Virus record (IMG/VR): IMGVR_UViG_3300012016_000001
Span: 1 to 64,000 of that record
Origin: a virus
Lineage: Duplodnaviria > Heunggongvirae > Uroviricota > Caudoviricetes
DNA length: 64,000 nt
Reading direction: 5' to 3' (one strand)
The position numbers were made by a program, and so were the translations under genes. The notes beneath the pieces were generated by a model that was not told the DNA's origin, did no database searches, and saw only the letters and a list, made by a program, of their open reading frames with translations. Numbering within the stretch: position 1 is the stretch's first letter; each line of letters opens with the position of its first letter. This document shows positions 1 through 64,000 of this stretch, piece by piece.

Positions 1-2
1 CA

Positions 3-809
3 GATGTTAAAAGTTTGTATCCAAAAACTTATCAAAGAGAATTGGTTAATAAACAATTTAATCAACTCATTGATGTAGCTAAACAGGATATGAATCGTCA
101 AACTGGCTTTATAGTGGCTCTTGATGTTTCAGGGTCAATGACCTCTAAAGCTCCAGGTACAGGACGTTCTGCTTATTCTGTTGGGCGTGCTATGGCATTG
201 TACTTCTCTGAATTATTAAAAGGTAAGTTTGCACATACATTCTTAGCTTTTAGTAATACAGTTGTGATAGATAGATTTGAAGGTAAAACTCCTTTAGAGA
301 AATATTACAATGGATATAGAAAGTATGATGCTTGTAACACTAACTTCTTCCAGATTGCTCAGTTGTTTGTGCAACTAAAGAATAGAGGATACAAAGAAGA
401 AGATTTTCCAACAGGTATCGTATGTATATCTGATGGAGAATTTGATAGACCTGGAGGAGACTGGAATAGTACTGGTGATTCTGATTGGAGATATAGAGGA
501 AAAGAAACCAGAGAGACAGTCTTTGAATCTTTTAAGAATCATTTAAAGAAAAATGGCTTCTCCGAAGAGTATGTTGATAACTTAAAAATGGTTCTTTGGG
601 ATGTTCCAAGCTATTACTATAGTTCTAGTCCAGATGTAAAGTTTGAAGCTCTTGCAGACACTCCAAACATTTTCCACATGAGTGGATATGACCCTGCAGG
701 TATTGCTTTCTTAACAGGAACATCACAAGTACAAGTAATTCCAAAAACTCCAGAGGAGTTATTTGAGGCTGCTATGCAGCAAGAGTTAATCCAATTGCTA
801 AACATTTGA
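3..809 (+). CDS. von Willebrand factor A (vWA) domain protein, 5' end outside window
   Basis: Frame is open to the window edge. MIDAS-like motif VALDVSGSM and downstream ISDGE motif. Confidence 0.6.
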   Translation, partial: DVKSLYPKTYQRELVNKQFNQLIDVAKQDMNRQTGFIVALDVSGSMTSKAPGTGRSAYSVGRAMALYFSELLKGKFAHTFLAFSNTVVIDRFEGKTPLEKYYNGYRKYDACNTNFFQIAQLFVQLKNRGYKEEDFPTGIVCISDGEFDRPGGDWNSTGDSDWRYRGKETRETVFESFKNHLKKNGFSEEYVDNLKMVLWDVPSYYYSSSPDVKFEALADTPNIFHMSGYDPAGIAFLTGTSQVQVIPKTPEELFEAAMQQELIQLLNI

Positions 810-819
810 ACCTTTTTAC

Positions 820-848
820 CCCTCCTGCTGTGAAGTCCGAGGGTTTTT
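820..848 (+). terminator. weak terminator-like hairpin
   Basis: CCCTC (820-824) pairs with GAGGG (839-843), followed by TTTTT. Confidence 0.3.
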
Positions 849-854
849 ACACTT

Positions 855-1259
855 ATGAATCCAGAGAAAATTCCTGTAGAGTTCTTGTTGAAGATGAGTA
901 GGCAAGAATGTGGCGCTTTGAAATCTTACATTCAAGAACTTGAGGATACTATCAAGGAAAAGGATGAAATAATTTTAAAGCAGGAGAAAAAAATTAAGAA
1001 ATTACAGAAAATAAGGCGTCTAAATTCTGTTGTACAACAAGTTGATACTCAAATAAGTAACATTCTTAGCACAAAGAACAGAATAGATGAAGCTCCTGAA
1101 TACAAAAGAGGTAAACGTAAAATTCAACTATATAATAGAATGGCTAAATGTTACAATGTTTGGTATTCGGGCTGTAAGATTCTTATCCCTCTCATGGATG
1201 AACTCGTGCATCCTAAAAAATACGAGAATCCTGAGCCGTCCTCTGAGACTACCACTTAA
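855..1259 (+). CDS. hypothetical protein (coiled-coil-like, Lys/Glu rich)
   Basis: + strand ORF in a packed co-directional array. Confidence 0.5.
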   Translation: MNPEKIPVEFLLKMSRQECGALKSYIQELEDTIKEKDEIILKQEKKIKKLQKIRRLNSVVQQVDTQISNILSTKNRIDEAPEYKRGKRKIQLYNRMAKCYNVWYSGCKILIPLMDELVHPKKYENPEPSSETTT

Positions 1260-1279
1260 CTGGAGCTTAGGAACAAGTT

Positions 1280-1567
1280 ATGCTAGTTTTTGTTACCACT
1301 TCCGCTGAAGATCGATTTGTGATCTTCTTAAAGACTAATGTATGTCAAGTAGTATATAATAAAAGAGAACTTCGGTTTGAATCTACTATAGACAAGTTAG
1401 TTACAATGAAAGATTTCTTGCTTAACTTTGGAGTAAATCAAATAGAATTACGAGAATATTCTTCTCCAGGTAAAGGAGCGATTATTATTAAAGATGATGT
1501 ATATATACAACTAGATGATAAAGATACTATTAGAGGTCTAACTGTTCCAGTGTTTACTATTATATGA
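1280..1567 (+). CDS. hypothetical protein
   Basis: + strand ORF whose stop overlaps the next start (ATGA). Confidence 0.45.
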   Translation: MLVFVTTSAEDRFVIFLKTNVCQVVYNKRELRFESTIDKLVTMKDFLLNFGVNQIELREYSSPGKGAIIIKDDVYIQLDDKDTIRGLTVPVFTII

Positions 1568-2565
1568 AACCTTCAGAATTAATAAAATCTTTAAGTCCTA
1601 ATGGTTATATAGATACTGGGTTAATGTATTCTAGTGGTGAACCATATGCTGTAGATATATGTAATCTTTATAAAGCTGGTGTTCCTATTGATATTTTAGA
1701 TACTCTTAAAGAATACAAGATGTATGATTTATTCTCCGTAGAAAATAATATGTCCTTACTAAAAAAAATAGAACACCCAAGTCAAATTACTGGAGGATTT
1801 GCAATATCTCCAAAATTGGCTGATACAATAACAAGTTTTTATGGTAGGGATAAATTATTAGAAACAGGAAGAGCAGTAAATCAACATGGGTATTATTCTG
1901 AAGAGGAATTAACAAGTTCAGTATTCTTAAAACATGCTTTAGAAAGGTCTTCAGATTATCTACCTTTTACATTGATTAGTAGTTTAGTTAGAACTAATAA
2001 GAATTGTGAAAGAAGTTTAGAAGCTGCTAAAAAGGCATATACCCTTTATAAAGGGAATGTGGACTTGTCCTATTTAAATAGGGAGCATCCATGTGGTACT
2101 GTATTCTTTATGAGAGATAATCTTATATCTTTAGATGCTTTTAGTATTATTGTTAGTATATATGGAAGAGTTGTTAAAGAGAAAATACAACTAAATATCG
2201 ATACTCTTCCAGATATAAATGATGCTTATAAAAAGTACAGGACAGAAAAAGCACCTATTCCTTCAAACTATATAAAGGAATCAGGTAGAAGTATTAATAG
2301 TTTATTTAATGTCTATTCAGAAAATGACTTAGAACCAACTGACTGGGAAATTGTTGATACTACATCTGGTTATCCAATGTATATAGCAAAGAATGGTGAC
2401 AAAACTGTTGCTACTATTGTAGGCAAGACTAATGAAGAAATATTAGAAGATATAAATAAGAAAATTGAAAGGAATAACGAGTTATATGGTGTTAATTTAA
2501 ATCCTGTGTTACTCTCAACTATAGGAGATTTTTTCTTGCCTACTGTCTTTACAGTTCACTGTTAA
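1564..2565 (+). CDS. hypothetical protein
   Basis: 333-aa ORF with ATGA overlap to the upstream gene. Confidence 0.55.
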   Translation: MKPSELIKSLSPNGYIDTGLMYSSGEPYAVDICNLYKAGVPIDILDTLKEYKMYDLFSVENNMSLLKKIEHPSQITGGFAISPKLADTITSFYGRDKLLETGRAVNQHGYYSEEELTSSVFLKHALERSSDYLPFTLISSLVRTNKNCERSLEAAKKAYTLYKGNVDLSYLNREHPCGTVFFMRDNLISLDAFSIIVSIYGRVVKEKIQLNIDTLPDINDAYKKYRTEKAPIPSNYIKESGRSINSLFNVYSENDLEPTDWEIVDTTSGYPMYIAKNGDKTVATIVGKTNEEILEDINKKIERNNELYGVNLNPVLLSTIGDFFLPTVFTVHC

Positions 2566-2638
2566 AGACTGTTAAAGTATTTGATACCAACACATAGAAA
2601 TTATATATTTACAACACCGACTTGGCAAGGAAAATTAA

Positions 2639-2710
2639 AGAGGTCTTACAGCAACTTGAAATCTAACTTATGCTTAATTTAGGAAGAAAGGAGTAGTTTT
2701 TCAGACCTCT
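2639..2710 (+). ncRNA. CAGCAA-box long-range-helix element, copy E1
   Basis: AGAGGTCT (2639-2646) pairs with AGACCTCT (2703-2710). CAGCAA lies at 2649-2654, 2 nt after the 5' arm. Confidence 0.5.
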
Positions 2711-2738
2711 GCTTAATTGAATCTAGCAATAGGTTCAT

Positions 2739-2813
2739 GGGTGGTTAGCTCAGCTGGCTGGTAGCAAATGACTGTTAATCATTAGGCCGTGGGTTCGAGT
2801 CCCACACCGCCCT
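2739..2813 (+). tRNA. tRNA-Asn(GTT)
   Basis: Hand-folded cloverleaf: acceptor GGGTGGT/ACCGCCC, anticodon loop CTGTTAA, T-arm GTGGG-TTCGAGT-CCCAC. Confidence 0.85.
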
Positions 2814-2818
2814 CTTAA

Positions 2819-2931
2819 AGGTGTGCTGCGTCCTTATGGACTACTCAGCAAATTTATTTCCTACGATCATAAATTTGTAAAATTAACACGAATGAAGGGT
2901 AAATGGATCAATCGAGGCAGGAGGCACACCT
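2819..2931 (+). ncRNA. CAGCAA-box long-range-helix element, copy E11 (variant with an extra inserted hairpin)
   Basis: AGGTGTGC (2819-2826) pairs with GCACACCT (2924-2931). CAGCAA at 2846-2851 follows a GTCC-ttat-GGAC hairpin. A second 10-bp helix, GAAGGGTAAA (2894-2903) with TTTACCCTTC (2963-2972), interleaves with it. Confidence 0.4.
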
Positions 2932-2976
2932 GTTAAATCAAAATCTGTATTAGAAAGTGAAGTTTACCCTTCTAAT

Positions 2977-3050
2977 GCTCCTTTAGCTCAGTTGGATAGA
3001 GCAATAGCCTTCTAAGCTATGGGTCGTTGGTTCGAATCCAACAGGGAGTA
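2977..3050 (+). tRNA. tRNA-Arg(TCT)
   Basis: Acceptor GCTCCTT/AGGGAGT, D-arm GCTC..GAGC, loop CTTCTAA, T-arm GTTGG-TTCGAAT-CCAAC. Confidence 0.85.
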
Positions 3051-3055
3051 CTAGT

Positions 3056-3178
3056 ATGAAAGAAAAATTAAGACAATGGTTCTATTCAATTAATGTCAAT
3101 AAGTATAGACATTATTTTGAGGAATGGTATTCCAATTTAACTCCTCAACAATTAAGATGGTATGAAAAAATATTCTAG
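3056..3178 (+). CDS. small hypothetical protein (40 aa) ending in TAG; would extend to 3208 if TAG is read through
   Basis: ATG at 3056, TAG at 3176-3178, next in-frame stop TGA at 3206-3208. Confidence 0.3.
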   Translation: MKEKLRQWFYSINVNKYRHYFEEWYSNLTPQQLRWYEKIF

Positions 3179-3210
3179 ATTAGACGAATTAAAGTAAAAA
3201 ATAAGTGAAA

Positions 3211-3834
3211 ATGAAGAAATTTTTAGTACTCATGTTTGCCTTACTAATGGCTATTAGTTTTTAGAGTTGCACCAACTGTAGTGGTAATCCCAGTCTAAAC
3301 AGTCCTGTTAAAACTGAACTTGTAGTGGATCAAGCTATTAGCTTAGATAACTAGTACATGTTCATGAATTATGGTGAGAACTATCGTTGGTTTGAAACTT
3401 GCGTTCTTATGGACGATTTCCTAGATGAGGAAACTGATGGAAGTGTTAATATGGTTGTTAATATCTATCAGGTTGCAAAAGGTGATGATAAATCTTTCGA
3501 TGTTAAAGTATTCAAGTTTCAACACTTAAAAGATGGAACTGTTTTGAAAGATTCTGTTGCTGGTTTTTGGATAGAAGATAATCCTTTGAATGATTCAACT
3601 ATAAAGATTGATTACAAGGAAGCCTTTAATCTTGTTCAAAAGGTAAATCTACCTAAACCACATACTAGAAATGCTATTCTAAGGAATCCTCTTGGTCCTC
3701 TAGACACTAATCCACAGTGGGTGTTCGGAAATATCCGTGAACAAATATGGGTGGATGCAACCACAGGAGAAATTAGAAAATCAAATCCAGCATTTCCTGA
3801 TGAATTAAAAATGCCTCTTGGTGAATGGCCCTGA
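3211..3834 (+). CDS. putative lipoprotein containing two in-frame TAG codons (3262-3264 and 3352-3354)
   Basis: ATG at 3211 encodes MKKFLVLMFALLMAISF-TAG-SC, a signal peptide plus Cys. It is in frame with track ORF 3358-3834, and the only interruptions are two TAGs. Confidence 0.55.
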
Positions 3835-3919
3835 TTTCACTCTTTGAGCTAGTTGGGAAACTAGCATGTAAAACCGATATTTTTCATAAATTATTAGGAG
3901 CTACGAGTTAGCTCCATTT

Positions 3920-3993
3920 GGGGGTAGTGGTGTAAATGGCTAACACATAATCCTTGCAAGATTAAATTTAGGGTTCGAGTCCCTCTACTTCCA
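3920..3993 (+). tRNA. tRNA-Ala(TGC)
   Basis: Acceptor GGGGGTA/TACTTCC with a G3:U70 wobble (Ala identity), loop CTTGCAA, T-loop TTCGAGT. Confidence 0.8.
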
Positions 3994-3997
3994 CATA

Positions 3998-4065
3998 CAG
4001 AAGACACACAGCAAGTGCTTTATAATAAAAAATTTTAGGGAAATTTAATAATTATAAGTCTTCTG
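3998..4065 (+). ncRNA. CAGCAA-box long-range-helix element, copy E2
   Basis: CAGAAGAC (3998-4005) pairs with GTCTTCTG (4058-4065). CAGCAA at 4009-4014. Confidence 0.5.
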
Positions 4066-4070
4066 ATTTT

Positions 4071-4146
4071 GGCTTGTTGAGCCCACTGGAGTGGGAACTT
4101 GACTGTCACTCAAGTAAAACAAAGGGATCGATACCCTTGCAGGCCG
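4071..4146 (+). tRNA. tRNA-Asp(GTC), atypical D-arm and T-loop
   Basis: Acceptor GGCTTGT/GCAGGCC, anticodon arm CTTGA-CTGTCAC-TCAAG, T-arm AAGGG-ATCGATA-CCCTT with A at position 54. Confidence 0.55.
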
Positions 4147-4203
4147 CTAAATCAAAACTAATGAGTCTCTAAAGTATTTTTAAACAATTAAAGTGTAACC
4201 TGT

Positions 4204-4461
4204 ATGATTAACTCGATTCCTATAATGGACCAGAAGATTATTGATAAGTATTTTCCTGGCCAAGCAGTCAAGTCAATCATGCGTACACCGTTAAAGTCTG
4301 TGAGAGGCTATTCACTTGAAGGAAACAAAGGATTGCTTATAAGCACTCCGAAACTTAAACACCTTCTTGCTCTTTATGCTTCTCAGATAGCGTTACAAAC
4401 AAAATGGAATACTTCCCTTAATAAGGAAGGAGACCATTTGATTTGTCTCTTGTACCCTTAA
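4204..4461 (+). CDS. hypothetical protein (85 aa) between tRNA genes
   Basis: Track ORF. It is preceded by the 15-mer AACAATTAAAGTGTA, which recurs at 8315. Coding status is uncertain. Confidence 0.3.
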   Translation: MINSIPIMDQKIIDKYFPGQAVKSIMRTPLKSVRGYSLEGNKGLLISTPKLKHLLALYASQIALQTKWNTSLNKEGDHLICLLYP

Positions 4462-4472
4462 ATGGGTAATAC

Positions 4473-4543
4473 TGGTCCTTAGTTTAGTGGTAAAACGATG
4501 GTCTCCAAAACCATTGTCATCTGTTCGATTCAGATAGGGCCTG
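4473..4543 (+). tRNA. tRNA-Trp(CCA)
   Basis: Anticodon arm ATGGT-CTCCAAA-ACCAT, T-arm ATCTG-TTCGATT-CAGAT. The acceptor has one mismatch in either register. Confidence 0.7.
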
Positions 4544-4576
4544 CAATCACTAAAGGGAAAAGAAACTGTAGTTTAT

Positions 4577-4647
4577 GGGCAATTGTCCGAGCGATTAGGT
4601 GGCGGACTGCAAATCCGTCTAGACAGGTTTGACTCCTGTATTGCCTT
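4577..4647 (+). tRNA. tRNA-Cys(GCA)
   Basis: Acceptor GGGCAAT/ATTGCCT, anticodon arm GCGGA-CTGCAAA-TCCGT, T-arm ACAGG-TTTGACT-CCTGT. Confidence 0.75.
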
Positions 4648-4685
4648 CATCAAATGATGTTGATTTTTTGCATATTAATGACTTT

Positions 4686-4713
4686 AGTGTCTGGTTCGTG
4701 AGAATAGGACACT
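4686..4713 (+). ncRNA. conserved-loop hairpin H1 (loop TGGTTCGTGAGAATAG), 9 nt upstream of a tRNA
   Basis: Stem AGTGTC/GACACT. The loop is shared with H2-H4 while the stems differ. Confidence 0.5.
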
Positions 4714-4721
4714 TTTTACAT

Positions 4722-4793
4722 CGCAGGGTAGAGCAGTGGTAGCTCGCAAGTTTCATAAGCTTGAAGTCGTTAGTTCGAATCTAACCCCTGCAA
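4722..4793 (+). tRNA. initiator-like tRNA-fMet(CAT)
   Basis: CGCAGGG..CCCTGCA gives a C1-A72 mismatch as in bacterial tRNA-fMet, and overall similarity to E. coli tRNA-fMet in the acceptor and D-arm. The anticodon stem CAAGT/GCTTG lacks the three G-C pairs. Confidence 0.75.
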
Positions 4794-4799
4794 CAAATT

Positions 4800-4883
4800 G
4801 GGAGTTTATTCCGTAAGTGGTAGCGGGGCTGACTGTAAATCAGCTTGCTTTTGCATCGGGGTGTTCGACTCACTCAGCTCCCA
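4800..4883 (+). tRNA. tRNA-Tyr(GTA), long variable arm
   Basis: Acceptor GGGAGTT/AGCTCCC, anticodon arm GCTGA-CTGTAAA-TCAGC, long variable arm, T-arm GGGTG-TTCGACT-CACTC. Confidence 0.8.
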
Positions 4884-4887
4884 CTTT

Positions 4888-4959
4888 GGCCTTATAGTTC
4901 TAATGGTAAAACACCGCACTTGTAATGCGGATTTCTCAGTTCGATTCTGGGTAGGGCCT
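4888..4959 (+). tRNA. tRNA-Thr(TGT)
   Basis: Acceptor GGCCTTA/TAGGGCC, anticodon arm CCGCA-CTTGTAA-TGCGG, T-arm CTCAG-TTCGATT-CTGGG. Confidence 0.8.
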
Positions 4960-5027
4960 CTATGCATCGGCTTAGGACTGTTGCGTTACGCTTCCTCATG
5001 GTGATACCTTTAAGGTAGAGGAAGAAA

Positions 5028-5086
5028 GGAGTACACACAGCAATGTTTTTATACAGTTATGATATTGCAGAGTTGTTTTGTACTCC
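5028..5086 (+). ncRNA. CAGCAA-box long-range-helix element, copy E3
   Basis: GGAGTACA (5028-5035) pairs with TGTACTCC (5079-5086). CAGCAA at 5038-5043. Confidence 0.5.
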
Positions 5087-5090
5087 GTAT

Positions 5091-5116
5091 GAGGTTGGCT
5101 TTGTCCAACCTCTTTT
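5091..5116 (+). terminator. terminator-like hairpin abutting the next tRNA
   Basis: GAGGTTGG (5091-5098) pairs with CCAACCTC (5105-5112), followed by TTTT. It could instead be a processing hairpin. Confidence 0.4.
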
Positions 5117-5205
5117 GCCCTCATCGTATATCGGTCAGTGCTGGAAACAGACGATTACCCCTGCCTTTTAAGCAGGTAAGCATGGTTCGACTCCATGTGG
5201 GGGCA
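5117..5205 (+). tRNA. tRNA-Lys(TTT) with about 17-nt expansion of the D-arm (89 nt)
   Basis: Acceptor GCCCTCA/TGGGGGC, anticodon arm CCTGC-CTTTTAA-GCAGG, T-arm CATGG-TTCGACT-CCATG. The D region is GTA-T-ATCG...CTG-GAAA-CAG...CGAT-TAC, an extended helix carrying a GAAA-capped hairpin. Confidence 0.6.
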
Positions 5206-5244
5206 CTATAAAAATCAAGACAATAAAAGTAGTTTTTAAGAAAT

Positions 5245-5376
5245 AAAGAAGTCTTACAGCAATAACAATTAATCTAAGTTTACCAAAAAGCGCTGAACTT
5301 GTAGTTCAATGGTAGAATACCTTTTTATTAAAAAGGAGATGACGGTTCGAATCCGTGTGGCAAAAAAGACTTCTTT
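5245..5376 (+). ncRNA. CAGCAA-box element, copy E4, enclosing a tRNA-like core without a conventional acceptor stem
   Basis: AAAGAAGTCTT (5245-5255) pairs with AAGACTTCTTT (5366-5376). CAGCAA at 5257-5262. Inside are a D-arm GTTC-AATGGTA-GAAT, the hairpin CCTTT-TTATTAA-AAAGG, and a T-arm ACGG-TTCGAAT-CCGT. Confidence 0.5.
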
Positions 5377-5379
5377 TAT

Positions 5380-5452
5380 AGAGCTATCCTCTAATAGGTT
5401 AGGAGACGTGACTGATAATCACGCAATCCCAGTTCAAGTCTGGGTAGCTCTA
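5380..5452 (+). tRNA. tRNA-Ile(GAT)
   Basis: Acceptor AGAGCTA/TAGCTCT, anticodon arm CGTGA-CTGATAA-TCACG, T-arm CCCAG-TTCAAGT-CTGGG. Confidence 0.85.
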
Positions 5453-5526
5453 CAATCGTCCAAACAAAAAGTAATACAAACAAACATTTATCAAACTAAA
5501 CATTCAGCAAAACACAATAAGAATAT

Positions 5527-5550
5527 TTCTGCTTAGGCAGAAGTGTTTTT
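5527..5550 (+). terminator. small rho-independent terminator-like hairpin
   Basis: TTCTGC-ttag-GCAGAA followed by GTGTTTTT. Confidence 0.45.
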
Positions 5551-5558
5551 AGTGTAAA

Positions 5559-5595
5559 CTCCTGGAGTACGTGTACTCTGGGAGGGTTTTGTTTT
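5559..5595 (+). terminator. rho-independent terminator
   Basis: 12-bp stem CTCCTGGAGTAC/GTACTCTGGGAG (with G-U pairs) followed by GGTTTTGTTTT. Confidence 0.65.
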
Positions 5596-5601
5596 GGACT
5601 C

Positions 5602-5631
5602 AGCCTCATCTAGTTGCAAATAGGTGAGGCT
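5602..5631 (+). ncRNA. conserved-loop hairpin H4 (loop TCTAGTTGCAAATAGG), 4 nt upstream of a tRNA
   Basis: Stem AGCCTCA/TGAGGCT. The loop is related to those of H1-H3. Confidence 0.4.
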
Positions 5632-5634
5632 TTA

Positions 5635-5709
5635 GGGGCAGTAGCGCAGGTGGTCAGTTCGCGCCAGTCTGAAAAACTGGAGATCGTGGTTCAACTCCAC
5701 GCTGCCCCA
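5635..5709 (+). tRNA. tRNA-Phe(GAA)
   Basis: Acceptor GGGGCAG/CTGCCCC, D-stem GCGC/GCGC, anticodon arm CCAGT-CTGAAAA-ACTGG, T-arm CGTGG-TTCAACT-CCACG. Confidence 0.85.
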
Positions 5710-5729
5710 CAGAATAGTATATTACTATA

Positions 5730-5798
5730 AAGAGGGCTCACAGCAAATTCATTCTAATTTTTTTCGCCATTATAAGTTTGATTAGCTAAAGCCCTCTT
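5730..5798 (+). ncRNA. CAGCAA-box long-range-helix element, copy E5
   Basis: AAGAGGGCT (5730-5738) pairs with AGCCCTCTT (5790-5798). CAGCAA at 5741-5746. Confidence 0.5.
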
Positions 5799-5805
5799 AA
5801 ATATA

Positions 5806-5869
5806 CAGGGTACAGACAGCAAACTTTATTTTAGGTTCGAACTTTTAACTCGATGTGTCTAGTACCCTG
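5806..5869 (+). ncRNA. CAGCAA-box long-range-helix element, copy E6
   Basis: CAGGGTAC (5806-5813) pairs with GTACCCTG (5862-5869), extended by AGAC/GTCT across a 1-nt bulge. CAGCAA at 5817-5822. Confidence 0.5.
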
Positions 5870-5874
5870 CCTAT

Positions 5875-5947
5875 AAAGGAGTCCTACAGCAAATTTGTCT
5901 TACATTCCGAATTGTCATTTCAGAAGAAAAAGAAAATGGACTCCTTT
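5875..5947 (+). ncRNA. CAGCAA-box long-range-helix element, copy E7
   Basis: AAAGGAGTCC (5875-5884) pairs with GGACTCCTTT (5938-5947). CAGCAA at 5887-5892. Confidence 0.55.
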
Positions 5948-5979
5948 TTAAATGAATAACCAATTATAAAATATATTAA

Positions 5980-6043
5980 GGAGGGCATGCAGCAAAAAGT
6001 TTGTAAATAGCGTGTCTGTGTAACATACTTAACAGTGCCCTCC
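5980..6043 (+). ncRNA. CAGCAA-box long-range-helix element, copy E8
   Basis: GGAGGGCA (5980-5987) pairs with TGCCCTCC (6036-6043). CAGCAA at 5990-5995. Confidence 0.5.
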
Positions 6044-6081
6044 GTTTTTATGAAAATGTTTTAACTATTTAAATAGTAACT

Positions 6082-6876
6082 ATGCAAAAATTAAATGTTT
6101 TATTAGCTCTTAGAGAGAAGTTAGCTAATCGTTATGCCCAAATGAACGGTGACTATACTTCATTCTTTAAGAACAAGCAAGGAGCGTTTCAAGGTACGCT
6201 CAAGACACACTCTCCTTTAGATGGGTATGCAGTAGATTCTACTAAAGTAGCTAATGTGAGAGTTATTACCACAGTCAATGAAAAAATGGATTGGTGGTTG
6301 AAAGAAGCTCTAGACTATTTTAACACAGCTTTGGCTATTGAAGCATCTAATGGGCAAGGTGCTCCTACAGTTGAACTAGAATTCGATGGAAGAACTTACG
6401 GTCCTTTCCCAGCTACTGTGTTATTAAGGCTTCGTGGCATTATAGAGAACGATAAGTTCGCTACAATGCTTGGTAATATTCCTGTTAGAGAGGAGACCAA
6501 AGTTTGGTTGCCTATTGATCAGGATGAAGATTACAAGAGAAGAGGTAATATCTTCCAAACAGAAAGACAAGAAGGTGAGACTCGTACTACAGAAACACAT
6601 GATGAAATCTTGAAAGATCCTAACTTAGATCCAGCTCATCTTCCTTCTAATTACCGTGCTCAAGTAACTCAAGTTAAGAGAACAGTTAAGACTGGAGATT
6701 ATACTACTCAGTCATTTACTGGTGAATGGACACATCAGCAACGTGCTAATCTTTTAAAAAGAAGAAGTGCATTGCTCGATGCTATCAATGTTGCCTTACA
6801 AAAAGTCAATGACCGTGAGGCAATTGAGTGTAAAGTAGATGATCTATTCAGACATCTCATTTATGGACAAAATTAA
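6082..6876 (+). CDS. hypothetical protein embedded in the tRNA array
   Basis: 264-aa ORF with no recognised motif. Confidence 0.55.
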   Translation: MQKLNVLLALREKLANRYAQMNGDYTSFFKNKQGAFQGTLKTHSPLDGYAVDSTKVANVRVITTVNEKMDWWLKEALDYFNTALAIEASNGQGAPTVELEFDGRTYGPFPATVLLRLRGIIENDKFATMLGNIPVREETKVWLPIDQDEDYKRRGNIFQTERQEGETRTTETHDEILKDPNLDPAHLPSNYRAQVTQVKRTVKTGDYTTQSFTGEWTHQQRANLLKRRSALLDAINVALQKVNDREAIECKVDDLFRHLIYGQN

Positions 6877-7010
6877 ACTTTAAATATTGACCCTAGCTTT
6901 AGCTTCACACTTTAGCTTTACAGAATCCTAGATAGTAAGCATCAATGTTGTGGTCAAAAGCTTTAGCGAAGTTGATTACAGTGTATTACTTACCTTGACG
7001 ACTATTATCG

Positions 7011-7154
7011 CTCGGTAATCGCGGGTTCAAATCCCGTCCCGCCCTCAAACAGAGTTCTTCTGAACTCTGCCCTTTCATGTTACTTTAGTCATTGCTTGTG
7101 AAAGTAGTGACTATATGGGCGGGTCGTCTAGTGGTTAAGACTCCGGGTTTTTAA
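7011..7154 (+). tRNA. circularly permuted tRNA-Lys(UUU)-like gene: 3' half (7011-7045) lies upstream of the 5' half (7117-7154)
   Basis: The 3' half is CTCGG-TAATC-GCGGG-TTCAAAT-CCCGT-CCCGCCC-T. The 5' half is GGGCGGG-TC-GTCT-AGTGGTTA-AGAC-T-CCGGG-TTTTTAA. Acceptor and anticodon stems are complementary only between the two halves. Neither half has a partner in the normal gene order. Confidence 0.55.
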
Positions 7155-7228
7155 GCATCAGCATTATAGGGTAAAATGTAATACGCAAAAGTTCATGGAT
7201 TAGTAAGACGGATTTGTCGCTAATCCTA

Positions 7229-7301
7229 GGGAGAGTAGCTCAGTGGTTAAAGCAATAGTCGCTAAAACTATCGATCGAGGGTTCGAATCCCTCCTCTCCT
7301 G
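7229..7301 (+). tRNA. amber-suppressor tRNA, anticodon CTA (reads UAG), with G at position 33
   Basis: A 73-nt canonical cloverleaf: acceptor GGGAGAG/CTCTCCT, anticodon arm ATAGT-CGCTAAA-ACTAT, T-arm GAGGG-TTCGAAT-CCCTC. Confidence 0.75.
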
Positions 7302-7364
7302 CTTATGTTACCATATTATATTATTTTTTCGTTAGTATCTGTCTGTGAAGATCGATACTAAGTC

Positions 7365-7459
7365 AGCGGGTTATGCAAATGGTAAAGCAGTAGTTTATCT
7401 ATGTGAGTACGTATAGTTCTAGGCCAGTACTCTTGGGAGTTCGAGTCTCTCACCCGCTA
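7365..7459 (+). tRNA. 95-nt tRNA-like gene, anticodon undetermined
   Basis: Perfect acceptor AGCGGGT/ACCCGCT, D-arm TGC-AAATGGTAAA-GCA, T-arm GGGAG-TTCGAGT-CTCTC. The 44-nt central region has no canonical 5-7-5 anticodon arm. Its best helices are GAGTAC/GTACTC and CTATG-(8 nt)-TATAG. Confidence 0.4.
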
Positions 7460-7498
7460 CAAATTAATTTAAAACAAATTGGGTAAAAAATAACCTAT

Positions 7499-7646
7499 AA
7501 AGGAGACGAACAGCAATTTCAACGTTTTGCATTTTGGTTGCCGAAGTTAGGGTTCGAATCCCTAGTCCTCCCTAATGGGAGGATTAGTGTAACTGGTAAG
7601 TGTGAAGTTAAGCACACGATAGCACGCGTTTTTGTTGGTCTCCTTT
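7499..7646 (+). ncRNA. CAGCAA-box element, copy E9, enclosing tRNA-Ser-like pieces in permuted order
   Basis: AAAGGAGAC (7499-7507) pairs with GTCTCCTTT (7638-7646). CAGCAA at 7511-7516. Inside, the T-arm TAGGG-TTCGAAT-CCCTA and GTCCTCC are followed after 6 nt by GGAGGAT, the same acceptor as the tRNA-Ser at 7851. Confidence 0.45.
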
Positions 7647-7850
7647 TAAAATATTTTCCCTCTTAAAGGTTTTGCTAGGAATCTAGCTTATCAGGGTATG
7701 CTCTAAGCTCTTAGTTACGGTGCACACGTTCTGAGTTTGAGTAGTGTATTATAAGTTCACCCATAACTGCAGATAAAAGTGAATGAAATTTACACGTCCT
7801 TAGGATTACTAAGAGGGATAAGGGAGAGATTTATTAATCTCTCCCCGAAT

Positions 7851-7940
7851 GGAGGATTAAGCCTAATTGCTAAGGCAGCGGTCTTGAAAACCGCCAGTAG
7901 TCGGTAAAACGACGTGTGGGTTGGAGTCCCACATCCTCCT
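7851..7940 (+). tRNA. tRNA-Ser(TGA), long variable arm
   Basis: Acceptor GGAGGAT/ATCCTCC, anticodon arm GCGGT-CTTGAAA-ACCGC, long variable arm, T-arm GTGGG-TTGGAGT-CCCAC. Confidence 0.85.
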
Positions 7941-7942
7941 CT

Positions 7943-8233
7943 ATGAGTAAATGTAAGACAAGTAAATGTAATGCAGCATGTTGTTACAACATCTGCTTTA
8001 AAGAGAATGAGCTTGAACGATTTTCTGTACGTATTGTAAATCCTGTTATAGATACTATTCCACTTCCTTGGGGAACTATGGCTAAAACTAATGAGAATAT
8101 GGATTTAAATAAATGTCCATTTCTTAGAAAGGATTTAAAGTGCAATATATACGAAAATCGTCCAGAGGTGTGTAGGTTGATGGGAGTTATTCCTAAGATG
8201 CCATGTAAGTATTTAAAGGAGAGTAAACCTTGA
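7943..8233 (+). CDS. YkgJ-like CxxCxxCC zinc/iron-chelating domain protein
   Basis: Motifs KCNAACCY and CPFL..KCNIYENRPEVCR. ATG at 7943; the track ORF N-terminus (7916) overlaps the tRNA-Ser. Confidence 0.6.
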   Translation: MSKCKTSKCNAACCYNICFKENELERFSVRIVNPVIDTIPLPWGTMAKTNENMDLNKCPFLRKDLKCNIYENRPEVCRLMGVIPKMPCKYLKESKP

Positions 8234-8303
8234 GGGTGATAGGGGCTGTTTGCTAAACAGTACGCTCGCTTCGGCGGGTGCGGATCGAGACCGCTGCTCT
8301 CCT
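8218..8303 (+). tRNA. tRNA-Ser(GCT), long variable arm; overlaps the last 16 nt of the upstream CDS
   Basis: Acceptor GGAGAGT/GCTCTCC, anticodon arm GCTGT-TTGCTAA-ACAGT, variable arm containing CGC-TTCG-GCG, T-arm TGCGG-ATCGAGA-CCGCT (49-65 mismatch). Confidence 0.65.
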
Positions 8304-8328
8304 CGCTAACTTTTAACAATTAAAGTGT

Positions 8329-8445
8329 ATGGAAGATTTAAATTACAAGTATGAAAAACCTGATAAACCAATTCAGGTTAATGTTCCAAGTAAACCACGA
8401 TTTAAAGTCAACCAAGAAGGTGGCGACACGCGTTGGTATACATGA
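8329..8445 (+). CDS. possible 38-aa ORF (coding status doubtful)
   Basis: ATG directly after the repeated 15-mer AACAATTAAAGTGTA. The region downstream looks structured rather than coding. Confidence 0.2.
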   Translation: MEDLNYKYEKPDKPIQVNVPSKPRFKVNQEGGDTRWYT

Positions 8446-8669
8446 ACTCCGACCATCCACAATGTCGTAAACTTAGGTGGCGTAGGAAAAGAAACTACTT
8501 TCCTGTTAGGTACGAGAACCTAATTTAGCTTTGTCAGTTTCGCTGAGGAAGAAACGACTATGTGACCTAGTCAGAAAATTAGGCAGAACTGTGGACGCAC
8601 AGCGAATAGAAGGTGGGTAAGATTGCGACTTGAGAACTCTATATGTCTTATAAACCTGCCTTCTCTTTA

Positions 8670-8743
8670 GGGCCTCTAGCACAATAGGTTAGTGCAACAG
8701 ACTCATAATCTGTAGGTTCCGAGTTCAAGCCTCGGGGGGCCCA
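8670..8743 (+). tRNA. tRNA-Met(CAT), either elongator or tRNA-Ile2 type
   Basis: Acceptor GGGCCTC/GGGGCCC, D-stem GCAC/GTGC, anticodon arm ACAGA-CTCATAA-TCTGT, T-arm CCGAG-TTCAAGC-CTCGG. Confidence 0.85.
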
Positions 8744-8759
8744 CTAAACACCTTTAAAT

Positions 8760-9554
8760 ATGAAATTAATAAGTAAAGAACGGACTGGCGGAAATCCAGC
8801 TATTGAAATTGAAATGGACAAGGTGGATAACCTAAGAGTTTTAGATATTATCCATTCTTTGGTTGATGCTCAAGGTAGAATCTATCCAATACCATTCTCC
8901 TTTATAAAGAATGATAATGAGGATACCTTGAACGTGGTAATGCAAGTGTTAGGTTTGTATACCTTTCCAACTCTTGAACTAACTGAATGGTTAGAAGAAC
9001 AAATAGATGAATACACTGAAGGTTACGAGCCTGCTATAGAAATATGTGCAGGAAGTGGATGGATAGGTAGACAACTTCAAATACCTACTACTGATGCCAA
9101 AATCCAAGAAGATCCTAAAGTGCGGAATCTATATTTAATGAGTAGTCAAATTCCTATGATATATCAGGATGATGTTGAAAAGATAGAAGCTCTTGAGGCA
9201 GTTAAAAAGTATAATCCTGAATATGTAATAGGTAGCTACGTTACTTCTACTGAAAGAATTAAGAAAAATAATAAAAGAAAGACTATCTATTTAAATATAC
9301 CTTTACCAAGCGGAGGATTTATAAAACAAAATATGATGGAGCTTGCAGAAAAGGAGATTCCGTTTTTTGGAGTTAATGTTCAAGCTATAATAAGGAGAGT
9401 GCATAAGACTTTCTTAGTTATAAATGAAAGAACCCATTATAACGAATCTTACTTGAGTATGCCACATAAGTCATATAAGTTTCCTTGGCTTGTAACTAGA
9501 GGTGATATTAAAAAAGGTCGTGTTTTAATATATGAGAACAAAGGATGGACTTGA
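8760..9554 (+). CDS. hypothetical protein, possible SAM-dependent methyltransferase fold
   Basis: AIEICAGSGWIG resembles methyltransferase motif I (weak). Confidence 0.45.
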   Translation: MKLISKERTGGNPAIEIEMDKVDNLRVLDIIHSLVDAQGRIYPIPFSFIKNDNEDTLNVVMQVLGLYTFPTLELTEWLEEQIDEYTEGYEPAIEICAGSGWIGRQLQIPTTDAKIQEDPKVRNLYLMSSQIPMIYQDDVEKIEALEAVKKYNPEYVIGSYVTSTERIKKNNKRKTIYLNIPLPSGGFIKQNMMELAEKEIPFFGVNVQAIIRRVHKTFLVINERTHYNESYLSMPHKSYKFPWLVTRGDIKKGRVLIYENKGWT

Positions 9555-9775
9555 AGTTTAGACGTTGCAAATGTTCACTTTCTCCAAAGGATATGGTTTT
9601 TACTTTTAAAACTCCAGTTAAACTCTGCGAGTATGAAGGTAAACAGTATATCATTATGGGGAGATTGAAAGAAACAAATAGAGAAAGTAAGAAATTATTA
9701 GAATTTCTATTTGGAGACGAAATTGTGTATACAAAACAATTAATATTAGTTCCAAGAGATTTCTTTTTCATCTAA
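9545..9775 (+). CDS. hypothetical protein
   Basis: 76-aa ORF overlapping the upstream stop by 10 nt. Confidence 0.4.
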   Translation: MDLKFRRCKCSLSPKDMVFTFKTPVKLCEYEGKQYIIMGRLKETNRESKKLLEFLFGDEIVYTKQLILVPRDFFFI

Positions 9776-9834
9776 GGGAGATGTGTCAGCAATTATTAAC
9801 TTTCTTATTGGTTTTAGTTTTTGGTTAGTCTCCC
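9776..9834 (+). ncRNA. CAGCAA-box long-range-helix element, copy E10
   Basis: GGGAGA (9776-9781) pairs with TCTCCC (9829-9834). CAGCAA at 9787-9792. Confidence 0.4.
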
Positions 9835-9841
9835 GTAACCT

Positions 9842-9879
9842 GGGGATAGGGTAAATGTTTACCCTTCCCCTATAATTTT
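9842..9879 (+). terminator. terminator-like hairpin
   Basis: GGGGATAGGGTAA pairs with TTACCCTTCCCC (one bulge), followed by tataatttt. Confidence 0.45.
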
Positions 9880-9886
9880 CTTAATA

Positions 9887-10696
9887 ATGTTAAATTTTGG
9901 TTTAAAACATTGTCATTCTTCTAATTGGCACAAGAAGTTTCCAAGAAAGAAGATTGAACATGAGGACCCAAAGCATCTAGGGATGCATCAACACCTTAGA
10001 CTACGTAATGAGTGGTTTGAGGGAAGACAAGGTTTTCTTTCCATTAAAGAGATTCGTAAGTTCTTGGAAGCAAATCTTGGTAAGAATGTAGATGAAGTAT
10101 TCTCTGAATTTGTTAAACGTGCTAAAAGATATAAGCATGATGTTAGTCTTAGAGAAAGATTCTTTGCACAGTTAGACCCAGACACTAGGTATGGTTCTGG
10201 TTATACTTTAGATATACAAAACAAAATAGTAAAGGTTAAAGAAATTAAAGTTCACAGGATACGTGACAACGAAGCTCGTGTATTTAATGAAGTAGCTTAT
10301 CCTTATAATATTAATCAGTATTTAAGAGAAACGGAACTTACTTATATAGGAGATTTTTATCTAAGAACTAGACATTGGAATTGGGTAAAAGCACCTGTGT
10401 ATGTATGTAGTAAGGAATGGTATAACTTAGTACTGACATATGGAGTAGGCAAGAAATATACTAAAATGAATGAAATGCAAAGGATACATATATTCTTTAA
10501 TAAGTATATTGCTGTAGGAGTTCCAAAGAAAGGATATGCTACTCGTGCTGAACCTACTGGTAATACTATATGTATCTGTAATCACGAAATGCGAGAGTAT
10601 AAACACGTTAAGTATCCATATACAACAATGGATTGCGAGTCTGATTATATCTTCCTTACTAAGGGAGGAGAAGATACTAATTGGTACGTATATTAA
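9887..10696 (+). CDS. hypothetical protein
   Basis: 269-aa ORF. Confidence 0.55.
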   Translation: MLNFGLKHCHSSNWHKKFPRKKIEHEDPKHLGMHQHLRLRNEWFEGRQGFLSIKEIRKFLEANLGKNVDEVFSEFVKRAKRYKHDVSLRERFFAQLDPDTRYGSGYTLDIQNKIVKVKEIKVHRIRDNEARVFNEVAYPYNINQYLRETELTYIGDFYLRTRHWNWVKAPVYVCSKEWYNLVLTYGVGKKYTKMNEMQRIHIFFNKYIAVGVPKKGYATRAEPTGNTICICNHEMREYKHVKYPYTTMDCESDYIFLTKGGEDTNWYVY

Positions 10697-10704
10697 ATAG
10701 ATTA

Positions 10705-11063
10705 GGGCCTGACCGGATTTGACGGCTTCTGAAGGTAAATCACTCACTCATGACTGATGGAAAGACATCAAAAAAATTAAACGGAGAAAATAACACAACT
10801 CCCCGCGCTAAAGTTGTTAGCATCGTTTATAGAGCTGCAGCTTGATCGACGCCTGGTAAAAGGGTAACCAAGGAACATAATACCCTTAATTTCTTTATTT
10901 TTAGCCAATAATATTCTGCGCCTATCGGAGATATAACTAAATAGGCTGGTGGAAAGTCAGACAACAGTCTGCCCCAGAGAAGGAAACTCTTATAAAACCT
11001 ATGAGTGTAAGAATGTGATGAGAATAGGATTCGCGGACGAGGGTTCGACTCCCTCCAGGTCCA
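10705..11063 (+). ncRNA. ssrA: tmRNA (SsrA), one-piece
   Basis: The 5' end GGGCCTGACCGGATTTGACGG and the 3' end GGACGAGGGTTCGACTCCCTCCAGGTCCA closely resemble bacterial tmRNA termini. Acceptor GGGCCTG/CAGGTCC has a G3:U70 pair. Internal tag ORF at 10783-10845. Confidence 0.88.
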
Positions 11064-11317
11064 CTTGTTAAATAATGTTAAATTTATTGTGGATTTATAT
11101 TGTTATTTATATATTTAATCCTGTAAAAACGTTCATTATAGTAAAGATAAAATGTTCCAGCACTCACGGCTACAAACTGAGTGACTAGTGTTCAACAAGA
11201 GCGCAGTATTACTATCACAGCTGAACTATAGAGGCAGTGAAGACTTTATGGTCGAACTGAGGGCAGTTTAGTCTGGAACAATCTAAGCTGTTCTCTTTAC
11301 TTGTGAAATTCATAAAT

Positions 11318-11345
11318 ACCTTTCGGTTCGTGAGAATAGAAAGGT
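11318..11345 (+). ncRNA. conserved-loop hairpin H2 (loop GGTTCGTGAGAATA), 4 nt upstream of a tRNA
   Basis: Stem ACCTTTC/GAAAGGT. The loop core is identical to H1. Confidence 0.5.
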
Positions 11346-11348
11346 TAT

Positions 11349-11421
11349 GGCGGAATGATGTTTAATGGTAGCATGCTACTTTTGGGAAGTAGTCGAGTCG
11401 GTTCGAGTCCGGTTTCTGCCA
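11349..11421 (+). tRNA. tRNA-Pro(TGG)
   Basis: Acceptor GGCGGAA/TTCTGCC, anticodon arm CTACT-TTTGGGA-AGTAG, T-loop TTCGAGT. Confidence 0.8.
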
Positions 11422-11429
11422 CTATTGTT

Positions 11430-11502
11430 GCAACGTTAGTGTTAATGGTTAGCAAGAGGCCTTGCCAAGGCTTAAGAGTGAGTTCGAATCTCATACGCTG
11501 CT
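11430..11502 (+). tRNA. tRNA-Gly(GCC)
   Basis: Acceptor GCAACGT/ACGCTGC (one A-C mismatch), anticodon arm AGGCC-TTGCCAA-GGCTT, T-arm GTGAG-TTCGAAT-CTCAT. Confidence 0.75.
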
Positions 11503-11646
11503 CTCCACCGTCGAAATGGCTGAGACGTTAAGTAATTGCCAGACAGATACCCTTACTAAAGCAACAAGGGCGTGAATTATAGGTAACCAACGAGAAGAGA
11601 ACCTTTTGAAAGAGCCCCAACCCTAAGTGGAACTGGGTGGGGACCT

Positions 11647-11717
11647 GCGGGATTCGTTCAATGGTAGGACACTAGCCTTCCAAGCCTGTGATGTCGGTTC
11701 GATTCCGGTATCCCGCA
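11647..11717 (+). tRNA. tRNA-Gly(TCC) with a weak anticodon stem
   Basis: Acceptor GCGGGAT/ATCCCGC, loop CTTCCAA. The stem CTAGC/GCCTG has two central mismatches. Confidence 0.6.
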
Positions 11718-11887
11718 CCTACAGACTATTATTGCTGCAGAAGTAATAGTATCGAAGCAGCCCATACCCTCCGTCCGGCTGGGAGAAATCGTTCGTTCCG
11801 TACCTGAGCACCGAGGTATCTGTAGAAGCGTTAGTTAGAGTTACCTATGAGGGACGAGATGCCCTGTTGAAACTCGAAGGTGTACAT

Positions 11888-11961
11888 GGTGTAGATGGCC
11901 GAGTGGTTTAGGCGCAAGTTTGTGGCACTTGTTTACGCAGGTTCGAATCCTGTTCTACACC
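11888..11961 (+). tRNA. tRNA-His(GTG) with a G-1:C73 pair
   Basis: G-1 plus acceptor GTGTAGA/TCTACAC plus C73. Anticodon arm CAAGT-TTGTGGC-ACTTG, T-arm GCAGG-TTCGAAT-CCTGT. Confidence 0.85.
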
Positions 11962-11979
11962 CAATTAAATATTTTAATT

Positions 11980-12183
11980 ATGAAAGAAAGAATAAGAAAG
12001 ATTATTGAAAGAATTACTGAACGTAAAATTACAAATGATGATGAGCCTATAGAGATGGATAGTATAGACACTATGGAAGTTATAGTAAGTCTAGAGTATG
12101 AATATGACATCCATATAGATACTATTATAAAGGAGGATTTATCATTAAATGATTACGTTGAGTTAGTTAGGAGCATGGTGTAA
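11980..12183 (+). CDS. acyl carrier protein-like small protein
   Basis: 67 aa with EMDSIDTMEVIVSLEYEY, which matches the ACP DSLD phosphopantetheine-site helix. The track ORF N-terminus overlaps tRNA-His. Confidence 0.55.
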   Translation: MKERIRKIIERITERKITNDDEPIEMDSIDTMEVIVSLEYEYDIHIDTIIKEDLSLNDYVELVRSMV

Positions 12184-12252
12184 TGGTAGCACATCTGACT
12201 TTGACTCAGAAGGGAGCGTGAGCCACTGCAGGTTCGAGTCCTGCTGCTCCTA
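12169..12252 (+). tRNA. tRNA-Gln(TTG) with a 17-nt variable region; overlaps the last 15 nt of the ACP-like CDS
   Basis: Acceptor AGGAGCA/TGCTCCT, anticodon arm TCTGA-CTTTGAC-TCAGA, variable region AGGGAGCGTGAGCCACT (GC-GTGA-GC mini-hairpin), T-arm GCAGG-TTCGAGT-CCTGC. Confidence 0.7.
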
Positions 12253-12290
12253 CTTGTCTCCATTAAGGAGAATTTTAAAGGTGTTTGTTC

Positions 12291-12320
12291 AACTCACTGG
12301 TTTGCGAAAATAGGTGAGTT
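12291..12320 (+). ncRNA. conserved-loop hairpin H3 (loop TGGTTTGCGAAAATAG), 6 nt upstream of a tRNA
   Basis: Stem AACTCAC/GTGAGTT. Confidence 0.5.
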
Positions 12321-12325
12321 TAAAT

Positions 12326-12410
12326 GCTGCGTTCGACTAGTGGCTTAGGTCACAAGACTTTCAATCTTGTAGGATGAAAATCCTCAGGGGTTCGAATCCC
12401 CTACGCAGTA
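12326..12410 (+). tRNA. tRNA-Glu(TTC) with a 16-nt variable arm
   Basis: Acceptor GCTGCGT/ACGCAGT, anticodon arm CAAGA-CTTTCAA-TCTTG, variable arm T-AGGAT-GAAA-ATCCT-C, T-arm AGGGG-TTCGAAT-CCCCT. Confidence 0.75.
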
Positions 12411-12414
12411 CTAA

Positions 12415-12488
12415 GGGAGCTTAGTTCAGTGGTTTAGAACACTGCCCCTACAAGGCAGGAGTCGATAGTTCGAATCTATCAGTTCCCA
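12415..12488 (+). tRNA. tRNA-Val(TAC) with C at position 33
   Basis: Acceptor GGGAGCT/AGTTCCC, anticodon arm CTGCC-CCTACAA-GGCAG, T-arm GATAG-TTCGAAT-CTATC. Confidence 0.8.
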
Positions 12489-12515
12489 CGACAACTTTGT
12501 AAATCAACTGGGAAA

Positions 12516-12556
12516 AGCCTGGACAGTGCGAAATATCATTGTCTAGGCTTTTATTG
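12516..12556 (+). terminator. rho-independent terminator closing the tRNA array
   Basis: AGCCTGGAC (12516-12524) pairs with GTCTAGGCT (12541-12549), followed by TTTTATT. Confidence 0.65.
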
Positions 12557-12591
12557 TGTTATGTTTATCTTAATATTAGTACTTTGCCTTG

Positions 12592-12627
12592 TTTGGTTTA
12601 TTTACCAATTATTAGAGATTAGATTTG
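12592..12627 (+). promoter_or_regulatory. possible Bacteroidota-type promoter (-33 TTTG, -7 TAGATTTG)
   Basis: TAGATTTG at 12620-12627 matches TAnnTTTG. An upstream TTTG lies at 12592-12595, a spacing somewhat longer than the consensus. Confidence 0.25.
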
Positions 12628-12688
12628 ATATGCCTTTTATATGGTTTACATGGAAAGGTAATAGAAATTATATTAGATTATTTTAACT

Positions 12689-13108
12689 ATGTTAGATTAT
12701 GAGATTTACACTGATGGTGCTTATAGCAACACCAGAAATCAAGGCGGAATTGGAATTGTAATAATTAAAGATGGAGAATACGTATATAAGTATTCTAAAG
12801 GCTTTGAGAATACAACCAATAATCGAATGGAAATGATGGCAGTAATGGCAGCATTAAATGCTATTAAAAATCCAATCAATTCTTTAGTTATCTATACAGA
12901 TAGTCAGTATGTTATAGGATGTGCTACTCTTGGATGGAAACGTAAAAAGAATGTAGAATTGTGGATGAAGTTCGATAAGGTATTTGAGCAGGCTACGAAG
13001 CTTGTCAAAACTCCAATTCGTTTTGAGCATGTAAAAGGTCATGCTGATAACGTTTATAATAATCTTTGTGACGAGATAGCAGTAAATGCTTCTCACGAGG
13101 TATTATAA
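12689..13108 (+). CDS. rnhA: ribonuclease HI
   Basis: YTDGA...MEMMAVMAAL...IYTDSQYV...VKGHADNVYN, the RNase H DEDD-type motif order. Confidence 0.85.
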   Translation: MLDYEIYTDGAYSNTRNQGGIGIVIIKDGEYVYKYSKGFENTTNNRMEMMAVMAALNAIKNPINSLVIYTDSQYVIGCATLGWKRKKNVELWMKFDKVFEQATKLVKTPIRFEHVKGHADNVYNNLCDEIAVNASHEVL

Positions 13109-13150
13109 ACGGGGGTGCCAGGAAAATCCTGGTGCCCCCGTCAACTTTTG
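13109..13150 (+). terminator. rho-independent terminator-like hairpin
   Basis: 15-bp stem ACGGGGGTGCCAGGA/TCCTGGTGCCCCCGT followed by a weak T-run. Confidence 0.55.
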
Positions 13151-13154
13151 TTAA

Positions 13155-13364
13155 ATGGCAAAATTTATTATGAAACAATACATAGACAAAGACGCTTTAG
13201 TAGCGGAGATAAAAAGAAGAATGGATGAGAACCGAGAAAAACAGTCATTACCTCAATATTTTGGTATGATTGAAGAAGATTTAAACATTCTTTCTTTCCT
13301 TGACACCCTCGAAGTGAAAGAGGTAGACTTAGAGGAAGAAAATAAAAAAGTATATAAAAGATAA
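13155..13364 (+). CDS. hypothetical protein
   Basis: 69-aa ORF. Confidence 0.45.
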   Translation: MAKFIMKQYIDKDALVAEIKRRMDENREKQSLPQYFGMIEEDLNILSFLDTLEVKEVDLEEENKKVYKR

Positions 13365-13380
13365 TACTTGTGGTTACTGT

Positions 13381-13611
13381 GTGCCAGGAACTGAAGAATC
13401 TTCCAAATATTTTTTTGAACTTGGGCTTCAAACAAGAATTGATAAAGAACTTGTTAAAGAATTATATTCTCATATTGATAGTATTAAAGATACTGCCGAT
13501 AGAATGACAAGTGGTAATTTTATGCACAATAGAGCAGCAATCAAGTTTTCAGCAAACACTATTGCAAAAGTATTAGAACTGATGGGTCTTAAAGTACAGA
13601 AAGGAGAATAA
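13381..13611 (+). CDS. hypothetical protein (GTG start)
   Basis: 76-aa ORF with no ATG start available. Confidence 0.35.
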   Translation: MPGTEESSKYFFELGLQTRIDKELVKELYSHIDSIKDTADRMTSGNFMHNRAAIKFSANTIAKVLELMGLKVQKGE

Positions 13612-13614
13612 GTT

Positions 13615-13812
13615 ATGAAACAAGATAATAAAGATTTATGTAAAACTTGTAAACATTATTGGAAAGATTTTCCATTACCTTTAGATAGGGTTATATCTCA
13701 TTGTGAAATTCTCGATGAAAAATATGGATTATCTATAAACATGGATGATAAAGTTCCATATCCTTGTTTAAAATGCCCATTTAATTCATATATTAAAAAT
13801 GAAAAGTTATGA
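13615..13812 (+). CDS. small Cys-rich (zinc-binding-like) protein
   Basis: CKTCKHY...CEILD...CLKCPF. Confidence 0.45.
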   Translation: MKQDNKDLCKTCKHYWKDFPLPLDRVISHCEILDEKYGLSINMDDKVPYPCLKCPFNSYIKNEKL

Positions 13813-14264
13813 ACCAAGAAGATAAAAAACTATTACTGAAAGACCTTTGTGCAAGATTGCCATATAGAGTAATTGTAGATTATGCTTATAATACCTTCAA
13901 AAATGGGTTAAAAGAGGGTAAATTAACTATTCTTACTTGTAATCTATTAAGCACATTCATATCACCTAGAATGAATGAGACTAATGAATATATTAAGCCA
14001 TATCTCCGTCCAATGTCTTTAATGACTGAAGGAGAATTTAAAAAACTAAAAGAGTATAGTGGATTGAAATATGAACAACTTGATTTAGCTTCATTTCAAA
14101 ATGGTACATATAAATGCCTTGATTTCTATTTATCAGAAGTGCCATCTTATATTGTAATATTAGTATTTGATTGGCTCAATGCACACCATTTTGACTATAG
14201 AGATCTGATTAAGCGTAATTTAGCAATTGCTGTAACAGAAGAGAATAACCCTTATGAGAATTAA
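13809..14264 (+). CDS. hypothetical protein, paralog family A (copy 1)
   Basis: Shares MxQEDKxLLLKDLxARLPY and NxHHFDYRxLI with ORF 14484-14873. Confidence 0.55.
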   Translation: MNQEDKKLLLKDLCARLPYRVIVDYAYNTFKNGLKEGKLTILTCNLLSTFISPRMNETNEYIKPYLRPMSLMTEGEFKKLKEYSGLKYEQLDLASFQNGTYKCLDFYLSEVPSYIVILVFDWLNAHHFDYRDLIKRNLAIAVTEENNPYEN

Positions 14265-14487
14265 AATTGGACACGGAACAAATGGCTATATTTTTGAAGA
14301 GATAGAAAAAGTAAAAGCTTGTAATTATTGTATACATTTTAAAGGTTATGGTTTACATGCTTGCAGTGGTCATTGTTCCAAGTTTGGTAAAGATGTTAAT
14401 GGAGGTTATATTGGTGTTTACTCTGAAACAGCAATAGAGTGTGGTGATTTTGAAGTAAGACCTGAACTATTAAAAATAAATATATGA
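14254..14487 (+). CDS. hypothetical protein
   Basis: 77-aa ORF. Confidence 0.4.
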   Translation: MRIKIGHGTNGYIFEEIEKVKACNYCIHFKGYGLHACSGHCSKFGKDVNGGYIGVYSETAIECGDFEVRPELLKINI

Positions 14488-14873
14488 AACAAGAAGATAA
14501 AGAACTACTATTAAAAGACCTTAGTGCAAGATTACCTTATGGAGTAAAGGTACAAGTCGGCGAGGATATGTGTATGACACTTAGGCAAATTGATTCTAAT
14601 TGTTTTTGCGAGTGTTGGGGAAATGAAGATTTTAAATGTCATTCAAGGTGGATGCTTCCATTCCTCCGCCCAATGTCAAGCATGACTGAGGAAGAAAAAG
14701 AAGAATATATTAGTATTAAACAAGGAGAATGCAATGGTTGTGTTCTTACAGGAAAAGGTGACCAGAATACAGAATTTTTATTGGTAGATTTTTTCAATTC
14801 TCATCATTTTGACTATCGTGGTCTAATTGAGAAAGGTCTTGCGTTAGAAGCACCTGAAGGAATGTATAAATGA
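14484..14873 (+). CDS. hypothetical protein, paralog family A (copy 2)
   Basis: See 13809-14264. Confidence 0.55.
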   Translation: MKQEDKELLLKDLSARLPYGVKVQVGEDMCMTLRQIDSNCFCECWGNEDFKCHSRWMLPFLRPMSSMTEEEKEEYISIKQGECNGCVLTGKGDQNTEFLLVDFFNSHHFDYRGLIEKGLALEAPEGMYK

Positions 14874-15046
14874 TTGTTATGATTACAATAATTAAAAATT
14901 ATATTCAATGTGATGAGTGTAATACACACTTATCTTATGATAATAAAGATACTTATATTTCTTACAATTGGAATCATACACATCAGGTCTTATATGTAGA
15001 CTGTCCGAAATGTGGTAATACAATTGCAATAAAACGAATTGAATAA
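14870..15046 (+). CDS. small zinc-ribbon-like protein (58 aa, below track cutoff)
   Basis: ATGA overlap with the upstream gene. CDEC...CPKC motif pair. Stop lies 2 nt before the next ATG. Confidence 0.4.
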   Translation: MIVMITIIKNYIQCDECNTHLSYDNKDTYISYNWNHTHQVLYVDCPKCGNTIAIKRIE

Positions 15047-15048
15047 CT

Positions 15049-15396
15049 ATGGCAACAATTAAGAAAGAAGAATATCCAATAAAAAATAATGGATTTTATT
15101 GTTTAGGTAAATACTATGACTGTAAATTTGCAATTAAGCGGGATATTAAAATGATTCTGCAAGAAGCCAAAGCGTCTCATAAAGATACTTTTGATGAACT
15201 TTATGACAGGAGTACATTAAAGGCAAATAAAATTCAAATATTTGTAGATGAAGATGATGTTCCTATTTATGGAATGATTGTATATCTTATAGACTATAGC
15301 AACGGAAAAAATAGTAGGTATGCTTGTGGTGGATATTACCCATTTTGGGATGATAAACTTTTTCCGCATCCATATCAAGAAAGCATTTGTTGGTAA
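15049..15396 (+). CDS. hypothetical protein
   Basis: 115-aa ORF. Confidence 0.5.
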   Translation: MATIKKEEYPIKNNGFYCLGKYYDCKFAIKRDIKMILQEAKASHKDTFDELYDRSTLKANKIQIFVDEDDVPIYGMIVYLIDYSNGKNSRYACGGYYPFWDDKLFPHPYQESICW

Positions 15397-15411
15397 TAAA
15401 ATAGAATAATT

Positions 15412-15843
15412 ATGACAACAATTAAATCATATACAGATATAGAGCAAAGCTGTAAATTAGCAAAATTTCTGCCAATAGAAAGTGCAGATATGAAAATATT
15501 ACCTTTTACAGAGGAAGAGTATAGAGTGGTATTAATTAAAGATATCGCTGTATGTAATAGAGAGGATGAAATTCCATGTTGGTCACTCGCTGCATTACTA
15601 AATTTATTGCCAAGTGAGTTTACAGAAAAAGGTAAATATTCTACAACCACATATAAAATTAATATACGTAAATATAAGTTTACTGATGAAGTAGATTTAC
15701 ATCAAATTGCTTATGGTAGTTATAAATGGTATGAAGATGGCGGCTATACATGGAAAGATATGATAAACACTGGCGAAAAAGAAAATTTAATTGATGCTGC
15801 ATTTCAAATGATTTGTTGGTTAAAAGAAAATAATAAGTTATGA
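15412..15843 (+). CDS. hypothetical protein, paralog family B (copy 1)
   Basis: Shares KSYTDIEQSxKLAxxLPIESADM and PCWSLAxLL with 15840-16184. Confidence 0.55.
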   Translation: MTTIKSYTDIEQSCKLAKFLPIESADMKILPFTEEEYRVVLIKDIAVCNREDEIPCWSLAALLNLLPSEFTEKGKYSTTTYKINIRKYKFTDEVDLHQIAYGSYKWYEDGGYTWKDMINTGEKENLIDAAFQMICWLKENNKL

Positions 15844-16184
15844 AAAGTTATACAGACATAGAACAATCAAAGAAACTTGCAGAAATTTTACCAATTGAAA
15901 GTGCAGACATGTACTACCGTAACAATGGAATAGATGCAAAACTTATGTGGGAACACAATACTCCAGAGGTGAAATATCCTTGTTGGAGTCTTGCTGTACT
16001 ACTTAGTATTTTACCAGATTCAATATATAACAATACAAATGAGTTTAGTCAGCTGGAATTTTCAAAAAGAAGTGTTGCCTATCACGATATGAATGATGGA
16101 ATTAAAGTTGGTTCAATTAAAGACAATTTAGTTGATGCATGCTATGAAATGATTATCAAGCTACATAAATTAAATTTATTGTGA
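15840..16184 (+). CDS. hypothetical protein, paralog family B (copy 2)
   Basis: See 15412-15843. Confidence 0.55.
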   Translation: MKSYTDIEQSKKLAEILPIESADMYYRNNGIDAKLMWEHNTPEVKYPCWSLAVLLSILPDSIYNNTNEFSQLEFSKRSVAYHDMNDGIKVGSIKDNLVDACYEMIIKLHKLNLL

Positions 16185-17311
16185 TTATGGAAGAACTTAC
16201 TATAGAACAGAAAGCAAAAGCCTATGATGAGGCTTTAGAAAGGGCAAGAAAAGAACTACATATATGTGGTTCCATTGATTGTGATGCAACAAGACAAATA
16301 TTCAGATTTTTCCCCGAACTCAAAGAGAGCGAGGATGAGAAGATAAGAAAGTCATTACTTGAATATCTACATACGCTTCCAAATCATTATGCTCATAATG
16401 GTGTTTGTGCCCCTGAATGGATTGCTTGGCTTGAAGAGCAAGTTCCAGTTCATCTAAGTCATGATGATGAAATCATGATTAGGCAACTCACTGAGTATTT
16501 TACAACAGGTAAAGGATTGCAAAATACTAATGACACTGTTGTAGAATGGCTTACAGATATTAAAAGGAAACTTGAAAAGCAAGGCAAGCAGAAATCTATT
16601 GATGACTTAACTCAACAAGAGGCTATGGATATTGCTGTTGGCAAATGCTTTGAACAAGGTGAACAGAAAACTACAGACAAGGTCGAACCAAAGTTTAAGG
16701 TTCGTGATTGGGTAGTAGATAAGAATGGAATAGTTAAACAAATCTTATCTTATAAGGATGGTGTATATAGGCACACAGACGGCTATTCTGCAACAATATT
16801 TGAAGATGAGTGGAGAATGTGGGACATTATCCAAGACGCAAAAGATGGGGATATACTTGTTACTATGGATGATGAACGTCCATTTATATATAAAGGTTGT
16901 CTTGATTCTAACCATCCAGATTCACCTGTTGCATATTGCGGAATTAACAGTGAAGGACATTTTCAAATAGGTGGAGATAAGTTTGCCACTTGGTGGACAG
17001 ATAGAAAAGTTCAACCAGCAACTAAAGAACAGTGTGATACTCTACTTAAAGCAATGGCTAATGCAGGATATACATTTGACTTTGAAAAGAAAGAGTTGAA
17101 GAAGATTGAACAAAGTTCTACTTGGAGTAAAGAAGATAAACAATACTTCAATTTTCTTGAAAAACTATTAGAAAATCTACAAGTAAAATCAACAGAAAAT
17201 GAGATTAAAAAAGGAACTGTTAATAATAGCGAATATTATTATAAAGTCATACAATGGCTAAAATCTATCAAAGATAGATATACTTGGAAGTCTGACAAGA
17301 CTTTAAAATAA
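16181..17311 (+). CDS. hypothetical protein
   Basis: 376-aa ORF. Confidence 0.55.
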   Translation: MIMEELTIEQKAKAYDEALERARKELHICGSIDCDATRQIFRFFPELKESEDEKIRKSLLEYLHTLPNHYAHNGVCAPEWIAWLEEQVPVHLSHDDEIMIRQLTEYFTTGKGLQNTNDTVVEWLTDIKRKLEKQGKQKSIDDLTQQEAMDIAVGKCFEQGEQKTTDKVEPKFKVRDWVVDKNGIVKQILSYKDGVYRHTDGYSATIFEDEWRMWDIIQDAKDGDILVTMDDERPFIYKGCLDSNHPDSPVAYCGINSEGHFQIGGDKFATWWTDRKVQPATKEQCDTLLKAMANAGYTFDFEKKELKKIEQSSTWSKEDKQYFNFLEKLLENLQVKSTENEIKKGTVNNSEYYYKVIQWLKSIKDRYTWKSDKTLK

Positions 17312-17312
17312 C

Positions 17313-17537
17313 ATGCCAAAACAATTAACTTTTTTCCCAGAACTAGCTTTGAAACTAGTAACAGATTTAGATGAACTTGCAACTAAGTATTCTTCTAACA
17401 TTCCTATTCCACCTGAAATAGAAGATATAGCTGCTTGGAAAAAGAACACAGAGGAGCATTTTAAAGATGGTGCTAAGATGGTTCTTGCAGATGTTATAGA
17501 TTTGTTAAAAAAGTACACTAATTTACACGAAGTATGA
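17313..17537 (+). CDS. hypothetical protein
   Basis: 74-aa ORF. Confidence 0.45.
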   Translation: MPKQLTFFPELALKLVTDLDELATKYSSNIPIPPEIEDIAAWKKNTEEHFKDGAKMVLADVIDLLKKYTNLHEV

Positions 17538-17647
17538 AGTACAAGAAAATGGAGGCTTATTTAGAAGGTAAGCAAGCATGGTTTGATAAATTACCACAGA
17601 GTGTCAAGAACGGATTGAAAAGACCTGGTTCAGTAAAAACAAGATGA
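17534..17647 (+). CDS. small hypothetical protein (37 aa)
   Basis: ATGA overlaps at both ends fill the gap between track ORFs. Confidence 0.3.
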   Translation: MKYKKMEAYLEGKQAWFDKLPQSVKNGLKRPGSVKTR

Positions 17648-18072
17648 TAAACAGAGTTAAGAATACTATTACCCCTGGATTTACAAAGGAGAATCGAAGC
17701 TCTTTTACATATTGGTTTGCCCACTGGTGTGCTTTCCAAATGACTGCTCTTAATCTTAAAAAATGGAAACCTAAGTATCTCTTTCATGATTGGGAAAAGC
17801 CTTGGATGCGATTATTCTGTAGTTATTCTACGGTACAGAAATGGCATCGATATCATAGAAGGCATCATCCAGAATATGGATTAAAAAATGGATGGGATAA
17901 AGTAGATTGGGACGAAATGATTATAGATTGGGAATCTTGTCATTATACAAAAATAGCGCAACCCTTAAATGTTATAGAAACTTTGAATTCTTTATATTGG
18001 GATAAGCCATATTTTTATATAATGCAAGATAATATTCTACCACGAGTAAAGAAACTAATAATTAATAATTAA
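17644..18072 (+). CDS. hypothetical protein (His-rich WHRYHRRHHPEY segment)
   Basis: 142-aa ORF. Confidence 0.5.
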   Translation: MINRVKNTITPGFTKENRSSFTYWFAHWCAFQMTALNLKKWKPKYLFHDWEKPWMRLFCSYSTVQKWHRYHRRHHPEYGLKNGWDKVDWDEMIIDWESCHYTKIAQPLNVIETLNSLYWDKPYFYIMQDNILPRVKKLIINN

Positions 18073-18074
18073 AT

Positions 18075-18275
18075 ATGAAATTAACTTGGACAAACGCTGT
18101 CTATTTACTAATATGGTTTGTATTAGTTATATTAGGTTTAGATTTAGCACTAGGATGGTTAAACCTTCCTAGTACTTTGGCTAACATCGGAGGATTATTC
18201 CTAATTTTCTCTATAGTTTTTATCTCTGTTAAAACAAAATTATTTACAAATTTTAAAAACCTATTTAAAAAATGA
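18075..18275 (+). CDS. small membrane protein
   Basis: Two hydrophobic segments. Confidence 0.45.
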   Translation: MKLTWTNAVYLLIWFVLVILGLDLALGWLNLPSTLANIGGLFLIFSIVFISVKTKLFTNFKNLFKK

Positions 18276-19057
18276 AGAAAATTTTAATTGGTGTAGTCAT
18301 GGCCTTAATGGCCTTAACTAGTTTAACTAGTTGTGAGCGTGTTGACGCTGGTTGTGAAGGTATCAAGGTATCTCTTTATGGAGATGATCGTGGTATCGGT
18401 GATGTAAATCTGTGTACTGGATGGGTATTCTATAACCCTTGGACAACTCAGATTTACGAGTATCCTACTTATGTCCAGACCGTTGATTATGAACCGTTTC
18501 AAATCAATGCGAAGGATGGATCTAAATTTACAATTGATCCGAATATTAACATTAAAATTGAGGATGGTAAGAGTCCACAAGTCTTCAAAAAGTATCGAAA
18601 AGAGTTAGTTGATGTCATTAATGGGCCTGTACTCAAGTACATTAAAGATGCTTGCCGTATTGAAATCAATAAATTCACTACTGATGAAATTGTATCTAAT
18701 AGAGAATCAGTTGAGAATGCTATTGAAAGAAGATTGGCTGCATCTTTAGTTAAGGAAGGTTTCATTCTTGACCAGTTTACTTCAGGACTGCAATATCCAG
18801 AAACTATCGTTGAGGCTATTAATGCAAAGAACAAAGCTGTACAAGAAGCACAAAAGGCTGAAAACGAAGTAAAGGTTGCAGAAGCTGAAGCTCGTAAGTT
18901 GGTTGTAGCAGCTCAAGCAGAAAAAGAAGCTAATGAACTGAGACAGCAAGCTCTAACTCCGGAGATATTGCAAAAGATGTGGATTGAAAAATGGGATGGC
19001 AACTTACCTACTACTTTAGCAGGTCAGAGTTCTGTTCTATATATTCCCACAAAGTAA
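18272..19057 (+). CDS. SPFH/band-7 (prohibitin/HflC-like) domain lipoprotein
   Basis: Signal peptide with lipobox LTSC. C-terminal Ala/Glu/Lys-rich coiled coil typical of the SPFH family. Confidence 0.6.
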   Translation: MKKILIGVVMALMALTSLTSCERVDAGCEGIKVSLYGDDRGIGDVNLCTGWVFYNPWTTQIYEYPTYVQTVDYEPFQINAKDGSKFTIDPNINIKIEDGKSPQVFKKYRKELVDVINGPVLKYIKDACRIEINKFTTDEIVSNRESVENAIERRLAASLVKEGFILDQFTSGLQYPETIVEAINAKNKAVQEAQKAENEVKVAEAEARKLVVAAQAEKEANELRQQALTPEILQKMWIEKWDGNLPTTLAGQSSVLYIPTK

Positions 19058-19080
19058 CTATTTAAAAAGGAAAATTAGGA

Positions 19081-19314
19081 ATGATAATTAGTTTGGTTAT
19101 TTCAATCATATTGCTTCATATAGCAAATAATACCAAGATAGATGGACAACCACTTCCTTATTGGGCTATGGTTTGCATGGTAGCAATTAGCTTAGCCTCT
19201 TGGCAATCAGCTATTGTAATGCTCTTTATTGCAATTGTAACCCTTTATAAAGGTATTAAAACCGGAGAGATTAGTACTTTAGAATGGATTGAAGACCTTG
19301 TAAATGATCGATGA
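19081..19314 (+). CDS. small membrane protein
   Basis: Two transmembrane-like segments. Confidence 0.45.
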   Translation: MIISLVISIILLHIANNTKIDGQPLPYWAMVCMVAISLASWQSAIVMLFIAIVTLYKGIKTGEISTLEWIEDLVNDR

Positions 19315-19726
19315 TTTTGTTATTCTATCTAGTACCGAAATAGTAAGGTACAAAAATAAACCTTGGTTCAATACAGAAGTTTTCAAACTAACTAGCTTTT
19401 GTGGATACGAGAGTTATATAGTTCCAAAATCAAGACTGGAAGAAAAAGATCCAGAACTTATTGATGAGCTTATTGAAGATTTCGATTGGAACAAGGTAAA
19501 AAGAATAATGGAAGAGTTAAATTGGACATGGTGGGGTAGTGATAATCCTCCTACTATTGAAGAAATGCAAGAGATGGTTCGTAGTTTATATTCTAGTATA
19601 AAAAATAGAGTAGAAAATAACGAATATTGTTTTTGCTCTTCAGGAGGATTTAATCTTACTTTTAATCCAGATAATGAACTTTCTTTAGTTTTTGAAGCTG
19701 TAACAGGCGCAGTCTATAAAGAGTAA
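19304..19726 (+). CDS. hypothetical protein
   Basis: 140-aa ORF. Confidence 0.5.
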   Translation: MIDDFVILSSTEIVRYKNKPWFNTEVFKLTSFCGYESYIVPKSRLEEKDPELIDELIEDFDWNKVKRIMEELNWTWWGSDNPPTIEEMQEMVRSLYSSIKNRVENNEYCFCSSGGFNLTFNPDNELSLVFEAVTGAVYKE

Positions 19727-19727
19727 T

Positions 19728-20204
19728 ATGAGCCTCTCGAAAAGACAGGAGTATAAAAGATTGAAGACTAGTCTTGATAGACTATTTGTATTTCTTCACA
19801 AAAACTATAATATTAATTATGGTGGATGTTGCTGGCTGTCATATTGTTTAGCAAATAATTTAGAAAGATTAGGCATTAATTACGATCTTATTTTATATAC
19901 AGACGAGGATTATACAGAAAAAGATGCTTACTACAACATTAAAGATAGAGTTGAAAATGAATTTCCTACTGGGGATGAAACAACTAATCACTATACTCTT
20001 AGGGTAAGAGGTATGGGAATCCTTAACAAGGACCCAGGTGAACCCTTTATTGTTGTACATGGTATTGATTCTGAAGACCTTAAATGGATATATGATAATG
20101 GAGATTGGAATAAATGCTACAACCCAAAGATTAATTATGAAATTAAAAACTTAGTAGACATAACCTTCAGAATTTATGAAGAAGAAACCAGAGAAATTGC
20201 TTGA
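19728..20204 (+). CDS. hypothetical protein
   Basis: 158-aa ORF. Confidence 0.5.
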   Translation: MSLSKRQEYKRLKTSLDRLFVFLHKNYNINYGGCCWLSYCLANNLERLGINYDLILYTDEDYTEKDAYYNIKDRVENEFPTGDETTNHYTLRVRGMGILNKDPGEPFIVVHGIDSEDLKWIYDNGDWNKCYNPKINYEIKNLVDITFRIYEEETREIA

Positions 20205-20205
20205 C

Positions 20206-20412
20206 ATGCAATGTAAGCGTTGTGGGAAAGTGACCCACCACTACCTCTCTAAAAATGGAGAGATTGGCGAGTACAAATGTGTACGTTGTCAAACAACTAA
20301 TAAAACAATTAAAGTGAAGCCTGAACGTAAAGTTGTCTTTGAAATGGATGCTGAATTTGAGGCTGAACTTAACGCTGGACAAGCTAATGTCAATAATCCC
20401 AGTTCAATCTAA
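20206..20412 (+). CDS. small zinc-ribbon protein
   Basis: CKRCG...CVRCQ. The internal ATG at 20206 follows the upstream stop. Confidence 0.45.
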   Translation: MQCKRCGKVTHHYLSKNGEIGEYKCVRCQTTNKTIKVKPERKVVFEMDAEFEAELNAGQANVNNPSSI

Positions 20413-20423
20413 ATTTACAAAGT

Positions 20424-20909
20424 ATGATTAACAACTCGAATTCTCCTGCTCCTAAAGTAGTTCGGGCAGATGATGAAGATCGTTGGATTGATATCCACGA
20501 TCACGACCTGATGGTATCCCTAGGTATACAACAGCCTTTTTATGAAGGACGTGACCCTTCTGTATGGAGTAAGACTCCAGATGAAAAGGAAAAACTCAGA
20601 GTCTTAAAAGACCGTTGTACTACTATATTACCACGTCCTTGGCCCTATATAGAGCCAAGAGTACCCTTCTATGGTAAGCTTATTGTTCGTATTCGTCCTA
20701 GCAATAAGTTTAAATTCTTCGATAAGCACAAGAACGAACAGAAGAAGACCTACTTCTCTCATAAGCACGTGTGCATATCAGACATTCCTAACATACTGGC
20801 TCAATACTATGTATGGAAGGACAAAGCCCGTCAGACGTTGGTAATATCGTATACTTGGAATGGCAAAACCTACTCCTACAACGAGTTACCTAACTCCAGA
20901 TGGAAGTAG
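20424..20909 (+). CDS. hypothetical protein (TAG stop)
   Basis: 161-aa ORF. Confidence 0.5.
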   Translation: MINNSNSPAPKVVRADDEDRWIDIHDHDLMVSLGIQQPFYEGRDPSVWSKTPDEKEKLRVLKDRCTTILPRPWPYIEPRVPFYGKLIVRIRPSNKFKFFDKHKNEQKKTYFSHKHVCISDIPNILAQYYVWKDKARQTLVISYTWNGKTYSYNELPNSRWK

Positions 20910-21195
20910 AATTTATCCAGCTTCATTCTTTCTTTATGAAGTAGTAACATACAAATTTTTTAATGAAAAGCAGATTAAAGGTAGAGTGGAGTTGGTCAAT
21001 TCTAAATTCTTTAAATCTTCCAAGCCCCTAAAACTAGGGTATAAGATTAAAAGAGAAAAAGATTACTCATTGGAAATGTCTATAGTTTGGGTAGGCGCAC
21101 CAATGGAATATATCAGAGATAATGATTTAAAAATTTATGATCCAAAGAAAAATGAAAAAGGACGTCGTAATGTATCAAAAAGGAGTCATCACTGA
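20860..21195 (+). CDS. hypothetical protein
   Basis: 111-aa ORF overlapping the upstream gene by 50 nt. Start is uncertain. Confidence 0.35.
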   Translation: MAKPTPTTSYLTPDGSRIYPASFFLYEVVTYKFFNEKQIKGRVELVNSKFFKSSKPLKLGYKIKREKDYSLEMSIVWVGAPMEYIRDNDLKIYDPKKNEKGRRNVSKRSHH

Positions 21196-21748
21196 CTTCA
21201 AGGGTGTAGAACATCCATTTATTGTTTGTGCTCTTAGCACTAGTTCATTTAACGAAGACCCCGACTATGATGTCGCACTGACAGTCTATGATGAGGAGTT
21301 GGCAGATTACTGTGCAGATGCTCCTCTTCCTCGTGCTGTGTTCCTTGGAGTTGCAGTGTGTAATCCTGGATCTGATACGAAGGCTGGAGATGAATGGGAT
21401 GAAGAAAAAGGTAAGATGATTGCTCTTGCAAAGGCTAAGGGATTTAAGTTTCTCAAGCCAGAGAAAGCTGCAGCTATCTTCGCCACTCGTCCTGGACTTA
21501 TCAGTGAAATTCTTGTGTCCGCTCTCCTTACTAAGGAGGTCGAACATATAAAGGATTCCCCAGAAAGTGTGATTCCTGGTTACAATCAAATGAAGGCGCG
21601 TTGGGAGCAACAACAAGCTGCTAAGAAGTATCTGAGTGAAACCCCAGAACCACTCTTAGAGCTTGGAGATAAACTCTCTTCCCTCAAAGGAGACGAGGTT
21701 GAGAGAGTAATCAACGTTGCTCTAATTAAGTCTAATGAACAGCAATAA
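21170..21748 (+). CDS. hypothetical protein
   Basis: Track ORF 21137-21748. The internal ATG at 21170 reduces the overlap. Confidence 0.5.
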   Translation: MYQKGVITDFKGVEHPFIVCALSTSSFNEDPDYDVALTVYDEELADYCADAPLPRAVFLGVAVCNPGSDTKAGDEWDEEKGKMIALAKAKGFKFLKPEKAAAIFATRPGLISEILVSALLTKEVEHIKDSPESVIPGYNQMKARWEQQQAAKKYLSETPEPLLELGDKLSSLKGDEVERVINVALIKSNEQQ

Positions 21749-22097
21749 GTTCGTTATAGGCACTTTCATATGTAGTTTCATAGTCTTAGGATGCCTATAT
21801 TATTGGGTAGTCAACTTTTCTCCATGTGTAGTAACTCCAGAGGATATACTACTGAGGAAGGTTGACTCCCTCACTATTAAAGTAGACTCTATAAATAGAG
21901 CTAATGATAGTATAAAAGTAATTATAGACACTACTGAAATTGAAATTCAACATACATATGAAAAGTATATCGAAATTCGTGATCGCATTACTTATCAGTC
22001 TGTCTATTCCGATTGTATGTTCTTCTCAAATTACTTATCCCAGGATAGTCAACGATTCATTGATACTATTAACTTCCAGACAGTTGAAGCATACTAA
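21735..22097 (+). CDS. membrane-anchored protein (N-terminal transmembrane segment)
   Basis: FVIGTFICSFIVLGCLYYWVV hydrophobic segment. Confidence 0.45.
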   Translation: MNSNKFVIGTFICSFIVLGCLYYWVVNFSPCVVTPEDILLRKVDSLTIKVDSINRANDSIKVIIDTTEIEIQHTYEKYIEIRDRITYQSVYSDCMFFSNYLSQDSQRFIDTINFQTVEAY

Positions 22098-22365
22098 TCT
22101 TATATTTGCTGAACATGAAATGCTGTTAAAAAAAGTTGACCTATTAGAAAGTCAAAATCGGCAATTTAGGGTTCTTATGTTCAACTATGAACAACAAGAT
22201 TCTTTAAAAAATAATCTTATTGAAGTTAATAAAGAGTTATACGAAAGTACCATTTATAAGTTAAATGAAAACCTAAAAAAAGAAACTCGTAAGAGAAAAC
22301 TTAGTCAATTAGGTTTATATGGAACTATTGTGGCTGCTTTAGCAACTCTTTTAATTATTAAATGA
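21958..22365 (+). CDS. putative lipoprotein with a C-terminal transmembrane segment (unimolecular-spanin-like topology)
   Basis: MKSISKFVIALLISLSIPIVC lipobox-like signal, central coiled-coil-like region, C-terminal LGLYGTIVAALATLLII. Overlaps 21735-22097 by 140 nt in another frame. Confidence 0.4.
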   Translation: MKSISKFVIALLISLSIPIVCSSQITYPRIVNDSLILLTSRQLKHTNLIFAEHEMLLKKVDLLESQNRQFRVLMFNYEQQDSLKNNLIEVNKELYESTIYKLNENLKKETRKRKLSQLGLYGTIVAALATLLIIK

Positions 22366-22517
22366 AATATACTCGATTAGATAGGGATTCTGAAGGAGTA
22401 CATTATAAGTATCTCGATAGGTCTTGTAAGCAATGCATACGCTATCCATGTTTTGAAGGTATAGAGAATTGTAAGTCTGACTTTGCCAAATACGGTTGTA
22501 AAGATTATAAGGAATGA
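22362..22517 (+). CDS. small Cys-rich protein (51 aa)
   Basis: ATGA overlaps at both ends. Confidence 0.35.
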   Translation: MKYTRLDRDSEGVHYKYLDRSCKQCIRYPCFEGIENCKSDFAKYGCKDYKE

Positions 22518-22819
22518 CTACTATTCTTGCTATATTAGAGGACAAGCTCGACGAAGGTATGGGCTATACCACCTATATATTTAGAAATCTAGAAGAAAAT
22601 AAATGGAATCTAAAATATAAGATGGTAACACGATGCCCTAACTGGGACCATCGTGCAATTAATATAGGCGAGGAAGGGTTTTTAACTTATCAGGACTGCA
22701 AGGCAGGTGAGACTACTTGGTATGATGGAAAAGATTTCCATTATTATAAAACCACTATGTCTCAATTCATGAAATTTATTGCTAGACCTAAACAAGTTAG
22801 TACAGATTACGTAATGTGA
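22514..22819 (+). CDS. hypothetical protein
   Basis: 101-aa ORF. Confidence 0.5.
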   Translation: MTTILAILEDKLDEGMGYTTYIFRNLEENKWNLKYKMVTRCPNWDHRAINIGEEGFLTYQDCKAGETTWYDGKDFHYYKTTMSQFMKFIARPKQVSTDYVM

Positions 22820-22882
22820 GTAAGGACTCACTTAAAAAATAAAGATTATGAAAAATTAAAAAATTGAAAATGTAAGAATTTA

Positions 22883-23773
22883 ATGGGAATTTTAGGTGAC
22901 AAATTGACAGCAGCTAAGGAAGCAAAAAGTAATAACATCAATACTTTCGTTTGGAAAGGTCCTAAGAAAGAGGTTGATGGTAAAGTAGTACAGGAAGAGG
23001 TGATGTTGAAAGACGCCACCGAGGCACAACTGAGAGAGTTCTATGCCCACTGTATGTCAATGTTACATAGCCAAGACAAGGTTAATCCCGGAAGATATAC
23101 ACTTCTTGGTATTATTAAAGAACAAAGAGATTGTTGTAATGCTGAACTTTTCGTGAGATGGCTTGAGAACAAGTATAAGAAAGATAATCCTGTGCGTAAG
23201 GAGTATCATAGATATTTGTATCTTCAGGATTTGCGCACTATCCTTAATAACAATAGGGAACAGTTTGATCTTAGCCATCTAGACCAGTATGCTATTGAGA
23301 CAGTTACGCAGGGAGCTCCAATGGAGTTTCGTGATGTAACTATAGCTAAGGCACAAAGTGCTTGTCTGGACACTCTTGGAGAGTTTAATAAGAAGCATCT
23401 TTCTCTTAACTTTATTACCAAGTTAGGATTGTGGTTTACTCCCGCTGAAATCAAAGACCTTACGGAAAAAGATGAAAACGGAAAGACCAAGGATAGATTA
23501 GCAGTTATTCGTGAACGTCACGGGTTGAAGGCTAGTATTAAGCTTTATATCAATCCAAAGGGACTCAACTATACAGAACTTCGTGCTATGCTTAATTTAA
23601 AGAGCAAGAGTCGTAAGTATTCTGACCTCACTACAGACCAGCTTGTTACTTTACGTGACAAGGTGTTGTTCCGTTTTGAGGAAGAGGTTGATTTCCACAT
23701 CCAGCAATGGGAAGAGCGTATCGAACAGCTCAAGAAAGTTGCTGAAATGAAAGGAATAAATTTGGATGAATAG
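22883..23773 (+). CDS. hypothetical protein
   Basis: 296-aa ORF. Confidence 0.55.
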   Translation: MGILGDKLTAAKEAKSNNINTFVWKGPKKEVDGKVVQEEVMLKDATEAQLREFYAHCMSMLHSQDKVNPGRYTLLGIIKEQRDCCNAELFVRWLENKYKKDNPVRKEYHRYLYLQDLRTILNNNREQFDLSHLDQYAIETVTQGAPMEFRDVTIAKAQSACLDTLGEFNKKHLSLNFITKLGLWFTPAEIKDLTEKDENGKTKDRLAVIRERHGLKASIKLYINPKGLNYTELRAMLNLKSKSRKYSDLTTDQLVTLRDKVLFRFEEEVDFHIQQWEERIEQLKKVAEMKGINLDE

Positions 23774-23842
23774 AGTTCAGCTGGGAGAGGTTCTTTTGAA
23801 TCTCTCCCTTAATCTGCCCCTTGAGACGTTAGTATATTTGCT

Positions 23843-25132
23843 ATGCGGAGTGGGACAGATGATTTGTTTGTAATAGCTGATAGAACAGCACGACAAGAAG
23901 AATGTAGAAGAAAATGGATACAACATAAATGTGTTGGAACTATAGTTGCAGCAACTGGCTTTGGTAAAACCAGAGTTGGAATGAACTGCATAGAAACTAT
24001 AGTAAAGCATTATCCTAACTTCCGTTGTTTAGTAGTAGTTCCTACAGACACACTACAGAAACAATGGAAGAGTCAACTAGATGAAAAAGGTTTAGGTCTT
24101 AACTGTGATGTATTAGTAATAAACACAGCTGTAAAAGAGAAAAGGCAATATCATTTAGTTGTTCTGGATGAAGTACATAGATATGCTAGTGATGTATTTT
24201 CTCAAATATTTAAGCAAGTGGGATTTAAATACATTTTAGGTTTAACTGCAACCTTTGAAAGACTAGATGGAAAGGAAATATTACTATCCAAACATTGTCC
24301 TGTAATAGATTCTATTACTTTGCAGGATGCTATAATGAATGGATGGGTATCTCCTTTTACAGAGTATGAGGTGCTTTTACAAGTAGATAATATAGAAGAA
24401 TATGAACTCCTTAATAAGGAATTCACTGAACACTTTGAATTCTTCAATTTTGATTTTAATTTAGCTATGCTCATGGTTGGTAAAGATGGATGGAAGAATC
24501 GACAGGCGTATCGTGATAAAATATGCCCTAAAGATGCTTCAGCCTCAGACAAAAAATTCCTTTTGTCTAATATAACATATCACGCAATGGGATTTATGAG
24601 GACCATACAAGCCAGAAAGAAATTTATAAATGAGCATCCTAAAAAGATTGAAATTGCTAATAAGATTATTGAAGCAAGAATGGATAAGAAAATAGTTACT
24701 TTTTCAAAGAAAGTATCTATGGCTGAACAGATAAAATATGGTGAAGTATATACAGGAAAAACTTCTAAGAAAAGGAGTGCTACAGTACTTGAAGACTTCA
24801 ACCAATATGCTACAGGAGTACTCAATACTTGTGAAAAAGTAAATGAAGGACTTGATGTACATGGTTTATCTGTCGCTATCATCCTAGGACTAGATTCGGC
24901 ACACCTTAAGGCTATTCAAAGAGTAGGAAGAGTAATTAGACATGAAGCCGGAAAGAAAGCGGAAATATTTAATCTTATCATTGACAAGACTGTTGAAACA
25001 AAGTGGTTTAGTACTTCCCATCCCGAAGGGAGTTATAAAGTCATAGATGAACAAGGACTAGAAAAAGTGTTAAGAGGAGAAGATCCTGGAGAATATGTCA
25101 GACCAGCAACTAAATTCGTATTTAGGTTCTAA
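23843..25132 (+). CDS. superfamily 2 DEAD/DEAH-box helicase
   Basis: Walker A ATGFGKT, motif II LDEVH, later helicase motifs (TATF, QRVGRVIR). Confidence 0.75.
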   Translation: MRSGTDDLFVIADRTARQEECRRKWIQHKCVGTIVAATGFGKTRVGMNCIETIVKHYPNFRCLVVVPTDTLQKQWKSQLDEKGLGLNCDVLVINTAVKEKRQYHLVVLDEVHRYASDVFSQIFKQVGFKYILGLTATFERLDGKEILLSKHCPVIDSITLQDAIMNGWVSPFTEYEVLLQVDNIEEYELLNKEFTEHFEFFNFDFNLAMLMVGKDGWKNRQAYRDKICPKDASASDKKFLLSNITYHAMGFMRTIQARKKFINEHPKKIEIANKIIEARMDKKIVTFSKKVSMAEQIKYGEVYTGKTSKKRSATVLEDFNQYATGVLNTCEKVNEGLDVHGLSVAIILGLDSAHLKAIQRVGRVIRHEAGKKAEIFNLIIDKTVETKWFSTSHPEGSYKVIDEQGLEKVLRGEDPGEYVRPATKFVFRF

Positions 25133-25163
25133 TTTTTGGAAAATAGTTTCAGAAGTCTCTATC

Positions 25164-25301
25164 ATGTTAGCCATAGGAGGCAAATGGTTTTGGAGAGTAG
25201 AACCTAGAGATGGTGCATTAGAATTTTCAGATAAATATTTTATAAGTGCAGCAGATGCAGAACAAGATTTAATAACTTTTCTAAAAAATAAGGTAGTATG
25301 A
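25164..25301 (+). CDS. YegP/DUF1508-like small protein
   Basis: GKWFWRVEPRDGALEFSDKYFISAADAEQDL resembles the DUF1508 repeat. Start chosen at an internal ATG. Confidence 0.4.
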   Translation: MLAIGGKWFWRVEPRDGALEFSDKYFISAADAEQDLITFLKNKVV

Positions 25302-25480
25302 AAGGTTCGGAAATGGTGGAATTGCTTATTCTTGAGCAAATAGTATCAACATATCAAAGTGCACAATTTAAGGGTTTATATGACAAAATGTATGATATGG
25401 AAAAGTTATTAGCTAGATACAATGAGCTATCCATGCTCTTTATGAAACCCTATGTAAAGAATTCCGACTCGGGAGAGTAA
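25298..25480 (+). CDS. hypothetical protein
   Basis: 60-aa ORF. Confidence 0.4.
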   Translation: MKGSEMVELLILEQIVSTYQSAQFKGLYDKMYDMEKLLARYNELSMLFMKPYVKNSDSGE

Positions 25481-25534
25481 TACATCTTTTACAGTAAGAG
25501 ATTAGAACTTCAAAAATCTTAATCTTGAACTGTT

Positions 25535-26152
25535 TTGAATAAATATAACTTAAACATTGATGAGGAGATAGCTATGCTAGAGAAGTATCAGCTAACTCCT
25601 AATGAACTTTTTGTAGTTAGATTGATACTGGTTACCAAAGAAGGTTATCCAGAAAATTATCTCTTTAAGTTTCTTCAAATTAATGATTGTAAGGAAGGTT
25701 TTAGACCAACTTTAGTATCTCTTCAGAACAAAGGAGTAATTCTAAAGAGTTATAAGATTCCTGATAAAGGACAATCTTTTGACCCAGCTGCTATACCTTT
25801 TAGTAAGAACTTTGAAACTGCTTTATATAGGTCAGCTTTTGATATGGGTCAAGAACTCTACGAAGCATATCCAATGTTTGCAGAGATACAAGGTGCTACA
25901 GTTTCTATAAGAGGAATATCTAAAAAGTTTAATACTCTTGAAGATGCTTTTCGTTATTATGGAAAACAAATTAGATGGAATCAAGATACGCACAAGCATA
26001 TTCTTGAACTTCTAGATTGGGCACAAAACAATACTTCTTTCATTAACTTCTCTCTTGCTACATTTTTAGTAGATAGGAAATGGGAAGAGATAGAAGCTTT
26101 GAAGAATGGAGATATTACCAATGTAAACTATAACTCTATGCGCTCCATATGA
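25535..26152 (+). CDS. hypothetical protein (upstream of the replicative helicase)
   Basis: 205-aa ORF with a TTG start or an ATG at 25574. Confidence 0.5.
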   Translation: MNKYNLNIDEEIAMLEKYQLTPNELFVVRLILVTKEGYPENYLFKFLQINDCKEGFRPTLVSLQNKGVILKSYKIPDKGQSFDPAAIPFSKNFETALYRSAFDMGQELYEAYPMFAEIQGATVSIRGISKKFNTLEDAFRYYGKQIRWNQDTHKHILELLDWAQNNTSFINFSLATFLVDRKWEEIEALKNGDITNVNYNSMRSI

Positions 26153-26298
26153 TTACCGAATCAGTATTGGAGTTGATTAAAAGAGGACGTGAAGGGCATA
26201 ACCAAGGTATATCTATAGGTATGCCTAAGTTAGAAAGCATAATAGATGGACTTACTAGGTCTACCTATTATCTACTCTTTGGAGGCACTGGTAGTGGT
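26149..26298 (+). CDS. DnaB-like replicative helicase, exon 1
   Basis: ATGA overlap with the upstream gene. The reading frame ends LLFGGTGSGK-R-stop, so it breaks inside the Walker A loop. Confidence 0.65.
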
Positions 26299-27551
26299 AA
26301 ACGTTAAAATTTCTTAAGGACTGGTTTTGATGATTCATATTTTCTATATTAGTTATAATAAAATTATAACAATATGGAAATTAATGAAAAAATTGAAACT
26401 GGAGTCAAAATGTACCTGAATGGTGATGGCACATTAACACAATTACAGAGTATACTTGGAATTAGTAAAGATTTAATAGTAGCTAGATTAAAGGAATTAG
26501 GATATACAATTAAAAGAGGCTATAAACTATCTACAGTAATAGGGTTAAAGGCTGCTACTGAAGAATATTTAGCTAATTATAATAATAATCCTAGTTTGAC
26601 TCAAATAGCTGCTAAACATGGAATAAAAAGACAAACTCTTTCTTCACACGTTAAAGAATTAGGTTATGAAGTTATTAATCATCAAGATAGATTGAAATTT
26701 GATAACACTATATTTGATAGCATTGATACAGAAGAAAAGGCTTATTGGTTAGGATTTATATTTGCAGATGGATATGTAAGTGATAATAATGATTTTGAAG
26801 TATCTTTAAGTATTAAAGATTTTACTCACTTAAATTTATTGCATTTATTTATGAAGACTGAAAAGCCTGTCGGATTTAATGAGACTAGATGTAGACTATG
26901 TGTGAGAGATACTCACTTAGTAAATACTCTTAAGTCTTATGGTTGTATACCAAGAAAATCCTTAGTCTTAGAATTTCCAGAAGAAAAAATCTTTAAAGAT
27001 ATTAAACTTATAAGACATTTTATAAGAGGATTTGTTGATGGGGATGGATGCATTACTTACATCAATAAGGAACATACAAAGCCTCAACTCTCTATTTTAG
27101 GAACAGAGCAATTTCTAAATAAACTTCAGGAGTATTTACCTATTGATTTTATACATCAATTAGGATATAATAATAAATCTAAGAGTTTAGTAACTAGAGT
27201 TTTATCCTTTAATGGAAGTACTGCTTACAATGTTTGTAAGTTTCTATATCAAAATTCTAAAGTGTACCTAGATAGAAAATATGAGAAATTTTTAGAAATT
27301 TGCCGTTCAGAGGAGGAATCTTCTGAATTATTACTGGGCAAAAACGGTGAAGGCTGTGATGCTCCCGCCGTGGTAAATTCAGAAATTGCGAAAGGTTCTG
27401 AATCACCGTACAGCGTAGAGAGTGAATAAATATAATCTCTCCAAGAGTGCCTGGCACCCCAACTGAAATAAGTGGGTGAAAACGTACGCGGGACTTAAGC
27501 AAATAAGAAGCTTAAGAAACTAAGATAAAAAGCTTAGTGGTAACAAAATCG
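26299..27551 (+). mobile_element. group I intron carrying a LAGLIDADG homing endonuclease gene
   Basis: Splicing GGT|...tcG|AAG ACT ACC restores GGTGSGKTTF. The 5' exon ends in T and the intron ends in G. GC-rich paired segments occur near the ORF 3' end and downstream of it. Confidence 0.6.
26374..27429 (+). CDS. LAGLIDADG homing endonuclease (double motif) with N-terminal HTH-like repeats
   Basis: YWLGFIFADGYV and IRGFVDGDGCI motifs. Confidence 0.8.
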   Translation: MEINEKIETGVKMYLNGDGTLTQLQSILGISKDLIVARLKELGYTIKRGYKLSTVIGLKAATEEYLANYNNNPSLTQIAAKHGIKRQTLSSHVKELGYEVINHQDRLKFDNTIFDSIDTEEKAYWLGFIFADGYVSDNNDFEVSLSIKDFTHLNLLHLFMKTEKPVGFNETRCRLCVRDTHLVNTLKSYGCIPRKSLVLEFPEEKIFKDIKLIRHFIRGFVDGDGCITYINKEHTKPQLSILGTEQFLNKLQEYLPIDFIHQLGYNNKSKSLVTRVLSFNGSTAYNVCKFLYQNSKVYLDRKYEKFLEICRSEEESSELLLGKNGEGCDAPAVVNSEIAKGSESPYSVESE

Positions 27552-28490
27552 AAGACTACCTTTGCCTTATATTCCTTTATATATAGGCCTTTAGTCGAAA
27601 ATTTAGACAATGACGACTTTCGAGTCATATACTATTCATTAGAGATGTCTGCTGATATGTTGTTCTTAAAACTATTATGCATGCATATATGGGATGAATA
27701 TCATATTGAAGTATCTCCTAAAGAATTAATGTCTAGAAAGAAAAACTATATTCTTGATGAAGACCTATATAAAATAGTGCTAGAATGTCAACCTTGGCTA
27801 ACTAAAGTAGAACAGAAAATTACTGTCTATGATAGAGCATTAAATGCACAAGTTCTCTATGCTAATTTACATAGTGAATTAGAAAAAGAAGGAGAATTTA
27901 TCAATACTGATAAGCGTATCCTTTTTAAAGCAAAGAATCCAGATAAAATCATTCTTGTATGTATGGACCATATTGGTCTAGTTCGTCCAGGACAAGGATC
28001 TACTCTTAAAAATGAGATAGATTTATGTAGTAAGTATCTCTTAACCTTTAGAAACATATGTGGTATTAGTCCACTTGTTCTAATGCAAATCAATAGAGAT
28101 TCTACTTCTACTGATAGACGAAAACTAGATATGATTGACCTCAAGTTGAGTGATATCAAAGATAGTGGTAATCCATCTCAGGATGCTGAAGTTATTCTAG
28201 GTATTCTTTCTCCACATAGAGAGCAACTAAATAAGTACAGAAAATATGATATTACTCAACTAGAGGACAAGTTTAGAAGTATTTCTATTCTTAAATCTAG
28301 GTATGGTGAATCTGAAATACAAATTGGAAGTGCATTTTATGGTAAGGCTGGATTATTTAAGGAATTACCAAAGGGTGAGCAGATAACTTGTTATGACCCT
28401 TATATGGACGTTAGTTATATGTTGTCAGATGAAATTACACAAAATGAAAGAATAGATGAAAACGTAGTCAATTTTAATTTTACGATGTAA
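27552..28490 (+). CDS. DnaB-like replicative helicase, exon 2
   Basis: Continues KTTFALYSF...YYSLEMS...DHIGLV...QINRD, a RecA-like helicase core. Confidence 0.65.
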   Translation, partial: KTTFALYSFIYRPLVENLDNDDFRVIYYSLEMSADMLFLKLLCMHIWDEYHIEVSPKELMSRKKNYILDEDLYKIVLECQPWLTKVEQKITVYDRALNAQVLYANLHSELEKEGEFINTDKRILFKAKNPDKIILVCMDHIGLVRPGQGSTLKNEIDLCSKYLLTFRNICGISPLVLMQINRDSTSTDRRKLDMIDLKLSDIKDSGNPSQDAEVILGILSPHREQLNKYRKYDITQLEDKFRSISILKSRYGESEIQIGSAFYGKAGLFKELPKGEQITCYDPYMDVSYMLSDEITQNERIDENVVNFNFTM

Positions 28491-29189
28491 ATGGCTGAAT
28501 TAATCGCTATTGTTGGTGAATCTGGAAGTGGTAAGACCACTTCAATTAGAAATTTAAATCCAGAAGAGACATTTATTATTTCTACTACAGGTAAAAGACC
28601 TGGTATTAAAGGTGCTAAGAAAAAGTATCCAGATTTTAAGGTAGATAAAGAAACTAAGCAAATGAGTGGCAACTTTTATACTTCTTCAAACATCGACTCT
28701 ATAAAGCAGATGATGAAGATAGTTAATTTAAGAATGCCTAATGTTAAAGTTCTTATTATAGATGATTTTCAGTATTTGCAAGCGTTTGAGGCAATGGCTC
28801 GTGTAGACGAGAAAGGCTATGGTAAGTTTACTGACATGGCTAAACATGCTTATGAAGCGCTTAAGACTGGTATGGATATGAGAGATGACTTGTTCATTGT
28901 AGTATCCACTCATAGTGAAAATACTGGAGATAATCTAAATCCTTACTATAAGATTAAGACACAGGGCAAGATGTTGGATTCTGTGATTACTCTTGAGGGT
29001 CTTTTTACTTATGTATTCTTTACTAGAGTAGTTAATGATGATTCTGCTGGAGTTCAGTATAAATTTCTAACTAACTCAGATGGAACCTGCACAGCTAAAT
29101 CCCCGATGGGACTATTTGAAGATCTACTTATTGACAATGATTTAGATTATGTTATTAAGAAAATCACTGAATATAACGAAGGAGAATGA
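28491..29189 (+). CDS. AAA ATPase (AAA_24/Sak4-like)
   Basis: N-terminal Walker A IVGESGSGKTT and Walker B LIIDDF. Confidence 0.6.
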   Translation: MAELIAIVGESGSGKTTSIRNLNPEETFIISTTGKRPGIKGAKKKYPDFKVDKETKQMSGNFYTSSNIDSIKQMMKIVNLRMPNVKVLIIDDFQYLQAFEAMARVDEKGYGKFTDMAKHAYEALKTGMDMRDDLFIVVSTHSENTGDNLNPYYKIKTQGKMLDSVITLEGLFTYVFFTRVVNDDSAGVQYKFLTNSDGTCTAKSPMGLFEDLLIDNDLDYVIKKITEYNEGE

Positions 29190-29773
29190 TTCAGACATTC
29201 AAGGTGCTCTTTACATATGAGCAAGACGATGAGACCGGTGAAGTGAAGGTAGTAAATAGAGAGGTTGTCAATGACGACCTTCCTAAGGCTAAGAAGACAA
29301 GTAGTAAAACTACTAAGAAAACAGATGAAGACCCAGAACCAAAGGTTACTCTTGAAGATAATAAATATAGTCTGAATGCTGCTGCACTTACTTTGTTAGG
29401 TGTAGAAGCTGATGATCGTATTGATATTAAATTCGAAAAGAGAGAAAAGGGCAGAGTTCCTGTAATAGGGAATAATGTTTACTTTGGAACCCAGGGAGGT
29501 AATAGATTAACTAAATCTGGAACTGTAAGTTATAGAGGTAAAAATCATGACTTGCTAGAAGAATATGGCACAGTATTCACTCTCAAGGCAACTGATAAAG
29601 AAGGTATCTTTGAGATGATTGGTGACAAACCTATTCCAGAAGAAAAGAAAGATGAAAATGTTAAGATTGAAGATGAAGAGGTAGAGGAAATCGGAAGACC
29701 AGAAGATTTAATCGGACTGGTTGATGGTGATGCTACTGAAGCAAATGCAGAAGATCTTGATTTCAATTTCTAA
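29186..29773 (+). CDS. hypothetical acidic protein
   Basis: 195-aa ORF. Confidence 0.5.
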   Translation: MIQTFKVLFTYEQDDETGEVKVVNREVVNDDLPKAKKTSSKTTKKTDEDPEPKVTLEDNKYSLNAAALTLLGVEADDRIDIKFEKREKGRVPVIGNNVYFGTQGGNRLTKSGTVSYRGKNHDLLEEYGTVFTLKATDKEGIFEMIGDKPIPEEKKDENVKIEDEEVEEIGRPEDLIGLVDGDATEANAEDLDFNF

Positions 29774-29791
29774 TTCAAATTTGGTTAAATT

Positions 29792-30523
29792 ATGGCAAAT
29801 GGATTTGTTTTTGGTCCGATAGACAAAGTACAAGCAACAGCTGGTGGTAATCGTCGTTTACGTCCTTGGGATACATATGAAGTTAAGTTTGTAGATGTAA
29901 AGTATGATACTATTAAAGGTAAGAAAGATGAGACTAAGACCTATGAAATGCTGATAGTAAGGTTTGAAAGTGAAGATGGTTACTATGAAGAGCGTATCTT
30001 CAATCCTGGAGAAAAGGGAAATGAAAGATTTGAGAACACGAATAAGGAAGGTCATAAGTACTATTCCGCATCTCCAATGGAGAGACTTCGTATTTTCATT
30101 GCTCAGATGTTGACCGTCCTCAATCCTGATGGAATGAAAAAGATGGTAAAGTTAGCTCCGAAAATCGGCAGCTTTAAGCAATTATGTGAAGTATTTGCTA
30201 AGCTGATGGAGCCAGCTAAGGGTAAAACCACACATCTAAAGTTGGTGGGTCGTACCAATTCTCAGACCAATCGGGTAGAACCTTGTCTTCCAAAATTTGC
30301 TGGTGTCAGCAAGAATGGAGACTTGTTTACTGCAGATAACTTTATAGGAGATAAACTTTTCTTCTCTCCGTATGAGGAAGAGCAGAAGCAGAAGTATTTA
30401 GCTGCTAAGCCTACCAATATGGATGCTGTAGAACCTCCGGTGGAAGCAAGTGTTGACGAACTACCTGCAACAGAAGCTCCCAAAGAGGAAATAGACGACT
30501 TTGAAGGTCTACTAAACAATTGA
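29792..30523 (+). CDS. possible single-stranded DNA-binding protein
   Basis: Sits in the replication module and has an acidic C-terminal tail EEIDDFEGLL. Confidence 0.35.
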   Translation: MANGFVFGPIDKVQATAGGNRRLRPWDTYEVKFVDVKYDTIKGKKDETKTYEMLIVRFESEDGYYEERIFNPGEKGNERFENTNKEGHKYYSASPMERLRIFIAQMLTVLNPDGMKKMVKLAPKIGSFKQLCEVFAKLMEPAKGKTTHLKLVGRTNSQTNRVEPCLPKFAGVSKNGDLFTADNFIGDKLFFSPYEEEQKQKYLAAKPTNMDAVEPPVEASVDELPATEAPKEEIDDFEGLLNN

Positions 30524-30534
30524 TTACGTTTCCT

Positions 30535-30562
30535 GCAGAGGGCCTAGTGCCCTCTGCTTTTA
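30535..30562 (+). terminator. rho-independent terminator
   Basis: GCAGAGGGC-ctagt-GCCCTCTGC followed by TTTT. Confidence 0.8.
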
Positions 30563-30605
30563 TATTAAAGAAAAAAGTCTTATATTTGGGTGTCAATAAG
30601 AATTT

Positions 30606-31631
30606 ATGAGTATGGATTTTAGTTTTTATCTTGAACCTAAAATTACTAAAGACTTTCTTCTTTCTTATAATAAAGAAGAAGTTTACATGTCCTTCTACTT
30701 AGGTATTCCTATTAAAAAGGGATTATTTTGTTCTCCGTTAAGAAAGGATAATACTCCAACTTGTTCTTTCTATAGGAATAAACAAGGTGATTTAATCTTT
30801 AAGGATTTTAATGGTTCTTTTTATGGTAACTTTATTTCAGTAGTAATGTACAAGTACAGCATTGGTTATAATGAGGCTTTAAGAACTATAGCCAATGATT
30901 TTAGCCTTATACATACTCCTGGATATGTAAAGCATAAGGGAATTGTTCGTGATAATATTCCGACTTTTGAAACTCCAGAAACTGCACTCATTCAAGTAGA
31001 AATACAAGAATTTCTTGATTCTGAACTTGAGTGGTGGGCAAGTTATGGAATTACTTCTAAGTTGTTGAAGAAGTATCATGTATACTCTTGTAAGAATATC
31101 TTTTTAAATGGGAATTACTTTATGGCCTCAACCAAATCATGTCCTGCGTATGGTTATTATGGAGGCAAAGAAGACAATGTAGAACTTTGGAGAATATACT
31201 TTCCAAAGAAAAAACAGTATAGATTCCTCACTAATTGGAAAGCTAAACAAGTACAAGGTTATCAGCAATTACCTAAAGAAGGAAAGTTATTAGTAATTAC
31301 AAAATCAATGAAAGATGTAATGTGTCTTGCAGGACTAGGCATTAAAGCTATTGCCCCAAATAGTGAAAATTTATTTATACCAGATAAAATGTTAGAAGAA
31401 TTAAAACAGCGTTTTTCATATATAGCCGTACTATATGATAACGATCTTCCAGGCATTAGTAATATGAATAAGATTAAAAAACAACACCCTGAACTTAAAT
31501 ATCTATGGATTCCTCGTAAGTATGGGGCTAAAGATATTTCTGATTTTAGAAAGAAGTACGGTGAGAAAGTTACTAAACAATTTATTAAAGAAACTATTAT
31601 TAAGGTATGGAAGAGCTCTTTGAAACTGTAG
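30606..31631 (+). CDS. DNA primase (zinc finger plus Toprim)
   Basis: CSPLRKDNTPTCSF zinc-finger-like segment and Toprim LYDNDLPG. Confidence 0.65.
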   Translation: MSMDFSFYLEPKITKDFLLSYNKEEVYMSFYLGIPIKKGLFCSPLRKDNTPTCSFYRNKQGDLIFKDFNGSFYGNFISVVMYKYSIGYNEALRTIANDFSLIHTPGYVKHKGIVRDNIPTFETPETALIQVEIQEFLDSELEWWASYGITSKLLKKYHVYSCKNIFLNGNYFMASTKSCPAYGYYGGKEDNVELWRIYFPKKKQYRFLTNWKAKQVQGYQQLPKEGKLLVITKSMKDVMCLAGLGIKAIAPNSENLFIPDKMLEELKQRFSYIAVLYDNDLPGISNMNKIKKQHPELKYLWIPRKYGAKDISDFRKKYGEKVTKQFIKETIIKVWKSSLKL

Positions 31632-31849
31632 AGTTAATGAATAGTTCTAGCTATAAAGACAGATTTATAGCTGAATACTGGCAGAATAAGATAAGGTATG
31701 ATAAATTGCAGAATATGGTAAATAATTGGGACAGCTTAAAGTTTAAGCCTACGTGTCCGTTATCTATTTATCTATTGCAGTTAGAATATATGGAAAAGTA
31801 TATTGCTATACTTGAAATGAGAGCAGTTGCAGAAGGCATTGTATTATGA
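31607..31849 (+). CDS. hypothetical protein
   Basis: 80-aa ORF. Confidence 0.4.
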   Translation: MEELFETVELMNSSSYKDRFIAEYWQNKIRYDKLQNMVNNWDSLKFKPTCPLSIYLLQLEYMEKYIAILEMRAVAEGIVL

Positions 31850-31860
31850 AAAAGTAGGAA

Positions 31861-32397
31861 ATGAATACTTCCTGTAGAGCTACATTTAAAAATGGCACTA
31901 CTAAAGACTTCGCTTCCATTGAAGAAGCGGCACAGGAAACAGGACTCACTGTTGCGTCAATCAAAATCAGATGTAACAAACCTGGATGTGGAGGAAAAGA
32001 CAAAACCACATTCGAATGGTTAGATGAACACACTAAACGTTCCTATCAAGCAAAGAAATCTAGAAGTAAAGGAGCTTCTTGGGAACGTGAAGTTATAAAT
32101 AGGTTAAAAGAAATAGGATTTACTGGTTGTGTAACCTCCAGAGGAGAATCTAAAAAGGTTGATAATAACAAAATTGACATAATAGATACTGAAGGAAAGT
32201 TACCAATTAATATACAATGTAAACAGTATCAAAATACTCCTTCTTATTTTACTATAAGAGATGCTTGTACTGATAAGTCAAAACCTTTTGTAGTCATGTG
32301 GAAGAAATCACCTGAAGGTGGTGAAAATAGTAAAGGAGCTATTGCTATGGTAGATGCAGATTATTTCTATTATCTTTTATCCCTAACAAATAAATGA
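31861..32397 (+). CDS. possible Holliday-junction-resolvase-like nuclease with an N-terminal DNA-binding module
   Basis: GASWEREVINRLKEIGF...DIID...IQCK resembles the archaeal Hjc/PD-(D/E)XK pattern (weak). Confidence 0.35.
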   Translation: MNTSCRATFKNGTTKDFASIEEAAQETGLTVASIKIRCNKPGCGGKDKTTFEWLDEHTKRSYQAKKSRSKGASWEREVINRLKEIGFTGCVTSRGESKKVDNNKIDIIDTEGKLPINIQCKQYQNTPSYFTIRDACTDKSKPFVVMWKKSPEGGENSKGAIAMVDADYFYYLLSLTNK

Positions 32398-32609
32398 GTA
32401 ACTATGTTTATGCTGTAGCTTATGACGATAACGTCATGAGAAGTATCTCTGCAAGTTCTATAAGAAATGCAGAAGACAAAATTATAGATAGGTTTAGAGA
32501 CGATTACGAGATTGAAAAAGAATTTAATAATTATCGTGAATTTAAGGATTACATGTGGGATAACTATGAAGTATTAGTTTCTAACCCACAAGATATTGAA
32601 GCCCTATGA
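32394..32609 (+). CDS. hypothetical protein
   Basis: 71-aa ORF. Confidence 0.45.
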   Translation: MSNYVYAVAYDDNVMRSISASSIRNAEDKIIDRFRDDYEIEKEFNNYREFKDYMWDNYEVLVSNPQDIEAL

Positions 32610-33124
32610 GAATTGGATTAGATTTAGATGGAACTATAGATGATTTCATGAATCCTTATTTAAAAAGGTTTGGATATCCTAAAAAGAGTGATTCTGAAAT
32701 AACACATAATGTACAACGTATACTTTCTAAAGATAAGAATTTCTGGTTATCTCTTCCAGTACTTAGGACTATAGATTTTATTCCAGAACTATATTGTACC
32801 AAACGAGTGAATCCAAAACAATGGACTCGTAAATGGTTAATATCTAATGGTTTTCCAAATCGTCCTATATATCAAATGTATTATCAACATGGCAATAAAG
32901 CAACTATGATTAAAGGACGGGTGGATGTATTCGTGGATGATTCTATATCTAACTTTATAAAGTTAAATTTATCTGGAGTTCCATGTCTACTGATAGACCA
33001 GCCTGATAATCAAGAATGGGGGCCTATAGGTAGAATCTTTACCCTTAATAAAGAAGAAATAATAGATGCATACAATTTACTTATAGATACTGGAATGTTC
33101 GATAACTTTAAGAACCTGTTATGA
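32606..33124 (+). CDS. HAD-family 5'(3')-deoxyribonucleotidase-like protein
   Basis: N-terminal DLDGT (DxDxT) motif. Confidence 0.5.
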   Translation: MRIGLDLDGTIDDFMNPYLKRFGYPKKSDSEITHNVQRILSKDKNFWLSLPVLRTIDFIPELYCTKRVNPKQWTRKWLISNGFPNRPIYQMYYQHGNKATMIKGRVDVFVDDSISNFIKLNLSGVPCLLIDQPDNQEWGPIGRIFTLNKEEIIDAYNLLIDTGMFDNFKNLL

Positions 33125-34194
33125 TAGACGTATATAGTGCAGTCAAATTAAAGCCCCTAACTGATTCCATCATTATAAAGGATATTTCTGATGCAGAATA
33201 TTTCTCCAAATCTTATAGCGATTATATCAGTAATTCTAGATTAAAACTTATCAATCCAGATGAAAAAGGCACTCCAAAGAAATTCTTTGAAGGATTAAAT
33301 AATAATAAGATATATTCTGATGCTCTTATATTCGGTAGCGCTGTACATGAACTTACATTACAGCCTACCGAATTTGTTTTATCTGATATAGATAGACCTA
33401 CAGCAAAAGCTGGATTCATGGCTGACTATATATATGACAACTACATAGGACCCTGCGGAGATAATGTGGGAGAAGTAATAGCAGCTCTTGAGGATTCTGT
33501 ATTTATAGAGGCTTCTGATGAAGTTGACTATTATAAAGGAAAAATGAATGAAGATAAGATTAGTGCACTAAGAGAAAAATGTGAACTATATTGGGTTAAT
33601 AGAGCACTTTTTGAAGAAGACTATACGGGCCCAACTCCAATATATCTCCCATCTAAAATGAGAGAGCAGTTAAATTCTGTTCTCGAATCCTTTAATAAAA
33701 ACAAGAGATTTAAAGAATTATTACATCCTACTGGTCTATTAGAAGATCCTATATCTATGAATGAGACCACTATCTTAATGGACATGGAATATACAGTAAC
33801 ACTACCTGAAGGTCAACAGGAAGGAATACTACATCTAAAGTCCAAGTTAGATAATTTTACTATAGACAATGAAAATAACACTATTACTGTAAATGATGTT
33901 AAGACTACTGGAAAGTATATTACTGAGTTTGCTAGTAGTGCTTTTAATTTCTTTCATTATTATAGAGAGTTAGGAATGTATACTTGGTTGCTTAGACATG
34001 CAGCTGCTAAATATTATAACATATTTAACCCTATTATTAAGAGTAATTGCTTAGTAATAGAAACTTTCCCAGGATATTTTACTAAGACTTATGAACTTAC
34101 TAAAATGGACTTGGCAAGAGGTATGCAAGAATTTGGTTGGTTGTTACGTCAAGTAGCTTATTTCAAGGCTAAATATGACTTACAAGGAGCTTGA
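33121..34194 (+). CDS. PD-(D/E)XK family nuclease
   Basis: GSAVHELTLQP and VNDVKTT motifs. Confidence 0.5.
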   Translation: MIDVYSAVKLKPLTDSIIIKDISDAEYFSKSYSDYISNSRLKLINPDEKGTPKKFFEGLNNNKIYSDALIFGSAVHELTLQPTEFVLSDIDRPTAKAGFMADYIYDNYIGPCGDNVGEVIAALEDSVFIEASDEVDYYKGKMNEDKISALREKCELYWVNRALFEEDYTGPTPIYLPSKMREQLNSVLESFNKNKRFKELLHPTGLLEDPISMNETTILMDMEYTVTLPEGQQEGILHLKSKLDNFTIDNENNTITVNDVKTTGKYITEFASSAFNFFHYYRELGMYTWLLRHAAAKYYNIFNPIIKSNCLVIETFPGYFTKTYELTKMDLARGMQEFGWLLRQVAYFKAKYDLQGA

Positions 34195-34501
34195 AGCAAT
34201 TTATAATAAATATTTTAGCTTAGGAAACTTAAATATTAATATAAACAATAAGTTTGCACTTATATCTTTGATATGTTATATAACTACTTCGATGCAAAAA
34301 AAGAAACCTGATGTTACTTATTATCAAGTAGTATATAAGATATGCGATACACTCGGATTTGAGGAAGACTTTATAAAAGGATTAGCAATAATGTGTGAAA
34401 ATTTTGGATATGGTTGTAAAGACTTTCCTACATTCAATATTGCTCCAAAAGATATGGTTCAAACTTGTCGTGACATATTAAAAACTTATATGCCATTTTG
34501 A
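34175..34501 (+). CDS. hypothetical protein
   Basis: 108-aa ORF. Confidence 0.45.
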   Translation: MTYKELEAIYNKYFSLGNLNININNKFALISLICYITTSMQKKKPDVTYYQVVYKICDTLGFEEDFIKGLAIMCENFGYGCKDFPTFNIAPKDMVQTCRDILKTYMPF

Positions 34502-34640
34502 CCGAAAACGAATTGTTAAAAATTGTAAAATTTTGGCAATTCATTTGAGATTAGAACTAGAAGTTAGTAGATTTGTTTCACCAACCTTCGGGAAGGAGAA
34601 AGTTCAAAGATGAACTTAATTTTAGATTAATTAACATTCA

Positions 34641-34676
34641 TTTAGTTGTCCGTTAGGATGAGCAAATGTATATTTG
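34641..34676 (+). promoter_or_regulatory. Bacteroidota-type promoter candidate (-33 TTTAGTTG, -7 TATATTTG)
   Basis: TATATTTG at 34669-34676 matches TAnnTTTG. A TTG ends at 34648, 20 nt upstream. Lies in a 223-nt intergenic region ahead of 34725. Confidence 0.4.
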
Positions 34677-34724
34677 TTTAGATGAAGATGATTAATACGA
34701 ATTAATGTTAAAACTAATTGAATT

Positions 34725-35273
34725 ATGGAAACAAAAGTAATTAATTTCAAGAAACTAGAAGTTACAGGTGCTACAAAAGAAGAGGCTATAGCAAAGGCTC
34801 CATTCCAGATTATAGGTGATGCTACTCAGGCTTTCAAGAATTGGAAGAAGAAACAGACTGATGGTATTACAGATGCAATGATTAAGGCTTTCTGTCTTGA
34901 GTATATCGAGAAGAAGTCTAAGAGTGCCGCTGGTATTGGATATTCGATTACCGTCGAAGCTGCTGTTGCTGACACTCGCGAGCGTCCTTACAAGATCAAT
35001 GATGTCAAGAATGAGAAGGGTAAGAGAAAGTACGTTACTACATATGAGCTTGTTGATGATGTGACAGGTGAGGTAGTAGGTATGACTCAAGAGACAAAGG
35101 CTGTTGCTAAAGAGCAGGCAAAGGAACTTTACAAGAAAGGCTTTAAGCATAATATTACTTGTAAGTACACCAAGCAAGTTCTAGATGGCGAACCCATTGC
35201 ATTCACTGCCGAGTATACTCCCTCAAAGAGTTCTAAGGTAGGTACATATATGGTCTTTGGCGTCGAGGCCTAA
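34725..35273 (+). CDS. hypothetical protein (stand-alone unit with its own promoter and strong terminator)
   Basis: 182-aa Lys/Glu-rich ORF. Confidence 0.6.
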   Translation: METKVINFKKLEVTGATKEEAIAKAPFQIIGDATQAFKNWKKKQTDGITDAMIKAFCLEYIEKKSKSAAGIGYSITVEAAVADTRERPYKINDVKNEKGKRKYVTTYELVDDVTGEVVGMTQETKAVAKEQAKELYKKGFKHNITCKYTKQVLDGEPIAFTAEYTPSKSSKVGTYMVFGVEA

Positions 35274-35297
35274 TAACTTCTAACATATAAGTTTTGT

Positions 35298-35337
35298 TGG
35301 GAGTCTGCTTTAACGAGCGGGCTCCCATTTTTTTTTT
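35298..35337 (+). terminator. rho-independent terminator
   Basis: TGGGAGTCTGC pairs with GCGGGCTCCCA, followed by T10. Confidence 0.85.
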
Positions 35338-35348
35338 CTATTCCAACA

Positions 35349-35930
35349 GTGGAAACTGTCTCAATGAAAGTAAGCAATTTTATTCATGTTAATGGTCTAG
35401 AGATACTAGACCAAATATTTGACGAAGAACATAACGATTTTGAACTGGAAGAGGTAATTGAAGATGTATATAAGATGATGACTTATAAAGCTAGTAATAT
35501 GCAAATTATGACCGTCAAAAAAGGTTTCTATAAATCTAGAGAAAAGACTGATGGTTATATGAATTTTGGAGATAATTTTTATGGACTGCAAGAAGTCAAA
35601 AGAAAAGTAACCAATACTAAGAACCAATATAAAAAGCAATTATTACAATCTCTTAGGTATTTATGGTTATATAGGAATGACCCTTCTATAAAGGTATTTA
35701 TACTAAATTCTGAGAAATTTTATGTATATGTACTTAGAGAGGATATAGAGGATTTAATAAATGCTCTTGCTCCTTTATTTGCTAAGTCTACTAAGTCAGC
35801 TTGTAGAACTTGGGATGATATAGATTTAAGAGTTACAATTCAGAAATGGAATGTCCCTTTTCATTCTGTATTATTAAGGGATTTATCTTTAGATACTACA
35901 CTAAAAGAAATTTGTAAACAAATAGCATGA
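35349..35930 (+). CDS. hypothetical protein
   Basis: 193-aa ORF (GTG start or ATG at 35364). Confidence 0.5.
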   Translation: METVSMKVSNFIHVNGLEILDQIFDEEHNDFELEEVIEDVYKMMTYKASNMQIMTVKKGFYKSREKTDGYMNFGDNFYGLQEVKRKVTNTKNQYKKQLLQSLRYLWLYRNDPSIKVFILNSEKFYVYVLREDIEDLINALAPLFAKSTKSACRTWDDIDLRVTIQKWNVPFHSVLLRDLSLDTTLKEICKQIA

Positions 35931-36637
35931 TTACTAGAGATGAAGTACTGATTAGAGCAAGTATGGATTGCTTAAAAGATCTTTATAAGTTAGCACAACC
36001 ATCCGTAGATTGGGATGACTTTATGCAAGAGAATAAAGAATATGCTATAAAGTATAAAGAGTGGGATGATTGGAAAATTAAGAAAGTACCTCATCCAGAA
36101 TGGGAAGGCAAGTCTATGATAGAAATTCTTGGACCTCGTCCTTATGAGTTTCATTACCTTCCCAAAGATATAATGAAAGAAATAACAGACTCTTATGTTA
36201 GAGCTTATAGAATAGATACACAACAAGAACTTCTTAATACAATAGAAATCTTGAAAAGTTATTGTAAAGATACTATCATAGATAAATATATAGATGAACA
36301 TATTGATGAAAGTGGAAATTGGCATCCTGGATATAGAGGTTATGAACATCCTGATAATTTAGAAAAAGAACTATATCAAGTGCTTAAAGAATATTTTGAT
36401 GATTCTGAAACCGATACAAATGTTGTTGCTAAAGAATTACAAGATAAATTCTTTGGATTTCTTGATATGGCAGGGAAGTTTTATAGTTGGAATAGAGACT
36501 TGAATGCCTTTAATACTACTGTTTACTTAGGTCCAAGTCCAAGTTCTAACAAACAAGCTGTTATAGATAATTGGAAGAAATATAGAAATAAAGATATTAC
36601 TATAGATGACTCTATTTATGAAAATGAAGAGGAATAA
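35927..36637 (+). CDS. hypothetical protein
   Basis: 236-aa ORF. Confidence 0.55.
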   Translation: MITRDEVLIRASMDCLKDLYKLAQPSVDWDDFMQENKEYAIKYKEWDDWKIKKVPHPEWEGKSMIEILGPRPYEFHYLPKDIMKEITDSYVRAYRIDTQQELLNTIEILKSYCKDTIIDKYIDEHIDESGNWHPGYRGYEHPDNLEKELYQVLKEYFDDSETDTNVVAKELQDKFFGFLDMAGKFYSWNRDLNAFNTTVYLGPSPSSNKQAVIDNWKKYRNKDITIDDSIYENEEE

Positions 36638-37416
36638 TGGAAGTAACTATTGAACAACTATTACAGGGAAAAGGAACCCTTATTAAGAACAAGGAGTATT
36701 GGCCTACTGAGGCTTATGTATCTCCCTTTATAAAGAGATTACAACCTATAATAAAGAAATTTGAAATAAAGGTGGAAACTCCATCTCAAATTACTCTTAC
36801 TCAGGATGGTCAAATAAATACTAAAGATATAACCTATAATAGAGTTTGGATTCAAGGTGTACTTCCAGATGAATATCAAATTGATAACCATGATGATGTA
36901 ATTGGTATGGTTTATGGTCTTGATGTTCGTAAACCTGTCGTTAAGTTTTATAGAGGAGGACTTAACAGGGCTTGTACCAACTTATGTGTATTTAATCCAG
37001 ATTCGTTAGTAGTTAGAGAACTTAAAAATGAAGAAGCAATAGACTTTAGACCTGTAGATGCCCTTATTAAGCAAGCTAATGAACTAAAGGTATTTTTACA
37101 GAAATTACATAGTACAACATTCTCTAGAGATCCTCAGAACCTTAACGAGCACCTGGGTCTATGGATGAGAAGGTCTTGGTCTATGGAATATAATAATGGA
37201 GTATCTAAAGCGTCTCTTGCATCTAGTGTAGTAGAAGGAGCATTTAAACTTTTGTTTGAGAAAGAAGACTCTGATTACTTTGTTTCTCCAAATGAAAATA
37301 CTAATATGTTTAATGTTTATAATGCTTTTACTCAACTTATATCTAATGACAGAGACAAGGATATAATGAATAAAGTAGAGAAGACTTTATTACTTAAAAG
37401 CATTCTGGATGTATGA
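36637..37416 (+). CDS. hypothetical protein
   Basis: 259-aa ORF. Confidence 0.55.
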   Translation: MEVTIEQLLQGKGTLIKNKEYWPTEAYVSPFIKRLQPIIKKFEIKVETPSQITLTQDGQINTKDITYNRVWIQGVLPDEYQIDNHDDVIGMVYGLDVRKPVVKFYRGGLNRACTNLCVFNPDSLVVRELKNEEAIDFRPVDALIKQANELKVFLQKLHSTTFSRDPQNLNEHLGLWMRRSWSMEYNNGVSKASLASSVVEGAFKLLFEKEDSDYFVSPNENTNMFNVYNAFTQLISNDRDKDIMNKVEKTLLLKSILDV

Positions 37417-37733
37417 TTAACTTTCTTATTCTTTACTTTTGCAATTTAGTCTTAGATTATCCCTTACAAGGTACTTTCTTAGCTGAGTATAAATGTAAAA
37501 ACAATTATATTTTGTTTGTACATTGTGCCATATGGGCATTAGGACTATCCATAGTTCTTATTCCACTTGGATTATTTGCTTGGTGGAAAGTGGTAATGTT
37601 ATTAGTAGGTCATTATGTTATTGACTATTGGAAATGTAGAGGACTTTATAAAAAATGGAATATAAAAGATTGGACATCATTGTATATTGATCAAGCATTA
37701 CACGTAGGACAACTCCTATTGTGTTTATTTTGA
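37413..37733 (+). CDS. small integral membrane protein
   Basis: Three hydrophobic segments. Confidence 0.5.
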   Translation: MINFLILYFCNLVLDYPLQGTFLAEYKCKNNYILFVHCAIWALGLSIVLIPLGLFAWWKVVMLLVGHYVIDYWKCRGLYKKWNIKDWTSLYIDQALHVGQLLLCLF

Positions 37734-37782
37734 TCTTGAGAATTACATAATTATTTATTATATTTAATATCTTGTGTTAAAT

Positions 37783-39474
37783 ATGGAAATAATGAAAGTA
37801 ATTAAACGTGATGGAAAATTGGAGGAATTTGATGCCTCTAAAATAAAGGCAGCTATTAGGGCTGCCTTTAAAAGTGCAGATGAAGAATTTGACGAAGAAT
37901 TAATAGATGATATATTCAATGATCTTCCTTTATGGGATGAAATGACTATTGATTCTATAGAAGATCAAATAATTGAAGTTCTGAATGACTTTAACTATGA
38001 AAATGTAGCTAGAGAGTATCTATTCTATAAATGGGAACACCAGAAAGCTCGTAATTTAGCAGAGAGCAAGAGGTCCTTTATAGAAAGATATAAAGAAGCT
38101 ACTAATACTGCAAATGCTACTATAGATGACAATAGTAATGTCGGGAATAAGAATATAGGTATACTTAATGCAGAAGGCCACAAGACTGAGAATATTTTAG
38201 TTAGTAGGGCAATGATAAAGAGTAAACTTAAAAGCTTGTTTCTTGACTTTGATGCTAAACAGTATGTAAGAGACTTGAAAAGTCATATAATTTATAAGCA
38301 TGACGAGTCTAGTTTTATGGGTGCTATTGCTCCTTACTGCTGTTCTATATCTATGTATCCTTTCCTCATAGGAGGAATAAAGGGTATAGGTGGTCTTTCT
38401 GCAGCTCCTAAGAATCTTGATAGTTATTGTGGAATGTATGTTAATCTTATATTTGCAATAGCTGGGCAGTTTGCTGGAGCAGTTGCTACTCCTGAATTTT
38501 TATTGTATTTTGACTATTTTGCACGTAAACAATGGGGAGATTTATATTATCAAAAACCTAATGTTCAGACTACCAGTGATTATGTACTACGTAAAATGAC
38601 AATACAAAAGGAAATACATCAATATTTTCAACAAGTTATTTATAGTATTAATCAACCAGCAGCTGCAAGAGGTATGCAATCTGCATTTGTGAACTTTGCA
38701 TATTTTGATAAACCATTTTTTGAAGCAATGTTTGGAAATTTTGTATTTCCAGATATGTCTACTCCTAAGTGGGAATCTCTAAATTGGTTACAAAAAGAGT
38801 TTATGCGATGGTTTAATTCAGAAAGATGTAAATGTATTCTAACTTTCCCTGTAGAATCTTTTGCTCTTATTTATAAAGATGGTAAGTTCTTAGATGAGGA
38901 AAATGCAAAGTTTGTTGCAGAAGAATACTCTAATGGTCATAGCTTTTTTACATATATTTCTGATACTGCTGATAGTTTGTCTTCTTGTTGCCGCCTCAAA
39001 AACAAAGTGGATACAAAAGAATTTAACTTTACCAATGGAAACATGGGTGTGGAGACGGGCTCAAAGAGTGTTATAACTCTTAATTTAAATAGGATTATAC
39101 AAGATTGGTGTAAGTTTATAGGAGGAGTTCCGAAAGTGGGAAATCAATATGACAGTTTACGTCTTTATTTAAGAAATATTCTTCAAAGAGTATATAAATA
39201 TCATATAGCATATAATGAATGCTTATGGGATATGTATGATGCTGGATTACTTCCAGTTTATTCCAATGGATTTATATCTCTTAACAAGCAATATCTAACT
39301 ATCGGACTTAATGGACTTAACCAGGCAGCAGAATTCTTAGGCATTGAGTGTAATGTAAATCAAGAATATCAAGACTTCTGCCAAGCTGTATTCTCTATCA
39401 TAAAGGAAGCTAATTCTGAAGCTAATGGAAAATACTTTGGACACAAAGTTACATTTAATACTGAATGTGTCCCT
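37783..39474 (+). CDS. nrdD: anaerobic ribonucleoside-triphosphate reductase NrdD, exon 1
   Basis: N-terminal ATP-cone (VIKRDGKLEEFDASKI) and class III RNR core ending FNTECVP at the predicted 5' splice site. Confidence 0.8.
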
Positions 39475-40504
39475 AGACTCAGTGGGGACGTTAAACCTCT
39501 ATTGATTGACTTGGAAGCCCCTAGAGGGCAACAGGGCGCAAGCAGAAGCGTTTGTAAGTTTCGTGCAGCGTGAACGACTAAGTATAGAGGCTCCTTAAGT
39601 TACTGCAGTGATGCAGTTCTTTTGGGAGATGCGATAGTCTGAACTCTATGGTAACATAGAGAGGAAATTTGAAGAAATTTCCCATCCAAACTTGTTTTCT
39701 CATAAAACACTTATTAAGTTTGTTCTATGTAATAAATGAAAATGTTATTTAAAATTTTTATGAAAATGGAACAAGAAGTACGTAAGTGTTGTATTTGTGG
39801 AGCGTCAGTAGGAAATGGAACTGACAAAGTTTACAAATTTTCAGATGGAAATATGTATTGCAAGAAGCACTATCTTCAGATGTATAGACATGGACATATA
39901 ATAGAAAGAACTATATATGATCCAAATGAATATATAGAATATGAAGATTATGCAGAATGTATATGTTATGATAAATCTGGAAATGAGAAAGGAAGAGTAA
40001 AAATAGATCTAGATAAAGTTTCTTTAATAAAAAAGCATAAAGTGTACATAAGAAAACAAAATGACAAAATTTATGCAGCGATTTCCATTGATAATAAAAA
40101 GGTAATGCTCCATAGATATTTAATGGAAATAATTAATGAAGAATATTCTATTAATAAAGTTGTTGATCATATAAATGGAGATTCTTTAGATAATAGGATT
40201 TCTAATTTAAGAATTTGTACACATAAACAAAATATGCAAAATATAAGAAAGAAAAATAAAATAGTAGGAGTATCTAAAAGTCCTAATAAAAATAATAGAT
40301 GGATTGCAAGAATAATGCATAATTATAAAACTATTAATTTAGGATATTTTGATACTTATGCAGAGGCCACTTTAGCTCGTATACAAAAAGAAAAGGAAAT
40401 CTGTGGAGAGTATGGGCCTAACAAGGATTTATTTTACGTTTTGGATCTCCCTTCTCCATTGGAAGAATTACAAAAATTTGTTCCAGAAGGGGTGTAACAG
40501 AATG
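39475..40504 (+). mobile_element. group I intron carrying an HNH-AP2 homing endonuclease gene
   Basis: Splicing CCT|...aatG|GCT GAA restores the conserved VPAE. The 5' exon ends in T and the intron ends in G. A GC-rich structured 260 nt, including GATAGTCTGAAC (group I core-like), precedes the ORF. Confidence 0.65.
39736..40497 (+). CDS. HNH homing endonuclease with an AP2-like DNA-binding domain
   Basis: VDHINGDSLDNRISNLRICTHKQN (HNH) and NRWIARIMHNYKTINLGYFDTYAEA (AP2-like). Confidence 0.75.
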   Translation: MKMLFKIFMKMEQEVRKCCICGASVGNGTDKVYKFSDGNMYCKKHYLQMYRHGHIIERTIYDPNEYIEYEDYAECICYDKSGNEKGRVKIDLDKVSLIKKHKVYIRKQNDKIYAAISIDNKKVMLHRYLMEIINEEYSINKVVDHINGDSLDNRISNLRICTHKQNMQNIRKKNKIVGVSKSPNKNNRWIARIMHNYKTINLGYFDTYAEATLARIQKEKEICGEYGPNKDLFYVLDLPSPLEELQKFVPEGV

Positions 40505-40978
40505 GCTGAAAGTTTAGCTGCTAAGAATTATAATTGGGATAAAGAAGATGGATATTGGGTACCTGAAGATACTAATCTATACGCATCTTATATATTTAAG
40601 CCTAATGATAAGTCTGTAAGTATTCTAGATAAAATTACATTACATGGTTCTAATTATATAGGAGATTATTTAGACGGAGGAAGTGCTGCACATATTAATC
40701 TAGCAGACCATCCTTCTTTCTTCCAAGCCTGGAAAATTCTAAATTTTGCAGCAGAACAAGGATGTCAGTATTTTACTTTTAATGTTCCTAATTCTGAGTG
40801 TCAAGATTGTGGATGGATAGGTAAAAAACCAGTAAAAGTATGTCCTAGATGTGGTTCTACGCATATAGATTACTATGATAGAATTATTGGTTATTTAACT
40901 AAAATACGTAATTGGGCAGATTGCCGTAAAATTGAACAAAAAACTAGAGTTTATGAAAAATTCGAAGATAGAGCCTGA
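40505..40978 (+). CDS. nrdD: NrdD, exon 2 (zinc ribbon and glycyl-radical motif)
   Basis: CQDCG...CPRCG zinc ribbon and DRIIGYL glycyl-radical-type C-terminus. Confidence 0.8.
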   Translation, partial: AESLAAKNYNWDKEDGYWVPEDTNLYASYIFKPNDKSVSILDKITLHGSNYIGDYLDGGSAAHINLADHPSFFQAWKILNFAAEQGCQYFTFNVPNSECQDCGWIGKKPVKVCPRCGSTHIDYYDRIIGYLTKIRNWADCRKIEQKTRVYEKFEDRA

Positions 40979-41004
40979 AGGAAAAACTCCTCCAGGCTTT
41001 TTTA
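40972..41004 (+). terminator. rho-independent terminator
   Basis: AGCCTGAAGGA pairs with TCCTCCAGGCT (one mismatch), followed by TTTTTT. Confidence 0.75.
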
Positions 41005-41070
41005 TTGGATGTCCAGAACAAGAGTTCTATTTAGAGATGAATAAAAGTAAAGCTAATAAAATAGAAGAAT

Positions 41071-41337
41071 ATGTTAACAGCTAAAGAAGCTAAGGATATA
41101 TCTGAAAATCCTATTTCTTGGTTAGAATCTCATATATTAAAAGAAGCTAGAAAAGGAAGAACTTCATTAGTTCTAGATTTTTCAATACCTCCGGAATATG
41201 AGAGTCTGCTAGGGAAACTAGGTTATACTGTTACACAAATTCAAGAAGATATATTTGGAGAAACTCCCTATGGATACACAGATGAAGTGATTAGTTGTAA
41301 ATTTAAAACAATTATACAATGGACGGATCCGAAGTAA
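41071..41337 (+). CDS. hypothetical protein
   Basis: 88-aa ORF. Confidence 0.5.
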   Translation: MLTAKEAKDISENPISWLESHILKEARKGRTSLVLDFSIPPEYESLLGKLGYTVTQIQEDIFGETPYGYTDEVISCKFKTIIQWTDPK

Positions 41338-41660
41338 AGAGAAGAAGAAAGGAACTTGAACAATACTTTGAATCTCTTTATGATAAAGACAAAATCTTTA
41401 TAATAGAGAAAGCTAAAGAGTATTCCAACGGAAATAAAGAAATTGCTCAAGCATATCTAGATGGATATAAAGAGTCCATTAGAAATCCTCATACTCGTAT
41501 AATACGTTTAATAGTAATGTATACTCTTGACTATATTCCTTACTATAGAAAGATTCCTACTATTAAACATATAACTACTTGTATAAGAGATATATTTAGA
41601 AACAAACTGTACCCTAAGGAATCATTTAACGAAACAAATGAAGATTCTGATAATTCCTGA
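41319..41660 (+). CDS. hypothetical protein
   Basis: 113-aa ORF. Confidence 0.45.
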   Translation: MDGSEVKRRRKELEQYFESLYDKDKIFIIEKAKEYSNGNKEIAQAYLDGYKESIRNPHTRIIRLIVMYTLDYIPYYRKIPTIKHITTCIRDIFRNKLYPKESFNETNEDSDNS

Positions 41661-42375
41661 TGTACATGGCCGGAGATTCTGGAGAGAACCATGTGAAGAC
41701 ATGTCCCAATGGGATAAAGTAATATTCTTAGGAGATTATGTTGATCCTTATGAAGGAGAAGCTACTAAAAAAGATACTGTAGAAGAGCTTAAATCTATTA
41801 TAGCTCTTAAAGAGATATATAAGGATAAAGTAATATTACTCTGGGGAAATCATGACTTATTTTATTGGTGTAAACCGTACAGGGAAATGCTTGAGTACTG
41901 GTCCAGGCATGACTATAACAGACACGACGAGATACAAACCATTTTTAACCAAGCAAACAGCCTCTTTCAGTTTGCCTATTCGGAAGGTGACATATTATTT
42001 ACTCATGCAGGAGTAAACAATTCTTTTGCACGTTTCTTGGTAGATGATTGTGGATATGACTGTATAAATGCAAAGCATATTAATGATTACTTTGGTAAGG
42101 AAGAAAATCAAAAAGAACTTGCTAAAGTATCTATGTATAGGTGGGGACCAGATAGATATGGAAGTATAGTATGGAGTGATATTCGTGAAATTTATGGGCA
42201 AACCCCTTGTCTAGATTTAGAAGGTATATTCCAAATATTTGGGCATACATATGCAAAAACTTATATTATGACTAAATATTTCGCTATGCTTGACATGGGA
42301 AGAGAGTGGTTTCAACTGTTAGATGGAGTATTATTAGATAAGGATAATAATTTACTAAAAATTACAAAACTATGA
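41638..42375 (+). CDS. metallophosphoesterase (Ser/Thr phosphatase-like)
   Basis: IIPDVHGR, GDYVDPY, GNHD, GHT motifs. Confidence 0.7.
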   Translation: MKILIIPDVHGRRFWREPCEDMSQWDKVIFLGDYVDPYEGEATKKDTVEELKSIIALKEIYKDKVILLWGNHDLFYWCKPYREMLEYWSRHDYNRHDEIQTIFNQANSLFQFAYSEGDILFTHAGVNNSFARFLVDDCGYDCINAKHINDYFGKEENQKELAKVSMYRWGPDRYGSIVWSDIREIYGQTPCLDLEGIFQIFGHTYAKTYIMTKYFAMLDMGREWFQLLDGVLLDKDNNLLKITKL

Positions 42376-42743
42376 TTACTGGTATTGAAAATCTTCCACG
42401 TACAAAACAGAAGGCTGTTTTAGAATTTATTTCTTCAGAATTTGATCTTGATGAGGCTATAAAAATAGATGAAGAAGATGATGATATTATCTTAATTAAT
42501 GATAACAGATATTTTGTTATTCATCCTTATGAAGAAAATGAGTTAATAGATGATGTTAACGATAATAGATTTGAAGCTGCTTTTGAAAATCTATCTGAAG
42601 AACAAAGAAGTTATGTAGACAAAGATAAATGGATAGAGGACAAAGGTTTACAAGATTTTATAGACTACCTTAAATATGAACTAGATGAAATGCCATCTAA
42701 AGATTACTTAGTATTTGGTGGTTATCATTTCTATGAACTTTAA
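42372..42743 (+). CDS. hypothetical acidic protein
   Basis: 123-aa ORF. Confidence 0.5.
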   Translation: MITGIENLPRTKQKAVLEFISSEFDLDEAIKIDEEDDDIILINDNRYFVIHPYEENELIDDVNDNRFEAAFENLSEEQRSYVDKDKWIEDKGLQDFIDYLKYELDEMPSKDYLVFGGYHFYEL

Positions 42744-43204
42744 TGAAGTTTACTGAATATGAAGTCGTTTTAAGGGAAATTCCTGACGAAATAACTTTAG
42801 CTATTAACATAAGTAATTGTCCTTTCCATTGTGAGGGTTGTCATAGCCCTCACTTATGGGAGGATGTAGGAATGAAACTAACTGCCCCTCTTTTATATCA
42901 AATGATTAAGAGGAATAATGGTATTACTTGTGTATCATTTATGGGAGGCCCATTTAAAGAAGTTAGTGTATGGTCGGACTGGATTCACAAAGTGTTTCCT
43001 GATTTAAAAACTGCATGGTATACTGGAGATTCTACTCTTCCCATATTTGAAAATTCATTAGATTATATAAAAGTAGGAAAATATATAAAAGACTTAGGTC
43101 CACTTAATAGTCCTACTACTAATCAAAGACTATATAAGATAGTTAAACTAGAAAGTGGATTTAAAGGAGTTATGAATATTACTCCACGTTTATGGAAAAA
43201 TTAG
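42743..43204 (+). CDS. nrdG: anaerobic RNR activating protein NrdG (radical SAM)
   Basis: CPFHCEGC (CxxxCxxC) motif. Located near nrdD. Confidence 0.75.
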   Translation: MKFTEYEVVLREIPDEITLAINISNCPFHCEGCHSPHLWEDVGMKLTAPLLYQMIKRNNGITCVSFMGGPFKEVSVWSDWIHKVFPDLKTAWYTGDSTLPIFENSLDYIKVGKYIKDLGPLNSPTTNQRLYKIVKLESGFKGVMNITPRLWKN

Positions 43205-43524
43205 AAATGCGATTAATTAAGCCTCTATATGTAAGTTCAAGATATGGATGGCATGAATTCATTCCATTTACAAATAGATGGGATGGACTTGGCGAAGAAA
43301 AACTTCGTCCTGACCAGCAAGAATTTATGATTCCAGAATCTTATTATAGGATAATAGGAGAAGATTTCACTGCTCCTGAATCTTTAGACTTAGACGGAGG
43401 CCCATTTATATCTATAGGAAGTATAATAGAAGATATATTTTATTCAAAAGATAATAGATACAGAATAGATAAATTTGATTGCCGTGGTAAATATCCAATA
43501 CTTATATGCAGCAAATTGCAGTAA
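43192..43524 (+). CDS. hypothetical protein
   Basis: 110-aa ORF. Confidence 0.45.
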   Translation: MEKLEMRLIKPLYVSSRYGWHEFIPFTNRWDGLGEEKLRPDQQEFMIPESYYRIIGEDFTAPESLDLDGGPFISIGSIIEDIFYSKDNRYRIDKFDCRGKYPILICSKLQ

Positions 43525-43673
43525 TTGACTATACATTAGGATGTATAGATATATATACTATTCCAAGGGAAGAAGATCCTCAAGAATGGTTAGACAAGAA
43601 TAATAAATGGAATCCTAGTAGTTGTGAATGGATAGGACACGATGGTATTTTACCTATTACTATTCATGCTTGA
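43506..43673 (+). CDS. small hypothetical protein (55 aa)
   Basis: Fills the gap between track ORFs. Its stop overlaps the helicase start. Confidence 0.3.
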   Translation: MQQIAVIDYTLGCIDIYTIPREEDPQEWLDKNNKWNPSSCEWIGHDGILPITIHA

Positions 43674-45072
43674 TTTTACTAAATTAACTGAAGAACTTAA
43701 GAAACCTAAAAGAGAATTTGAGCTTGGAGAAGAACAACTCCAGGCTCTTTCCCTTATTAAGGACTTTATAAAGAATAGTAAAGATATTGCTTTTTCCTTA
43801 TGTGGTTCTGCAGGAACTGGAAAAACAACGTTGGAAAAAGAAATAATAGATTTTCTAAATGATGAATGGATTGATTATTCATTATGCGCTCCAACACATA
43901 AAGCTGCATTAGTTATGCGTCAAACTACAAAAGAAGATGCTATTACTTTGCATAAGTTATTAGCATTATCTCCTAATGTTGAAATACTTGATTTAGACTT
44001 TAGAGAGTTACAATTTAAAACTTCTAGAGTAGTTAATGCTATAATTCCAAAAAGTGTAGTTATATGTGATGAAGCTTCAATGATTAATGATGATTTATTC
44101 GATCTTCTTATTCAAAAATGTTCAGATAAGAAAGCTAAGATTATATTTTTAAGTGATAGTAAGCAACTTAACCCTGTTAAAAGTAGAAAGTGTTCAAAAG
44201 TATATGATTTACCTAACCAGTTTGAGTTGACTCATATATATAGGCAAGCCCAGGAAAGTGCCCTTACACCGCTTCTAGCAAGGCTCAGAGAGCATAAACT
44301 AGGTCACCTGGACAGTAAGCAAGGTGAGGCAGGAAACCTCATTGTAACCTCTAATATGAAGGAATTTTTAGAGGCAGCTAAAGTGCAATTTTTGGAAGCA
44401 ATTGATACACGAAATATATTGCAAACTAAAATTGCTGCCTATACTAATACGAGAGTATCTCTCTTTAATCAAGCTATTCGTAACTTTTTATGGAATGATG
44501 AAGAGCCCTATCATAAGGGTGAATTTTTAACTTCTTACGAAAATGCTGATTTTGAAGGTACAATGTTCTATAACTCAATGGATTACGTAGTTGCAAATGA
44601 ACCTGAAGAAGTTACTACTGAACTTCCTCACTTCTATGCAAAGGTAAAAGGTTATCTTTTAGATTTATGGGATGCCTATGATAAATACACAAAAGAGTGT
44701 TTTATTCTATCTAAAGATAATCCAGAAATTGTTTTTGAACAATTAGCATCTATCCTTGAAGCGATAAGATTCAAAGCAATTGAATCCAAACAAACTAGTT
44801 CCTTTAAAGCCTCTTTATATTGGAAACAATATTATGAATTACTTCATAGTTTTGTGACTCCTATACCATTGGTTTATGAAGGGAGAGTTGTTAGAAAGAA
44901 GTCTTTTGATTACGGTTATGCTTCTACTTCACATAAGTTACAAGGTTCCACTTATAATACGATATTCGTAGATTTAAGGAATATTAATACTTGTACTGAT
45001 GAAGCTGTTAAAAAACAATTACAATATGTAGCTTTATCTAGGACTAGAACTGATGCTTATGTATTACAATGA
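43666..45072 (+). CDS. Dda/RecD-like superfamily 1 DNA helicase
   Basis: GSAGTGKTT, CAPTHKAA, VICDEASMI, SHKLQGSTY, YVALSRTR motifs. Confidence 0.8.
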   Translation: MLDFTKLTEELKKPKREFELGEEQLQALSLIKDFIKNSKDIAFSLCGSAGTGKTTLEKEIIDFLNDEWIDYSLCAPTHKAALVMRQTTKEDAITLHKLLALSPNVEILDLDFRELQFKTSRVVNAIIPKSVVICDEASMINDDLFDLLIQKCSDKKAKIIFLSDSKQLNPVKSRKCSKVYDLPNQFELTHIYRQAQESALTPLLARLREHKLGHLDSKQGEAGNLIVTSNMKEFLEAAKVQFLEAIDTRNILQTKIAAYTNTRVSLFNQAIRNFLWNDEEPYHKGEFLTSYENADFEGTMFYNSMDYVVANEPEEVTTELPHFYAKVKGYLLDLWDAYDKYTKECFILSKDNPEIVFEQLASILEAIRFKAIESKQTSSFKASLYWKQYYELLHSFVTPIPLVYEGRVVRKKSFDYGYASTSHKLQGSTYNTIFVDLRNINTCTDEAVKKQLQYVALSRTRTDAYVLQ

Positions 45073-45254
45073 TAGCTACTATTAATGTAAGTGAAGACAT
45101 ATTAAAAAGATTTAAAGGTTTTGAAATTCACTCATACTATGATAACTTTAGTATACCTATAGCTTATATAGAAGAAGCTGGACAGATAAAATTCATAATT
45201 TACAATGCCGATTATGATAGAATTAGTGCTTGTATCAAAAAACTTAGAGGATGA
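45069..45254 (+). CDS. hypothetical protein
   Basis: 61-aa ORF. Confidence 0.4.
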   Translation: MIATINVSEDILKRFKGFEIHSYYDNFSIPIAYIEEAGQIKFIIYNADYDRISACIKKLRG

Positions 45255-45495
45255 ACAGAAAGTCTTGTCTAGAGAATCTCCTAGCGGGTATTATTTTTCT
45301 TTTCTTGATCTTGGCTCTAAGTTATGCAGGACTGATGCTTTTGCATTAAAAAGTGAGTGGGGAGCAAGAGAAGACCCGTTTGCCTTAGTAAAAGATAAAG
45401 ATAAAGTACTTAGATGTTTTTATAGCGAAAAAGGTAATAATGTAATAGATGAGGCTTTAGAATTTATAAAATGTTTACAGGAAAGTTATGATTGA
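45205..45495 (+). CDS. hypothetical protein (start uncertain)
   Basis: 96-aa ORF overlapping the upstream gene by 50 nt. Confidence 0.4.
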
Positions 45496-45919
45496 AGTTC
45501 TTGTTAAAAAAGATGACTCTATTGAGTATCCAAAGTATGAAACTCCTCAAAGTGCTGGAGCTGATCTTAGAAGTAAAATAGATACAATCGTACCTGCTAA
45601 TGGCAGAGTATTAATTCCAACTGGACTATTTATTACTTTGCCAAATGGTTATGAAGCACAAGTAAGACCTCGTAGTGGCTTAGCTCTTAAAAAAGGAATT
45701 ACAGTACTTAATACTCCAGGTACTATAGATGCTGATTATAGAGGAGAAGTAGGAGTTATTCTATTTAATACTACAAATAAAGATTTCCCTGTAGCAAAAG
45801 GAGATAGAATTGCTCAATTAGTCCTTAATAAGGTAGAACAGATTAAATGGATTGAAGTGAACGAACTGGATAAAACAGAACGTGGAGATGGTGGTTTTGG
45901 TTCAACTAAAATTAAGTAA
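45488..45919 (+). CDS. dut: dUTP pyrophosphatase
   Basis: [46 protein letters not shown] motifs. Confidence 0.9.
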
Positions 45920-45921
45920 TT

Positions 45922-46278
45922 ATGAAAAAGTTTCAAGAATTAATTTCGGATAATACAAGTGCCTCACTAAAGCGTCGTGCTGCTCAAATTTCAACAAGTG
46001 CTGAAATTGCACAACAAAACTTAGTCAATGCTTTAAAGCAAGAAAAAACTAATGTAGAATTAAAGATTGCTAGTCTTACTGATTTAGCTCCAGATTCAAC
46101 TGAGTCATTACGTCCAGGTTCAAAGGACTGGGATGCAGTAACTTGGGTAAAGAATCTACAAAATGCCAAACAAGAACTTTATCAAATTGAGATTCAACTT
46201 AAGCTTGCCCAAGAAACATTTGACGAATATTTTACTGATAAAGAATGGATGGTATATCTTGTCAAGAAGAACTCATAA
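45922..46278 (+). CDS. hypothetical protein
   Basis: 118-aa ORF. Confidence 0.5.
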   Translation: MKKFQELISDNTSASLKRRAAQISTSAEIAQQNLVNALKQEKTNVELKIASLTDLAPDSTESLRPGSKDWDAVTWVKNLQNAKQELYQIEIQLKLAQETFDEYFTDKEWMVYLVKKNS

Positions 46279-46709
46279 CTGAACGTTATGATTATCTTAA
46301 AAAGAATATGACTCCAGACTCCCATCTTTCTATATTCAGTATAGCAAACTGGAAAGACCCATGGGGGTTTGGAAGAGATAATGTAGTAAAAGCTGATGAC
46401 TTATACGCTGAAGTATTACTTTCACTTGGATACGTATCTAATCTTAATGAATGTAATACTTTAAGTGAAGACGAAGATAGTGGTCTTATATTTATTACAT
46501 TAAAATCAAAAGATCAATTTGGAATAGTATATATAGTTGATAGTTATTCAGATCTTCCAGAGTATATTGAGGATTTGTTTAATCACGTTGCTGTTCAAGT
46601 TCCTAATAAAGTTCCAGTTCAACTTAAACAAGTATCTAAACCTAATAAACCAGATAATCTTGTTATTAACAGAATGAAATTATTCAATAATGACTTACCA
46701 ACTCTTTAG
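46245..46709 (+). CDS. hypothetical protein (alternative start at 46308; TAG-TAA tandem stop)
   Basis: 154-aa ORF. Confidence 0.45.
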   Translation: MDGISCQEELITERYDYLKKNMTPDSHLSIFSIANWKDPWGFGRDNVVKADDLYAEVLLSLGYVSNLNECNTLSEDEDSGLIFITLKSKDQFGIVYIVDSYSDLPEYIEDLFNHVAVQVPNKVPVQLKQVSKPNKPDNLVINRMKLFNNDLPTL

Positions 46710-46989
46710 TAAGGGTATTAAAAAATACCAAGATTTCAATGAAATCTTGGATAAATTGGATGACTTAGGTCTTCATTTAGTTGAATCTAATCTGATAGAA
46801 GATGCATATTCAATATTTGATATTTGGATAGAAAGTATTCTTAATGAAGAAGGTCAAGATTTAATCTATTGGTGGTTATTTGAAGATGTAGAAAAGATTA
46901 TATATGAAGATGGAAAGTCTGATATTAATGTTGAAAAACTAGAAGACTTATATACATATATGCACTCTTTAAATATGTTTAAGTTATAA
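46690..46989 (+). CDS. hypothetical protein
   Basis: 99-aa ORF. Confidence 0.45.
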   Translation: MTYQLFSKGIKKYQDFNEILDKLDDLGLHLVESNLIEDAYSIFDIWIESILNEEGQDLIYWWLFEDVEKIIYEDGKSDINVEKLEDLYTYMHSLNMFKL

Positions 46990-47002
46990 CAATGGGAGAA
47001 AA

Positions 47003-47503
47003 TTGAATATGCTAGACATTGATAACATACATGTTGATTTAGATATAGTATTATCTAAAAAGACTACATTAAAGCAGTTACTTAATCCAACTGAGTTAGC
47101 TTCTTTAAAGTCTAAAGCTATTAAAAACCACTATGATGATGCAGCCATAATGGAAGCAGCTCATAGGCTTATTAAAGAGAACATTGCAGATTACTTAGAT
47201 AATTCTGATTTTCTTGATGCTAATGTAATATTAGAAACAGACCCTTATATAATTAAGGCTATGGAACTAATGCAAGCTAGTCAACGAGACGCTGGAATAT
47301 TACTTGTAGAAAAAGAGTATAAATATCCGGGATGTTGGGTAAATGATATAGCTAATGCATTAAGAGAACTTAAATGTAGTAGTGATATGTATAACACATT
47401 GGTATGGGATGCTTATTATGTACATAATTATACTAATAATGAAAATATCCCGGGATGGAAAAACCTTCAAGATGTGTTAGAAGATTACTATGACACACTA
47501 TGA
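47003..47503 (+). CDS. hypothetical protein
   Basis: 166-aa ORF (TTG start or ATG at 47009). Confidence 0.5.
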   Translation: MNMLDIDNIHVDLDIVLSKKTTLKQLLNPTELASLKSKAIKNHYDDAAIMEAAHRLIKENIADYLDNSDFLDANVILETDPYIIKAMELMQASQRDAGILLVEKEYKYPGCWVNDIANALRELKCSSDMYNTLVWDAYYVHNYTNNENIPGWKNLQDVLEDYYDTL

Positions 47504-48708
47504 CATTAGTTACTAGAGACAGTAAAGGTAAAATCAGAGTCGTTGATATATGGACGAATCACGACTCTGATTCCTCTACTATATGTAGAGAGACTTACCA
47601 ATATCTAGGAAAACATACAAGACAACCTGATATTGTAATAGAAGCTGGAAAAGCTGGGCGTGATATTGCAGCACAATGTGAATTACAATTTATGTCTCAG
47701 TTAAAAAGTTATAAAGATAAAGGTTATAAAGAATTAGAAAAAGACATATCTAAGTATACAGAAAAAGAACTAAATGAAATAGTTGGAGATACTATTACTA
47801 ATCAGCATGGTGTACAAAAACCCATGTTAGCTAAGCAAGCTGACAAAGTGTCTCAAAAGGCTATTGATAAAGTTCCTTACTGGTACGCGAGCAGAAAAAT
47901 AGATGGAGTACGCTGTTCTTTCTATTTAGATGGGGATACTATAAGAACATCTAGTAGAGGAGGAGAGGACTACGATTGTGCTTGTATGCACTTTATAAAT
48001 AATGAAAAATTAAAGAAATTCTATGAAAGGCATCCTGGAATAGTCTTAGATGGTGAACTATATAAACACGGACGGAGCCTTCAACAAATCTCAGGCGCTG
48101 CAAGACTTGAAAAGAATGCTGTAGACTGTGACTGGCTAGAATATTATATTTATGACATCGTAGACACTAACAGAACGTTTGAAGAAAGACTTAAAGTGTT
48201 GGCTGCAATTAAATATGAACTTGGACTCGGATTCAATCCAGAAAGAGAATGGAAAGAAGGAGAACTACAGTTCCAAATGGTTCCACAACAAAAGGTGTCT
48301 GGCTTCAAGAATATAAATATACTTCACGATATTTATGTATCAGAAGGATGGGAAGGAGTCGTTATCAGAGACCCATCTAAAGTGTATAGACCTAATGGGC
48401 GTACCAATGATATGATAAAATTTAAGAAGTATAAAGATGCAGAATTTTTAGTTATAGATTATGAACTAGGTCTTAGAGGTACTGAAGATATGACCTTTAC
48501 TTGTACTACTCCTGCTGGACTAGAGTTTAAGGCTAAGCCTTGGGGAGATAGAGCTATTAAAGAGGAATATGTAAAGAACTTTAAAACTAAGTATCAATAT
48601 AAGTTAGCAAAGATTAAGTTTTTCTATTATTCTAACGGAAATAATGAAAAGACTGGAGTTCCACTTCAACCATCACTTATATGTTTCCGTGATAAATCTG
48701 ATATGTAA
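47500..48708 (+). CDS. ATP-dependent DNA ligase
   Basis: Nucleotidyltransferase motifs: I SRKIDGVRC, III LDGELY, IV EGVVIRD, V MIKFKKYKD. Confidence 0.7.
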   Translation: MTLVTRDSKGKIRVVDIWTNHDSDSSTICRETYQYLGKHTRQPDIVIEAGKAGRDIAAQCELQFMSQLKSYKDKGYKELEKDISKYTEKELNEIVGDTITNQHGVQKPMLAKQADKVSQKAIDKVPYWYASRKIDGVRCSFYLDGDTIRTSSRGGEDYDCACMHFINNEKLKKFYERHPGIVLDGELYKHGRSLQQISGAARLEKNAVDCDWLEYYIYDIVDTNRTFEERLKVLAAIKYELGLGFNPEREWKEGELQFQMVPQQKVSGFKNINILHDIYVSEGWEGVVIRDPSKVYRPNGRTNDMIKFKKYKDAEFLVIDYELGLRGTEDMTFTCTTPAGLEFKAKPWGDRAIKEEYVKNFKTKYQYKLAKIKFFYYSNGNNEKTGVPLQPSLICFRDKSDM

Positions 48709-48890
48709 TGTTTATAACTATTAGTGATTTTGATGGAAATGTTATAAAGTTAAATAAATCTTTAATAAATAGATTGTTTCCTAATGCCTGTGTAGATATT
48801 AATAGTTATGAAAAAGCTATGGAAACTCTAGGTATTGAATCTTTTGATAAGGTTATAGACGGAAAAATAAAATTACATATTAGAAAATGA
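48708..48890 (+). CDS. hypothetical protein
   Basis: 60-aa ORF. Confidence 0.4.
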   Translation: MFITISDFDGNVIKLNKSLINRLFPNACVDINSYEKAMETLGIESFDKVIDGKIKLHIRK

Positions 48891-49162
48891 TTCCTTCTAA
48901 GTTTAAAATTGGAGCACAGTGGTTTACTGTAGAATTTGTAGATGAATTAGATGAAGAATATGGAGAATTTAGCTATACTCCTCCTATTATAAAGATAGCG
49001 AAAACATTAGACGGAGAGGAAATTCCTCAAAACCAGCTAGAAGCAACTTTCTGGCATGAATTTTTTCATGCTTTTCAGTACATGTTTAATTGTGAGACCG
49101 ATGAAACACAAGCTCAATGTTTTTCTAACTTTATGATGGAGTTTTTAGAAACTAGACAATGA
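48887..49162 (+). CDS. small HExxH motif protein (metallopeptidase-like)
   Basis: FWHEFFHAF. Confidence 0.4.
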   Translation: MIPSKFKIGAQWFTVEFVDELDEEYGEFSYTPPIIKIAKTLDGEEIPQNQLEATFWHEFFHAFQYMFNCETDETQAQCFSNFMMEFLETRQ

Positions 49163-50553
49163 AATTACAAGTAAGTAAAAATGCAAACGTAAACTACCTT
49201 TCTAAGGTAATAGAAATAAAAGAATTTGTTAAGCATCCAGATCCCAAAGTTGAAAGAATTAAGTGTGCCGTAGTAGATGGATTTATAATTACAATAGGAA
49301 TAGATAGTCAGCCTGGTAAATATGTCTATTTTCCTGTGTTATCACAGATAAATCCTAATCTATTACAATATCTTAATTTATATAGGAATGCTGAAAAGAA
49401 TAAAGACCCAGAGAAAACTGGATATTTTGAAGATAAAGGAATAGTAAAAGCAATCAACTTAAGAGGTGTAAAATCGGAAGGTTTCCTACTTCCCTTAGTA
49501 GACTTACAAAACTTTATTATAGACCAAGTTAATGTTGATTTAGGAGATGTAGAGGCTAATGTTGAATTTGATGAAGTAGAACATGAAGGTAAAACGTTCT
49601 GGATATCGAAAAAGTACGTCGTCCCTGTTAGAGGTGAAGGAACTCAATCACAAGGTGGAAAAGTACGCAAGCAAAAGAAAGGACTCGATAAAATTATTGA
49701 CTCCCAATTTAGATTCCATTATGACACAGTTATTCTTAAGAAATGTCCTTACGTAATTCAACCCGATGACCTTATACACATTAGCAGCAAGTGGCACGGC
49801 ACTTCTGGTATATCTGCTTACGTGCTATGTCATAAGAAACTTAACTGGAAAGAACGCATCGCTAGATGGTTAACTGGAGAATCATTTGATACTTATGACT
49901 ATATATATGCTTCTCGTACTGTAATTAAAAATAAATATTACAATGAGGGAGTAACGTCAGGTTATTATGATTGCGATGTATGGAAATACGCAGATGAATA
50001 TATTAGACCTTTTCTAGATAAAGGAATGACTGCCTATTATGAAATAGTCGGCTATCTTCCTAATGGAAAAATGATACAAAAAGATTATGATTATGGATGT
50101 GTTCCTCCTGTAAAAATAATTGACCCAAATACAGGTAAAGAGGTAGTTCAATATAAACAAGGAAAACAATTTAAGGTATATGTTTATAGAATAACTCTTA
50201 CTAATGTAGATGGTAAAGTACACGAATTTTCTGCACATGAAGTACAAATATGGTGTAAACAGAGGAGCATTATGCCAGTTCTAGAATACTATTATGGTTA
50301 TGCCAGGGATTTATATCCAGATGCTGTCGGAGATAATTGGTCTGTTAATTTCATGGATAATCTTGCCAATGATAAGAATTTTCATATGGAGCAGAATTCG
50401 CCTGAGTGCATTAATAAAGTTCCTCATGAAGGATTAGTCATTAAGAAAGAATCTATGAAATCAGAGGCTTGGAAAGTTAAGTGTTTTAAATTCTTAGGTA
50501 AAGAACAAGACGCTGCTCTTGCTGGAGAGACTAATATTGAGGACAATGCGTGA
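49159..50553 (+). CDS. RNA ligase (Rnl2-like nucleotidyltransferase)
   Basis: Motif I-like SSKWHGTSG (compare KxHGxN of T4 Rnl2), motif IV HEGLVIK, motif V WKVKCFKF. Confidence 0.5.
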   Translation: MKLQVSKNANVNYLSKVIEIKEFVKHPDPKVERIKCAVVDGFIITIGIDSQPGKYVYFPVLSQINPNLLQYLNLYRNAEKNKDPEKTGYFEDKGIVKAINLRGVKSEGFLLPLVDLQNFIIDQVNVDLGDVEANVEFDEVEHEGKTFWISKKYVVPVRGEGTQSQGGKVRKQKKGLDKIIDSQFRFHYDTVILKKCPYVIQPDDLIHISSKWHGTSGISAYVLCHKKLNWKERIARWLTGESFDTYDYIYASRTVIKNKYYNEGVTSGYYDCDVWKYADEYIRPFLDKGMTAYYEIVGYLPNGKMIQKDYDYGCVPPVKIIDPNTGKEVVQYKQGKQFKVYVYRITLTNVDGKVHEFSAHEVQIWCKQRSIMPVLEYYYGYARDLYPDAVGDNWSVNFMDNLANDKNFHMEQNSPECINKVPHEGLVIKKESMKSEAWKVKCFKFLGKEQDAALAGETNIEDNA

Positions 50554-51395
50554 AACAAATAACGATTAAACAAAGTATTACCAATAGAGATAGGGATTCT
50601 GTTAATCTTTATCTCAAGGATATTGGTAAAGTAAAGCTCTTATCTGCTGAACAAGAAAAAGAAATAGCTCGTAAGGCTAAGGCAGGAGATAAGAGAGCAA
50701 GAGATAGACTTATTGCAGCTAATACTAGATTTGTTATTACAGTAGCTAAACAATATCAAGGACAAGGTCTAGATTTAGAAGATTTAATAAGTGAAGGTAA
50801 TATAGGTCTTATTAAGGCAGCTGATAAATTTGACCCAGATAAAGGATATAAATTTATTTCCTATGCTGTATGGTGGATAAGACAATCTATATTACAAGCA
50901 TTATCAGATAAATCTAGAACTATAAGATTACCTTTAAATCAAGTGGCTATGCTTAATAAAGTAAGAAAAGCTATTTCTGAATTTGCAGGTAAAAATGAAA
51001 GAGACCCTTCAATGAAGGAACTTTCTGAAATTACTGGTATAAATGAATCTAAAATTACTAGTATTCTTAATATGTCAGTACATATGTTATCTGTAGATTC
51101 TCCATTTAAAGATGAAGAAGAAGGTACTCTTATTGATATTATCCCAAATAATAATAGTCCAAAAGCTGATGCAGCACTTATAAAAGCATCTAAAGAGCAT
51201 GACCTTGTTAAGATATTATCTATACTTGGTCCACGTTCTCATGATATAATTCGTATGTACTTTGGACTGGGGGTTAGAGAAATGACTCTAGATGAAATAG
51301 GAAATAAATTTGGAGTTACTAGTGAAAGAATAAGACAGTTAAAGGAAAAAGCGTTAGATGCTATTAAACCAAATGTTCAAAAATATCTAAAGTGA
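50550..51395 (+). CDS. sigma-70 family RNA polymerase sigma factor
   Basis: Region 2 (FVITVAKQYQGQGLDLEDLISEGNIGLIKAADKFDP...YAVWWIRQ) and region 4.2 (TLDEIGNKFGVTSERIRQL). Confidence 0.85.
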   Translation: MKQITIKQSITNRDRDSVNLYLKDIGKVKLLSAEQEKEIARKAKAGDKRARDRLIAANTRFVITVAKQYQGQGLDLEDLISEGNIGLIKAADKFDPDKGYKFISYAVWWIRQSILQALSDKSRTIRLPLNQVAMLNKVRKAISEFAGKNERDPSMKELSEITGINESKITSILNMSVHMLSVDSPFKDEEEGTLIDIIPNNNSPKADAALIKASKEHDLVKILSILGPRSHDIIRMYFGLGVREMTLDEIGNKFGVTSERIRQLKEKALDAIKPNVQKYLK

Positions 51396-51598
51396 GATTC
51401 TTAGTCGAATTTGAAGAAAATATAACTACTCGTAGAATGGTAAGAGCTATAATAGAAGCTGATTCAGAGAAGGATATCAAAGATGAGATATTTGAAGGTA
51501 ACTATGAAGTAGATGATTGTTTTGATTGTTATGATACAGATTGGGAATTCATAAATATAAATAGTATTAAACCTTATGATAAAAACGTGGAAAGTTAA
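51392..51598 (+). CDS. hypothetical protein
   Basis: 68-aa ORF with GTGA overlap. Confidence 0.4.
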   Translation: MRFLVEFEENITTRRMVRAIIEADSEKDIKDEIFEGNYEVDDCFDCYDTDWEFININSIKPYDKNVES

Positions 51599-51914
51599 AA
51601 TTTATTGTCCTTACGGAGAGGAAGTTTTTGTTGCTTATGCAGAAGAAAACCCAATAGATAATGAATTAATTTCTTGGGATGAACTGAGGGAGATATATCA
51701 AGAATTATGGGATAGTTATGGATATATAGTAACAGACCATACTGATGCAGATCCAGATGAAGAAGCTTATGAAGAAGAGTGTGAACAACTGTATGAAGAC
51801 TTTATGTGTGATACAGGAGCATCTGCAGAAGAAATGCCTATAGAGAAGATTAAATTATATACATCTAATGGTTCTGACCCAGAAATAATTTACGACGAAC
51901 GAAATGAAAAGTAA
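51576..51914 (+). CDS. hypothetical acidic protein
   Basis: 112-aa ORF. Confidence 0.45.
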   Translation: MIKTWKVKIYCPYGEEVFVAYAEENPIDNELISWDELREIYQELWDSYGYIVTDHTDADPDEEAYEEECEQLYEDFMCDTGASAEEMPIEKIKLYTSNGSDPEIIYDERNEK

Positions 51915-52584
51915 TTTTATCCATGTTTGCTTTATTATTGATGAAAGTTCATCAATGTACAACTCTGTAAGTGACGTAAAAGGAGGATTCAAGAAGATTA
52001 TAGATGAACAAAAAGCTAATAAAGAAGGTTCTTGTGCTATCTCTATATTTAGATTTGCAACAACTCCAAAAGAGGCTGACTTTATAATGAAAGATGTTAA
52101 CGAAATAGAAGGAAATATAGAATATAATCCTTCTGGTTGTACAGCAATGTATGATGGAATAGGAGTAGCTATAGATGAAATTGGAGAACGTTTAGCCACT
52201 ATGCCTGAAGATGAACGTCCTGAAAAGAACCTTATAGTTATTATGACTGATGGAGAAGAGAACTCTTCCCATATTTATCAACCTTCTAAAGTACATGAGA
52301 TGATTAAGCACCAAGAGCAAAAGTATAATTGGACATTCCTTTATATAGGCACTGATATTACTAATGCTAATGATGCTGATAGAGTAGGAATTGGACGTAA
52401 ATTTGCCACTACAAGAAATAAGATGTATAAAGGTTATAATACTATAAGTAGTATGACTTCTTGTTATAGAGCTACTAAGGGAATGGCAGAAAACAGATAT
52501 GCTGTTATGGACATGTATCTTGATGCTGCAGTTACTGATAGTAATGCGGAATATAAAGCTGATACTGGAATTGAAATAAAATGA
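51904..52584 (+). CDS. vWA domain protein
   Basis: MIDAS-like FIIDESSSM and MTDGEEN. Confidence 0.65.
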   Translation: MKSNFIHVCFIIDESSSMYNSVSDVKGGFKKIIDEQKANKEGSCAISIFRFATTPKEADFIMKDVNEIEGNIEYNPSGCTAMYDGIGVAIDEIGERLATMPEDERPEKNLIVIMTDGEENSSHIYQPSKVHEMIKHQEQKYNWTFLYIGTDITNANDADRVGIGRKFATTRNKMYKGYNTISSMTSCYRATKGMAENRYAVMDMYLDAAVTDSNAEYKADTGIEIK

Positions 52585-52760
52585 CCTACAGAGTTCATTG
52601 TCACGAGCTAGTCTGGATGAACACTATATATGAAGTAGAAGCAGATTCTCCAGAAGATATAGAAGATATAATACTCTCAGGAGAGGCAAACGAAGTTCAA
52701 GCAGATTTTGATTGTTTAGATCAATGTGATATAGAAAGTATAATACCTATTGATGAATAA
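52581..52760 (+). CDS. small acidic protein (59 aa)
   Basis: ATGA overlap. Fills the gap between track ORFs. Confidence 0.3.
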   Translation: MTYRVHCHELVWMNTIYEVEADSPEDIEDIILSGEANEVQADFDCLDQCDIESIIPIDE

Positions 52761-53649
52761 AATTATATTATGTCAAGGCATTCAAGGCTCAGGTAAATCT
52801 ACCTGGGCCAAAGCCTGGGCTAAGGAAAACCCAGAGCATAGAGTAAGACTCAATTATGATGACCTACGTAACATGTTAGGAGTTTATTGGGTACCATCTA
52901 GGGAAGATATGCTTAAAGCTATAGAAGAAGCCTTTCTTACTAAGGCTGCAACAAAGAATTGGGATATTGTTATAGATAATATGAACTTGAATCCAAAAAC
53001 TATTGCTAAATATGAGGAATGGGCAGCAGTTAATGGTTATCAACTTGAAAAGGTTCTATTTGATACTCCAGTAGAAGAATGTATAAGAAGAGATGCTATG
53101 CGCCCTAATCCTATTGGTGAAGTAGTTATCAAACGTACTTGGAATACCTATAGAAACTATATAATACAAGAGAGTATTAAAAAGATGAAAGAAAGAGAAC
53201 TTAAACAAGATCCTAATCTTCCACACTGTATTCTTGTAGATATGGATGCTACTCTCTTTTTAAATACTAGTGGGCGTCCTTTTTATGGAGATAATTTGGA
53301 ACCTACTGATATATTAAAAGATGAACCTATTCCAGGTACTATAGCCTTAGTAAAGGCTTATCAAGCTAGTGGTAATCTAGTATTTGGATTAAGTGGGCGC
53401 GAAGATATACAAGGTATTCGTTTGAACACTGAAAAACAATGTGCTAACCAAGGAATATATCTTGATAAATTATTCTTACGTCCAAAAGGTTCTCGTAAAA
53501 AGGGAGACGAGCAAAAGAAAGAACTATTTGAAAAATACATTAAAGGGCAGTTTTATGTAGACTTTGTTCTTGAGGATTCTTCTAAAGTAGTTAAAATGTA
53601 TAGAGATTTAGGACTTACTGTTCTACAACCAAATGAAGGAAAGTTCTAA
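52753..53649 (+). CDS. polynucleotide 5'-kinase/3'-phosphatase (T4 Pnkp-like)
   Basis: N-terminal IILCQGIQGSGKSTWAKAW closely matches the T4 Pnk P-loop. C-terminal HAD motif LVDMDATL. Confidence 0.8.
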   Translation: MNKIILCQGIQGSGKSTWAKAWAKENPEHRVRLNYDDLRNMLGVYWVPSREDMLKAIEEAFLTKAATKNWDIVIDNMNLNPKTIAKYEEWAAVNGYQLEKVLFDTPVEECIRRDAMRPNPIGEVVIKRTWNTYRNYIIQESIKKMKERELKQDPNLPHCILVDMDATLFLNTSGRPFYGDNLEPTDILKDEPIPGTIALVKAYQASGNLVFGLSGREDIQGIRLNTEKQCANQGIYLDKLFLRPKGSRKKGDEQKKELFEKYIKGQFYVDFVLEDSSKVVKMYRDLGLTVLQPNEGKF

Positions 53650-53660
53650 ACCAATCTATC

Positions 53661-53789
53661 ATGAATAAGATCTATCAAGGATTTATAAATAAAGGATACA
53701 ATAAGGCTCTTAAAGAACTTTTAGAGATTGCTGAGGATATTGATGATACCTATATGATAGAAATTATAAAAAATAAGTTAAAATGGTAG
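53661..53789 (+). CDS. small hypothetical protein (42 aa, TAG stop)
   Basis: Fills the gap between track ORFs. Confidence 0.25.
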   Translation: MNKIYQGFINKGYNKALKELLEIAEDIDDTYMIEIIKNKLKW

Positions 53790-54370
53790 TTATTAAATCA
53801 CAAAGTCAGGTATTCGATAACGGAGCACTTGATATGGCAATGAACCTTTTACACGTACAACAAGGTGAATGGAGTAATTGTCCAAAAGAAAATCTATTTC
53901 TAGACTTTAGAGGAAATCTCTATAAAGATGAAAAAGATAAGTGGAAAATTACGGGATTTGAACTTGATGAAGAGTTTGTAGAAAGAGACTATAAAACTAA
54001 TGAAGTTAAAGGTCCAGCCCACGAATTAGATATGTTTCCAATTGAGAAACTTATTAAATGGGACTTAGACGGTTATATAAAATATCCTCTTATCAATATA
54101 AAATCTATCAAATTCTATTCAGATACATGTAAGAGTTGGAGAGAAAATATTCCTTGTATTACTATAGAAATTGAATCTGATAATGATGAAGCTATAAGAG
54201 AAATCTTTACAATGCTAGCAGGTCTTGCTAATGGTGGTCACTGCTGTGGAGGATATATTAGAGTTAATAAAGATCAAATGTTACATGGTGGGCATGTAGC
54301 TAACTTTGGACTAGATGGAGACGGTTCAGATAGAATATATTATGTCGATGATAAAGAAATGCCCTTATGA
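53783..54370 (+). CDS. hypothetical protein
   Basis: 195-aa ORF. Confidence 0.5.
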   Translation: MVVIKSQSQVFDNGALDMAMNLLHVQQGEWSNCPKENLFLDFRGNLYKDEKDKWKITGFELDEEFVERDYKTNEVKGPAHELDMFPIEKLIKWDLDGYIKYPLINIKSIKFYSDTCKSWRENIPCITIEIESDNDEAIREIFTMLAGLANGGHCCGGYIRVNKDQMLHGGHVANFGLDGDGSDRIYYVDDKEMPL

Positions 54371-54636
54371 AAAATACAGTAACCATTGAACAAGTAAAAG
54401 AAAATATGCAAGATGTAATAGTACGTACTTTAGATGACTTTGGTAAGCCTTGTACTTATGTAACAGTACGTATGAAGAATGGATTTACACTACGTGAATC
54501 TACTACTTGTGTAGATCCAGCTAACTATAACGAAGAAATCGGAAAAGAAATTTGTTTAAGAAAAATTGAAGATAAGATTTGGTTTTTACTTGGATACCAA
54601 CTTCAAGAAGACTTATACCGTAGTGGAGTACTATGA
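54367..54636 (+). CDS. N4 Gp49/Sf6 gp66-like phage protein
   Basis: NGFTLRESTTCVDPANYNEEIGKEICLRKIEDKIWFLLGY fits that family's pattern. Confidence 0.5.
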   Translation: MKNTVTIEQVKENMQDVIVRTLDDFGKPCTYVTVRMKNGFTLRESTTCVDPANYNEEIGKEICLRKIEDKIWFLLGYQLQEDLYRSGVL

Positions 54637-54764
54637 AAATGAGAAATTGCTTCGGATGTGGTTATCATAGAATAGAAAAAGATGAGAATGGAATACCATA
54701 TCATTACTGTCACGATAGAGATTGTAGAGTAAACCCACATGAGCCTGAATGTAATTACGACTAA
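54633..54764 (+). CDS. small Cys/His-rich protein (43 aa)
   Basis: CFGCG...HYCHDRDC...C. Confidence 0.3.
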   Translation: MKMRNCFGCGYHRIEKDENGIPYHYCHDRDCRVNPHEPECNYD

Positions 54765-54783
54765 AGGAAACTTATTGAAGAAG

Positions 54784-55134
54784 ATGACTAAAGAAGAATT
54801 TTTATCTAAACGTACACCAGTATTTGTAGACCCAGAGATTGGGACTATAACACTGGTTAATAATTCTAATTTGAAAGATAAAGATTTTGCAGAAATATTT
54901 TCAAATATAAAAATTAGTTGGCTAGACACAACAAGAGGATACCTACTAGATGATTTTCTGATGTTGTATATAAACGATTATGAAATTCCACGTTTTCATA
55001 TAGGTTGTTGTACTTACTTTTTCAATATGTTTCCTAATATAAACTGGTTAGGATTAGGGTGCAATAAAGGTAAACCTGGAGAAATATGGATACCAAAATT
55101 AATAGTTAGTAAAGGTGATATATGTAGTCTCTAA
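54784..55134 (+). CDS. hypothetical protein
   Basis: Track ORF 54739-55134. The internal ATG at 54784 avoids overlap. Confidence 0.45.
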   Translation: MTKEEFLSKRTPVFVDPEIGTITLVNNSNLKDKDFAEIFSNIKISWLDTTRGYLLDDFLMLYINDYEIPRFHIGCCTYFFNMFPNINWLGLGCNKGKPGEIWIPKLIVSKGDICSL

Positions 55135-57388
55135 TCAAACATCTTTCTATTCTAGATTTTCTAGAATTTCTATAAAAGAATCTTTAGATATTATAAAACA
55201 ATGGGAAAGTATTCAATATGACTCTGAGACTCTTGGTAAGGATGCTCACTGTGGTAAACCTCTTTCTGCGCAATTTGGTTCTCCTAAAAAGGATATTCAA
55301 ATTGTAGTTGATTGGACAACAGTAGATGCTCGTAATTATAAGGAAGTTTTAGAAAGTAAACTAATTGTAGGTCAGAATTTAAAGTTTGATTTACAATGGT
55401 TATATAACTATAGTATTACTCCCTTAAGAGTATATGATACTATGATTGCTGAGCAACTCATTTATTTAGGATTTCCTCCTGCAGGTAAACCAGGAGGAAT
55501 ATCCTATGCTTTGAATGAAATTGCGATGCGTTATCTTGGTAAGTATATTGATAAAACTGTTAGAGGTCAGATTCAGTGGAGAGGATTAGATGATGACGTA
55601 ATAGAATATGCAGCAAACGATGTAGTAGACCTAGTAGATATAGCTAAAAAGCAAATAGAGATATGTAAAGAACGTAAATGTATGCGAGCTCTTCAAATTG
55701 AAATGTCTTTTGTTCCTGTTATAGCTTACTTAGAGTGGTGTGGAATTAAATTAGACGTTACTAAATGGAAAGCTAAGATGCAAAAAGACGAAAATAATAG
55801 ACTTAATAGACTTGAAAAATTAAATCAATTCCTTGTTAAATGGTATCAAGATAATAATGGAAAAGATAATATGGTTAGTGTTCCGTATATAGTATCTTCC
55901 TTTATAAAGGAGAATATACAAGAACCTCCACCTAATGCTAAACCTACTTCTCGCCCATATAAAAAGGAGGGAAATGAAGACGATCTTTTCCAGAATTATT
56001 CTATTCCATTCTATATTACAAATAAAAGTGGAAAGATAATCCCATTTATAAAAATAGATTTACAAGGTGATTTATTTCTAGGTTTTAATACCGGTCCACA
56101 ATGTGTACTTAATTGGGATAGTTCTGACCAAGTTATTTATTTCTGTCAACTACTAGGATTTAATACTAAAGTAGAAGATAAAGTTACTGGTGAAGATAAA
56201 GATTCTGTAGTGGAAAAGGCTCTAAAAGTCCAAAAAGGAATAAATGATGAATTTTTAAATCTATATTTTGATTATAAAGAAGCATCTAAAGTGTGTAGTA
56301 CTTATGGTCAAACATATCTAAATGCAATTAATCCTAATACAGGAAGAATTCATACTAACTTTAAGCAATTAGGAGCTTCATCAGGAAGAATGGCATGTGG
56401 AAGTAAACAAGCTAATGATGATTTAGCTAAACTTAAACACGAAGAACTTTCTAAACTACCTTCTAAATTAAGAAAATGTGGTTATCCACAATTACAAAAT
56501 CTTCCAGCTGACCATGATACTAGAGGGGCATTTGTACCTGAAAAAGGAAATCTAATGTGTTCTTGTGATTATTCTGCTCTAGAAAGTAGACTTGGTGCAG
56601 ATATATATCAAGAACAATCTATGATAGATGAATATCTATATGGTACTGGAGATATTCATTCTTTAACAGCTAAACATTGTTTTCCTAAAGAACTAGAAGG
56701 TATTGAAATTAAAGATATTAAGAAACTTAGACCTGATTTGAGAAGTAGAGCTAAGCCAGTAGAATTTTCTCAACAATTTGGAGGAAGTGCAAAAGCTATT
56801 CAAAGTGCTTTAGGTTGTACTGCAGCAGAGGCAAAAGAAATAGCAGAAGCATATAACAGTGGTTTTGCTGGTATAGCACGCTTCAAAGATATAGGGTTTA
56901 AGAAAGTATGTAGAGATGGTTATGTTCTTATATGTAAATATACTGGACATAGAACTTATATGCCAGATTGGCCAGAGTGGAGAAAGGCTATGGATGATGA
57001 AGAATTTTGGGATGAATATGATGCTGCTAAAGACACTTTACCATATAAAGAGTTTAGTAAAACAGCAGTCTATCATAAAGCTTCTGAATTAAGAAAAACT
57101 TCTTCTAAATGGTCTAGACTAGCTCTTAATTCTCCTACTCAAGGTACTGGCATTATCATTTTAAAAGATGCTATGTCTAACTTCTTTAAATGGATAATTG
57201 ATAATAAGTTATTCAATATAGTTAAAATATGTGATTTAGTACATGATGAAGCTGTAATCGAATATCCAAAATCTATGCCAGAAGTAGCTAACATTCTCAA
57301 GGATATAATGGAAAAGTCCGCAGAAAAATTCTGTAAGGCTTTACCTATTCCTGCTGCTCCAGAAGTTGGAATGTGCTGGTTGCATTAA
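55115..57388 (+). CDS. family A DNA polymerase with 3'-5' exonuclease domain
   Basis: Exo motif YDSETLG. Polymerase motifs DYSALESRL (A), RSRAKPVEFSQQFGG (B), LVHDEAV (C). Confidence 0.85.
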   Translation: MIYVVSNQTSFYSRFSRISIKESLDIIKQWESIQYDSETLGKDAHCGKPLSAQFGSPKKDIQIVVDWTTVDARNYKEVLESKLIVGQNLKFDLQWLYNYSITPLRVYDTMIAEQLIYLGFPPAGKPGGISYALNEIAMRYLGKYIDKTVRGQIQWRGLDDDVIEYAANDVVDLVDIAKKQIEICKERKCMRALQIEMSFVPVIAYLEWCGIKLDVTKWKAKMQKDENNRLNRLEKLNQFLVKWYQDNNGKDNMVSVPYIVSSFIKENIQEPPPNAKPTSRPYKKEGNEDDLFQNYSIPFYITNKSGKIIPFIKIDLQGDLFLGFNTGPQCVLNWDSSDQVIYFCQLLGFNTKVEDKVTGEDKDSVVEKALKVQKGINDEFLNLYFDYKEASKVCSTYGQTYLNAINPNTGRIHTNFKQLGASSGRMACGSKQANDDLAKLKHEELSKLPSKLRKCGYPQLQNLPADHDTRGAFVPEKGNLMCSCDYSALESRLGADIYQEQSMIDEYLYGTGDIHSLTAKHCFPKELEGIEIKDIKKLRPDLRSRAKPVEFSQQFGGSAKAIQSALGCTAAEAKEIAEAYNSGFAGIARFKDIGFKKVCRDGYVLICKYTGHRTYMPDWPEWRKAMDDEEFWDEYDAAKDTLPYKEFSKTAVYHKASELRKTSSKWSRLALNSPTQGTGIIILKDAMSNFFKWIIDNKLFNIVKICDLVHDEAVIEYPKSMPEVANILKDIMEKSAEKFCKALPIPAAPEVGMCWLH

Positions 57389-57418
57389 CTTGTTTTAACA
57401 CATTAAACTTTAAATATT

Positions 57419-58009
57419 ATGAACAAAAGATGTAGATTACTTTTAACAGCTAAGTGTCCTAACAACTGTCCATTATGTTGCAATAAGCAATTCAATTTGG
57501 AAAAGGACGTTCCCGTCATTGATAGATGGGATTACGATGAATTTATCCTTACGGGTGGAGAACCTTTACAATTCCCTATTTCAGTTATTGAAACTATTCA
57601 TAACATTAGTGCTGTAACTGATTATATGGGAATTAACCCTAAGTTTTATCTGTATACGTCAATTTGTAATCCTATAGTATGGAATGAATTACTTTCATAT
57701 TTAAATGGGATTACTTATACGACTCATACTAGGGCTAATGCTAAAGAACTGATTCAATTGATTGGAGTATTTAAGAATCTTAATGCCGGTTATGATGAAG
57801 TTCTTCCAAACCTCTGTAACATTCAAAATAAGTCTGTATGGTTAAATCTATTCCCAGAAGCCAAAGACTTAATTGATACAGAATTAGCTATGACCTCATA
57901 TAGTTGGGATGACATATCCAGGTATTTTCGTATTAAACCAATGGAATGGCTAGAAAACTGTCCAGTTCCTGAAGGTGAAGACTTTAGAAGAATTAATAAT
58001 CTTTGGTAA
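57419..58009 (+). CDS. small radical SAM protein (second one in the window)
   Basis: CPNNCPLC (CxxxCxxC) and LTGGEPLQF. Confidence 0.55.
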   Translation: MNKRCRLLLTAKCPNNCPLCCNKQFNLEKDVPVIDRWDYDEFILTGGEPLQFPISVIETIHNISAVTDYMGINPKFYLYTSICNPIVWNELLSYLNGITYTTHTRANAKELIQLIGVFKNLNAGYDEVLPNLCNIQNKSVWLNLFPEAKDLIDTELAMTSYSWDDISRYFRIKPMEWLENCPVPEGEDFRRINNLW

Positions 58010-58012
58010 AAT

Positions 58013-58222
58013 ATGTGGATAGCACGTGATTATGATGGTAGTCTTTACATGGGTAAAGATAAACCTACCAGAGGTACTAGAAAAATGTGGCTGTGGAAGG
58101 ATCAACCTTCCCAGTCTATTCTAATGGAAGGTTTTCCTTTTGAAGATCTTCCTAACTTTATAAAAGAGTTAGAATGGAAAGATGCTCCTATCCAAGTTAA
58201 ATTTGAAATCAAGAAAAAATGA
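58013..58222 (+). CDS. hypothetical protein
   Basis: 69-aa ORF. Confidence 0.45.
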   Translation: MWIARDYDGSLYMGKDKPTRGTRKMWLWKDQPSQSILMEGFPFEDLPNFIKELEWKDAPIQVKFEIKKK

Positions 58223-58344
58223 CAGTACAAGTCATCATTAGTAAAGATATTGAAGATACTTCTGTAGAAGAAATATCTGAATACTTGGATCTGAGATATT
58301 TAATTACACATGGTTGGATTATAGATAATATTAGTTCTATATGA
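58219..58344 (+). CDS. small acidic protein (41 aa)
   Basis: ATGA overlap. Confidence 0.3.
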   Translation: MTVQVIISKDIEDTSVEEISEYLDLRYLITHGWIIDNISSI

Positions 58345-58496
58345 TAAATATAATTTTAACTATCATTGGGATACTACTAATCATTAATTTAGTATCGTTT
58401 GCTTGGGCTATATATAAAGCCCCATATATGGAAGATTATGAAGATTATCTTATTAGGACAGAATCTAATTATTTAGGACAACGGATTAAAGAATGA
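58341..58496 (+). CDS. small membrane protein (51 aa)
   Basis: IILTIIGILLIINLVSFAW hydrophobic segment. ATGA overlaps at both ends. Confidence 0.35.
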   Translation: MINIILTIIGILLIINLVSFAWAIYKAPYMEDYEDYLIRTESNYLGQRIKE

Positions 58497-59458
58497 ATTT
58501 TATTGAACCTTCTGTTGAAATTATCCAGCAAGAGCCTGGAATTGATGGAATGATGAAGATTATTGAATTAGCAGGTAGAACTGCTTATAAGTCAGAAGAT
58601 CATATAACAGAAGATTCAGCAATAAAATTCGTTAAGATGTTAAAGCAAAGAGACCATGGTGCTGCTTTAGAACATGGTACTTGTTATCTTGCTATTCCAA
58701 GAGATAAATGGAAAGAAATTGTAGATGATTTTAAAACTCCATATAAGTGGAATGGATTTGATCATAGAAACTCAGATTTCGTTTATCTAACTACTAATTA
58801 TAGAGTATTAGTAGAGAATAATCATGAACAATTACTAGATTTTATAGTAACTCCAACTGAAGATGAATTCCAATGGAATGATGGTGTGTATCAGCATTTT
58901 CATAGGAGAATTACTGTAAAGTTTATATGTGATAGAGGAGTAAGCCATGAATTTGTTAGACATCGTGTATTTAGTTTCCTACAAGAAAGTACTAGATACT
59001 GTAATTATAGTAAAGATAAGTTTGGAGGAGTGACATATGTTATTCCTAGATGGATACATGATTTGCAACAAGAAGAGGCTAAATATGTAGATTCTCTTAC
59101 TGGAGTACCAAGAGATCATGTATTAAATGAGGAAGGAATTGCTCTCGTAATGACTCTAGCAGTATTAGATAGAACAGGTGCTGACTTTGTAAATGCATTA
59201 GAACAAGCAGAACGTTCTTATCTAAATATGTTAGGAGGATATGACGGGTATAAGTTAACTCCTCAACAAGCTCGCCAGGTCCTTCCTAATGCTCTTAAAA
59301 CTGAACTAATAATGACAGGTACTATAGAACAATGGGAAGGATTTTTCAAGCTAAGATGCGCACCTAATGCACATCCTGATGCTAGATATTTAGCTATGCA
59401 ACTACGTACTATGTTTGAAGAAAATGGTTATATTAAAAAATTACCTGAACAAGATTAA
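58493..59458 (+). CDS. thyX: flavin-dependent thymidylate synthase ThyX
   Basis: RHRVFSFLQESTRY (RHRxxSxxxxSxR). Confidence 0.85.
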   Translation: MNFIEPSVEIIQQEPGIDGMMKIIELAGRTAYKSEDHITEDSAIKFVKMLKQRDHGAALEHGTCYLAIPRDKWKEIVDDFKTPYKWNGFDHRNSDFVYLTTNYRVLVENNHEQLLDFIVTPTEDEFQWNDGVYQHFHRRITVKFICDRGVSHEFVRHRVFSFLQESTRYCNYSKDKFGGVTYVIPRWIHDLQQEEAKYVDSLTGVPRDHVLNEEGIALVMTLAVLDRTGADFVNALEQAERSYLNMLGGYDGYKLTPQQARQVLPNALKTELIMTGTIEQWEGFFKLRCAPNAHPDARYLAMQLRTMFEENGYIKKLPEQD

Positions 59459-59693
59459 ATGGTGGTGGAGAAATCATAAGTGGATAGACAAAAGAAAATT
59501 TTACGTATTGCCTAAGGAGTATGACGTATTTTGGTTAAATTCTTGGCAGAAGGAAAAAGCAAAAAGTTTTAAAAAAGAACATAAATCCAACTTCTACCAG
59601 TATAGATTTACTCCTGGACCAATAGGTGTAGGCTGTAGTATTTGGTGTGAAGATTGTGACCCTTATGATATAACTGATTATGATATATGGTAA
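59415..59693 (+). CDS. hypothetical protein (start uncertain)
   Basis: 92-aa ORF overlapping thyX by 44 nt. Confidence 0.4.
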   Translation: MKKMVILKNYLNKIKWWWRNHKWIDKRKFYVLPKEYDVFWLNSWQKEKAKSFKKEHKSNFYQYRFTPGPIGVGCSIWCEDCDPYDITDYDIW

Positions 59694-59929
59694 ATGAAGA
59701 AAAACAACAAAAAGTAGAAGCAATGCAGGAACTTCTTGAAAATGAAGATATTAAAAGAATGTGGCTGAAAATGCACACTCCTTGGATACATACAGATAAA
59801 AAGGTAGGACGTAATGAAATATGTCCCTTCTGTGATTCAGGAAAGAAGTATAAGCATTGTGAATGCTATAAGAAGAAAGATGTAGCTAAATTCAGATTAG
59901 ATACAAAACATACAAAAGGATGGAACTAA
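59687..59929 (+). CDS. SEC-C motif small protein
   Basis: NEICPFCDSGKKYKHCEC. Confidence 0.5.
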   Translation: MVNEEKQQKVEAMQELLENEDIKRMWLKMHTPWIHTDKKVGRNEICPFCDSGKKYKHCECYKKKDVAKFRLDTKHTKGWN

Positions 59930-60537
59930 TAAAGAAATATGAGAATGGGGACAACCTGTTCTTTACATCTGATACCCACTTCTATCATGCCAACATTATA
60001 AAGTTTTGTGGTCGTCCATTTGAAGACGTAGAAGAAATGAATAAAACTTTAATAGACAACTGGAACAAAACTGTTGGAAAGAATGATATTGTTTATCATC
60101 TTGGAGACTTTTGCTTTGCAGGTTCAGCTGCATGGTACTCTTTACTTAGTCAATTAAATGGAAGAATTCACTTAATAGTTGGAAATCATGATGAAAAGAA
60201 TCTTAGGCAGGGTTATTCCCAAATGTTTGAGTCAACATCCTATCAGCAGCGCTTACTTATTGAAGGTTATAATGTGTACCTTAATCATTATCCTTATCTG
60301 TGTTATCCAGGGTATAAGCCCTATACAATGCAGCTTTTTGGTCATATTCATAGTAGCCACAATAAGTTTGATGGAATGGACGCTCAAATTGCGAAAGCTC
60401 AGTTACAACCATCTCAATATGATGTGGGAGTAGATTGGAATAACTTTACTCCCATTAGTTGGGAAGAGATAAAACAAAAGATTATTAAACAAAAAGAAGA
60501 AAATGTTAATATGTACGGTAAATCCAAAAAATTATGA
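59920..60537 (+). CDS. metallophosphoesterase
   Basis: FFTSDTHF, LGDF, GNHD, GHIH motifs. Confidence 0.7.
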   Translation: MELIKKYENGDNLFFTSDTHFYHANIIKFCGRPFEDVEEMNKTLIDNWNKTVGKNDIVYHLGDFCFAGSAAWYSLLSQLNGRIHLIVGNHDEKNLRQGYSQMFESTSYQQRLLIEGYNVYLNHYPYLCYPGYKPYTMQLFGHIHSSHNKFDGMDAQIAKAQLQPSQYDVGVDWNNFTPISWEEIKQKIIKQKEENVNMYGKSKKL

Positions 60538-61103
60538 ACAAAACTCTAATTATCGTAGACCCACAGTATGACTTTATAGAAGGTGGAAAACTTCCAGTAG
60601 AAGGAGGTAAACAAGCGTTAGACAATGTTGTTGATTACCTTAATTCTGGAGAGGTATCTTTAGTCATCATCACACAAGATTGTCATAATGGAATGCATTG
60701 CTCATTTAAAGAGCAAGGAGGACCATGGCCAGAACATTGTGTTGAAGGAACTCATGGAGCAGAAATTTATAAACCTATATTAGATGCTATAGAGAAAAAC
60801 CATATTATGGTCTATTATCTACAGAAAGGACATTACTTAGAAGAGTATTCTGCTTTTCGTAGACAAACAGAAGGATATGCTCACTGGAAAGAGTATTCTA
60901 CAGAAGATGATAGAGAACCTTATATTCAGTTCCATGAAGATGAAATAGTTCAAATTTGTGGATTAGCTGGAGATGTTTGTGTTATGAGGACTGCTATAAT
61001 CCTTAAAGATATCAAACCCGTAATCATTGAAGATTTAACTGCTTCTTTAAATGCTGATAACTTTAGGAAACTTGCAGACATAAATGGAATTACAATAGTA
61101 TGA
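60534..61103 (+). CDS. pncA: nicotinamidase (isochorismatase family) PncA
   Basis: IIVDPQYDF (Asp), QDCHNGMHCSF (metal-site D-x-H...H-x-SF pattern), ICGLAGDVCV (catalytic Cys). Confidence 0.7.
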   Translation: MNKTLIIVDPQYDFIEGGKLPVEGGKQALDNVVDYLNSGEVSLVIITQDCHNGMHCSFKEQGGPWPEHCVEGTHGAEIYKPILDAIEKNHIMVYYLQKGHYLEEYSAFRRQTEGYAHWKEYSTEDDREPYIQFHEDEIVQICGLAGDVCVMRTAIILKDIKPVIIEDLTASLNADNFRKLADINGITIV

Positions 61104-61915
61104 TTAATAATCCAGTTTTAGGAGCAATCATAGGGGACATAATAGGTGTTCCCTATGAGTTCCTTCGAGTGCCTGGGACTAGTATTCCTAAGAATTTCCC
61201 ATTGTTCAAGAAAGATAGTCATTATTCAGATGATTCTGTAATGACTCTAGCTGTAGCAAGATGGTTATTAGAAAAAGATTTAAGTTCATCTGCCTTAATA
61301 AAGTGCATGCAGGAAGTTGGACAAGCACATCCAAATGCAGGTTATGGTGGAATGTTCAGAAGATGGCTATGGGATGAAAATCCAGTCCCATATAATAGTT
61401 GGGGAAATGGCTCAGCTATGCGTGTCAGTCCAGTTGCCTGTGCTTTTGATACAGAACAAGATGTCTTGAAATATGCAAAAATATCAGCTGATGTGTCACA
61501 TAATCACCCAGAAGGTGTAAAGGGTGCACAAGCTATTGCTTTTGCTATTTGGGCAGCACAAGATTGTTGGGGAAAAGATCCTATTAAATTTGAAGTAAGA
61601 GATTTTACTCAGTATGATTTAAATAGGACTCCTAGAGAAATCATAGATTCTGGATATTCTTTTGAAGTAAGTTGTCAAAAGTCTGTGCCTGAAGCAATAT
61701 GCTGTTTCTTAGATAGTAATTCTTATGAGGAGACTGTAAGAAAGGCTGTCTTACTTAAAGGAGATACAGATACTCAAGCTTGTATGGCTGGAGCTATAGC
61801 TGCAGCTTATTGGGGAATTCCAGAAGATATTGCAAGAAAAGGTATTGACTTACTTCCTGGAGACCTATTTGATATTTTGTATGATTTTAGTGACGAATTT
61901 AATTTACCATTATGA
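61100..61915 (+). CDS. ADP-ribosylglycohydrolase family protein
   Basis: GAIIGDIIGVPYEF, SDDSVMT, GDTDT motifs. Confidence 0.7.
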   Translation: MINNPVLGAIIGDIIGVPYEFLRVPGTSIPKNFPLFKKDSHYSDDSVMTLAVARWLLEKDLSSSALIKCMQEVGQAHPNAGYGGMFRRWLWDENPVPYNSWGNGSAMRVSPVACAFDTEQDVLKYAKISADVSHNHPEGVKGAQAIAFAIWAAQDCWGKDPIKFEVRDFTQYDLNRTPREIIDSGYSFEVSCQKSVPEAICCFLDSNSYEETVRKAVLLKGDTDTQACMAGAIAAAYWGIPEDIARKGIDLLPGDLFDILYDFSDEFNLPL

Positions 61916-63093
61916 TTTTAAGTATTTTAGACACTGATTTGTATAAGTTTACGACATCGTATGCTTATCAAAAGTTATACCCTAAAGCAATGGGTACGTT
62001 TGAGTATGTAGACAGAAATAACAACGTCTATGAGGATTCTTTTTTAATAGCCTTGAAAGAACAAATTAATATCCTAGAGACTATTAAATTAACACCTTCT
62101 GAATTCTTCAGTATACTTAATAATAAGTGGTTATCTAGATTTATTCCAACTTCTTATTGGGAATGGTTAAAGCAATTTAACTTTGAACCTAATAAGATTA
62201 AAGTCTGGCTTGATGAAAATAAACATTTACATATTACAGTTACTGATTACTTATATAAGGTGACTCTATATGAAGTTCCGTTACTTTATACAGTATCTGA
62301 ATGCTACTATAAGTACTATAATAAGTTAGCTAATTATGATTTGATGTTTGATAATTTAAAACAGAAAATCACTTTTGCTAATGAAGAAAATCTAATATTT
62401 TCTGAATTTGGCACTAGAAGAAGGTATTCTTCTAATATACATGAACAAGTTATTAAATATCTAAAAGATCATTCTAAAACTTGTGTAGGAACTTCTAATG
62501 TTTACTTTGCATTAAAATATGATATGATGCCCTGTGGTACTTTTCCACATGAATGGGTAATGTTCCATGGTGCAGTATGGGGATTTCAACAAGCTAATGA
62601 ACTTGCTATGAGAGACTGGGTAAGATGCTATGATGGAGATTTAGGAACTGTACTTGTAGATACATACACTACTAAATTTTTCTTAAAGCAATTCTCACGT
62701 AAGTATAGTAAGTTGTTTGATGGTCCTCGTATTGACTCTGGAGATGAAAGAGAGCTTGGAGATTTATTCATAGAGCATTATAAAGCTCTTAATATAAATC
62801 CACTTACTAAAACTTTAGTAATGAGTAATGCTCTTACATTTCCTAAGTTTAAAGAGATTAGAGATTATTTTGCTGGACGTATTAATGTTGTCGCTGGAAT
62901 AGGCACTAATCTTACCAATGACTGTGGAGTTGTACCACTCAATGAAGTTATGAAACTTATAGAATGCCAAGAATATGAAGGAGCACCTAAACTCCCTTGT
63001 ATTAAACGTTCTGATGATAAAGGTAAACGTCTGGGCAATGCTGTACAACATGATATCTTAGACCATATTTTATTAAATGCCTCGCAAGTCTAA
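61912..63093 (+). CDS. pncB: nicotinate phosphoribosyltransferase PncB
   Basis: N-terminal LDTDLYKFT, EFGTRRR, and C-terminal phosphoribosyltransferase core. Confidence 0.7.
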   Translation: MILSILDTDLYKFTTSYAYQKLYPKAMGTFEYVDRNNNVYEDSFLIALKEQINILETIKLTPSEFFSILNNKWLSRFIPTSYWEWLKQFNFEPNKIKVWLDENKHLHITVTDYLYKVTLYEVPLLYTVSECYYKYYNKLANYDLMFDNLKQKITFANEENLIFSEFGTRRRYSSNIHEQVIKYLKDHSKTCVGTSNVYFALKYDMMPCGTFPHEWVMFHGAVWGFQQANELAMRDWVRCYDGDLGTVLVDTYTTKFFLKQFSRKYSKLFDGPRIDSGDERELGDLFIEHYKALNINPLTKTLVMSNALTFPKFKEIRDYFAGRINVVAGIGTNLTNDCGVVPLNEVMKLIECQEYEGAPKLPCIKRSDDKGKRLGNAVQHDILDHILLNASQV

Positions 63094-63358
63094 TAAAAAG
63101 GAAAAGGTGGTTATGCCTACTAGACCAGTAGGTGTACCACCCAAGCCTAAAGAAAAGTTGACTCCTGGACAAGTCTTGTATTGTTGGTATCCTCCAACTA
63201 ATGAATTCTATAAGAGGGTATATTTAAGAGATTATAAGGGAGAAGATGAAATCTTATGCGCAGATCCAGATACTAAGCAGCAATGGATTTTAAATCAATC
63301 TCATTTACATAGTACAATTTTAACTGAAAAAGAGTATGTGGAACAAATGGATAAATGA
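63077..63358 (+). CDS. hypothetical protein
   Basis: 93-aa ORF. Confidence 0.45.
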   Translation: MPRKSNKKEKVVMPTRPVGVPPKPKEKLTPGQVLYCWYPPTNEFYKRVYLRDYKGEDEILCADPDTKQQWILNQSHLHSTILTEKEYVEQMDK

Positions 63359-64000
63359 ATCTGTAGAGTGCCTTAAATGGTATATAGAAAGAAACAAACT
63401 TAAGAGTGTAGTTCTAGGATTAAGTGGAGGTATTGATAGTACTGTATCTGCAGTAATTTGTCATCTAGCTACTAAAGATAATCCTAACTGTACGTTTATC
63501 GGTAGAAGTCTCCCAATTAAAAATGAAGGAGATGATACATCGATAGCTAAAAAGCTTGGACAAGTTCTTTGTAACGATTTTGCAGAAGTGAATTTGTATG
63601 ATTCTTATAAGTTCTTTAGAGATTCATTCTATAAAGAGGAAGAGGAATCAAAGGCTACTCCAATTTCAGATGGAAACATAATGGCTCGTATCCGTATGAT
63701 ATATCTTTATCAACTTGCTTCCCTTTATAAAGGAATGGTTATAGATACGGATAATTTAAGTGAACATCTTTTAGGTTTCTATACACTTCATGGAGATGTT
63801 GGTGACTATAACATAGGAATCAGATACCTCTATAAGCATGAAATATGGGAACTTGCAAAAGAACTGACTAGTTGGGTTCCAAATGCAAAGAAGTTCATAG
63901 AGGAATCTATGGCTCTTGATCCTACAGATGGTAATGTTGGTGGTACAGATATGGACCAGATTGCTCCTGGAATGACATATGCTGATGTTGATTACGTACT
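63336..64000 (+). CDS. nadE: NAD+ synthetase NadE, 3' end outside window
   Basis: ATG at 63336. GLSGGIDS PP-loop motif. Frame stays open to the window end, which is why it is absent from the ORF track. Confidence 0.7.
   Translation, partial: MWNKWINESVECLKWYIERNKLKSVVLGLSGGIDSTVSAVICHLATKDNPNCTFIGRSLPIKNEGDDTSIAKKLGQVLCNDFAEVNLYDSYKFFRDSFYKEEEESKATPISDGNIMARIRMIYLYQLASLYKGMVIDTDNLSEHLLGFYTLHGDVGDYNIGIRYLYKHEIWELAKELTSWVPNAKKFIEESMALDPTDGNVGGTDMDQIAPGMTYADVDYV

Follow-up and report, generated by a model that had tools for sequence, protein, structure and literature searches.

Two tRNA genes of class-I isotypes in a gut phage, tRNA-Gln(UUG) and tRNA-Glu(UUC), bear a class-II-style stem-loop placed mid-way in the class-I variable loop (U-A-[stem-loop]-U-C, positions 45-48), and the armed tRNA-Glu belongs to lineages that are found almost only in phages. 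In bacteria, long variable arms are according to the textbooks restricted to Leu, Ser, Tyr and Sec tRNAs. Phages break this restriction repeatedly and heritably, with approximately one in eight of the sampled phage tRNA-Glu(UUC) genes being armed.

The phage and its tRNA array

The window, that is the entire stretch of 64,000 nucleotides analyzed here, originates from a roughly 190-kb crAss-like, TAG-recoded gut phage with related contigs of about 185-193 kb. Its DNA polymerase shares 51% identity with that of a Bacteroides crAss-like phage (Kolpuevirus) and 34-37% with those of other crAss-like phages, and recoding of TAG is indicated by an amber-suppressor tRNA together with a TAG that lies in frame within a lipoprotein-like ORF near 3213. 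From 2.7 to 12.5 kb the + strand holds, according to ARAGORN, 22 tRNAs along with a tmRNA, and two or three of the approximately 23 tRNAs of this array are arm carriers. The features discussed below are collected in Table 1.

Table 1. Features of the window relevant to the armed tRNAs (positions counted from the first nucleotide of the window).
Feature	Position	Strand	Details
tRNA-Gln(UUG) gene	12169..12252	+	84 nt through discriminator A73; anticodon 12201-12203; A1-U72, G2-C71, G3-C70, G10
tRNA-Gln variable region	12211..12227	+	17 nt; G-U and G-C pairs, 2x2 internal loop, G-C and C-G pairs, GUGA loop
tRNA-Glu(UUC) gene	12326..12410	+	85 nt through discriminator A73; anticodon 12360-12362; G1-U72, U13-G22
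tRNA-Glu variable arm	12370..12385	+	16 nt; U, AGGAU, GAAA, AUCCU, C
RNase H	12689-13108		just downstream; Pfam RNase_H, E = 6e-29; motif NNRMEMM
Small ACP-like ORF	11980-12183		overlaps tRNA-Gln at its 5' end; PP-binding match, weak and sub-threshold
Ambiguous tRNA-like gene	5117..5205	+	89 nt; ARAGORN Val(GAC) with 21-nt variable arm; contains CUG-GAAA-CAG
Amber-suppressor tRNA	7229-7301
DNA polymerase	55115-57388

Architecture of the two tRNAs

ARAGORN places tRNA-Gln(ttg) at 12169-12253 and tRNA-Glu(ttc) at 12326-12411, and the Rfam tRNA model, the only one matched at either gene, scores them at 66 and 54 bits, respectively, compared with a gathering score of 29. Parsed by hand as well as by script, both genes display 7/7 acceptor pairs, 5/5 T-stem pairs and 5-bp anticodon stems, together with class-I D arms (4-bp stems, with loops of 7 and 9 nt), canonical anticodon loops (CUUUGAC in Gln and CUUUCAA in Glu) and a Levitt pair (A15-U48 in Gln, G15-C48 in Glu). 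A sequence-only reading of this DNA had described variable regions of 17 nt in tRNA-Gln and 16 nt in tRNA-Glu, located at the site of the class-II arm in otherwise canonical tRNAs, and this description is borne out down to coordinates and letters, with both genes being well-formed. The variable regions, AGGGAGCGTGAGCCACT in tRNA-Gln and TAGGATGAAAATCCTC in tRNA-Glu, each represent an insertion of 12-13 nt at position 45/46 in the form of a plain hairpin.

The same reading saw a clean AGGAT-GAAA-ATCCT hairpin in tRNA-Glu, congruent with our folding analysis: the unconstrained minimum-energy fold of the gene is a five-arm cloverleaf in which AGGAU and AUCCU pair over 5 bp and are closed by GAAA, and by itself the variable region reaches -4.8 kcal/mol (z = -7.0 relative to shuffles). 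The GC-GTGA-GC hairpin read in tRNA-Gln is likewise present, flanked by two outer pairs across a 2x2 internal loop, but it is weak and interrupted (-2.7 kcal/mol, z = -0.7), and the minimum-energy fold of the gene is 1.2 kcal/mol more stable than its cloverleaf. Judged by its own sequence the Gln hairpin is within chance, and its reality therefore rests on the relatives.

Decoding and charging

Both genes most likely encode genuine elongator tRNAs that read the main Glu (GAA) and Gln (CAA) codons of the phage, and both are most likely charged in the normal manner by the host GluRS and GlnRS. When the bodies were compared with their anticodons masked and without the variable region, tRNA-Gln made up 35 of the 40 best matches to the Gln body, and tRNA-Glu 36 of the 40 to the Glu body (35 UUC and one CUC), in a database that is enriched in Gln and Glu tRNAs. 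GAA accounts for 77% of the Glu codons and CAA for 78% of the Gln codons, and the catalytic Glu of the downstream RNase H is encoded by GAA. The identity set of E. coli GlnRS comprises U35, G36, a weak 1-72 pair, G2-C71, G3-C70 and G10, along with discriminator G73; the phage tRNA-Gln displays the UUG anticodon, A1-U72, G2-C71, G3-C70 and G10, and has A73 instead of G73, a rule that stems from E. coli and may not hold for Bacteroidales hosts. Together, the matching bodies, the codon usage, the GAA at the catalytic Glu and the retained Gln identity pairs make normal charging the economical reading.

The tRNA-Glu possesses the UUC anticodon, A37, a 7/5 cloverleaf and a Glu-type D arm with U13-G22, all as expected for this isotype. 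Its 16-nt variable region however departs from the short 4-nt loop of tRNA-Glu, which, devoid of nucleotide 47, is an identity feature for some GluRS enzymes according to a review (PMC9976931). The Ser-like geometry of the Glu arm moreover keeps a small possibility of mischarging.

Close relatives and the mosaic tRNA-Gln

Relatives were fetched through the RNase H gene, and three of the loci (L121-L123, 73-76% identical) share with the window the gene order Pro-Gly-Gly-(His)-Gln-Glu-Val-RNase H. Orthologous Glu arms are present in L121, L122 and L408: the window has U-AGGAU-GAAA-AUCCU-C, L121 U-AGGAAG-GUUG-CUUCCU-C and L122 U-AGGGAG-GUUG-CUCCCU-C, the latter two being separated by a compensatory A-U to G-C change. 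The nearest tRNA-Glu relatives of the window gene lie on related contigs: over 62 matched nucleotides it shows no mismatch to those of L408, on a 183-kb contig, and L122. Furthermore, two contigs of about 390-410 kb (L411 and L399) carry tRNA-Glu genes at 94% core identity to that of the window, indicating that these genes move between large phages.

At the equivalent positions L123 has an unrelated short-loop tRNA-Glu, and L122 a short-loop tRNA-Gln with a D arm identical to that of the window tRNA-Gln; thus, the arm is dispensable. The tRNA-Gln of L121 and L123 exhibit hairpin arms of 21 nt and a class-II-like D arm. The two are identical in the rest of the tRNA, while the arms differ at no fewer than eight positions, with two compensatory pairs among the changes. 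Combining the 5' half of the common short-loop phage tRNA-Gln with anticodon, variable and T arms that are L121/L123-like, the window tRNA-Gln therefore reads as a mosaic. The variable loop measures 4-5 nt in 100 of 100 phage tRNA-Gln genes with a D arm identical to that of the window, and we consequently rejected the notion of the window Gln arm as an old and widely shared feature. A search with the L121/L123-type Gln body, bearing on the idea of remoulding from Leu, Ser or Tyr tRNAs, returned besides itself partial matches only, nearly all of them to the T arm.

The tRNA-Glu arm as an inherited trait

The IMG/VR collection was scanned with CTTTCA, 8-33 nt and GGTTCGAATCC, which yields a limited and motif-restricted sample; among the 120 matching stretches listed, 10 of the 82 well-formed tRNA-Glu(UUC) genes (12%) have a variable region of at least 13 nt. 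Overall, we collected 47 distinct long-arm tRNA-Glu(UUC) genes, and their architecture is uniform, usually consisting of U-A, a stem of 5-7 bp with a loop of 4-5 nt, the closing strand and U-C. The hairpin is placed in the middle of a 4-nt loop of the UA/AC type, and its excision leaves UA/UC as compared to the common UAAC.

In an alignment of 24 arm-bearing tRNA-Glu, both partners have changed in each of the four arm pairs tested. Pairing across the five-helix structure amounts to 94% in this alignment, a level that 0 of 500 shuffles reached, and the cells of the arm are 73% paired, with the register being off by one in some members. The loops include GAAA, GUUG, GUAA, UUUUU, CACAA and CAAAA, so the cap is not conserved. 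These data show that only the pairing of the arm is conserved and that stem and loop sequences turn over freely; thus, the arm is a shape rather than a sequence signal.

With the variable region removed from the comparison, the nearest neighbor is a long-arm gene for 43 of the 47 long-arm tRNA-Glu, as opposed to 7 of 136 short ones. The long-arm state is therefore inherited in lineages, and the Glu arm is kept in dozens of phages through divergence to approximately 75-85% core identity. The sequence-only reading had asked for the same insertions in related phages, and there the arms are both kept and covarying.

Occurrence in phages and in other isotypes

A family pattern (CTAGNGG, 14-22 nt, CTTTCA, 19-33 nt, GGTTCGAATCC) was found in 34 viral contigs, the complete list, versus 5 contigs among 185,579 prokaryotic species-representative genomes (596 Gb). 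All five of the latter are metagenome-assembled contigs and at least four are phage-like: three bear dense tRNA arrays (10-26 genes) and one has the same size as a 410,106-bp IMG/VR viral contig, while one belongs to an archaeal bin and shows merely two tRNA-like calls. Hence long-arm tRNA-Glu lineages were found almost exclusively in phages. The GenBank phage records hold a single relative, from the uncultured 462-kb phage LR756500.1 (Glu arm U-GUUG-GAAA-CAAC-UC), and none from a cultured phage.

The arm extends well beyond Glu. Across the fetched loci, class-I isotypes display 93 distinct long variable regions, 73 of which form a hairpin of at least 3 bp, and at least 15 isotypes besides Glu are represented, including Cys, Val, Met, Asn, Gln, His, Thr, Asp, Lys, Pro, Arg, Gly, Trp and Ala. 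With at least 16 armed class-I isotypes in phage tRNA arrays, any restriction to Lys, Gln and Glu falls, and with it the candidate explanation of a feature peculiar to these as the three tRNAs that have a thiolated wobble uridine, Lys being armed in 0 of 33 cases in one unbiased sample. GNRA-capped hairpins had been read in the Lys, Gln and Glu tRNAs of the array; those of Gln and Glu hold up, but the Lys case is ambiguous, and its hairpin lies outside the variable region. The common docking function proposed for such caps we rejected, because the loop is not conserved in the Glu family and GNRA caps are as frequent in ordinary arms, with 34% of the unusual class-I arms having one as compared to 39% and 44% of the ordinary arms of phage Leu and Ser tRNAs, respectively.

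Additionally, arms cluster by genome: other class-I tRNAs are armed in 15 of 148 cases where the tRNA-Glu is armed, versus 14 of 568 where it is not (odds ratio 4.5, p = 1.5e-4), a clustering that may partly reflect shared ancestry. Among about 119 loci from an unrelated phage sample, arms have a background rate below 1%. No significant association was detected in the fetched segments between the arm and suppressor tRNAs or recoding (4/54 vs 4/122, p = 0.25).

Relation to known tRNAs

The arms resemble those of class II tRNAs in being stem-loops of 12-22 nt between positions 45 and 48 with matching loop preferences, and both tRNAs have what defines this class, a stem-loop formed by a variable region of more than 10 nt, with a 5-bp stem in Glu and an interrupted one in Gln. 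Unlike class II tRNAs, however, the isotypes are Glu and Gln (UUC and UUG) rather than Leu, Ser, Tyr or Sec, and the D stem has 4 bp with a short loop, instead of the 3-bp stem and enlarged loop of class II. Neither do the genes agree with intron-containing tRNAs, which are characterized by an insertion at 37/38, a bulge-helix-bulge or a group I intron; the hairpin here is at 45/46.

Nematode V-arm tRNAs (nev-tRNAs) have class-II bodies and are charged with Leu. As reported in PMC5389517, which cites Hamashima et al., these tRNAs combine long arms with class-I-isotype anticodons. In contrast to these eukaryotic molecules, the bodies of the phage tRNAs agree with their anticodons. The same source describes long variable arms on the allo-tRNAs and 8/4 tRNAs of bacteria and phages, some of them within phage tRNA clusters (PMC5389517), yet those have an 8/4 or 9/3 acceptor/T-stem arrangement and Sec-like D arms, whereas both tRNAs of the window are 7/5. 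In Streptomyces coelicolor, type I and type II tRNA-Leu are charged by one LeuRS (PMC6614811), so that likewise one isotype exists with and without a long arm and uses the same synthetase; there, however, the arm was lost in a class-II isotype, and the case is cellular and not viral.

Phage tRNAs are also known from the evasion of host defence. Anticodon nucleases are evaded through mutations in the anticodon loop (PMC10264068), and the tRNA-Lys of phage T5 acts against PARIS (PMC11464382). The phage tRNAs discussed here are similar in general logic, phage variants replacing host tRNAs that are targeted by defence, but unlike the anticodon-loop mutants they have canonical anticodon loops, the change being architectural and located elsewhere in the tRNA. 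A further parallel is the tRNA-Tyr of phage SP15, the variable region of which differs in size from that of its host counterpart (PMC12673091), although it is a class-II tRNA with a somewhat longer arm, whereas here class-I isotypes gain one. In the literature searched, with most subscription journals outside its coverage, we found no description of long arms on class-I phage tRNAs. To our knowledge, no defence system matches armed Glu and Gln tRNAs.

Possible roles of the arm

Hairpins are prone to deletion. A precise deletion would here restore the normal 4-nt loop and yet the arm persists, which argues for selection and a benefit. Our preferred reading, put forward tentatively, is that the arm shields the variable-loop and core region of normally charged Glu and Gln tRNAs from host nucleases. 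Being located at the class-II position, the arm should be tolerated by the translation machinery, as it would point away from class-I synthetases, EF-Tu and the ribosome in the same manner as in Leu, Ser and Tyr tRNAs. The arm may pay off by closing and bulking up the exposed variable-loop and core region, such that tRNA-directed nucleases of the host, or other host factors reading that region, would spare the phage tRNA while the host tRNA is attacked.

Precedents exist for such cleavage. The PtuA-PtuB effector of Retron-Eco7 cuts the E. coli tRNA-Tyr in the variable loop (U47/C48) and does not cleave the tRNA-Tyr of phage SP15, whose lengthened variable loop is required to suppress Retron-Eco7; with a shortened loop the protective effect is lost (PMC12673091). 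Septu also cleaves the variable loop of tRNA-Tyr (PMC13096335), VapC52 cleaves variable or anticodon loops (PMC13273310), and overexpressed RloC prefers tRNA-Glu (PMC2610378). Against shielding, close relatives do without the arm, many of the armed isotypes have no obvious link to known nuclease targets, and the Gln arm of the window is itself poorly paired. We are not aware of a nuclease directed at the variable loop of either tRNA-Glu or tRNA-Gln, nor of one in Bacteroidales. Nor does the phage polynucleotide kinase-phosphatase and ligase pair offer independent evidence of nuclease pressure or separate the models, since these enzymes could serve tRNA 3'-end maturation following cleavage by tRNA-flanking ribozymes, where ends are healed (PMC10879173). 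Should the arm be protective, a simple structural principle that is easy to test would be added to the tRNA arms race, and nucleases of gut Bacteroidales that target the variable loop or the tRNA core, hitherto unknown, would be implied.

A broader version of the shielding idea is possible, although we hold it with little confidence: large phages may maintain a tRNA architecture of their own, with class-I isotypes, above all Glu, in class-II shape, serving as counter-defence armour or providing orthogonality to host factors. The armed architecture would then constitute a second tRNA-based route of immune evasion beside mutation of the anticodon loop.

The arm may instead be a tolerated passenger, a doubtful but serious alternative in which a hairpin was inserted, or gained through recombination of tRNA genes, at the one insertion-tolerant site of the tRNA and selection keeps the pairing only, lest folding be disturbed, without any benefit. 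Stem and loop sequences are indeed unconstrained, arms are scattered over at least 16 isotypes and are present or absent among close relatives, the mosaic tRNA-Gln of the window shows that tRNA genes recombine, and the arm resembles an ordinary Leu or Ser arm in GNRA frequency and Ser-like geometry. Neutral tolerance alone however does not predict the near-exclusive viral or phage-like occurrence of the family pattern, and it sits poorly with the clustering of arms by genome, with the ease by which a simple deletion would give back the 4-nt loop, and with the retention of the Glu arm in dozens of phages down to roughly 75-85% core identity.

Clustering in particular genomes is also what would be anticipated if the arm were a label by which a phage factor, either a maturation or modification enzyme or a nuclease destroying host tRNAs, tells phage from host tRNAs. 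Large tRNA-rich phages with RNA-processing genes of their own (the window encodes a kinase-phosphatase, a ligase and a Ro60-like protein in addition to the tmRNA) would be suitable carriers of such a system. We nevertheless consider it improbable, as the few armed tRNAs of the array leave most phage tRNAs unlabeled, recognition could be by shape only given the lack of sequence conservation, and no candidate partner protein was identified.

Equally, it is rather improbable that the arm braces the core of A+T-rich, rapidly made and under-modified phage tRNAs against misfolding or quality-control decay. The G+C content of the genome is 33.5% and the caps are often very stable GNRA or UUCG loops, but most tRNAs of the same array manage without an arm, the stems of the tRNA-Glu are already G+C-rich, and the Gln arm is unstable in itself.

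A switch of identity, in which SerRS, LeuRS or TyrRS charge the tRNAs and GAA and CAA are partly recoded, as with the nematode V-arm tRNAs, is highly improbable. The Glu arm is Ser-like (1 nt on the 5' side, 1-2 nt on the 3' side, about 5 bp) and A73 is also the discriminator of Leu and Tyr tRNAs, yet short-loop phage tRNA-Glu have A73 and G1-U72 just as commonly. The bodies are moreover of Glu and Gln type with class-I D arms, GAA and CAA are the dominant codons for Glu and Gln with GAA specifying a catalytic Glu, and the determinants of E. coli Ser tRNAs (G73, G2-C71 and C11-G24) are absent on comparison with established identity rules. That the genes are decaying pseudogenes or prediction artefacts is hardly credible, for although several degenerate tRNA-like elements are present in the array and the arm of tRNA-Gln is imperfect, the acceptor, anticodon and T stems of both genes are perfect, their loops are canonical and their model scores high, and the Glu family is conserved with covariation.

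Irrespective of the role of the arm, these results draw attention to phage tRNAs that, as a class, may be mis-scored by isotype classifiers. The armed genes furthermore represent natural scaffolds, in which GluRS- and GlnRS-type tRNAs tolerate an extra arm, of use for engineering tagged or orthogonal tRNAs.

Additional elements of the window

The small ACP-like ORF, which overlaps tRNA-Gln, is probably not meaningful; a homologue was looked for in the relatives and none was found. The region 7013-7155, considered as a 'permuted tRNA-Lys', was reassigned to a YrlA-type Y RNA. The 89-nt tRNA-like gene further upstream, which is probably the 'Lys' of the sequence-only reading, has no orthologue in any of the fetched loci and holds, besides its GAAA-capped stem, a perfect CCUGC-CUUUUAA-GCAGG hairpin (Lys UUU), that is two tandem hairpins in all. 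The gene is ambiguous, an alternative to the Val(GAC) call being a Lys(UUU) tRNA in which a GAAA-capped hairpin is added between the D arm and the anticodon arm. Of the codons concerned, AAA is very common in the phage (490) and GUC is rare (46).

A permuted tRNA-like element within the tRNA array

The tRNA array of the window contains, beside its regular genes, an element in which tRNA parts occur in permuted order, running 5' to 3' as T arm, 3' acceptor strand, a linker of ~70 nt, 5' acceptor strand and D arm. The element is enclosed by a leader/trailer helix of 17 bp, which is interrupted by a U-rich bulge of 7 nt. Copies are found in two related phages, L121 and L122, with several compensatory changes in the acceptor and 'anticodon' stems across the three. 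No Rfam family was matched at E <= 1. The architecture of the phage element is that of a YrlA-type bacterial Y RNA (PMC4201824) and not that of a split tRNA-Lys gene.

In addition, seven ACAGCAA elements share a common plan: UAUAAAG is followed by an 8-11-bp closing stem, with ACAGCAA placed after the 5' strand of the stem. The underlying motif, AG-N8-CAGCAA, occurs eight times against 1.8 expected, and all occurrences but one (7/8) fall inside the array. Two of the seven elements enclose tRNA-like modules (5302-5357, and 7548-7620 with a T arm and then an acceptor-like hairpin). These elements could represent further Y-like RNAs or ribozyme-related units.

The vWA-domain ORF at the left end of the window, ~6 kb upstream of the Y-RNA-like elements, carries a MIDAS-like DVSGS and matches DUF7788, with a weak match to the Ro60 vWA domain; its product is a possible Ro60 partner of these RNAs.

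Features of the window and related loci (blank cells, no value reported)
Feature	Locus	Positions	Strand	Remark
Permuted tRNA-like element	window	6980-7228		core 7013-7155
Permuted element, copy	L121	2414-2569
Permuted element, copy	L122	about 4030-4260
Seven ACAGCAA elements	window	within 2634-7652		~70-155 nt each; starts 2639, 3999, 5247, 5731, 5807, 5877, 7501
vWA-domain ORF	window	3-809	+	incomplete at left end
Amber-suppressor tRNA(CUA)	window	7229-7301
tRNA-like gene	window	7365-7459	+	Rfam tRNA, 33 bits
tmRNA	window	10705-11066	+	Rfam, 68 bits
67-aa ORF	window	11980-12183	+
ATP-dependent ligase match	window	47500-48708		also RNA-ligase match
T4-type polynucleotide kinase-phosphatase match	window	52750-53649
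ADP-ribosylglycohydrolase match	window	61100-61915
Nicotinate phosphoribosyltransferase match	window	61912-63093
tRNA-Pro(UGG)	L122	8435-8520		variable region of 14 nt that includes C(UUCG)G
tRNA-Pro(UGG)	L123	2942-3026		as in L122

Probable recoding, possible RNA repair and other unusual genes

Reassignment of TAG, found in many crAss-like phages, is indicated in the window's phage by two sequence features, the amber-suppressor tRNA and a TAG in frame within a lipoprotein-like ORF (about 3213-3830). The ligase, kinase-phosphatase, ADP-ribosylglycohydrolase and nicotinate phosphoribosyltransferase ORFs taken together look like an RNA-repair and counter-defence toolkit; alternatively, the kinase-phosphatase may heal tRNA ends produced by flanking ribozymes.

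In the tRNA-like gene the acceptor, D and T arms are well formed; ~27 extra nt replace the normal anticodon arm, and another 12 nt lie 5' of the T arm. The tmRNA gene, also within the array, encodes the tag peptide GENNTTPRAKVVSIVYRAAA. The last 15 nt of the 67-aa ORF overlap the 5' end of tRNA-Gln; this ORF is not conserved in the relatives, and its phosphopantetheine-attachment match is weak and below threshold (E = 0.008).

Elsewhere, five viral loci (L002, L018, L019, L025 and L033) and about 15 further ones hold a family of tRNAs of 91-92 nt called as Ile(UAU). Their D arm is Sec-like (GUGUUGGUACAC), their variable region is 24 nt long, and they resemble the allo-tRNAs of PMC5389517. Finally, one phage-like contig (L398 7514-7601) bears the same extra arm on both tRNA-Glu(UUC) and tRNA-Glu(CUC).

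Follow-up and report, generated by a model that had tools for sequence, protein, structure and literature searches.

Within the window (the whole 64,000-nt stretch that was analysed, from the Caudoviricetes record IMGVR_UViG_3300012016_000001), a DnaB-family helicase gene is broken into two open reading frames, which are separated by an insert that itself encodes a LAGLIDADG endonuclease (Table 1). The first frame, 26149-26307, translates as MITES...LLFGGTGSGKR-stop, the GGT codon of its last G ending at 26298, and the second, 27537-28490, translates as MVTKS/KTTFALYSF..., with AAG at 27552 (a slash marks the junction here and below). The interval 26299-27551 is 1253 nt long (3n+2), and the frame of exon 2 differs from that of exon 1. 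Joining 26298 to 27552 restores the frame exactly, GGT/AAGACT giving GGTGSGKTTF, and the position of the insert is between the G and K codons of the Walker A motif. Exon 1 ends in ...GGTAGTGGT and exon 2 begins with AAGACTACC, the predicted ligated-exon sequence being GGUAAGACU. The terminal base of the 5' exon is U (U26298) and that of the insert is G (G27551), as expected from the group I rule invoked in the initial annotation, whose exon and intron coordinates also held when the sequence was rechecked.

The 362-aa protein obtained by joining the exons matches Pfam DnaB_C over residues 20-305 (6e-18, 65.6 bits, cutoff 27) in an alignment that spans the junction. It also matches PHROG 19 (4e-27) and solved DnaB-family helicases, including 3BH0/3BGW, which were deposited as 'DnaB-like replicative helicase', and the earlier identification of the gene is thereby confirmed. 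A RecA-like C-terminal domain is present, the Walker A motif is intact after joining, and a Pfam search of the joined protein found no DnaB N-terminal domain; at only 362 aa, the host protein is a short DnaB-like helicase of the phage type, with the C-terminal RecA-like domain only. Its nearest GenBank relatives belong to Crassvirales. The window also carries an amber-suppressor tRNA and a large tRNA block.

In nine IMG/VR contigs, a helicase with 90-95% amino acid identity is uninterrupted, with its exons contiguous and reading ...GGT/AAGACT... at precisely the place where the Walker A motif had been proposed to be split. All 150 nt of exon 1 align to intron-less relatives at 80-87% nucleotide identity, and the alignment stops exactly at the junction; in the relative L005, the intron-less site reads TTTGGAGGTACTGGTAGTGGTAAGACTACTTTTGCT. 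The DNA alone leaves an uncertainty of 2 nt in the splice position because the intron and exon 2 each start with AA, and only 26298/27552, among the possible junctions, yields both the U.G pair of P1 and a terminal G. The exact junction is fixed because the nine close relatives read GGT/AAGACT there without interruption. Both exons are free of frameshifts and stops, and, on this comparison of alleles, the split helicase with its insert is not a chance arrangement.

An intein might be considered at such a position, since LAGLIDADG domains occur in inteins too and P-loops are favoured intein sites. However, an intein is co-translated in frame, which does not agree with an insert of 3n+2 nt, an exon 2 in another frame, and TAA stops after exon 1. 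A Pfam search of the region found neither a Hint domain nor a reverse transcriptase, and the region has no Rfam match of any kind, hence none to the Rfam group II models. The translational bypass known from T4 gene 60 is 50 nt long, and the insert is around 25 times that length. An intein, a group II intron, or a bypass element is, therefore, hardly credible here.

The ORF within the insert contains the two LAGLIDADG motifs that the initial annotation recognized, YWLGFIFADG (aa 124-133) and FIRGFVDGDG (aa 216-225), in both of which the catalytic position is acidic; D132, G133, D222, and G223-G225 are invariant in 12 homologues. The protein matches Pfam LAGLIDADG_3 (PF14528; 26.8 bits, cutoff 22.5) and PHROG 4645, 'endonuclease' (3e-53), and its relatives in IMG/VR number 440 stretches. 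Using phmmer, the single sequence gave no real match in the PDB; a 12-sequence family profile matched 2DCH, a solved homing endonuclease, at 2.5e-5 over both motifs and I-DmoI weakly. The N-terminal ~110 aa include two helix-turn-helix-like repeats. A single-sequence AlphaFold2 model of the endonuclease alone had a mean pLDDT of 39.5, which is too low for use.

Table 1. Features of the interrupted helicase gene and its intron, in window coordinates.
Feature	Position	Strand	Observation
Helicase exon 1	26149-26298	+	50 codons, ending ...LLFGGTGSG, last codon GGT; from the ORF list
Group I intron, 1253 nt	26299-27551	+	absent from nine related helicase alleles; core supported by covariation
In-frame TAA	26305-26307	+	two codons past the 5' splice site; seen in the sequence
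LAGLIDADG homing endonuclease, double-motif, 351 aa	26374-27429	+	motifs at 26743-26772 and 27019-27048
Internal guide sequence (P1 3' strand) UUUGCCG	27299-27305	+	pairs with U26295-G-G-U26298 and A26299-A26301
P2 hairpin UUCAGAG/UUCUGAA	27306-27327	+	7/7 pairs with compensatory changes; RNAalifold agrees independently
P3 5' strand CUGGGCA	27334-27340	+	partner 27448-27454; 7/7 pairs compensatory, 99.4% of cells paired; RNAalifold agrees
J3/4 AAA	27341-27343	+	directly after the P3 5' strand
P4-P6 domain	27344-27407	+	92-100% pairing per helix, compensatory changes in each; RNAalifold agrees
P4	27344-48/27367-71	+	in P4-P6 domain
P5	27352-54/27361-63	+	in P4-P6 domain
P6	27372-74/27405-07	+	in P4-P6 domain
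P6a	27378-84/27396-402	+	in P4-P6 domain
P7 5' strand C, bulged A27412, GCGUA	27411-27417	+	partner 27485-27490 (UACGCG); 100% of cells paired
P7.1 hairpin GAGAG/CUCUC	27418-27441	+	4/5 pairs compensatory; RNAalifold agrees
P3 3' strand UGCCUGG	27448-27454	+	covaries with 27334-27340
P8 hairpin	27455-27464/27471-27478	+	covariation and RNAalifold
J8/7 AAAACG	27479-27484	+	between P8 and the P7 3' strand
P7 3' strand UACGCG	27485-27490	+	partner of 27411-27417
P9	27494-500/27510-16	+	5/7 pairs compensatory
P9.1	27520-24/27533-37	+	5/5 pairs compensatory
3' tail UGGUAACAAAAUCG, ending in terminal G27551	within 27494-27551	+	GRUAACA...G conserved in all members
Helicase exon 2	27552-28490	+	312 codons, KTTFALYSF... 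through the stop codon; contiguous with exon 1 in relatives

A comparison of 24 related introns revealed that the final ~250 nt of the insert constitute a group I core, which runs from P2 to P9.1 and contains the P3/P7 pseudoknot. Pairing across the 24 introns is found in 96.8% of cells, versus 74% after shuffling and 33-44% with slid partners, the latter control being biased in favour of the structure because this was derived partly from the window sequence. The shuffles and RNAalifold are independent of this bias: the covariation score of 0.626 (versus 0.195) was reached in none of 500 shuffles, and RNAalifold recovered all the nested helices on its own. Compensatory changes occur in 51 of the 67 pairs; in P3, for example, the intron of cr6_1 (NC_055894, Suoliviridae, an uncultured phage) has UCGAGCA/UGUUCGA in place of CUGGGCA/UGCCUGG. 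P7 crosses P3 and so creates the pseudoknot; its closing pair is AU, CG, or GC across the family, and its third pair changes from G-C to A-U. P7 is presumed to be the guanosine-binding helix, in which the bulged A27412 is followed by a G27413-C27489 pair, invariant in the 24 sequences, that would be the guanosine-binding site.

Two helices had been cited in the initial annotation. TTCAGAA...TTCTGAA stands, as P6a, while GTGCC-t-GGCAC does not form a hairpin: a 1-nt loop is impossible, and the segment is the P3 3' strand adjoining the start of P8, its left half covarying with 27334-27340. An early hand model in which P4 was ACGGUG/CACCGU was rejected, as the family covaries with the nearer CCGU strand and the CACC segment is P6.

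In P1, GCC pairs with GGU in all 24 introns, and the U.G pair at the 5' splice site is present in every family member; in the window, U26298.G27302 is flanked by G-C, G-C, and U.G. The exon portion of P1 is short (3-4 bp), and the helix is extended by the bases 5' of GCC, which covary with the intron from +1 onward: the mean is 3.17 bp, compared with 2.30 +/- 0.19 when partners are swapped, and none of 5000 shuffles reached it. The P10 pairing was no better than chance, 1028 of 5000 partner swaps being as high. The covariation-supported core, the U.G pair at the 5' splice site, and the terminal G bear out the proposal of a group I intron.

Because the guide sequence lies ~1 kb downstream of the 5' splice site, the whole endonuclease ORF sits in the P1 loop; the comparative structure thus assigns it to this loop and not to a peripheral loop of the core. 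The final 131 nt of the ORF double as the stretch from the P1 3' strand through P7.1, which is more than half of the ribozyme core, and its stop codon is in the P7.1 loop. This is an unusually large 'core creep', and the overlap could impair the folding of the ribozyme. Translation of the ORF and folding of the ribozyme should, therefore, be mutually exclusive on one RNA molecule.

The Rfam group I model RF00028 did not match the window copy even at E <= 10. No Rfam model matched at 25500-29000 (E <= 1), at 27250-27600 (E <= 10), or, at the gathering score, anywhere in the window, and Rfam searches of three GenBank loci and 14 related IMG/VR loci found nothing. The only RF00028 match was to L007, a 306-nt relative with no ORF; it covered the whole length of the model at E = 0.0065 but, with 19.8 bits, was below the gathering score of 50. 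In this match, P3, P4, P5, P8, J8/7, and P9 were placed as in the comparative structure, and the J8/7-P7 consensus was aligned at the corresponding position. The Rfam miss reflects the limited sensitivity of a single general model and not a defect in the structure; taken alone, this search, which the initial annotation had proposed, would have led wrongly to the dismissal of a group I intron.

The blindness of Rfam to the window copy, along with the creep of the ORF into the core, could also be explained by the decay of an intron that has lost splicing, the helicase then being a pseudogene or functionally replaced by another helicase. This is improbable given that, in the window copy, 67 of the 67 modelled pairs are standard and the strongly conserved single-stranded segments (the J3/4 AAA, the J8/7 A-run, and the GRUAACA tail) match the family consensus. 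Moreover, the exons are intact and retain their high identity to the uninterrupted relatives, and the endonuclease ORF is untruncated and still has its two catalytic motifs.

A different explanation dispenses with RNA splicing: a free-standing homing endonuclease gene would have divided the helicase into two polypeptides, each translated by itself, that assemble again, as for some split genes of T4-like phages. ORF 27537-28490 does have its own GTG start and exon 1 its own stop, and in cr6_1 the two halves are separate CDSs in a GenBank annotation that reads only 'hypothetical protein / endonuclease (mobile intron protein) / DNA helicase'. However, the break falls between the G and the K of a single P-loop, and a free-standing gene would not need beside it a conserved 250-nt RNA that covaries heavily and is built like a group I intron; furthermore, L007, which lacks the ORF, still interrupts a gene. 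This arrangement is, consequently, very improbable. A stop soon after the 5' splice site is known from the group I introns of both bacteria and phages (PMC3073962), and in 16 of the 24 family members it lies at most five codons from the splice site.

It is, then, highly probable that a mobile group I intron interrupts the DnaB-family helicase gene of a crAss-like gut phage at the point where the Walker A G codon would be followed by the K codon, and the initial interpretation is supported. The insertion point, the intron-less alleles, the ~250-nt core, and the P1 with an ORF in its loop are established at the level of sequence, from which splicing of the helicase RNA is predicted. The helicase gene would be transcribed through the intron, and ribosomes coming from exon 1 would halt at the TAA at 26305. 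The RNA would fold, and an external guanosine bound in P7 would attack after U26298; the terminal G27551 would then take the same site, and the exons would be ligated as GGU-AAG to encode GGTGSGKTTF in the 362-aa helicase. The LAGLIDADG enzyme would cut intron-less helicase alleles of co-infecting relatives near GGT/AAGACT (the junction of the intron-less L005-L014 is a candidate substrate), and repair of the cut allele would copy the intron in, a process known as homing. A Sak4-like site in the window itself, at 28518-28547, has AGTGGT/AAGAC in common with the helicase site.

Crass-like phages have already been reported to be dense in group I introns with LAGLIDADG genes, and Yutin et al. (2021), using endonuclease protein domains, found introns in core genes of Delta and Zeta crAss-like phages (PMC7886860). 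The window intron comes from the same virus group, is of the same element type, and likewise splits a conserved replication gene; its site in DnaB Walker A, the structure of its core, and the arrangement of its P1 were worked out in the present analysis. The cr6_1 intron occupies the same codon junction (GISGSG/KSSV), with exon flanks identical at AGTGGT/AAGA, and it too has a LAGLIDADG endonuclease, along with a homologous RNA core with compensatory differences. In contrast to the window, its endonuclease is shorter (246 aa) and lacks the N-terminal helix-turn-helix region, its P9 is larger, its ORF ends in P6a instead of P7.1, and its host helicase is strongly diverged.

The T4 td intron with I-TevI (subgroup IA2) likewise is of group I and interrupts a DNA-metabolism gene of a phage; it has an additional hairpin, P7.1, after P7, an in-frame stop just past the 5' splice site, and an endonuclease ORF that extends into the core (PMC3073962). 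The td ORF, however, is for a GIY-YIG enzyme, lies in the P6 loop, and shares 20 nt with the core, whereas the window ORF is for a LAGLIDADG enzyme, lies in the P1 loop, and shares 131 nt with the core. The endonuclease of the tRNA-fMet group I intron of Synechocystis PCC 6803 is called I-Ssp6803I. Its ORF, like that of the window, is in P1, and it overlaps P1/P2 by 61 nt (PMC3073962, Table 1); the Synechocystis intron differs in that it is in a bacterial tRNA gene, its enzyme is of the PD-(D/E)XK type, and its overlap ends at P2, whereas that in the window continues through P7.1.

A GGU codon precedes the intron in all 24 mapped relatives, and in 17 of these the interrupted site is a Walker A G/K[ST] junction, in different ATPase genes. 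The family's hosts include DnaB-like, SNF2/ResIII, and PIF1/SF1 helicases and AAA, AAA_5, and AAA_24/Sak4-like ATPases; the helicases of cr6_1 and L017, although diverged, have a homologous intron between the same two codons. Phages with this RNA core include those of Bacteroidota, Firmicutes, and cyanobacteria as well as Lak megaphages. Searches of the window by nhmmer and tblastn gave no further copy of this family; against viral contigs, the exact pattern TGAATAAATATAAT-N5-CCAAGAGTG matched one locus only (L004), the pattern being too strict. These observations raise the possibility, to which we would give slightly less than an even chance, that the window intron belongs to a large phage group I lineage that is missed by the general Rfam model, resides mainly at Walker A G/K[ST], and hops between P-loops. 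The ribozyme may need only a GGU codon from the exon, the guide GCC being invariant and the rest of P1 coming from the first nucleotides of the intron, and might thus move between unrelated genes. A literature search for any description of phage group I introns as favouring Walker A yielded nothing of relevance, which is not proof of novelty.

The element is real but ordinary and comes from a widespread phage intron family that is mostly in the Walker A motif of other genes. Its sporadic presence, in the window phage but not in nine close relatives, marks recent homing among co-infecting crAss-like phages. For annotation, the helicase should be one 362-aa protein and not fragments of 52 aa and 317 aa, and the same holds for cr6_1; similar split genes in gut-phage assemblies are probably mis-called because a standard Rfam screen would not flag the intron. 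If the pattern of insertion holds, the need for only an exon GGU, together with the Walker A preference, would provide a concrete rule by which a single intron lineage comes to occupy many essential ATPase genes.

The helicase gene had initially been annotated as two ORFs separated by an insert, and both were found as described, the first reading MITES...LLFGGTGSGKR before its stop and the second MVTKS-KTTFALYSF. The last glycine codon of exon 1, GGT, ends at 26298 and is followed two codons on by TAA (26305-26307); exon 2 opens at 27552 with AAG, a lysine codon. The insert is 1253 nt long (3n+2) and the exons lie in different frames, so an intein, or any other in-frame insert, is ruled out. 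Joining 26298 to 27552 yields a 362-aa protein with matches to Pfam DnaB_C (65.6 bits over residues 20-305, cutoff 27) and to PHROG 19 ('DnaB-like replicative helicase'), and its alignment with solved DnaB-family helicases crosses the junction without a break, which bears out the intact helicase that had been predicted from this junction. Since the DnaB N-terminal domain is absent from the joined protein, this is a short phage-type helicase. Its start codon overlaps the stop of a preceding 205-aa ORF (ATGA, 26149-26152) that has no match in Pfam or PHROG, an overlap that suggests translational coupling of the two.

When IMG/VR was scanned with exon 2, 12 loci with 90-95% aa identity turned up, on contigs of up to 192 kb. 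Nine of these hold both exons, and in all nine exon 1 (nucleotides 1-150) directly abuts exon 2 (nucleotide 1 onward) at the predicted junction, reading ...GGT/AAGACT... (that is, YLLFGGTGSGKTTFALYSF; here and below a slash between exon sequences or positions marks the splice junction). Because the exons are adjacent in these loci, the insert is, by DNA comparison, present in the window phage and missing from its nearest relatives, and taking it out at 26298/27552 gives the natural uninterrupted gene. DNA comparison alone leaves the splice position ambiguous by 2 nt, since AA starts both the intron and exon 2; only 26298/27552 gives the 5' exon ending in U and the intron ending in G that the initial annotation had invoked as the group I rule.

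The Rfam group I model lent no support at the window copy itself: RF00028 matched nowhere in the window, and a 351-nt slice searched at E <= 10 also gave nothing; a comparative approach was therefore taken. Megablast matches to the region were confined to the 3' portion of the insert (27368-27482) and came from the crAss-like phage cr6_1 (NC_055894.1) and two Clostridium-group phages. The layout in the cr6_1 helicase gene is the same, with an identical codon junction (GISGSG/KSSV), and in vB_CpeS-1181 the matching segment has one half of the large terminase gene on either side. In GenBank the cr6_1 region (53334-55339) is broken up into CDSs labelled 'hypothetical protein', 'endonuclease' and 'DNA helicase'; these are one helicase gene with a homologous intron. 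A protein search of IMG/VR with the endonuclease gave 440 related stretches. An ORF-less family copy of 306 nt (locus L007, IMGVR_UViG_3300037400_001724, 502-807) splits the Walker A motif (GATGFG/KTRVG) of a ResIII/SNF2 helicase; the phage that carries it is closely related to the window phage, and the window orthologue of this gene (23843-25132) is uninterrupted. RF00028 aligned at full model length with the L007 copy (E = 0.0065; 19.8 bits, where the gathering score is 50) and placed P3, P4/P5, P8, the J8/7-P7 consensus and P9 as in the comparative model. The family thus has the structural features that define group I while scoring below Rfam's curated threshold.

Alignment A2, of 26 distinct copies, was the basis of the comparative model, and the model's nested helices (P2, P3, P4, P5, P6, P6a, P7.1, P8, P9 and P9.1) were recovered independently by RNAalifold. 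Pairs were counted on alignment A3 (24 sequences, 5' splice sites included), with P1 and P7 (a pseudoknot with P3) added. Standard pairs fill 96.8% of cells (74.4% when shuffled, 33-44% with the partner slid by 1-3 columns), compensatory changes occur in 51 of 67 pairs (shuffled mean, 35.9), and the covariation score is 0.626 (0.195 shuffled, 0.07-0.12 slid); none of 500 shuffles was as high. The group I reading of the insert RNA is supported by this covariation and by RNAalifold, and the predicted helices are arranged as in a group I intron.

Features of the intron, its gene and the surrounding window (window positions unless an accession or locus is given)
Feature	Position	Remark
First helicase ORF	26149-26307	exon 1, 26149-26298
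Insert	26299-27551	
Endonuclease ORF	26374-27429	351 aa
Guide UUGCCGU	27300-27306	nearly invariant; immediately upstream of P2
P3	27334-40 / 27448-54	followed by J3/4 AAA
P4, P5, P6, P6a	27344-27407	followed by J6/7 GUA
P7	C27411, bulged A27412, GCGUA / UACGCG 27485-90	invariant G-C pair adjoining the bulge
P7.1		additional hairpin
P8		followed by J8/7 AAAACG
P9, P9.1, tail GRUAACA...G	terminal G27551	tail conserved
Second helicase ORF	27537-28490	exon 2, 27552-28490
Unoccupied GGT/AAR Walker A G/K junctions	23965/23966, 28532/28533, 52794/52795	
tRNA block	2739-12489, + strand	22 genes
tRNA-Val-gac	5117-5206	90 nt; long for its type
tRNA, partial Rfam match only	5302-5357	
tRNA, anticodon CTA	7229-7302	amber suppressor; ARAGORN label tRNA-Pyl
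tRNA-Gln	12169-12253	long for its type
tRNA-Glu	12326-12411	long for its type
tmRNA	10705-11066	RF00023, 68.4 bits (gathering score 47)
tmRNA, second phage contig	L050:227-562	49.1 bits
RNA core, second cr6_1 copy	NC_055894.1 60263-60513	~6 kb downstream, under another 'endonuclease'
RNA core, example GenBank matches	MK250015 453438-453704; PP438436 39103-39320; NC_029048 28613-28709; AY954961 7653-7721	

The 75 nt from the 5' splice site to the ORF hold no guide sequence. The GCC of the guide upstream of P2 pairs with exon GGU, the wobble being G27302.U26298, and the bases directly preceding GCC pair with the start of the intron (UUU with AAA in the window). This P1 extension covaries in the family (UU with AA in L027, AGG with UCU in L057, AGAGA with UUUCU in L064); it averages 3.17 bp, whereas swapping partners between introns gives 2.30 +/- 0.19 and reaches 3.17 in 0 of 5000 swaps. 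For P10, formed by the same nucleotides and the 3' exon, pairing is no better than chance. P1 thus spans about 1 kb, with the endonuclease gene in its loop. ORFs in P1 are known, as in the Synechocystis tRNA-fMet intron (PMC3073962, Table 1). The window ORF overlaps the ribozyme by 131 nt, reaching from the P1 3' strand to beyond the P7.1 5' strand, with its stop codon in the P7.1 loop, which is a large case of the 'core creep' of ORFs into the ribozyme core described in a review (PMC3073962). The 3' ends of homologous ORFs differ (in P6a in cr6_1, in P2 in L025), which suggests that the ORF tail is dispensable. An early in-frame stop past the 5' splice site is known in bacterial group I introns (PMC3073962), and one lies within 5 codons of it in 16 of the 24 family members.

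The double-motif LAGLIDADG gene that had been read in the intron is there: its motifs are YWLGFIFADG (aa 124-133) and FIRGFVDGDG (aa 216-225), and it matches Pfam LAGLIDADG_3 above cutoff and PHROG 4645 'endonuclease' (3e-53). A 12-sequence profile matched the solved archaeal homing endonuclease 2DCH (2.5e-5, both motifs covered) and, weakly, I-DmoI. The first ~110 residues include two helix-turn-helix-like repeats (weak Pfam HTH_28). Single-sequence structure prediction gave a pLDDT of 39.5, too low to support a fold. Both the window helicase and the endonuclease end in TAA, so possible TAG recoding leaves the finding unaffected. Homologous endonuclease genes in other contigs, L020, L029 and L085 among them (ORFs at ~2001-3050), contain in-frame TAG (L020, L085) or up to nine TGA codons (L029); these intron ORFs appear to follow the recoded genetic code of the phage that carries them.

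From its sequence and that of its relatives, the window insert is very probably a functional group I intron. The same arrangement could also be read as a decayed intron, as a free-standing endonuclease beside a split protein, as an intein or as a group II intron; these readings are unlikely even when taken jointly.

Both splice sites were placed in 24 introns by reading-frame restoration. They were drawn from the 80 loci that matched the endonuclease best, so that the bias towards Walker A may in part reflect this sampling. The 5' exon ends in GGT in all 24, the 3' exon starts with AA in 20, and the junction falls in Walker A, at G/KS or G/KT, in 17; in L036 it lies two codons earlier (G/SGKS). 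The hosts are DnaB-like helicases (window, cr6_1, L017, L036, L096), ResIII/SNF2 helicases (L007, L027), PIF1/SF1 helicases (L025, L079), AAA ATPases (L031, L050), an AAA_24 protein (L064) and an AAA_5 protein (L081). In the remaining seven the junction comes after a GGT codon for glycine; the genes encode an ATP-dependent DNA ligase (Pfam) and four further proteins, two of these four with no Pfam match. Two more family members, counted outside the 24, have only the 3' splice site within the locus: exon 2 starts KSTSLRNLNP in L024, like the Sak4-like ATPase of the window, and KSSLALYSYI in L026, like DnaB-like helicases. Of the junctions unoccupied in the window, the relatives L007 and L027 have an intron at site 23965, and the equivalent of the Sak4-like site 28532 appears, from the resemblance of exon 2, to be occupied by a family intron in L024. 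This site, GGAAGTGGT/AAGACC, has 11 nt in common with the helicase junction (AGTGGT/AAGAC).

Unannotated copies of the RNA core are also present in GenBank phages whose hosts span several phyla: cr118_1, the Lak megaphage Prevotella Lak-A1, Staphylococcus ROSA-like phages, the Leptolyngbya cyanophage Lbo-JY46, where the core adjoins a split DNA polymerase gene, and C. difficile phiCD211 and phiCD211-like phages, in one record of which the core is labelled 'terminator'.

The CTA tRNA suggests TAG recoding in part of the window phage genome, as in crAss-like phages; the tag peptide given by ARAGORN for the window tmRNA is GENNTTPRAKVVSIVYRAAA, followed by a stop.

Yutin et al. reported that group I introns and inteins reach an unprecedented density in crAss-like phages (145-192 kb) of the Delta and especially the Zeta group, and detected them via endonuclease domains (PMC7886860); a 2025 study of Zeta phages made the same point again (PMC12386605). 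The window fits this setting: its helicase has its closest matches (23-28% aa) in Crassvirales, the contigs of its near relatives measure 163-192 kb, and it has 22 tRNAs, one an amber suppressor. Open-access text searches found no description of the RNA structure of this intron lineage, of a fixed GCC guide with a GGU-only exon requirement, or of a Walker A preference. Group I introns in crAss-like phages are already known, and the window element is one more of them. Taken singly, it is ordinary; the pattern at the level of the family is the more interesting lead.

Follow-up and report, generated by a model that had tools for sequence, protein, structure and literature searches.

A predicted Rnl5-type RNA ligase and a T4-type polynucleotide kinase-phosphatase encoded beside a DNA ligase in a large phage: a candidate RNA healing-and-sealing locus

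In phage T4, the polynucleotide kinase-phosphatase Pnkp and the RNA ligase Rnl1 reverse PrrC cleavage of tRNA-Lys. Mycobacteriophages of clusters J, E and L each carry a polynucleotide kinase (Pnk), an RNA ligase and at least one tRNA, a combination for which a role in RNA repair was proposed (PMC3706429). Jumbo phages encode tRNAs, RNA ligases and PNK-HAD enzymes, sometimes with TROVE/Ro60 and a tRNA-like partner (PMC7824862). Homologs of the Rnl5 ligases were also noted earlier in phages, and the physiological substrates of these enzymes are not established in the literature (PMC4408790). Two of them, DraRnl and NgrRnl, seal RNA-OH/pDNA nicks, and Deinococcus radiodurans lacking DraRnl is sensitised to ionising radiation (PMC4408790, PMC5397189).

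We analysed a window of 64,000 nucleotides from a large gut or rumen phage. The host is placed in Bacteroidota by inference only. The window carries 22 tRNAs and a tmRNA, and three of its ORFs, previously read as a DNA ligase, an RNA ligase and Pnkp, were found where the earlier note had located them. The genes at issue are:

47500 to 48708, plus strand: ATP-dependent DNA ligase (402 aa; motif I K133-IDG)
48887 to 49162, plus strand: 91-aa ORF with an HExxH motif (FWHEFFH) read from the translation (phrog_1233, E 1.1e-10)
49159 to 50553, plus strand: predicted Rnl5-family ATP-dependent RNA ligase (464 aa; catalytic K211)
50550 to 51395, plus strand: sigma-70 family factor between the RNA ligase and Pnkp (Sigma70 r1.2, r2, r3 and r4 domains; phrog_351, E 4e-75)
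51904 to 52584, plus strand: vWA-domain protein, a context gene (PF00092, E 5.6e-7; phrog_7371, E 6e-41)
52750 to 53649, plus strand: predicted T4-type bifunctional polynucleotide 5'-kinase/3'-phosphatase, Pnkp (299 aa; P-loop K16; DxDxT D164-T168)
12689 to 13108: RNase H

ORF 52750–53649 is a full-length T4-type Pnkp with every catalytic residue conserved. It matches HAD_PNKP (E 6.1e-25, full profile), AAA_33 (E 2e-17) and phrog_505 (E 8.9e-63) and aligns over its full length with Pnkp1 (4XRP, E 4.5e-25) and T4 Pnk (1LTQ, E 1.7e-20). These alignments confirm the near-T4 kinase P-loop (G10-S17, with K16) and the DxDxT phosphatase motif (D164-M-D-A-T168, which holds the nucleophile) described before. 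The Asp/Arg acceptor-site motifs of the N-terminal kinase, D-D-L-R (D-D-x-R) and R-x-x-x-R, align with their T4 counterparts, and the SGR and (E)D motifs of the C-terminal, HAD-type phosphatase align with T4 and Pnkp1. The start was moved to a TTG at 52750, which makes the ATG proposed previously (52753) codon two. Pnkp1, the best solved relative, is part of the Pnkp1-Rnl-Hen1 repair complex of Capnocytophaga gingivalis, a bacterium of the Bacteroidota. Hen1, RtcB, 2H phosphoesterase and CCA-adding enzyme were all absent from the ~60 ORFs scanned.

ORF 49159–50553 combines an N-terminal OB-type domain (residues ~1–155) with an adenylyltransferase domain (~200–445). It is assigned to the ligase superfamily from its sequence because the residues of motif I (K211 and G214, KxHG), motif III (E295), motif IV (E424-G425) and motif V (K439/K441) are invariant in 105 diverse homologs. 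Thus, the ligase motifs I, IV and V with a KxHG signature that had been reported for this protein stand, and its membership in the superfamily holds; the accompanying label "Rnl2-like" does not. The protein's profile matches the NTase domains of both NgrRnl and T4 Rnl2. However, its N-terminal domain is homologous to the signature N-domain of DraRnl and NgrRnl, which defines Rnl5 (PMC4408790), and the chain ends 23 residues past K441 of motif V, with no appendage beyond the NTase domain. Missing from the ORF is the C-terminal domain that T4 Rnl2 requires for nick sealing (residues ~244–329); the C-terminal specificity domains of both T4 sealing enzymes, Rnl1 and Rnl2, have no counterpart here. 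An Rnl2 assignment was rejected on the N-domain and the early terminus, and in architecture the protein is of the Rnl5 type. It is ~125 residues longer than its closest known Rnl5-type relatives, because its inter-domain linker is extended and its NTase domain carries insertions, and has the Rnl2-like motif I KWHG where they have KLDG. Identity to these relatives is just 14–19%, and ligase activity is a prediction.

The same ligase family occurs in the mycobacteriophages of clusters J, E and L (Omega gp136, gp162), where full-length tblastn matches share 27% identity and are annotated "RNA ligase"; the cluster-J ligases are full-length homologs of ORF 49159–50553. Judged by ligase matches only, in genomes outside our cassette scan (see below), the family extends to hundreds of phages of other lineages, including Lak phages and phages of Mycobacterium, Gordonia, Microbacterium and Synechococcus, and so is not specific to the source phage's group.

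The third enzyme is an ordinary, replicative DNA ligase. ORF 47500–48708 matches PF01068 (E 9.6e-21, full profile), phrog_114 (E 1.4e-50) and DNA ligases in the PDB, among them the ASFV ligase (6IMJ, E 1.3e-12, aligned at ASFV residues 119–412), and its adenylation domain with K133-IDG is followed by an OB domain, bearing out the KxDG DNA ligase proposed in the earlier note. The stop codon of the adjacent 91-aa ORF overlaps the start codon of the RNA ligase, and the two genes adjoin in 71 of 80 related loci. Pnkp lies 2.2 kb from the RNA ligase, and the gene order is kept in the three closest relatives. These comparisons show the identities of the enzymes, their catalytic residues and their domain architecture.

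We consider it somewhat probable that the locus provides a two-enzyme pathway for healing and sealing RNA, of a type known from phages. An RNA repair toolkit alongside a DNA ligase had been suggested for this region, and the suggestion is supported by homology and fits the published phage pattern (PMC3706429, PMC7824862). We infer the substrates and biological role of the two enzymes as follows. Metal-independent ribonucleases leave 5'-OH and 2',3'-cyclic-phosphate or 3'-phosphate ends, which Pnkp would turn into 5'-phosphate and 3'-OH. The Rnl5-type ligase would then self-adenylylate at K211, transfer AMP onto the 5'-phosphate and seal the break, and by analogy with DraRnl and NgrRnl should prefer duplex-held breaks with an RNA 3'-OH strand. 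The likeliest substrates would be host or phage tRNAs cleaved by anticodon nucleases of the host or by other defences that target RNA, and tRNA repair would complement the phage's tRNA array, tmRNA and Ro60-like/Y-RNA-like components. As in the J, E and L mycobacteriophages, where the genes are linked loosely or not at all, the ligase occurs together with a bifunctional Pnk and with tRNA genes. Those phages differ in host phylum, and the window has a far larger tRNA array, the tmRNA and the Ro60-like and Y-like parts. The T4 system differs too, in that the host here has no known cognate anticodon nuclease, which also counts against an RNA-repair role. Further against it, Rnl5 enzymes favour nicks in a duplex, which a break in an anticodon loop is not, and the ~60 scanned ORFs include no Hen1, RtcB, 2H phosphoesterase or CCA-adding enzyme.

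A role on the DNA side is less probable, and stays a live rival because the most conserved neighbours of the ligase are replication genes. In this alternative, the Rnl5-type ligase would serve replication and repair by closing nicks in RNA-primed or RNA-patched DNA, where the 3'-OH strand terminates in ribonucleotides, and Pnkp would heal DNA ends. Within 5 kb of the RNA ligase, the 80 related loci (mostly from a single phage lineage and thus not independent) hold a DNA ligase in 77 cases, a dUTPase in 75 and a DNA polymerase in 64, but Pnkp in just 22, a count that also speaks against RNA repair. Dda helicase, dUTPase, DNA polymerase, ThyX and NrdD genes surround the ligase in the window, which also encodes the RNase H, and both the nick specificity of DraRnl and NgrRnl and the radiation sensitivity that follows DraRnl loss suit such a role. 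However, phage genes of nucleic-acid metabolism group together regardless of pathway, and the phage already encodes a dedicated DNA ligase. Furthermore, mycobacteriophages pair Pnk and the same ligase family with tRNAs (PMC3706429), and the ligase's N-domain is similar to tRNA-binding OB folds. RNA healing and sealing remains our preferred reading.

The earlier note had linked the two enzymes to a permuted Lys-like gene at 7011–7154, whose anticodon loop they would close. The features relevant to this proposal are:

3 to 809, plus strand: C-terminal portion of a vWA protein resembling Ro60, truncated by the window start (DUF7788, E 5.1e-10)
5117 to 5206, plus strand: tRNA-Lys(UUU)-like gene with a ~16-nt D-loop insertion (ARAGORN call Val-gac)
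6981 to 7186, plus strand: cassette A, the "permuted tRNA-Lys" cassette, read here from cloverleaf, covariation and fold as a YrlA-like tRNA mimic
Cassette A leader: helix A (6981–6989), helix B (6990–6996), GACGA-CUAU (6997–7005)
Cassette A upstream half: anticodon-stem 3' strand (7011–7015), T-arm (7021–7037), acceptor 3' strand (7038–7044)
Cassette A centre: 70-nt variable loop between the acceptor strands; acceptor 5' strand (7117–7123)
Cassette A downstream half: D-arm (7126–7141), anticodon-stem 5' strand (7143–7147), UUUUUAA (7148–7154)
Cassette A trailer: helix B (7168–7174), AAU bulge (7175–7177), helix A (7178–7186)
7499 to 7646, plus strand: candidate B, a second YrlA-like RNA, found by a closed-acceptor scan
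Candidate B elements: 9-bp closing stem (7499–7507 with 7637–7645), exact GACGAA (7505–7510), D-like arm, T-arm (7548–7564), 8-bp acceptor-like stem with UAAU loop (7565–7584)

Halves of a tRNA-Lys(UUU) do lie in reversed order at 7011–7046 and 7117–7154. With the region tandem-duplicated, ARAGORN at default stringency assembles from them a flawless 74-nt tRNA-Lys(ttt) cloverleaf, which is not a product of chance. In ten variants from related phages, the leader-trailer helices A and B are 98.8% paired, with double changes at 9 of the 16 pairs (0/500 shuffles); pairing drops to 24–48% when the helices are slid, and RNAalifold recovers the identical 16 pairs. Cassette A folds with a z-score of -5.2. 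The acceptor stem of the variants is closed and sequence-variable, and the linker spans 17–100 nt. Their "anticodon" sequences differ and mostly do not form a canonical 7-nt loop. Cassette A carries GACGAC-UAU; YUAY is retained in 8 of the 10 variants, and the short-loop modules of relatives have no such motif.

This arrangement appears to match that of the YrlA-type Y RNAs of bacteria and phages. In these tRNA mimics, to which Ro60/Rsr binds, a T-arm, closed acceptor stem and D-arm follow in that order (PMC4201824). Both cassette A and candidate B have this arm order, and the 5' and 3' regions pair in both, through helices A and B and the 9-bp stem, respectively. Also YrlA-like are a V region, the variable acceptor stem-loop and an internal loop in the end-pairing stem, and the 5' strand has sequences resembling GNCGA(A) then YUAY. 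Candidate B has a minimum free energy of -56.8 kcal/mol (z -5.5; equally stable shuffles, 0/200), and the G after its GACGAA lies 2 nt further on than expected from GNCGAAN0-1G, the putative Ro60 site. Unlike YrlA, cassette A retains an anticodon-like stem of 5 bp, and its 7-bp acceptor stem is capped by a loop of 17–100 nt; no Y-RNA family was among the Rfam matches to 6800–7700 (E up to 10) or 1–14000 (E up to 0.1). Relatives hold many tRNA-like modules per genome, unlike typical Y RNAs. More probably, the "permuted tRNA-Lys" is a tRNA mimic of the Y-RNA kind and does not have to be ligated, and a link between Pnkp, the ligase and the closing of a permuted tRNA is therefore unlikely.

Salmonella has Ro60, Y RNAs, RtcB and RtcA in one operon, rsr-yrlBA-rtcBA. 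It is possible, though rather unlikely, that the Ro60-like protein, YrlA-like mimics, Pnkp and Rnl5 ligase form one system, a phage analogue of this operon with Pnkp and Rnl5 replacing RtcA and RtcB. The two YrlA-like RNAs, with their GNCGA motifs and covarying closing stems, lie ~6 kb downstream of ORF 3–809 within the RNA-gene array. Ro60 and Y RNAs are co-operonic with RNA repair enzymes in Salmonella (PMC7790460), and TROVE with a tRNA-like partner is a reported RNA-repair platform in some jumbo phages (PMC7824862). However, the Ro60 assignment is weak: ORF 3–809 matches vWA_Ro60 just under the cut-off (E 1.1e-5, 25.8 versus 27.7 bits), and the best PDB matches of its profile are Ro60 at E 0.25–1.3, without a demonstrated TROVE domain. 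A full-length homolog (P0277) combines DUF2828 and vWA_Ro60. The components are separated by 40–50 kb, and the absence of an Rfam Y-RNA match and the number of modules in relatives also count against one system.

A true permuted tRNA-Lys, whose ends the leader-trailer duplex would present for trimming by some nuclease and closing by Pnkp and ligase (joining ...GGGUUUUUAA to CUCGGUAAUCG...) before RNase P and 3' processing removed the linker, is improbable. The cloverleaf is perfect: its loop reads UUUUUAA, its acceptor stem has 7 bp and every tertiary-interaction nucleotide is present, and helices A and B would keep the ends together. In most variants the loop opens with UU, and position 37 is A if the 5' half supplies all 7 nt. 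Linker removal is plausible because Mycobacterium smegmatis YrlA, whose acceptor stem has 7 bp, is a substrate of RNase P to which CCA is added (PMC4201824). However, no single junction rule gives all ten variants a canonical loop in which position 37 is a purine, and many sister modules in relatives have a continuous closing stem instead of an anticodon arm, with no anticodon loop. Cyanidioschyzon merolae and some archaea have circularly permuted tRNA genes that also place the 3' half first, their junction lying at the anticodon loop and a linker spanning the acceptor ends, but these use a bulge-helix-bulge, splicing endonuclease and RtcB-type ligase. None of the three is evident here, and the joined loop varies between the variants. 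The consensus structure has no bulge-helix-bulge or other splice signal at the junction: helices A and B are separated by a 3-nt bulge on one strand, and a large, asymmetric internal loop lies beside the anticodon stem. Group I features are absent from the cassette, which lacks a consistent omega-G or U.G, and its region has no Rfam ribozyme or intron match. GACGA-CUAU resembles the Ro60 site of YrlA, and, judged by ligase matches, the ligase family is widespread in unrelated phage lineages. A further tRNA-Lys(UUU)-like gene at 5117–5206 has an intact acceptor stem, T-arm and anticodon arm (CCUGC-CUUUUAA-GCAGG), and in one relative (L209) a normal tRNA-Lys(ttt) of 75 nt occupies the syntenic position. 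Thus, the reversed halves reported in the earlier note are real; the need for enzymatic joining that it inferred, and closure by Pnkp and ligase, are made unlikely by the variant loops, covarying duplex, GACGA-CUAU, YrlA arm order and loopless sister modules.

RNA healing and sealing by Pnkp and the Rnl5-type ligase remains the reading we favour. Phages with Pnkp, this ligase family and tRNAs are already known, and the source phage adds another instance.

The enzymes at issue lie in a gene order (DNA ligase, 91-aa ORF, Rnl, sigma factor, VWA, Pnkp) that is the same in the window and its three closest relatives:

47500-48708, + strand, DNA ligase
48887-49162, + strand, 91-aa ORF with an HExxH motif (FWHEFFH)
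49159-50553, + strand, RNA ligase (Rnl)
52750-53649, + strand, polynucleotide kinase-phosphatase (Pnkp)

The RNA ligase has an E value of 6.4e-35 to phrog_968 ('RNA ligase') and of 0.0044, under threshold, to Pfam RNA_ligase. An exhaustive representative search recovered 1,820 cluster representatives as homologs, 105 of which were aligned. The ligase motifs I, IV and V read earlier from the sequence are confirmed by residues invariant across the alignment (n = 105): K211 and G214 (motif I, KxHG), E424-G425 (IV) and K439/K441 (V), together with E295 (III). A single-sequence PDB search gave no match, and a shallow 24-sequence profile yielded a best E of just 0.13 and a poor AF2 model (pLDDT 66). 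The 105-sequence alignment cured both problems. Its profile matches the Naegleria enzyme NgrRnl (E 1.6e-8) via the NgrRnl N-terminal domain (residues 7-112) and T4 Rnl2 (E 8e-7) in the adenylyltransferase core only, and the AlphaFold model from the deep alignment reaches a pLDDT of 94.3. The top 13 Foldseek ranks with this model are all NgrRnl entries (E ~1e-12, target TM 0.65-0.70). Rnl5 enzymes, with phage homologs already on record, are defined by an N-terminal signature domain and an NTase domain without a C-terminal appendage (PMC4408790). Because the ORF has the make-up of this published definition, with an NgrRnl-type N-terminal domain and a C-terminus 23 residues past motif V, it is a predicted Rnl5-family ligase and not the Rnl2-like enzyme of the earlier note. 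Its invariant motif residues place it inside the ligase superfamily.

The other two enzyme assignments of the earlier note hold. The DNA ligase ORF has a full-profile match to PF01068 (E 9.6e-21), matches phrog_114 (E 1.4e-50), carries KIDG at K133, as the proposed KxDG motif, and is alignable to solved DNA ligases; it is a predicted ATP-dependent DNA ligase. The Pnkp is, by homology, a bifunctional T4-type enzyme. Its full length can be aligned to Capnocytophaga Pnkp1 (4XRP, E 4.5e-25) and to T4 Pnk (1LTQ, E 1.7e-20), and it retains the P-loop and Asp/Arg residues of the kinase as well as the DxDxT nucleophile (D164-T168) and the HAD motifs that follow it.

Genes within 5 kb of Rnl in the 80 related loci listed (mostly one lineage, so the counts are not independent)
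DNA ligase, 77/80
dUTPase, 75/80
91-aa HExxH ORF, 71/80
DNA polymerase, 64/80
Sigma factor, 55/80
Pnkp, 22/80

The 91-aa ORF overlaps the ligase start codon (ATGA), and because it adjoins the ligase in 71 of the 80 loci its product may be a ligase partner.

The best-supported reading, and one we consider somewhat probable, is that Pnkp and the Rnl5 ligase carry out generic healing and sealing of broken RNA. The identities of the enzymes are secure; we infer their substrates, which would most likely be tRNAs cut by host defences. Precedents for such a system are known. The ligase family is present in 379 phage records (tblastn), including Lak megaphages (~48% identity) and cluster-J mycobacteriophages, whose copies carry the annotation 'RNA ligase'. 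Pope et al. found Pnk together with RNA ligase, and at least one tRNA, in every mycobacteriophage of clusters J, E and L, and proposed RNA repair against host evasion mechanisms (PMC3706429). Iyer et al. applied the same logic to the tRNAs, ATP-dependent RNA ligases and PNK-HAD enzymes of jumbo phages (PMC7824862). The combination of Pnkp, ligase and tRNAs is not new, and the enzymes are ordinary.

An unlikely alternative is that the ligase has a DNA-side role. RNA-OH/pDNA nicks are substrates that Rnl5 enzymes can seal, and Deinococcus becomes more sensitive to radiation when it loses its enzyme DraRnl (PMC5397189). The neighbouring DNA ligase (77 of 80 loci), dUTPase (75) and DNA polymerase (64) also keep this alternative alive, although these counts come from 5-kb flanks of loci mostly of one lineage and are not independent.

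The window has a G+C content of 31-39%, all of its long ORFs are on the + strand, and 22 tRNA genes and a tmRNA are found at 2.7-12.5 kb. Its proteins recur on 180-190 kb contigs of gut and rumen metagenomes, and it is a piece of a large phage genome. Weak DNA-level similarity to Prevotella Lak phages and Bacteroides crAss-like phages suggests a host in Bacteroidota. The window also encodes a NAD-salvage/ADP-ribose cluster (metallophosphoesterase, isochorismatase/nicotinamidase-like protein, ADP-ribosylglycohydrolase and NAPRTase), a Band-7/SPFH protein and an RNase H (together 59920-63093, 18272-19057 and 12689-13108); genes of this sort have been counted among the adaptations of large phages to conflict (PMC7824862). 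A LAGLIDADG ORF (26374-27429) lies directly ahead of a DnaB-like helicase, and the anaerobic ribonucleotide reductase gene nrdD is split (37774-40978), like that of T4, apparently by an intron that carries a homing endonuclease:

37774-39573, + strand, nrdD N-terminal part
39736-40497, + strand, HNH endonuclease ORF
40403-40978, + strand, nrdD C-terminal part

The cassette of the earlier note and a second tRNA-like element lie at:

6981-7186, + strand, cassette with leader, reversed-order tRNA-Lys halves and trailer
7011-7046, + strand, anticodon-stem 3' strand, variable loop, T-arm, acceptor 3' strand
7117-7154, + strand, matching acceptor 5' strand, D-arm, anticodon-stem 5' strand, UUUUUAA
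7499-7646, + strand, candidate B, a second YrlA-like RNA

The earlier recognition of Lys-like halves in reversed order is correct as a sequence observation: tandem duplication of the region lets ARAGORN, run at default stringency, call a perfect 74-nt tRNA-Lys(UUU) cloverleaf joined at position 38/39. This test replaced ARAGORN at lenient stringency, which accepted nearly any join of the halves and was therefore non-discriminating. Using the upstream DUF7873 ORF and a conserved leader 18-mer, we found 10 distinct cassette versions in rumen and gut phage contigs. All have a conserved leader, a tRNA 3' half ending in CCC-UC, a 17-100-nt linker, a tRNA 5' half and a conserved trailer. Leader and trailer pair as two helices that have a constant AAU bulge between them, with pairing in 98.8% of the cells of the 10-sequence alignment and compensatory double changes in 9 of 16 pairs. 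The observed values were reached by 0 of 500 shuffles, and sliding the register lowers pairing to 24-48%. Independently, RNAalifold returned the identical 16 pairs.

In the window and in its relatives alike, the leader is always directly preceded by the DUF7873 ORF (6082-6876, 264 aa). This ORF resembles nothing in PHROG or the PDB; its product could be a processing or binding factor, or ORF and cassette could make up a mobile unit. At its upstream end (6877-6961) the leader contains three TAGCTTTA(G/C)-like words and TTGACC...GGTCAA, a potential hairpin; these elements may be promoter elements for the phage sigma factor or further RNA structure. In the related locus L007/L077 (IMGVR_UViG_3300028833_000230), the leader 18-mer is present with an ordinary tRNA-Lys(ctt) ~230 nt downstream (ARAGORN) and a permuted module at 341 (closed-acceptor scan).

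The cassette matches the architecture of YrlA-type Y RNAs, tRNA mimics that Chen et al. described as encoded close to Ro60 in over 250 bacteria and phages (PMC4201824). These RNAs have paired 5' and 3' ends, GNCGAAN0-1G and YUAY on the 5' strand, and a T stem-loop followed by a sequence-variable closed 'acceptor' stem-loop and a D stem-loop; that of M. smegmatis has a 7-bp acceptor stem and is cut by RNase P (PMC4201824). The cassette has GACGA-CUAU at 6997-7005, the YUAY part being kept in 8 of 10 variants. Candidate B is a closer fit: its 9-bp closing stem and exact GACGAA are accompanied by a T-arm, a UAAU-capped acceptor-like stem of 8 bp and a D-like arm (MFE z -5.5). No sequence homologs of candidate B were found by nhmmer among the related loci, where only the structural class recurs. 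In many sister modules from these loci, a T-arm, an acceptor stem with a 4-12-nt loop and a canonical D-arm sit inside a conserved closing stem (AAGUUACUUAC...GUAAGUAACUU) that shows compensatory variants, and the anticodon loop is missing throughout.

Examples of sister modules in related loci (positions)
L022, - strand, 513, 3553, 6592
L055, - strand, 3487, 4949, 9285
L036, - strand, 821, 9373
L001, 5709, 8384
L065, - strand, 2225

The sister RNAs are ~125-135 nt long, with a 7-bp acceptor stem and a closing stem AAGTTACTTAC...GTAAGTAACTT with compensatory variants; at several per 10 kb, they are denser than usual for Y RNAs.

A few jumbo phages encode a TROVE/Ro60 protein with a tRNA-like partner (PMC7824862). 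The window's first, truncated ORF (3-809) matches DUF7788 and, just under the cut-off, vWA_Ro60, and its full-length homolog (P0277) matches DUF2828 and vWA_Ro60. The best PDB matches of the homolog's profile are Ro60 proteins, at E values of just 0.25-1.3, which is suggestive of a Ro60-like protein, though not proof. A coupling of Pnkp and ligase to these Ro60-like and Y-like components is improbable. The relative L209, which has the Ro60-like gene, ends just ahead of the expected cassette position.

Other tRNA-like genes surround the cassette. A Lys(UUU)-like tRNA of 90 nt (5117-5206), mislabelled Val(gac) by ARAGORN, has a ~16-nt GAAA-capped hairpin insertion in the D-loop region; the syntenic gene of L209 (16859-16933) is a normal 75-nt tRNA-Lys. 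The insertion-bearing gene could be a nuclease-evading variant, contain a D-loop intron or be a pseudogene. Directly past the cassette trailer is an amber-suppressor-type tRNA (7229-7302, anticodon CUA, Rfam tRNA 60 bits), a hint of TAG recoding in genes beyond the window, whose own ORFs read through under the standard code. A 95-nt tRNA-like element (7365-7459, Rfam 33 bits) has a 27-nt anticodon region and a long variable part, and a partial tRNA (5302-5357) covers model positions 8-63 (35.8 bits).

The earlier proposal that Pnkp and ligase close the permuted tRNA-Lys is very unlikely: the 74-nt product of duplication and the covarying leader-trailer duplex, which would present the ends, favour true circularly permuted or two-piece precursors (perhaps the sister modules too) whose anticodon loop the two enzymes would close, but the loop sequences vary among the 10 variants, no single junction rule gives a canonical 7-nt loop in most of them, no splicing signal is present, the architecture is YrlA-like and the sister modules have no anticodon loop. 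The cassette has no bulge-helix-bulge motif, and its flanks have no Rfam match to ribozyme or intron families at E up to 10. Likenesses by eye to hammerhead (CUGANGA), hairpin-ribozyme (GUAUAUUAC) and group I (omega-G, U.G) elements were inconsistent across variants, GUAUAUUAC being really a Watson-Crick helix with covariation, and a linker hairpin acting as splint was rejected for want of covariation with the junction. Closure would yield a 74-76-nt species with the junction ...CCGGGUUUUUAA joined to CUCGGUAAUCG..., whereas a Y-RNA-like transcript would be an unjoined ~200-nt RNA, or two pieces after RNase P cleavage. Were closure true, permuted tRNA genes and a protein-catalysed tRNA-splicing-like pathway would for the first time be known from a bacterial virus, and Rnl5 enzymes would have their first assigned physiological substrate.

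The analysis corrects the family assignment of the window's ligase and adds a Bacteroidota-type gut/rumen phage lineage to the known carriers of Pnkp and an Rnl5-type ligase. The family of circularly permuted tRNA-like RNAs with conserved, covarying closing stems may matter more than the enzyme finding, and it shows that a 'permuted tRNA' call in a phage genome should be checked against Y-RNA architecture before anything else. This lineage brings together an Rnl5 ligase and a T4-type Pnkp with a full tRNA array and a tmRNA, a Ro60-like protein and abundant tRNA mimics, and is a good system for finding the physiological substrates of Rnl5 enzymes.
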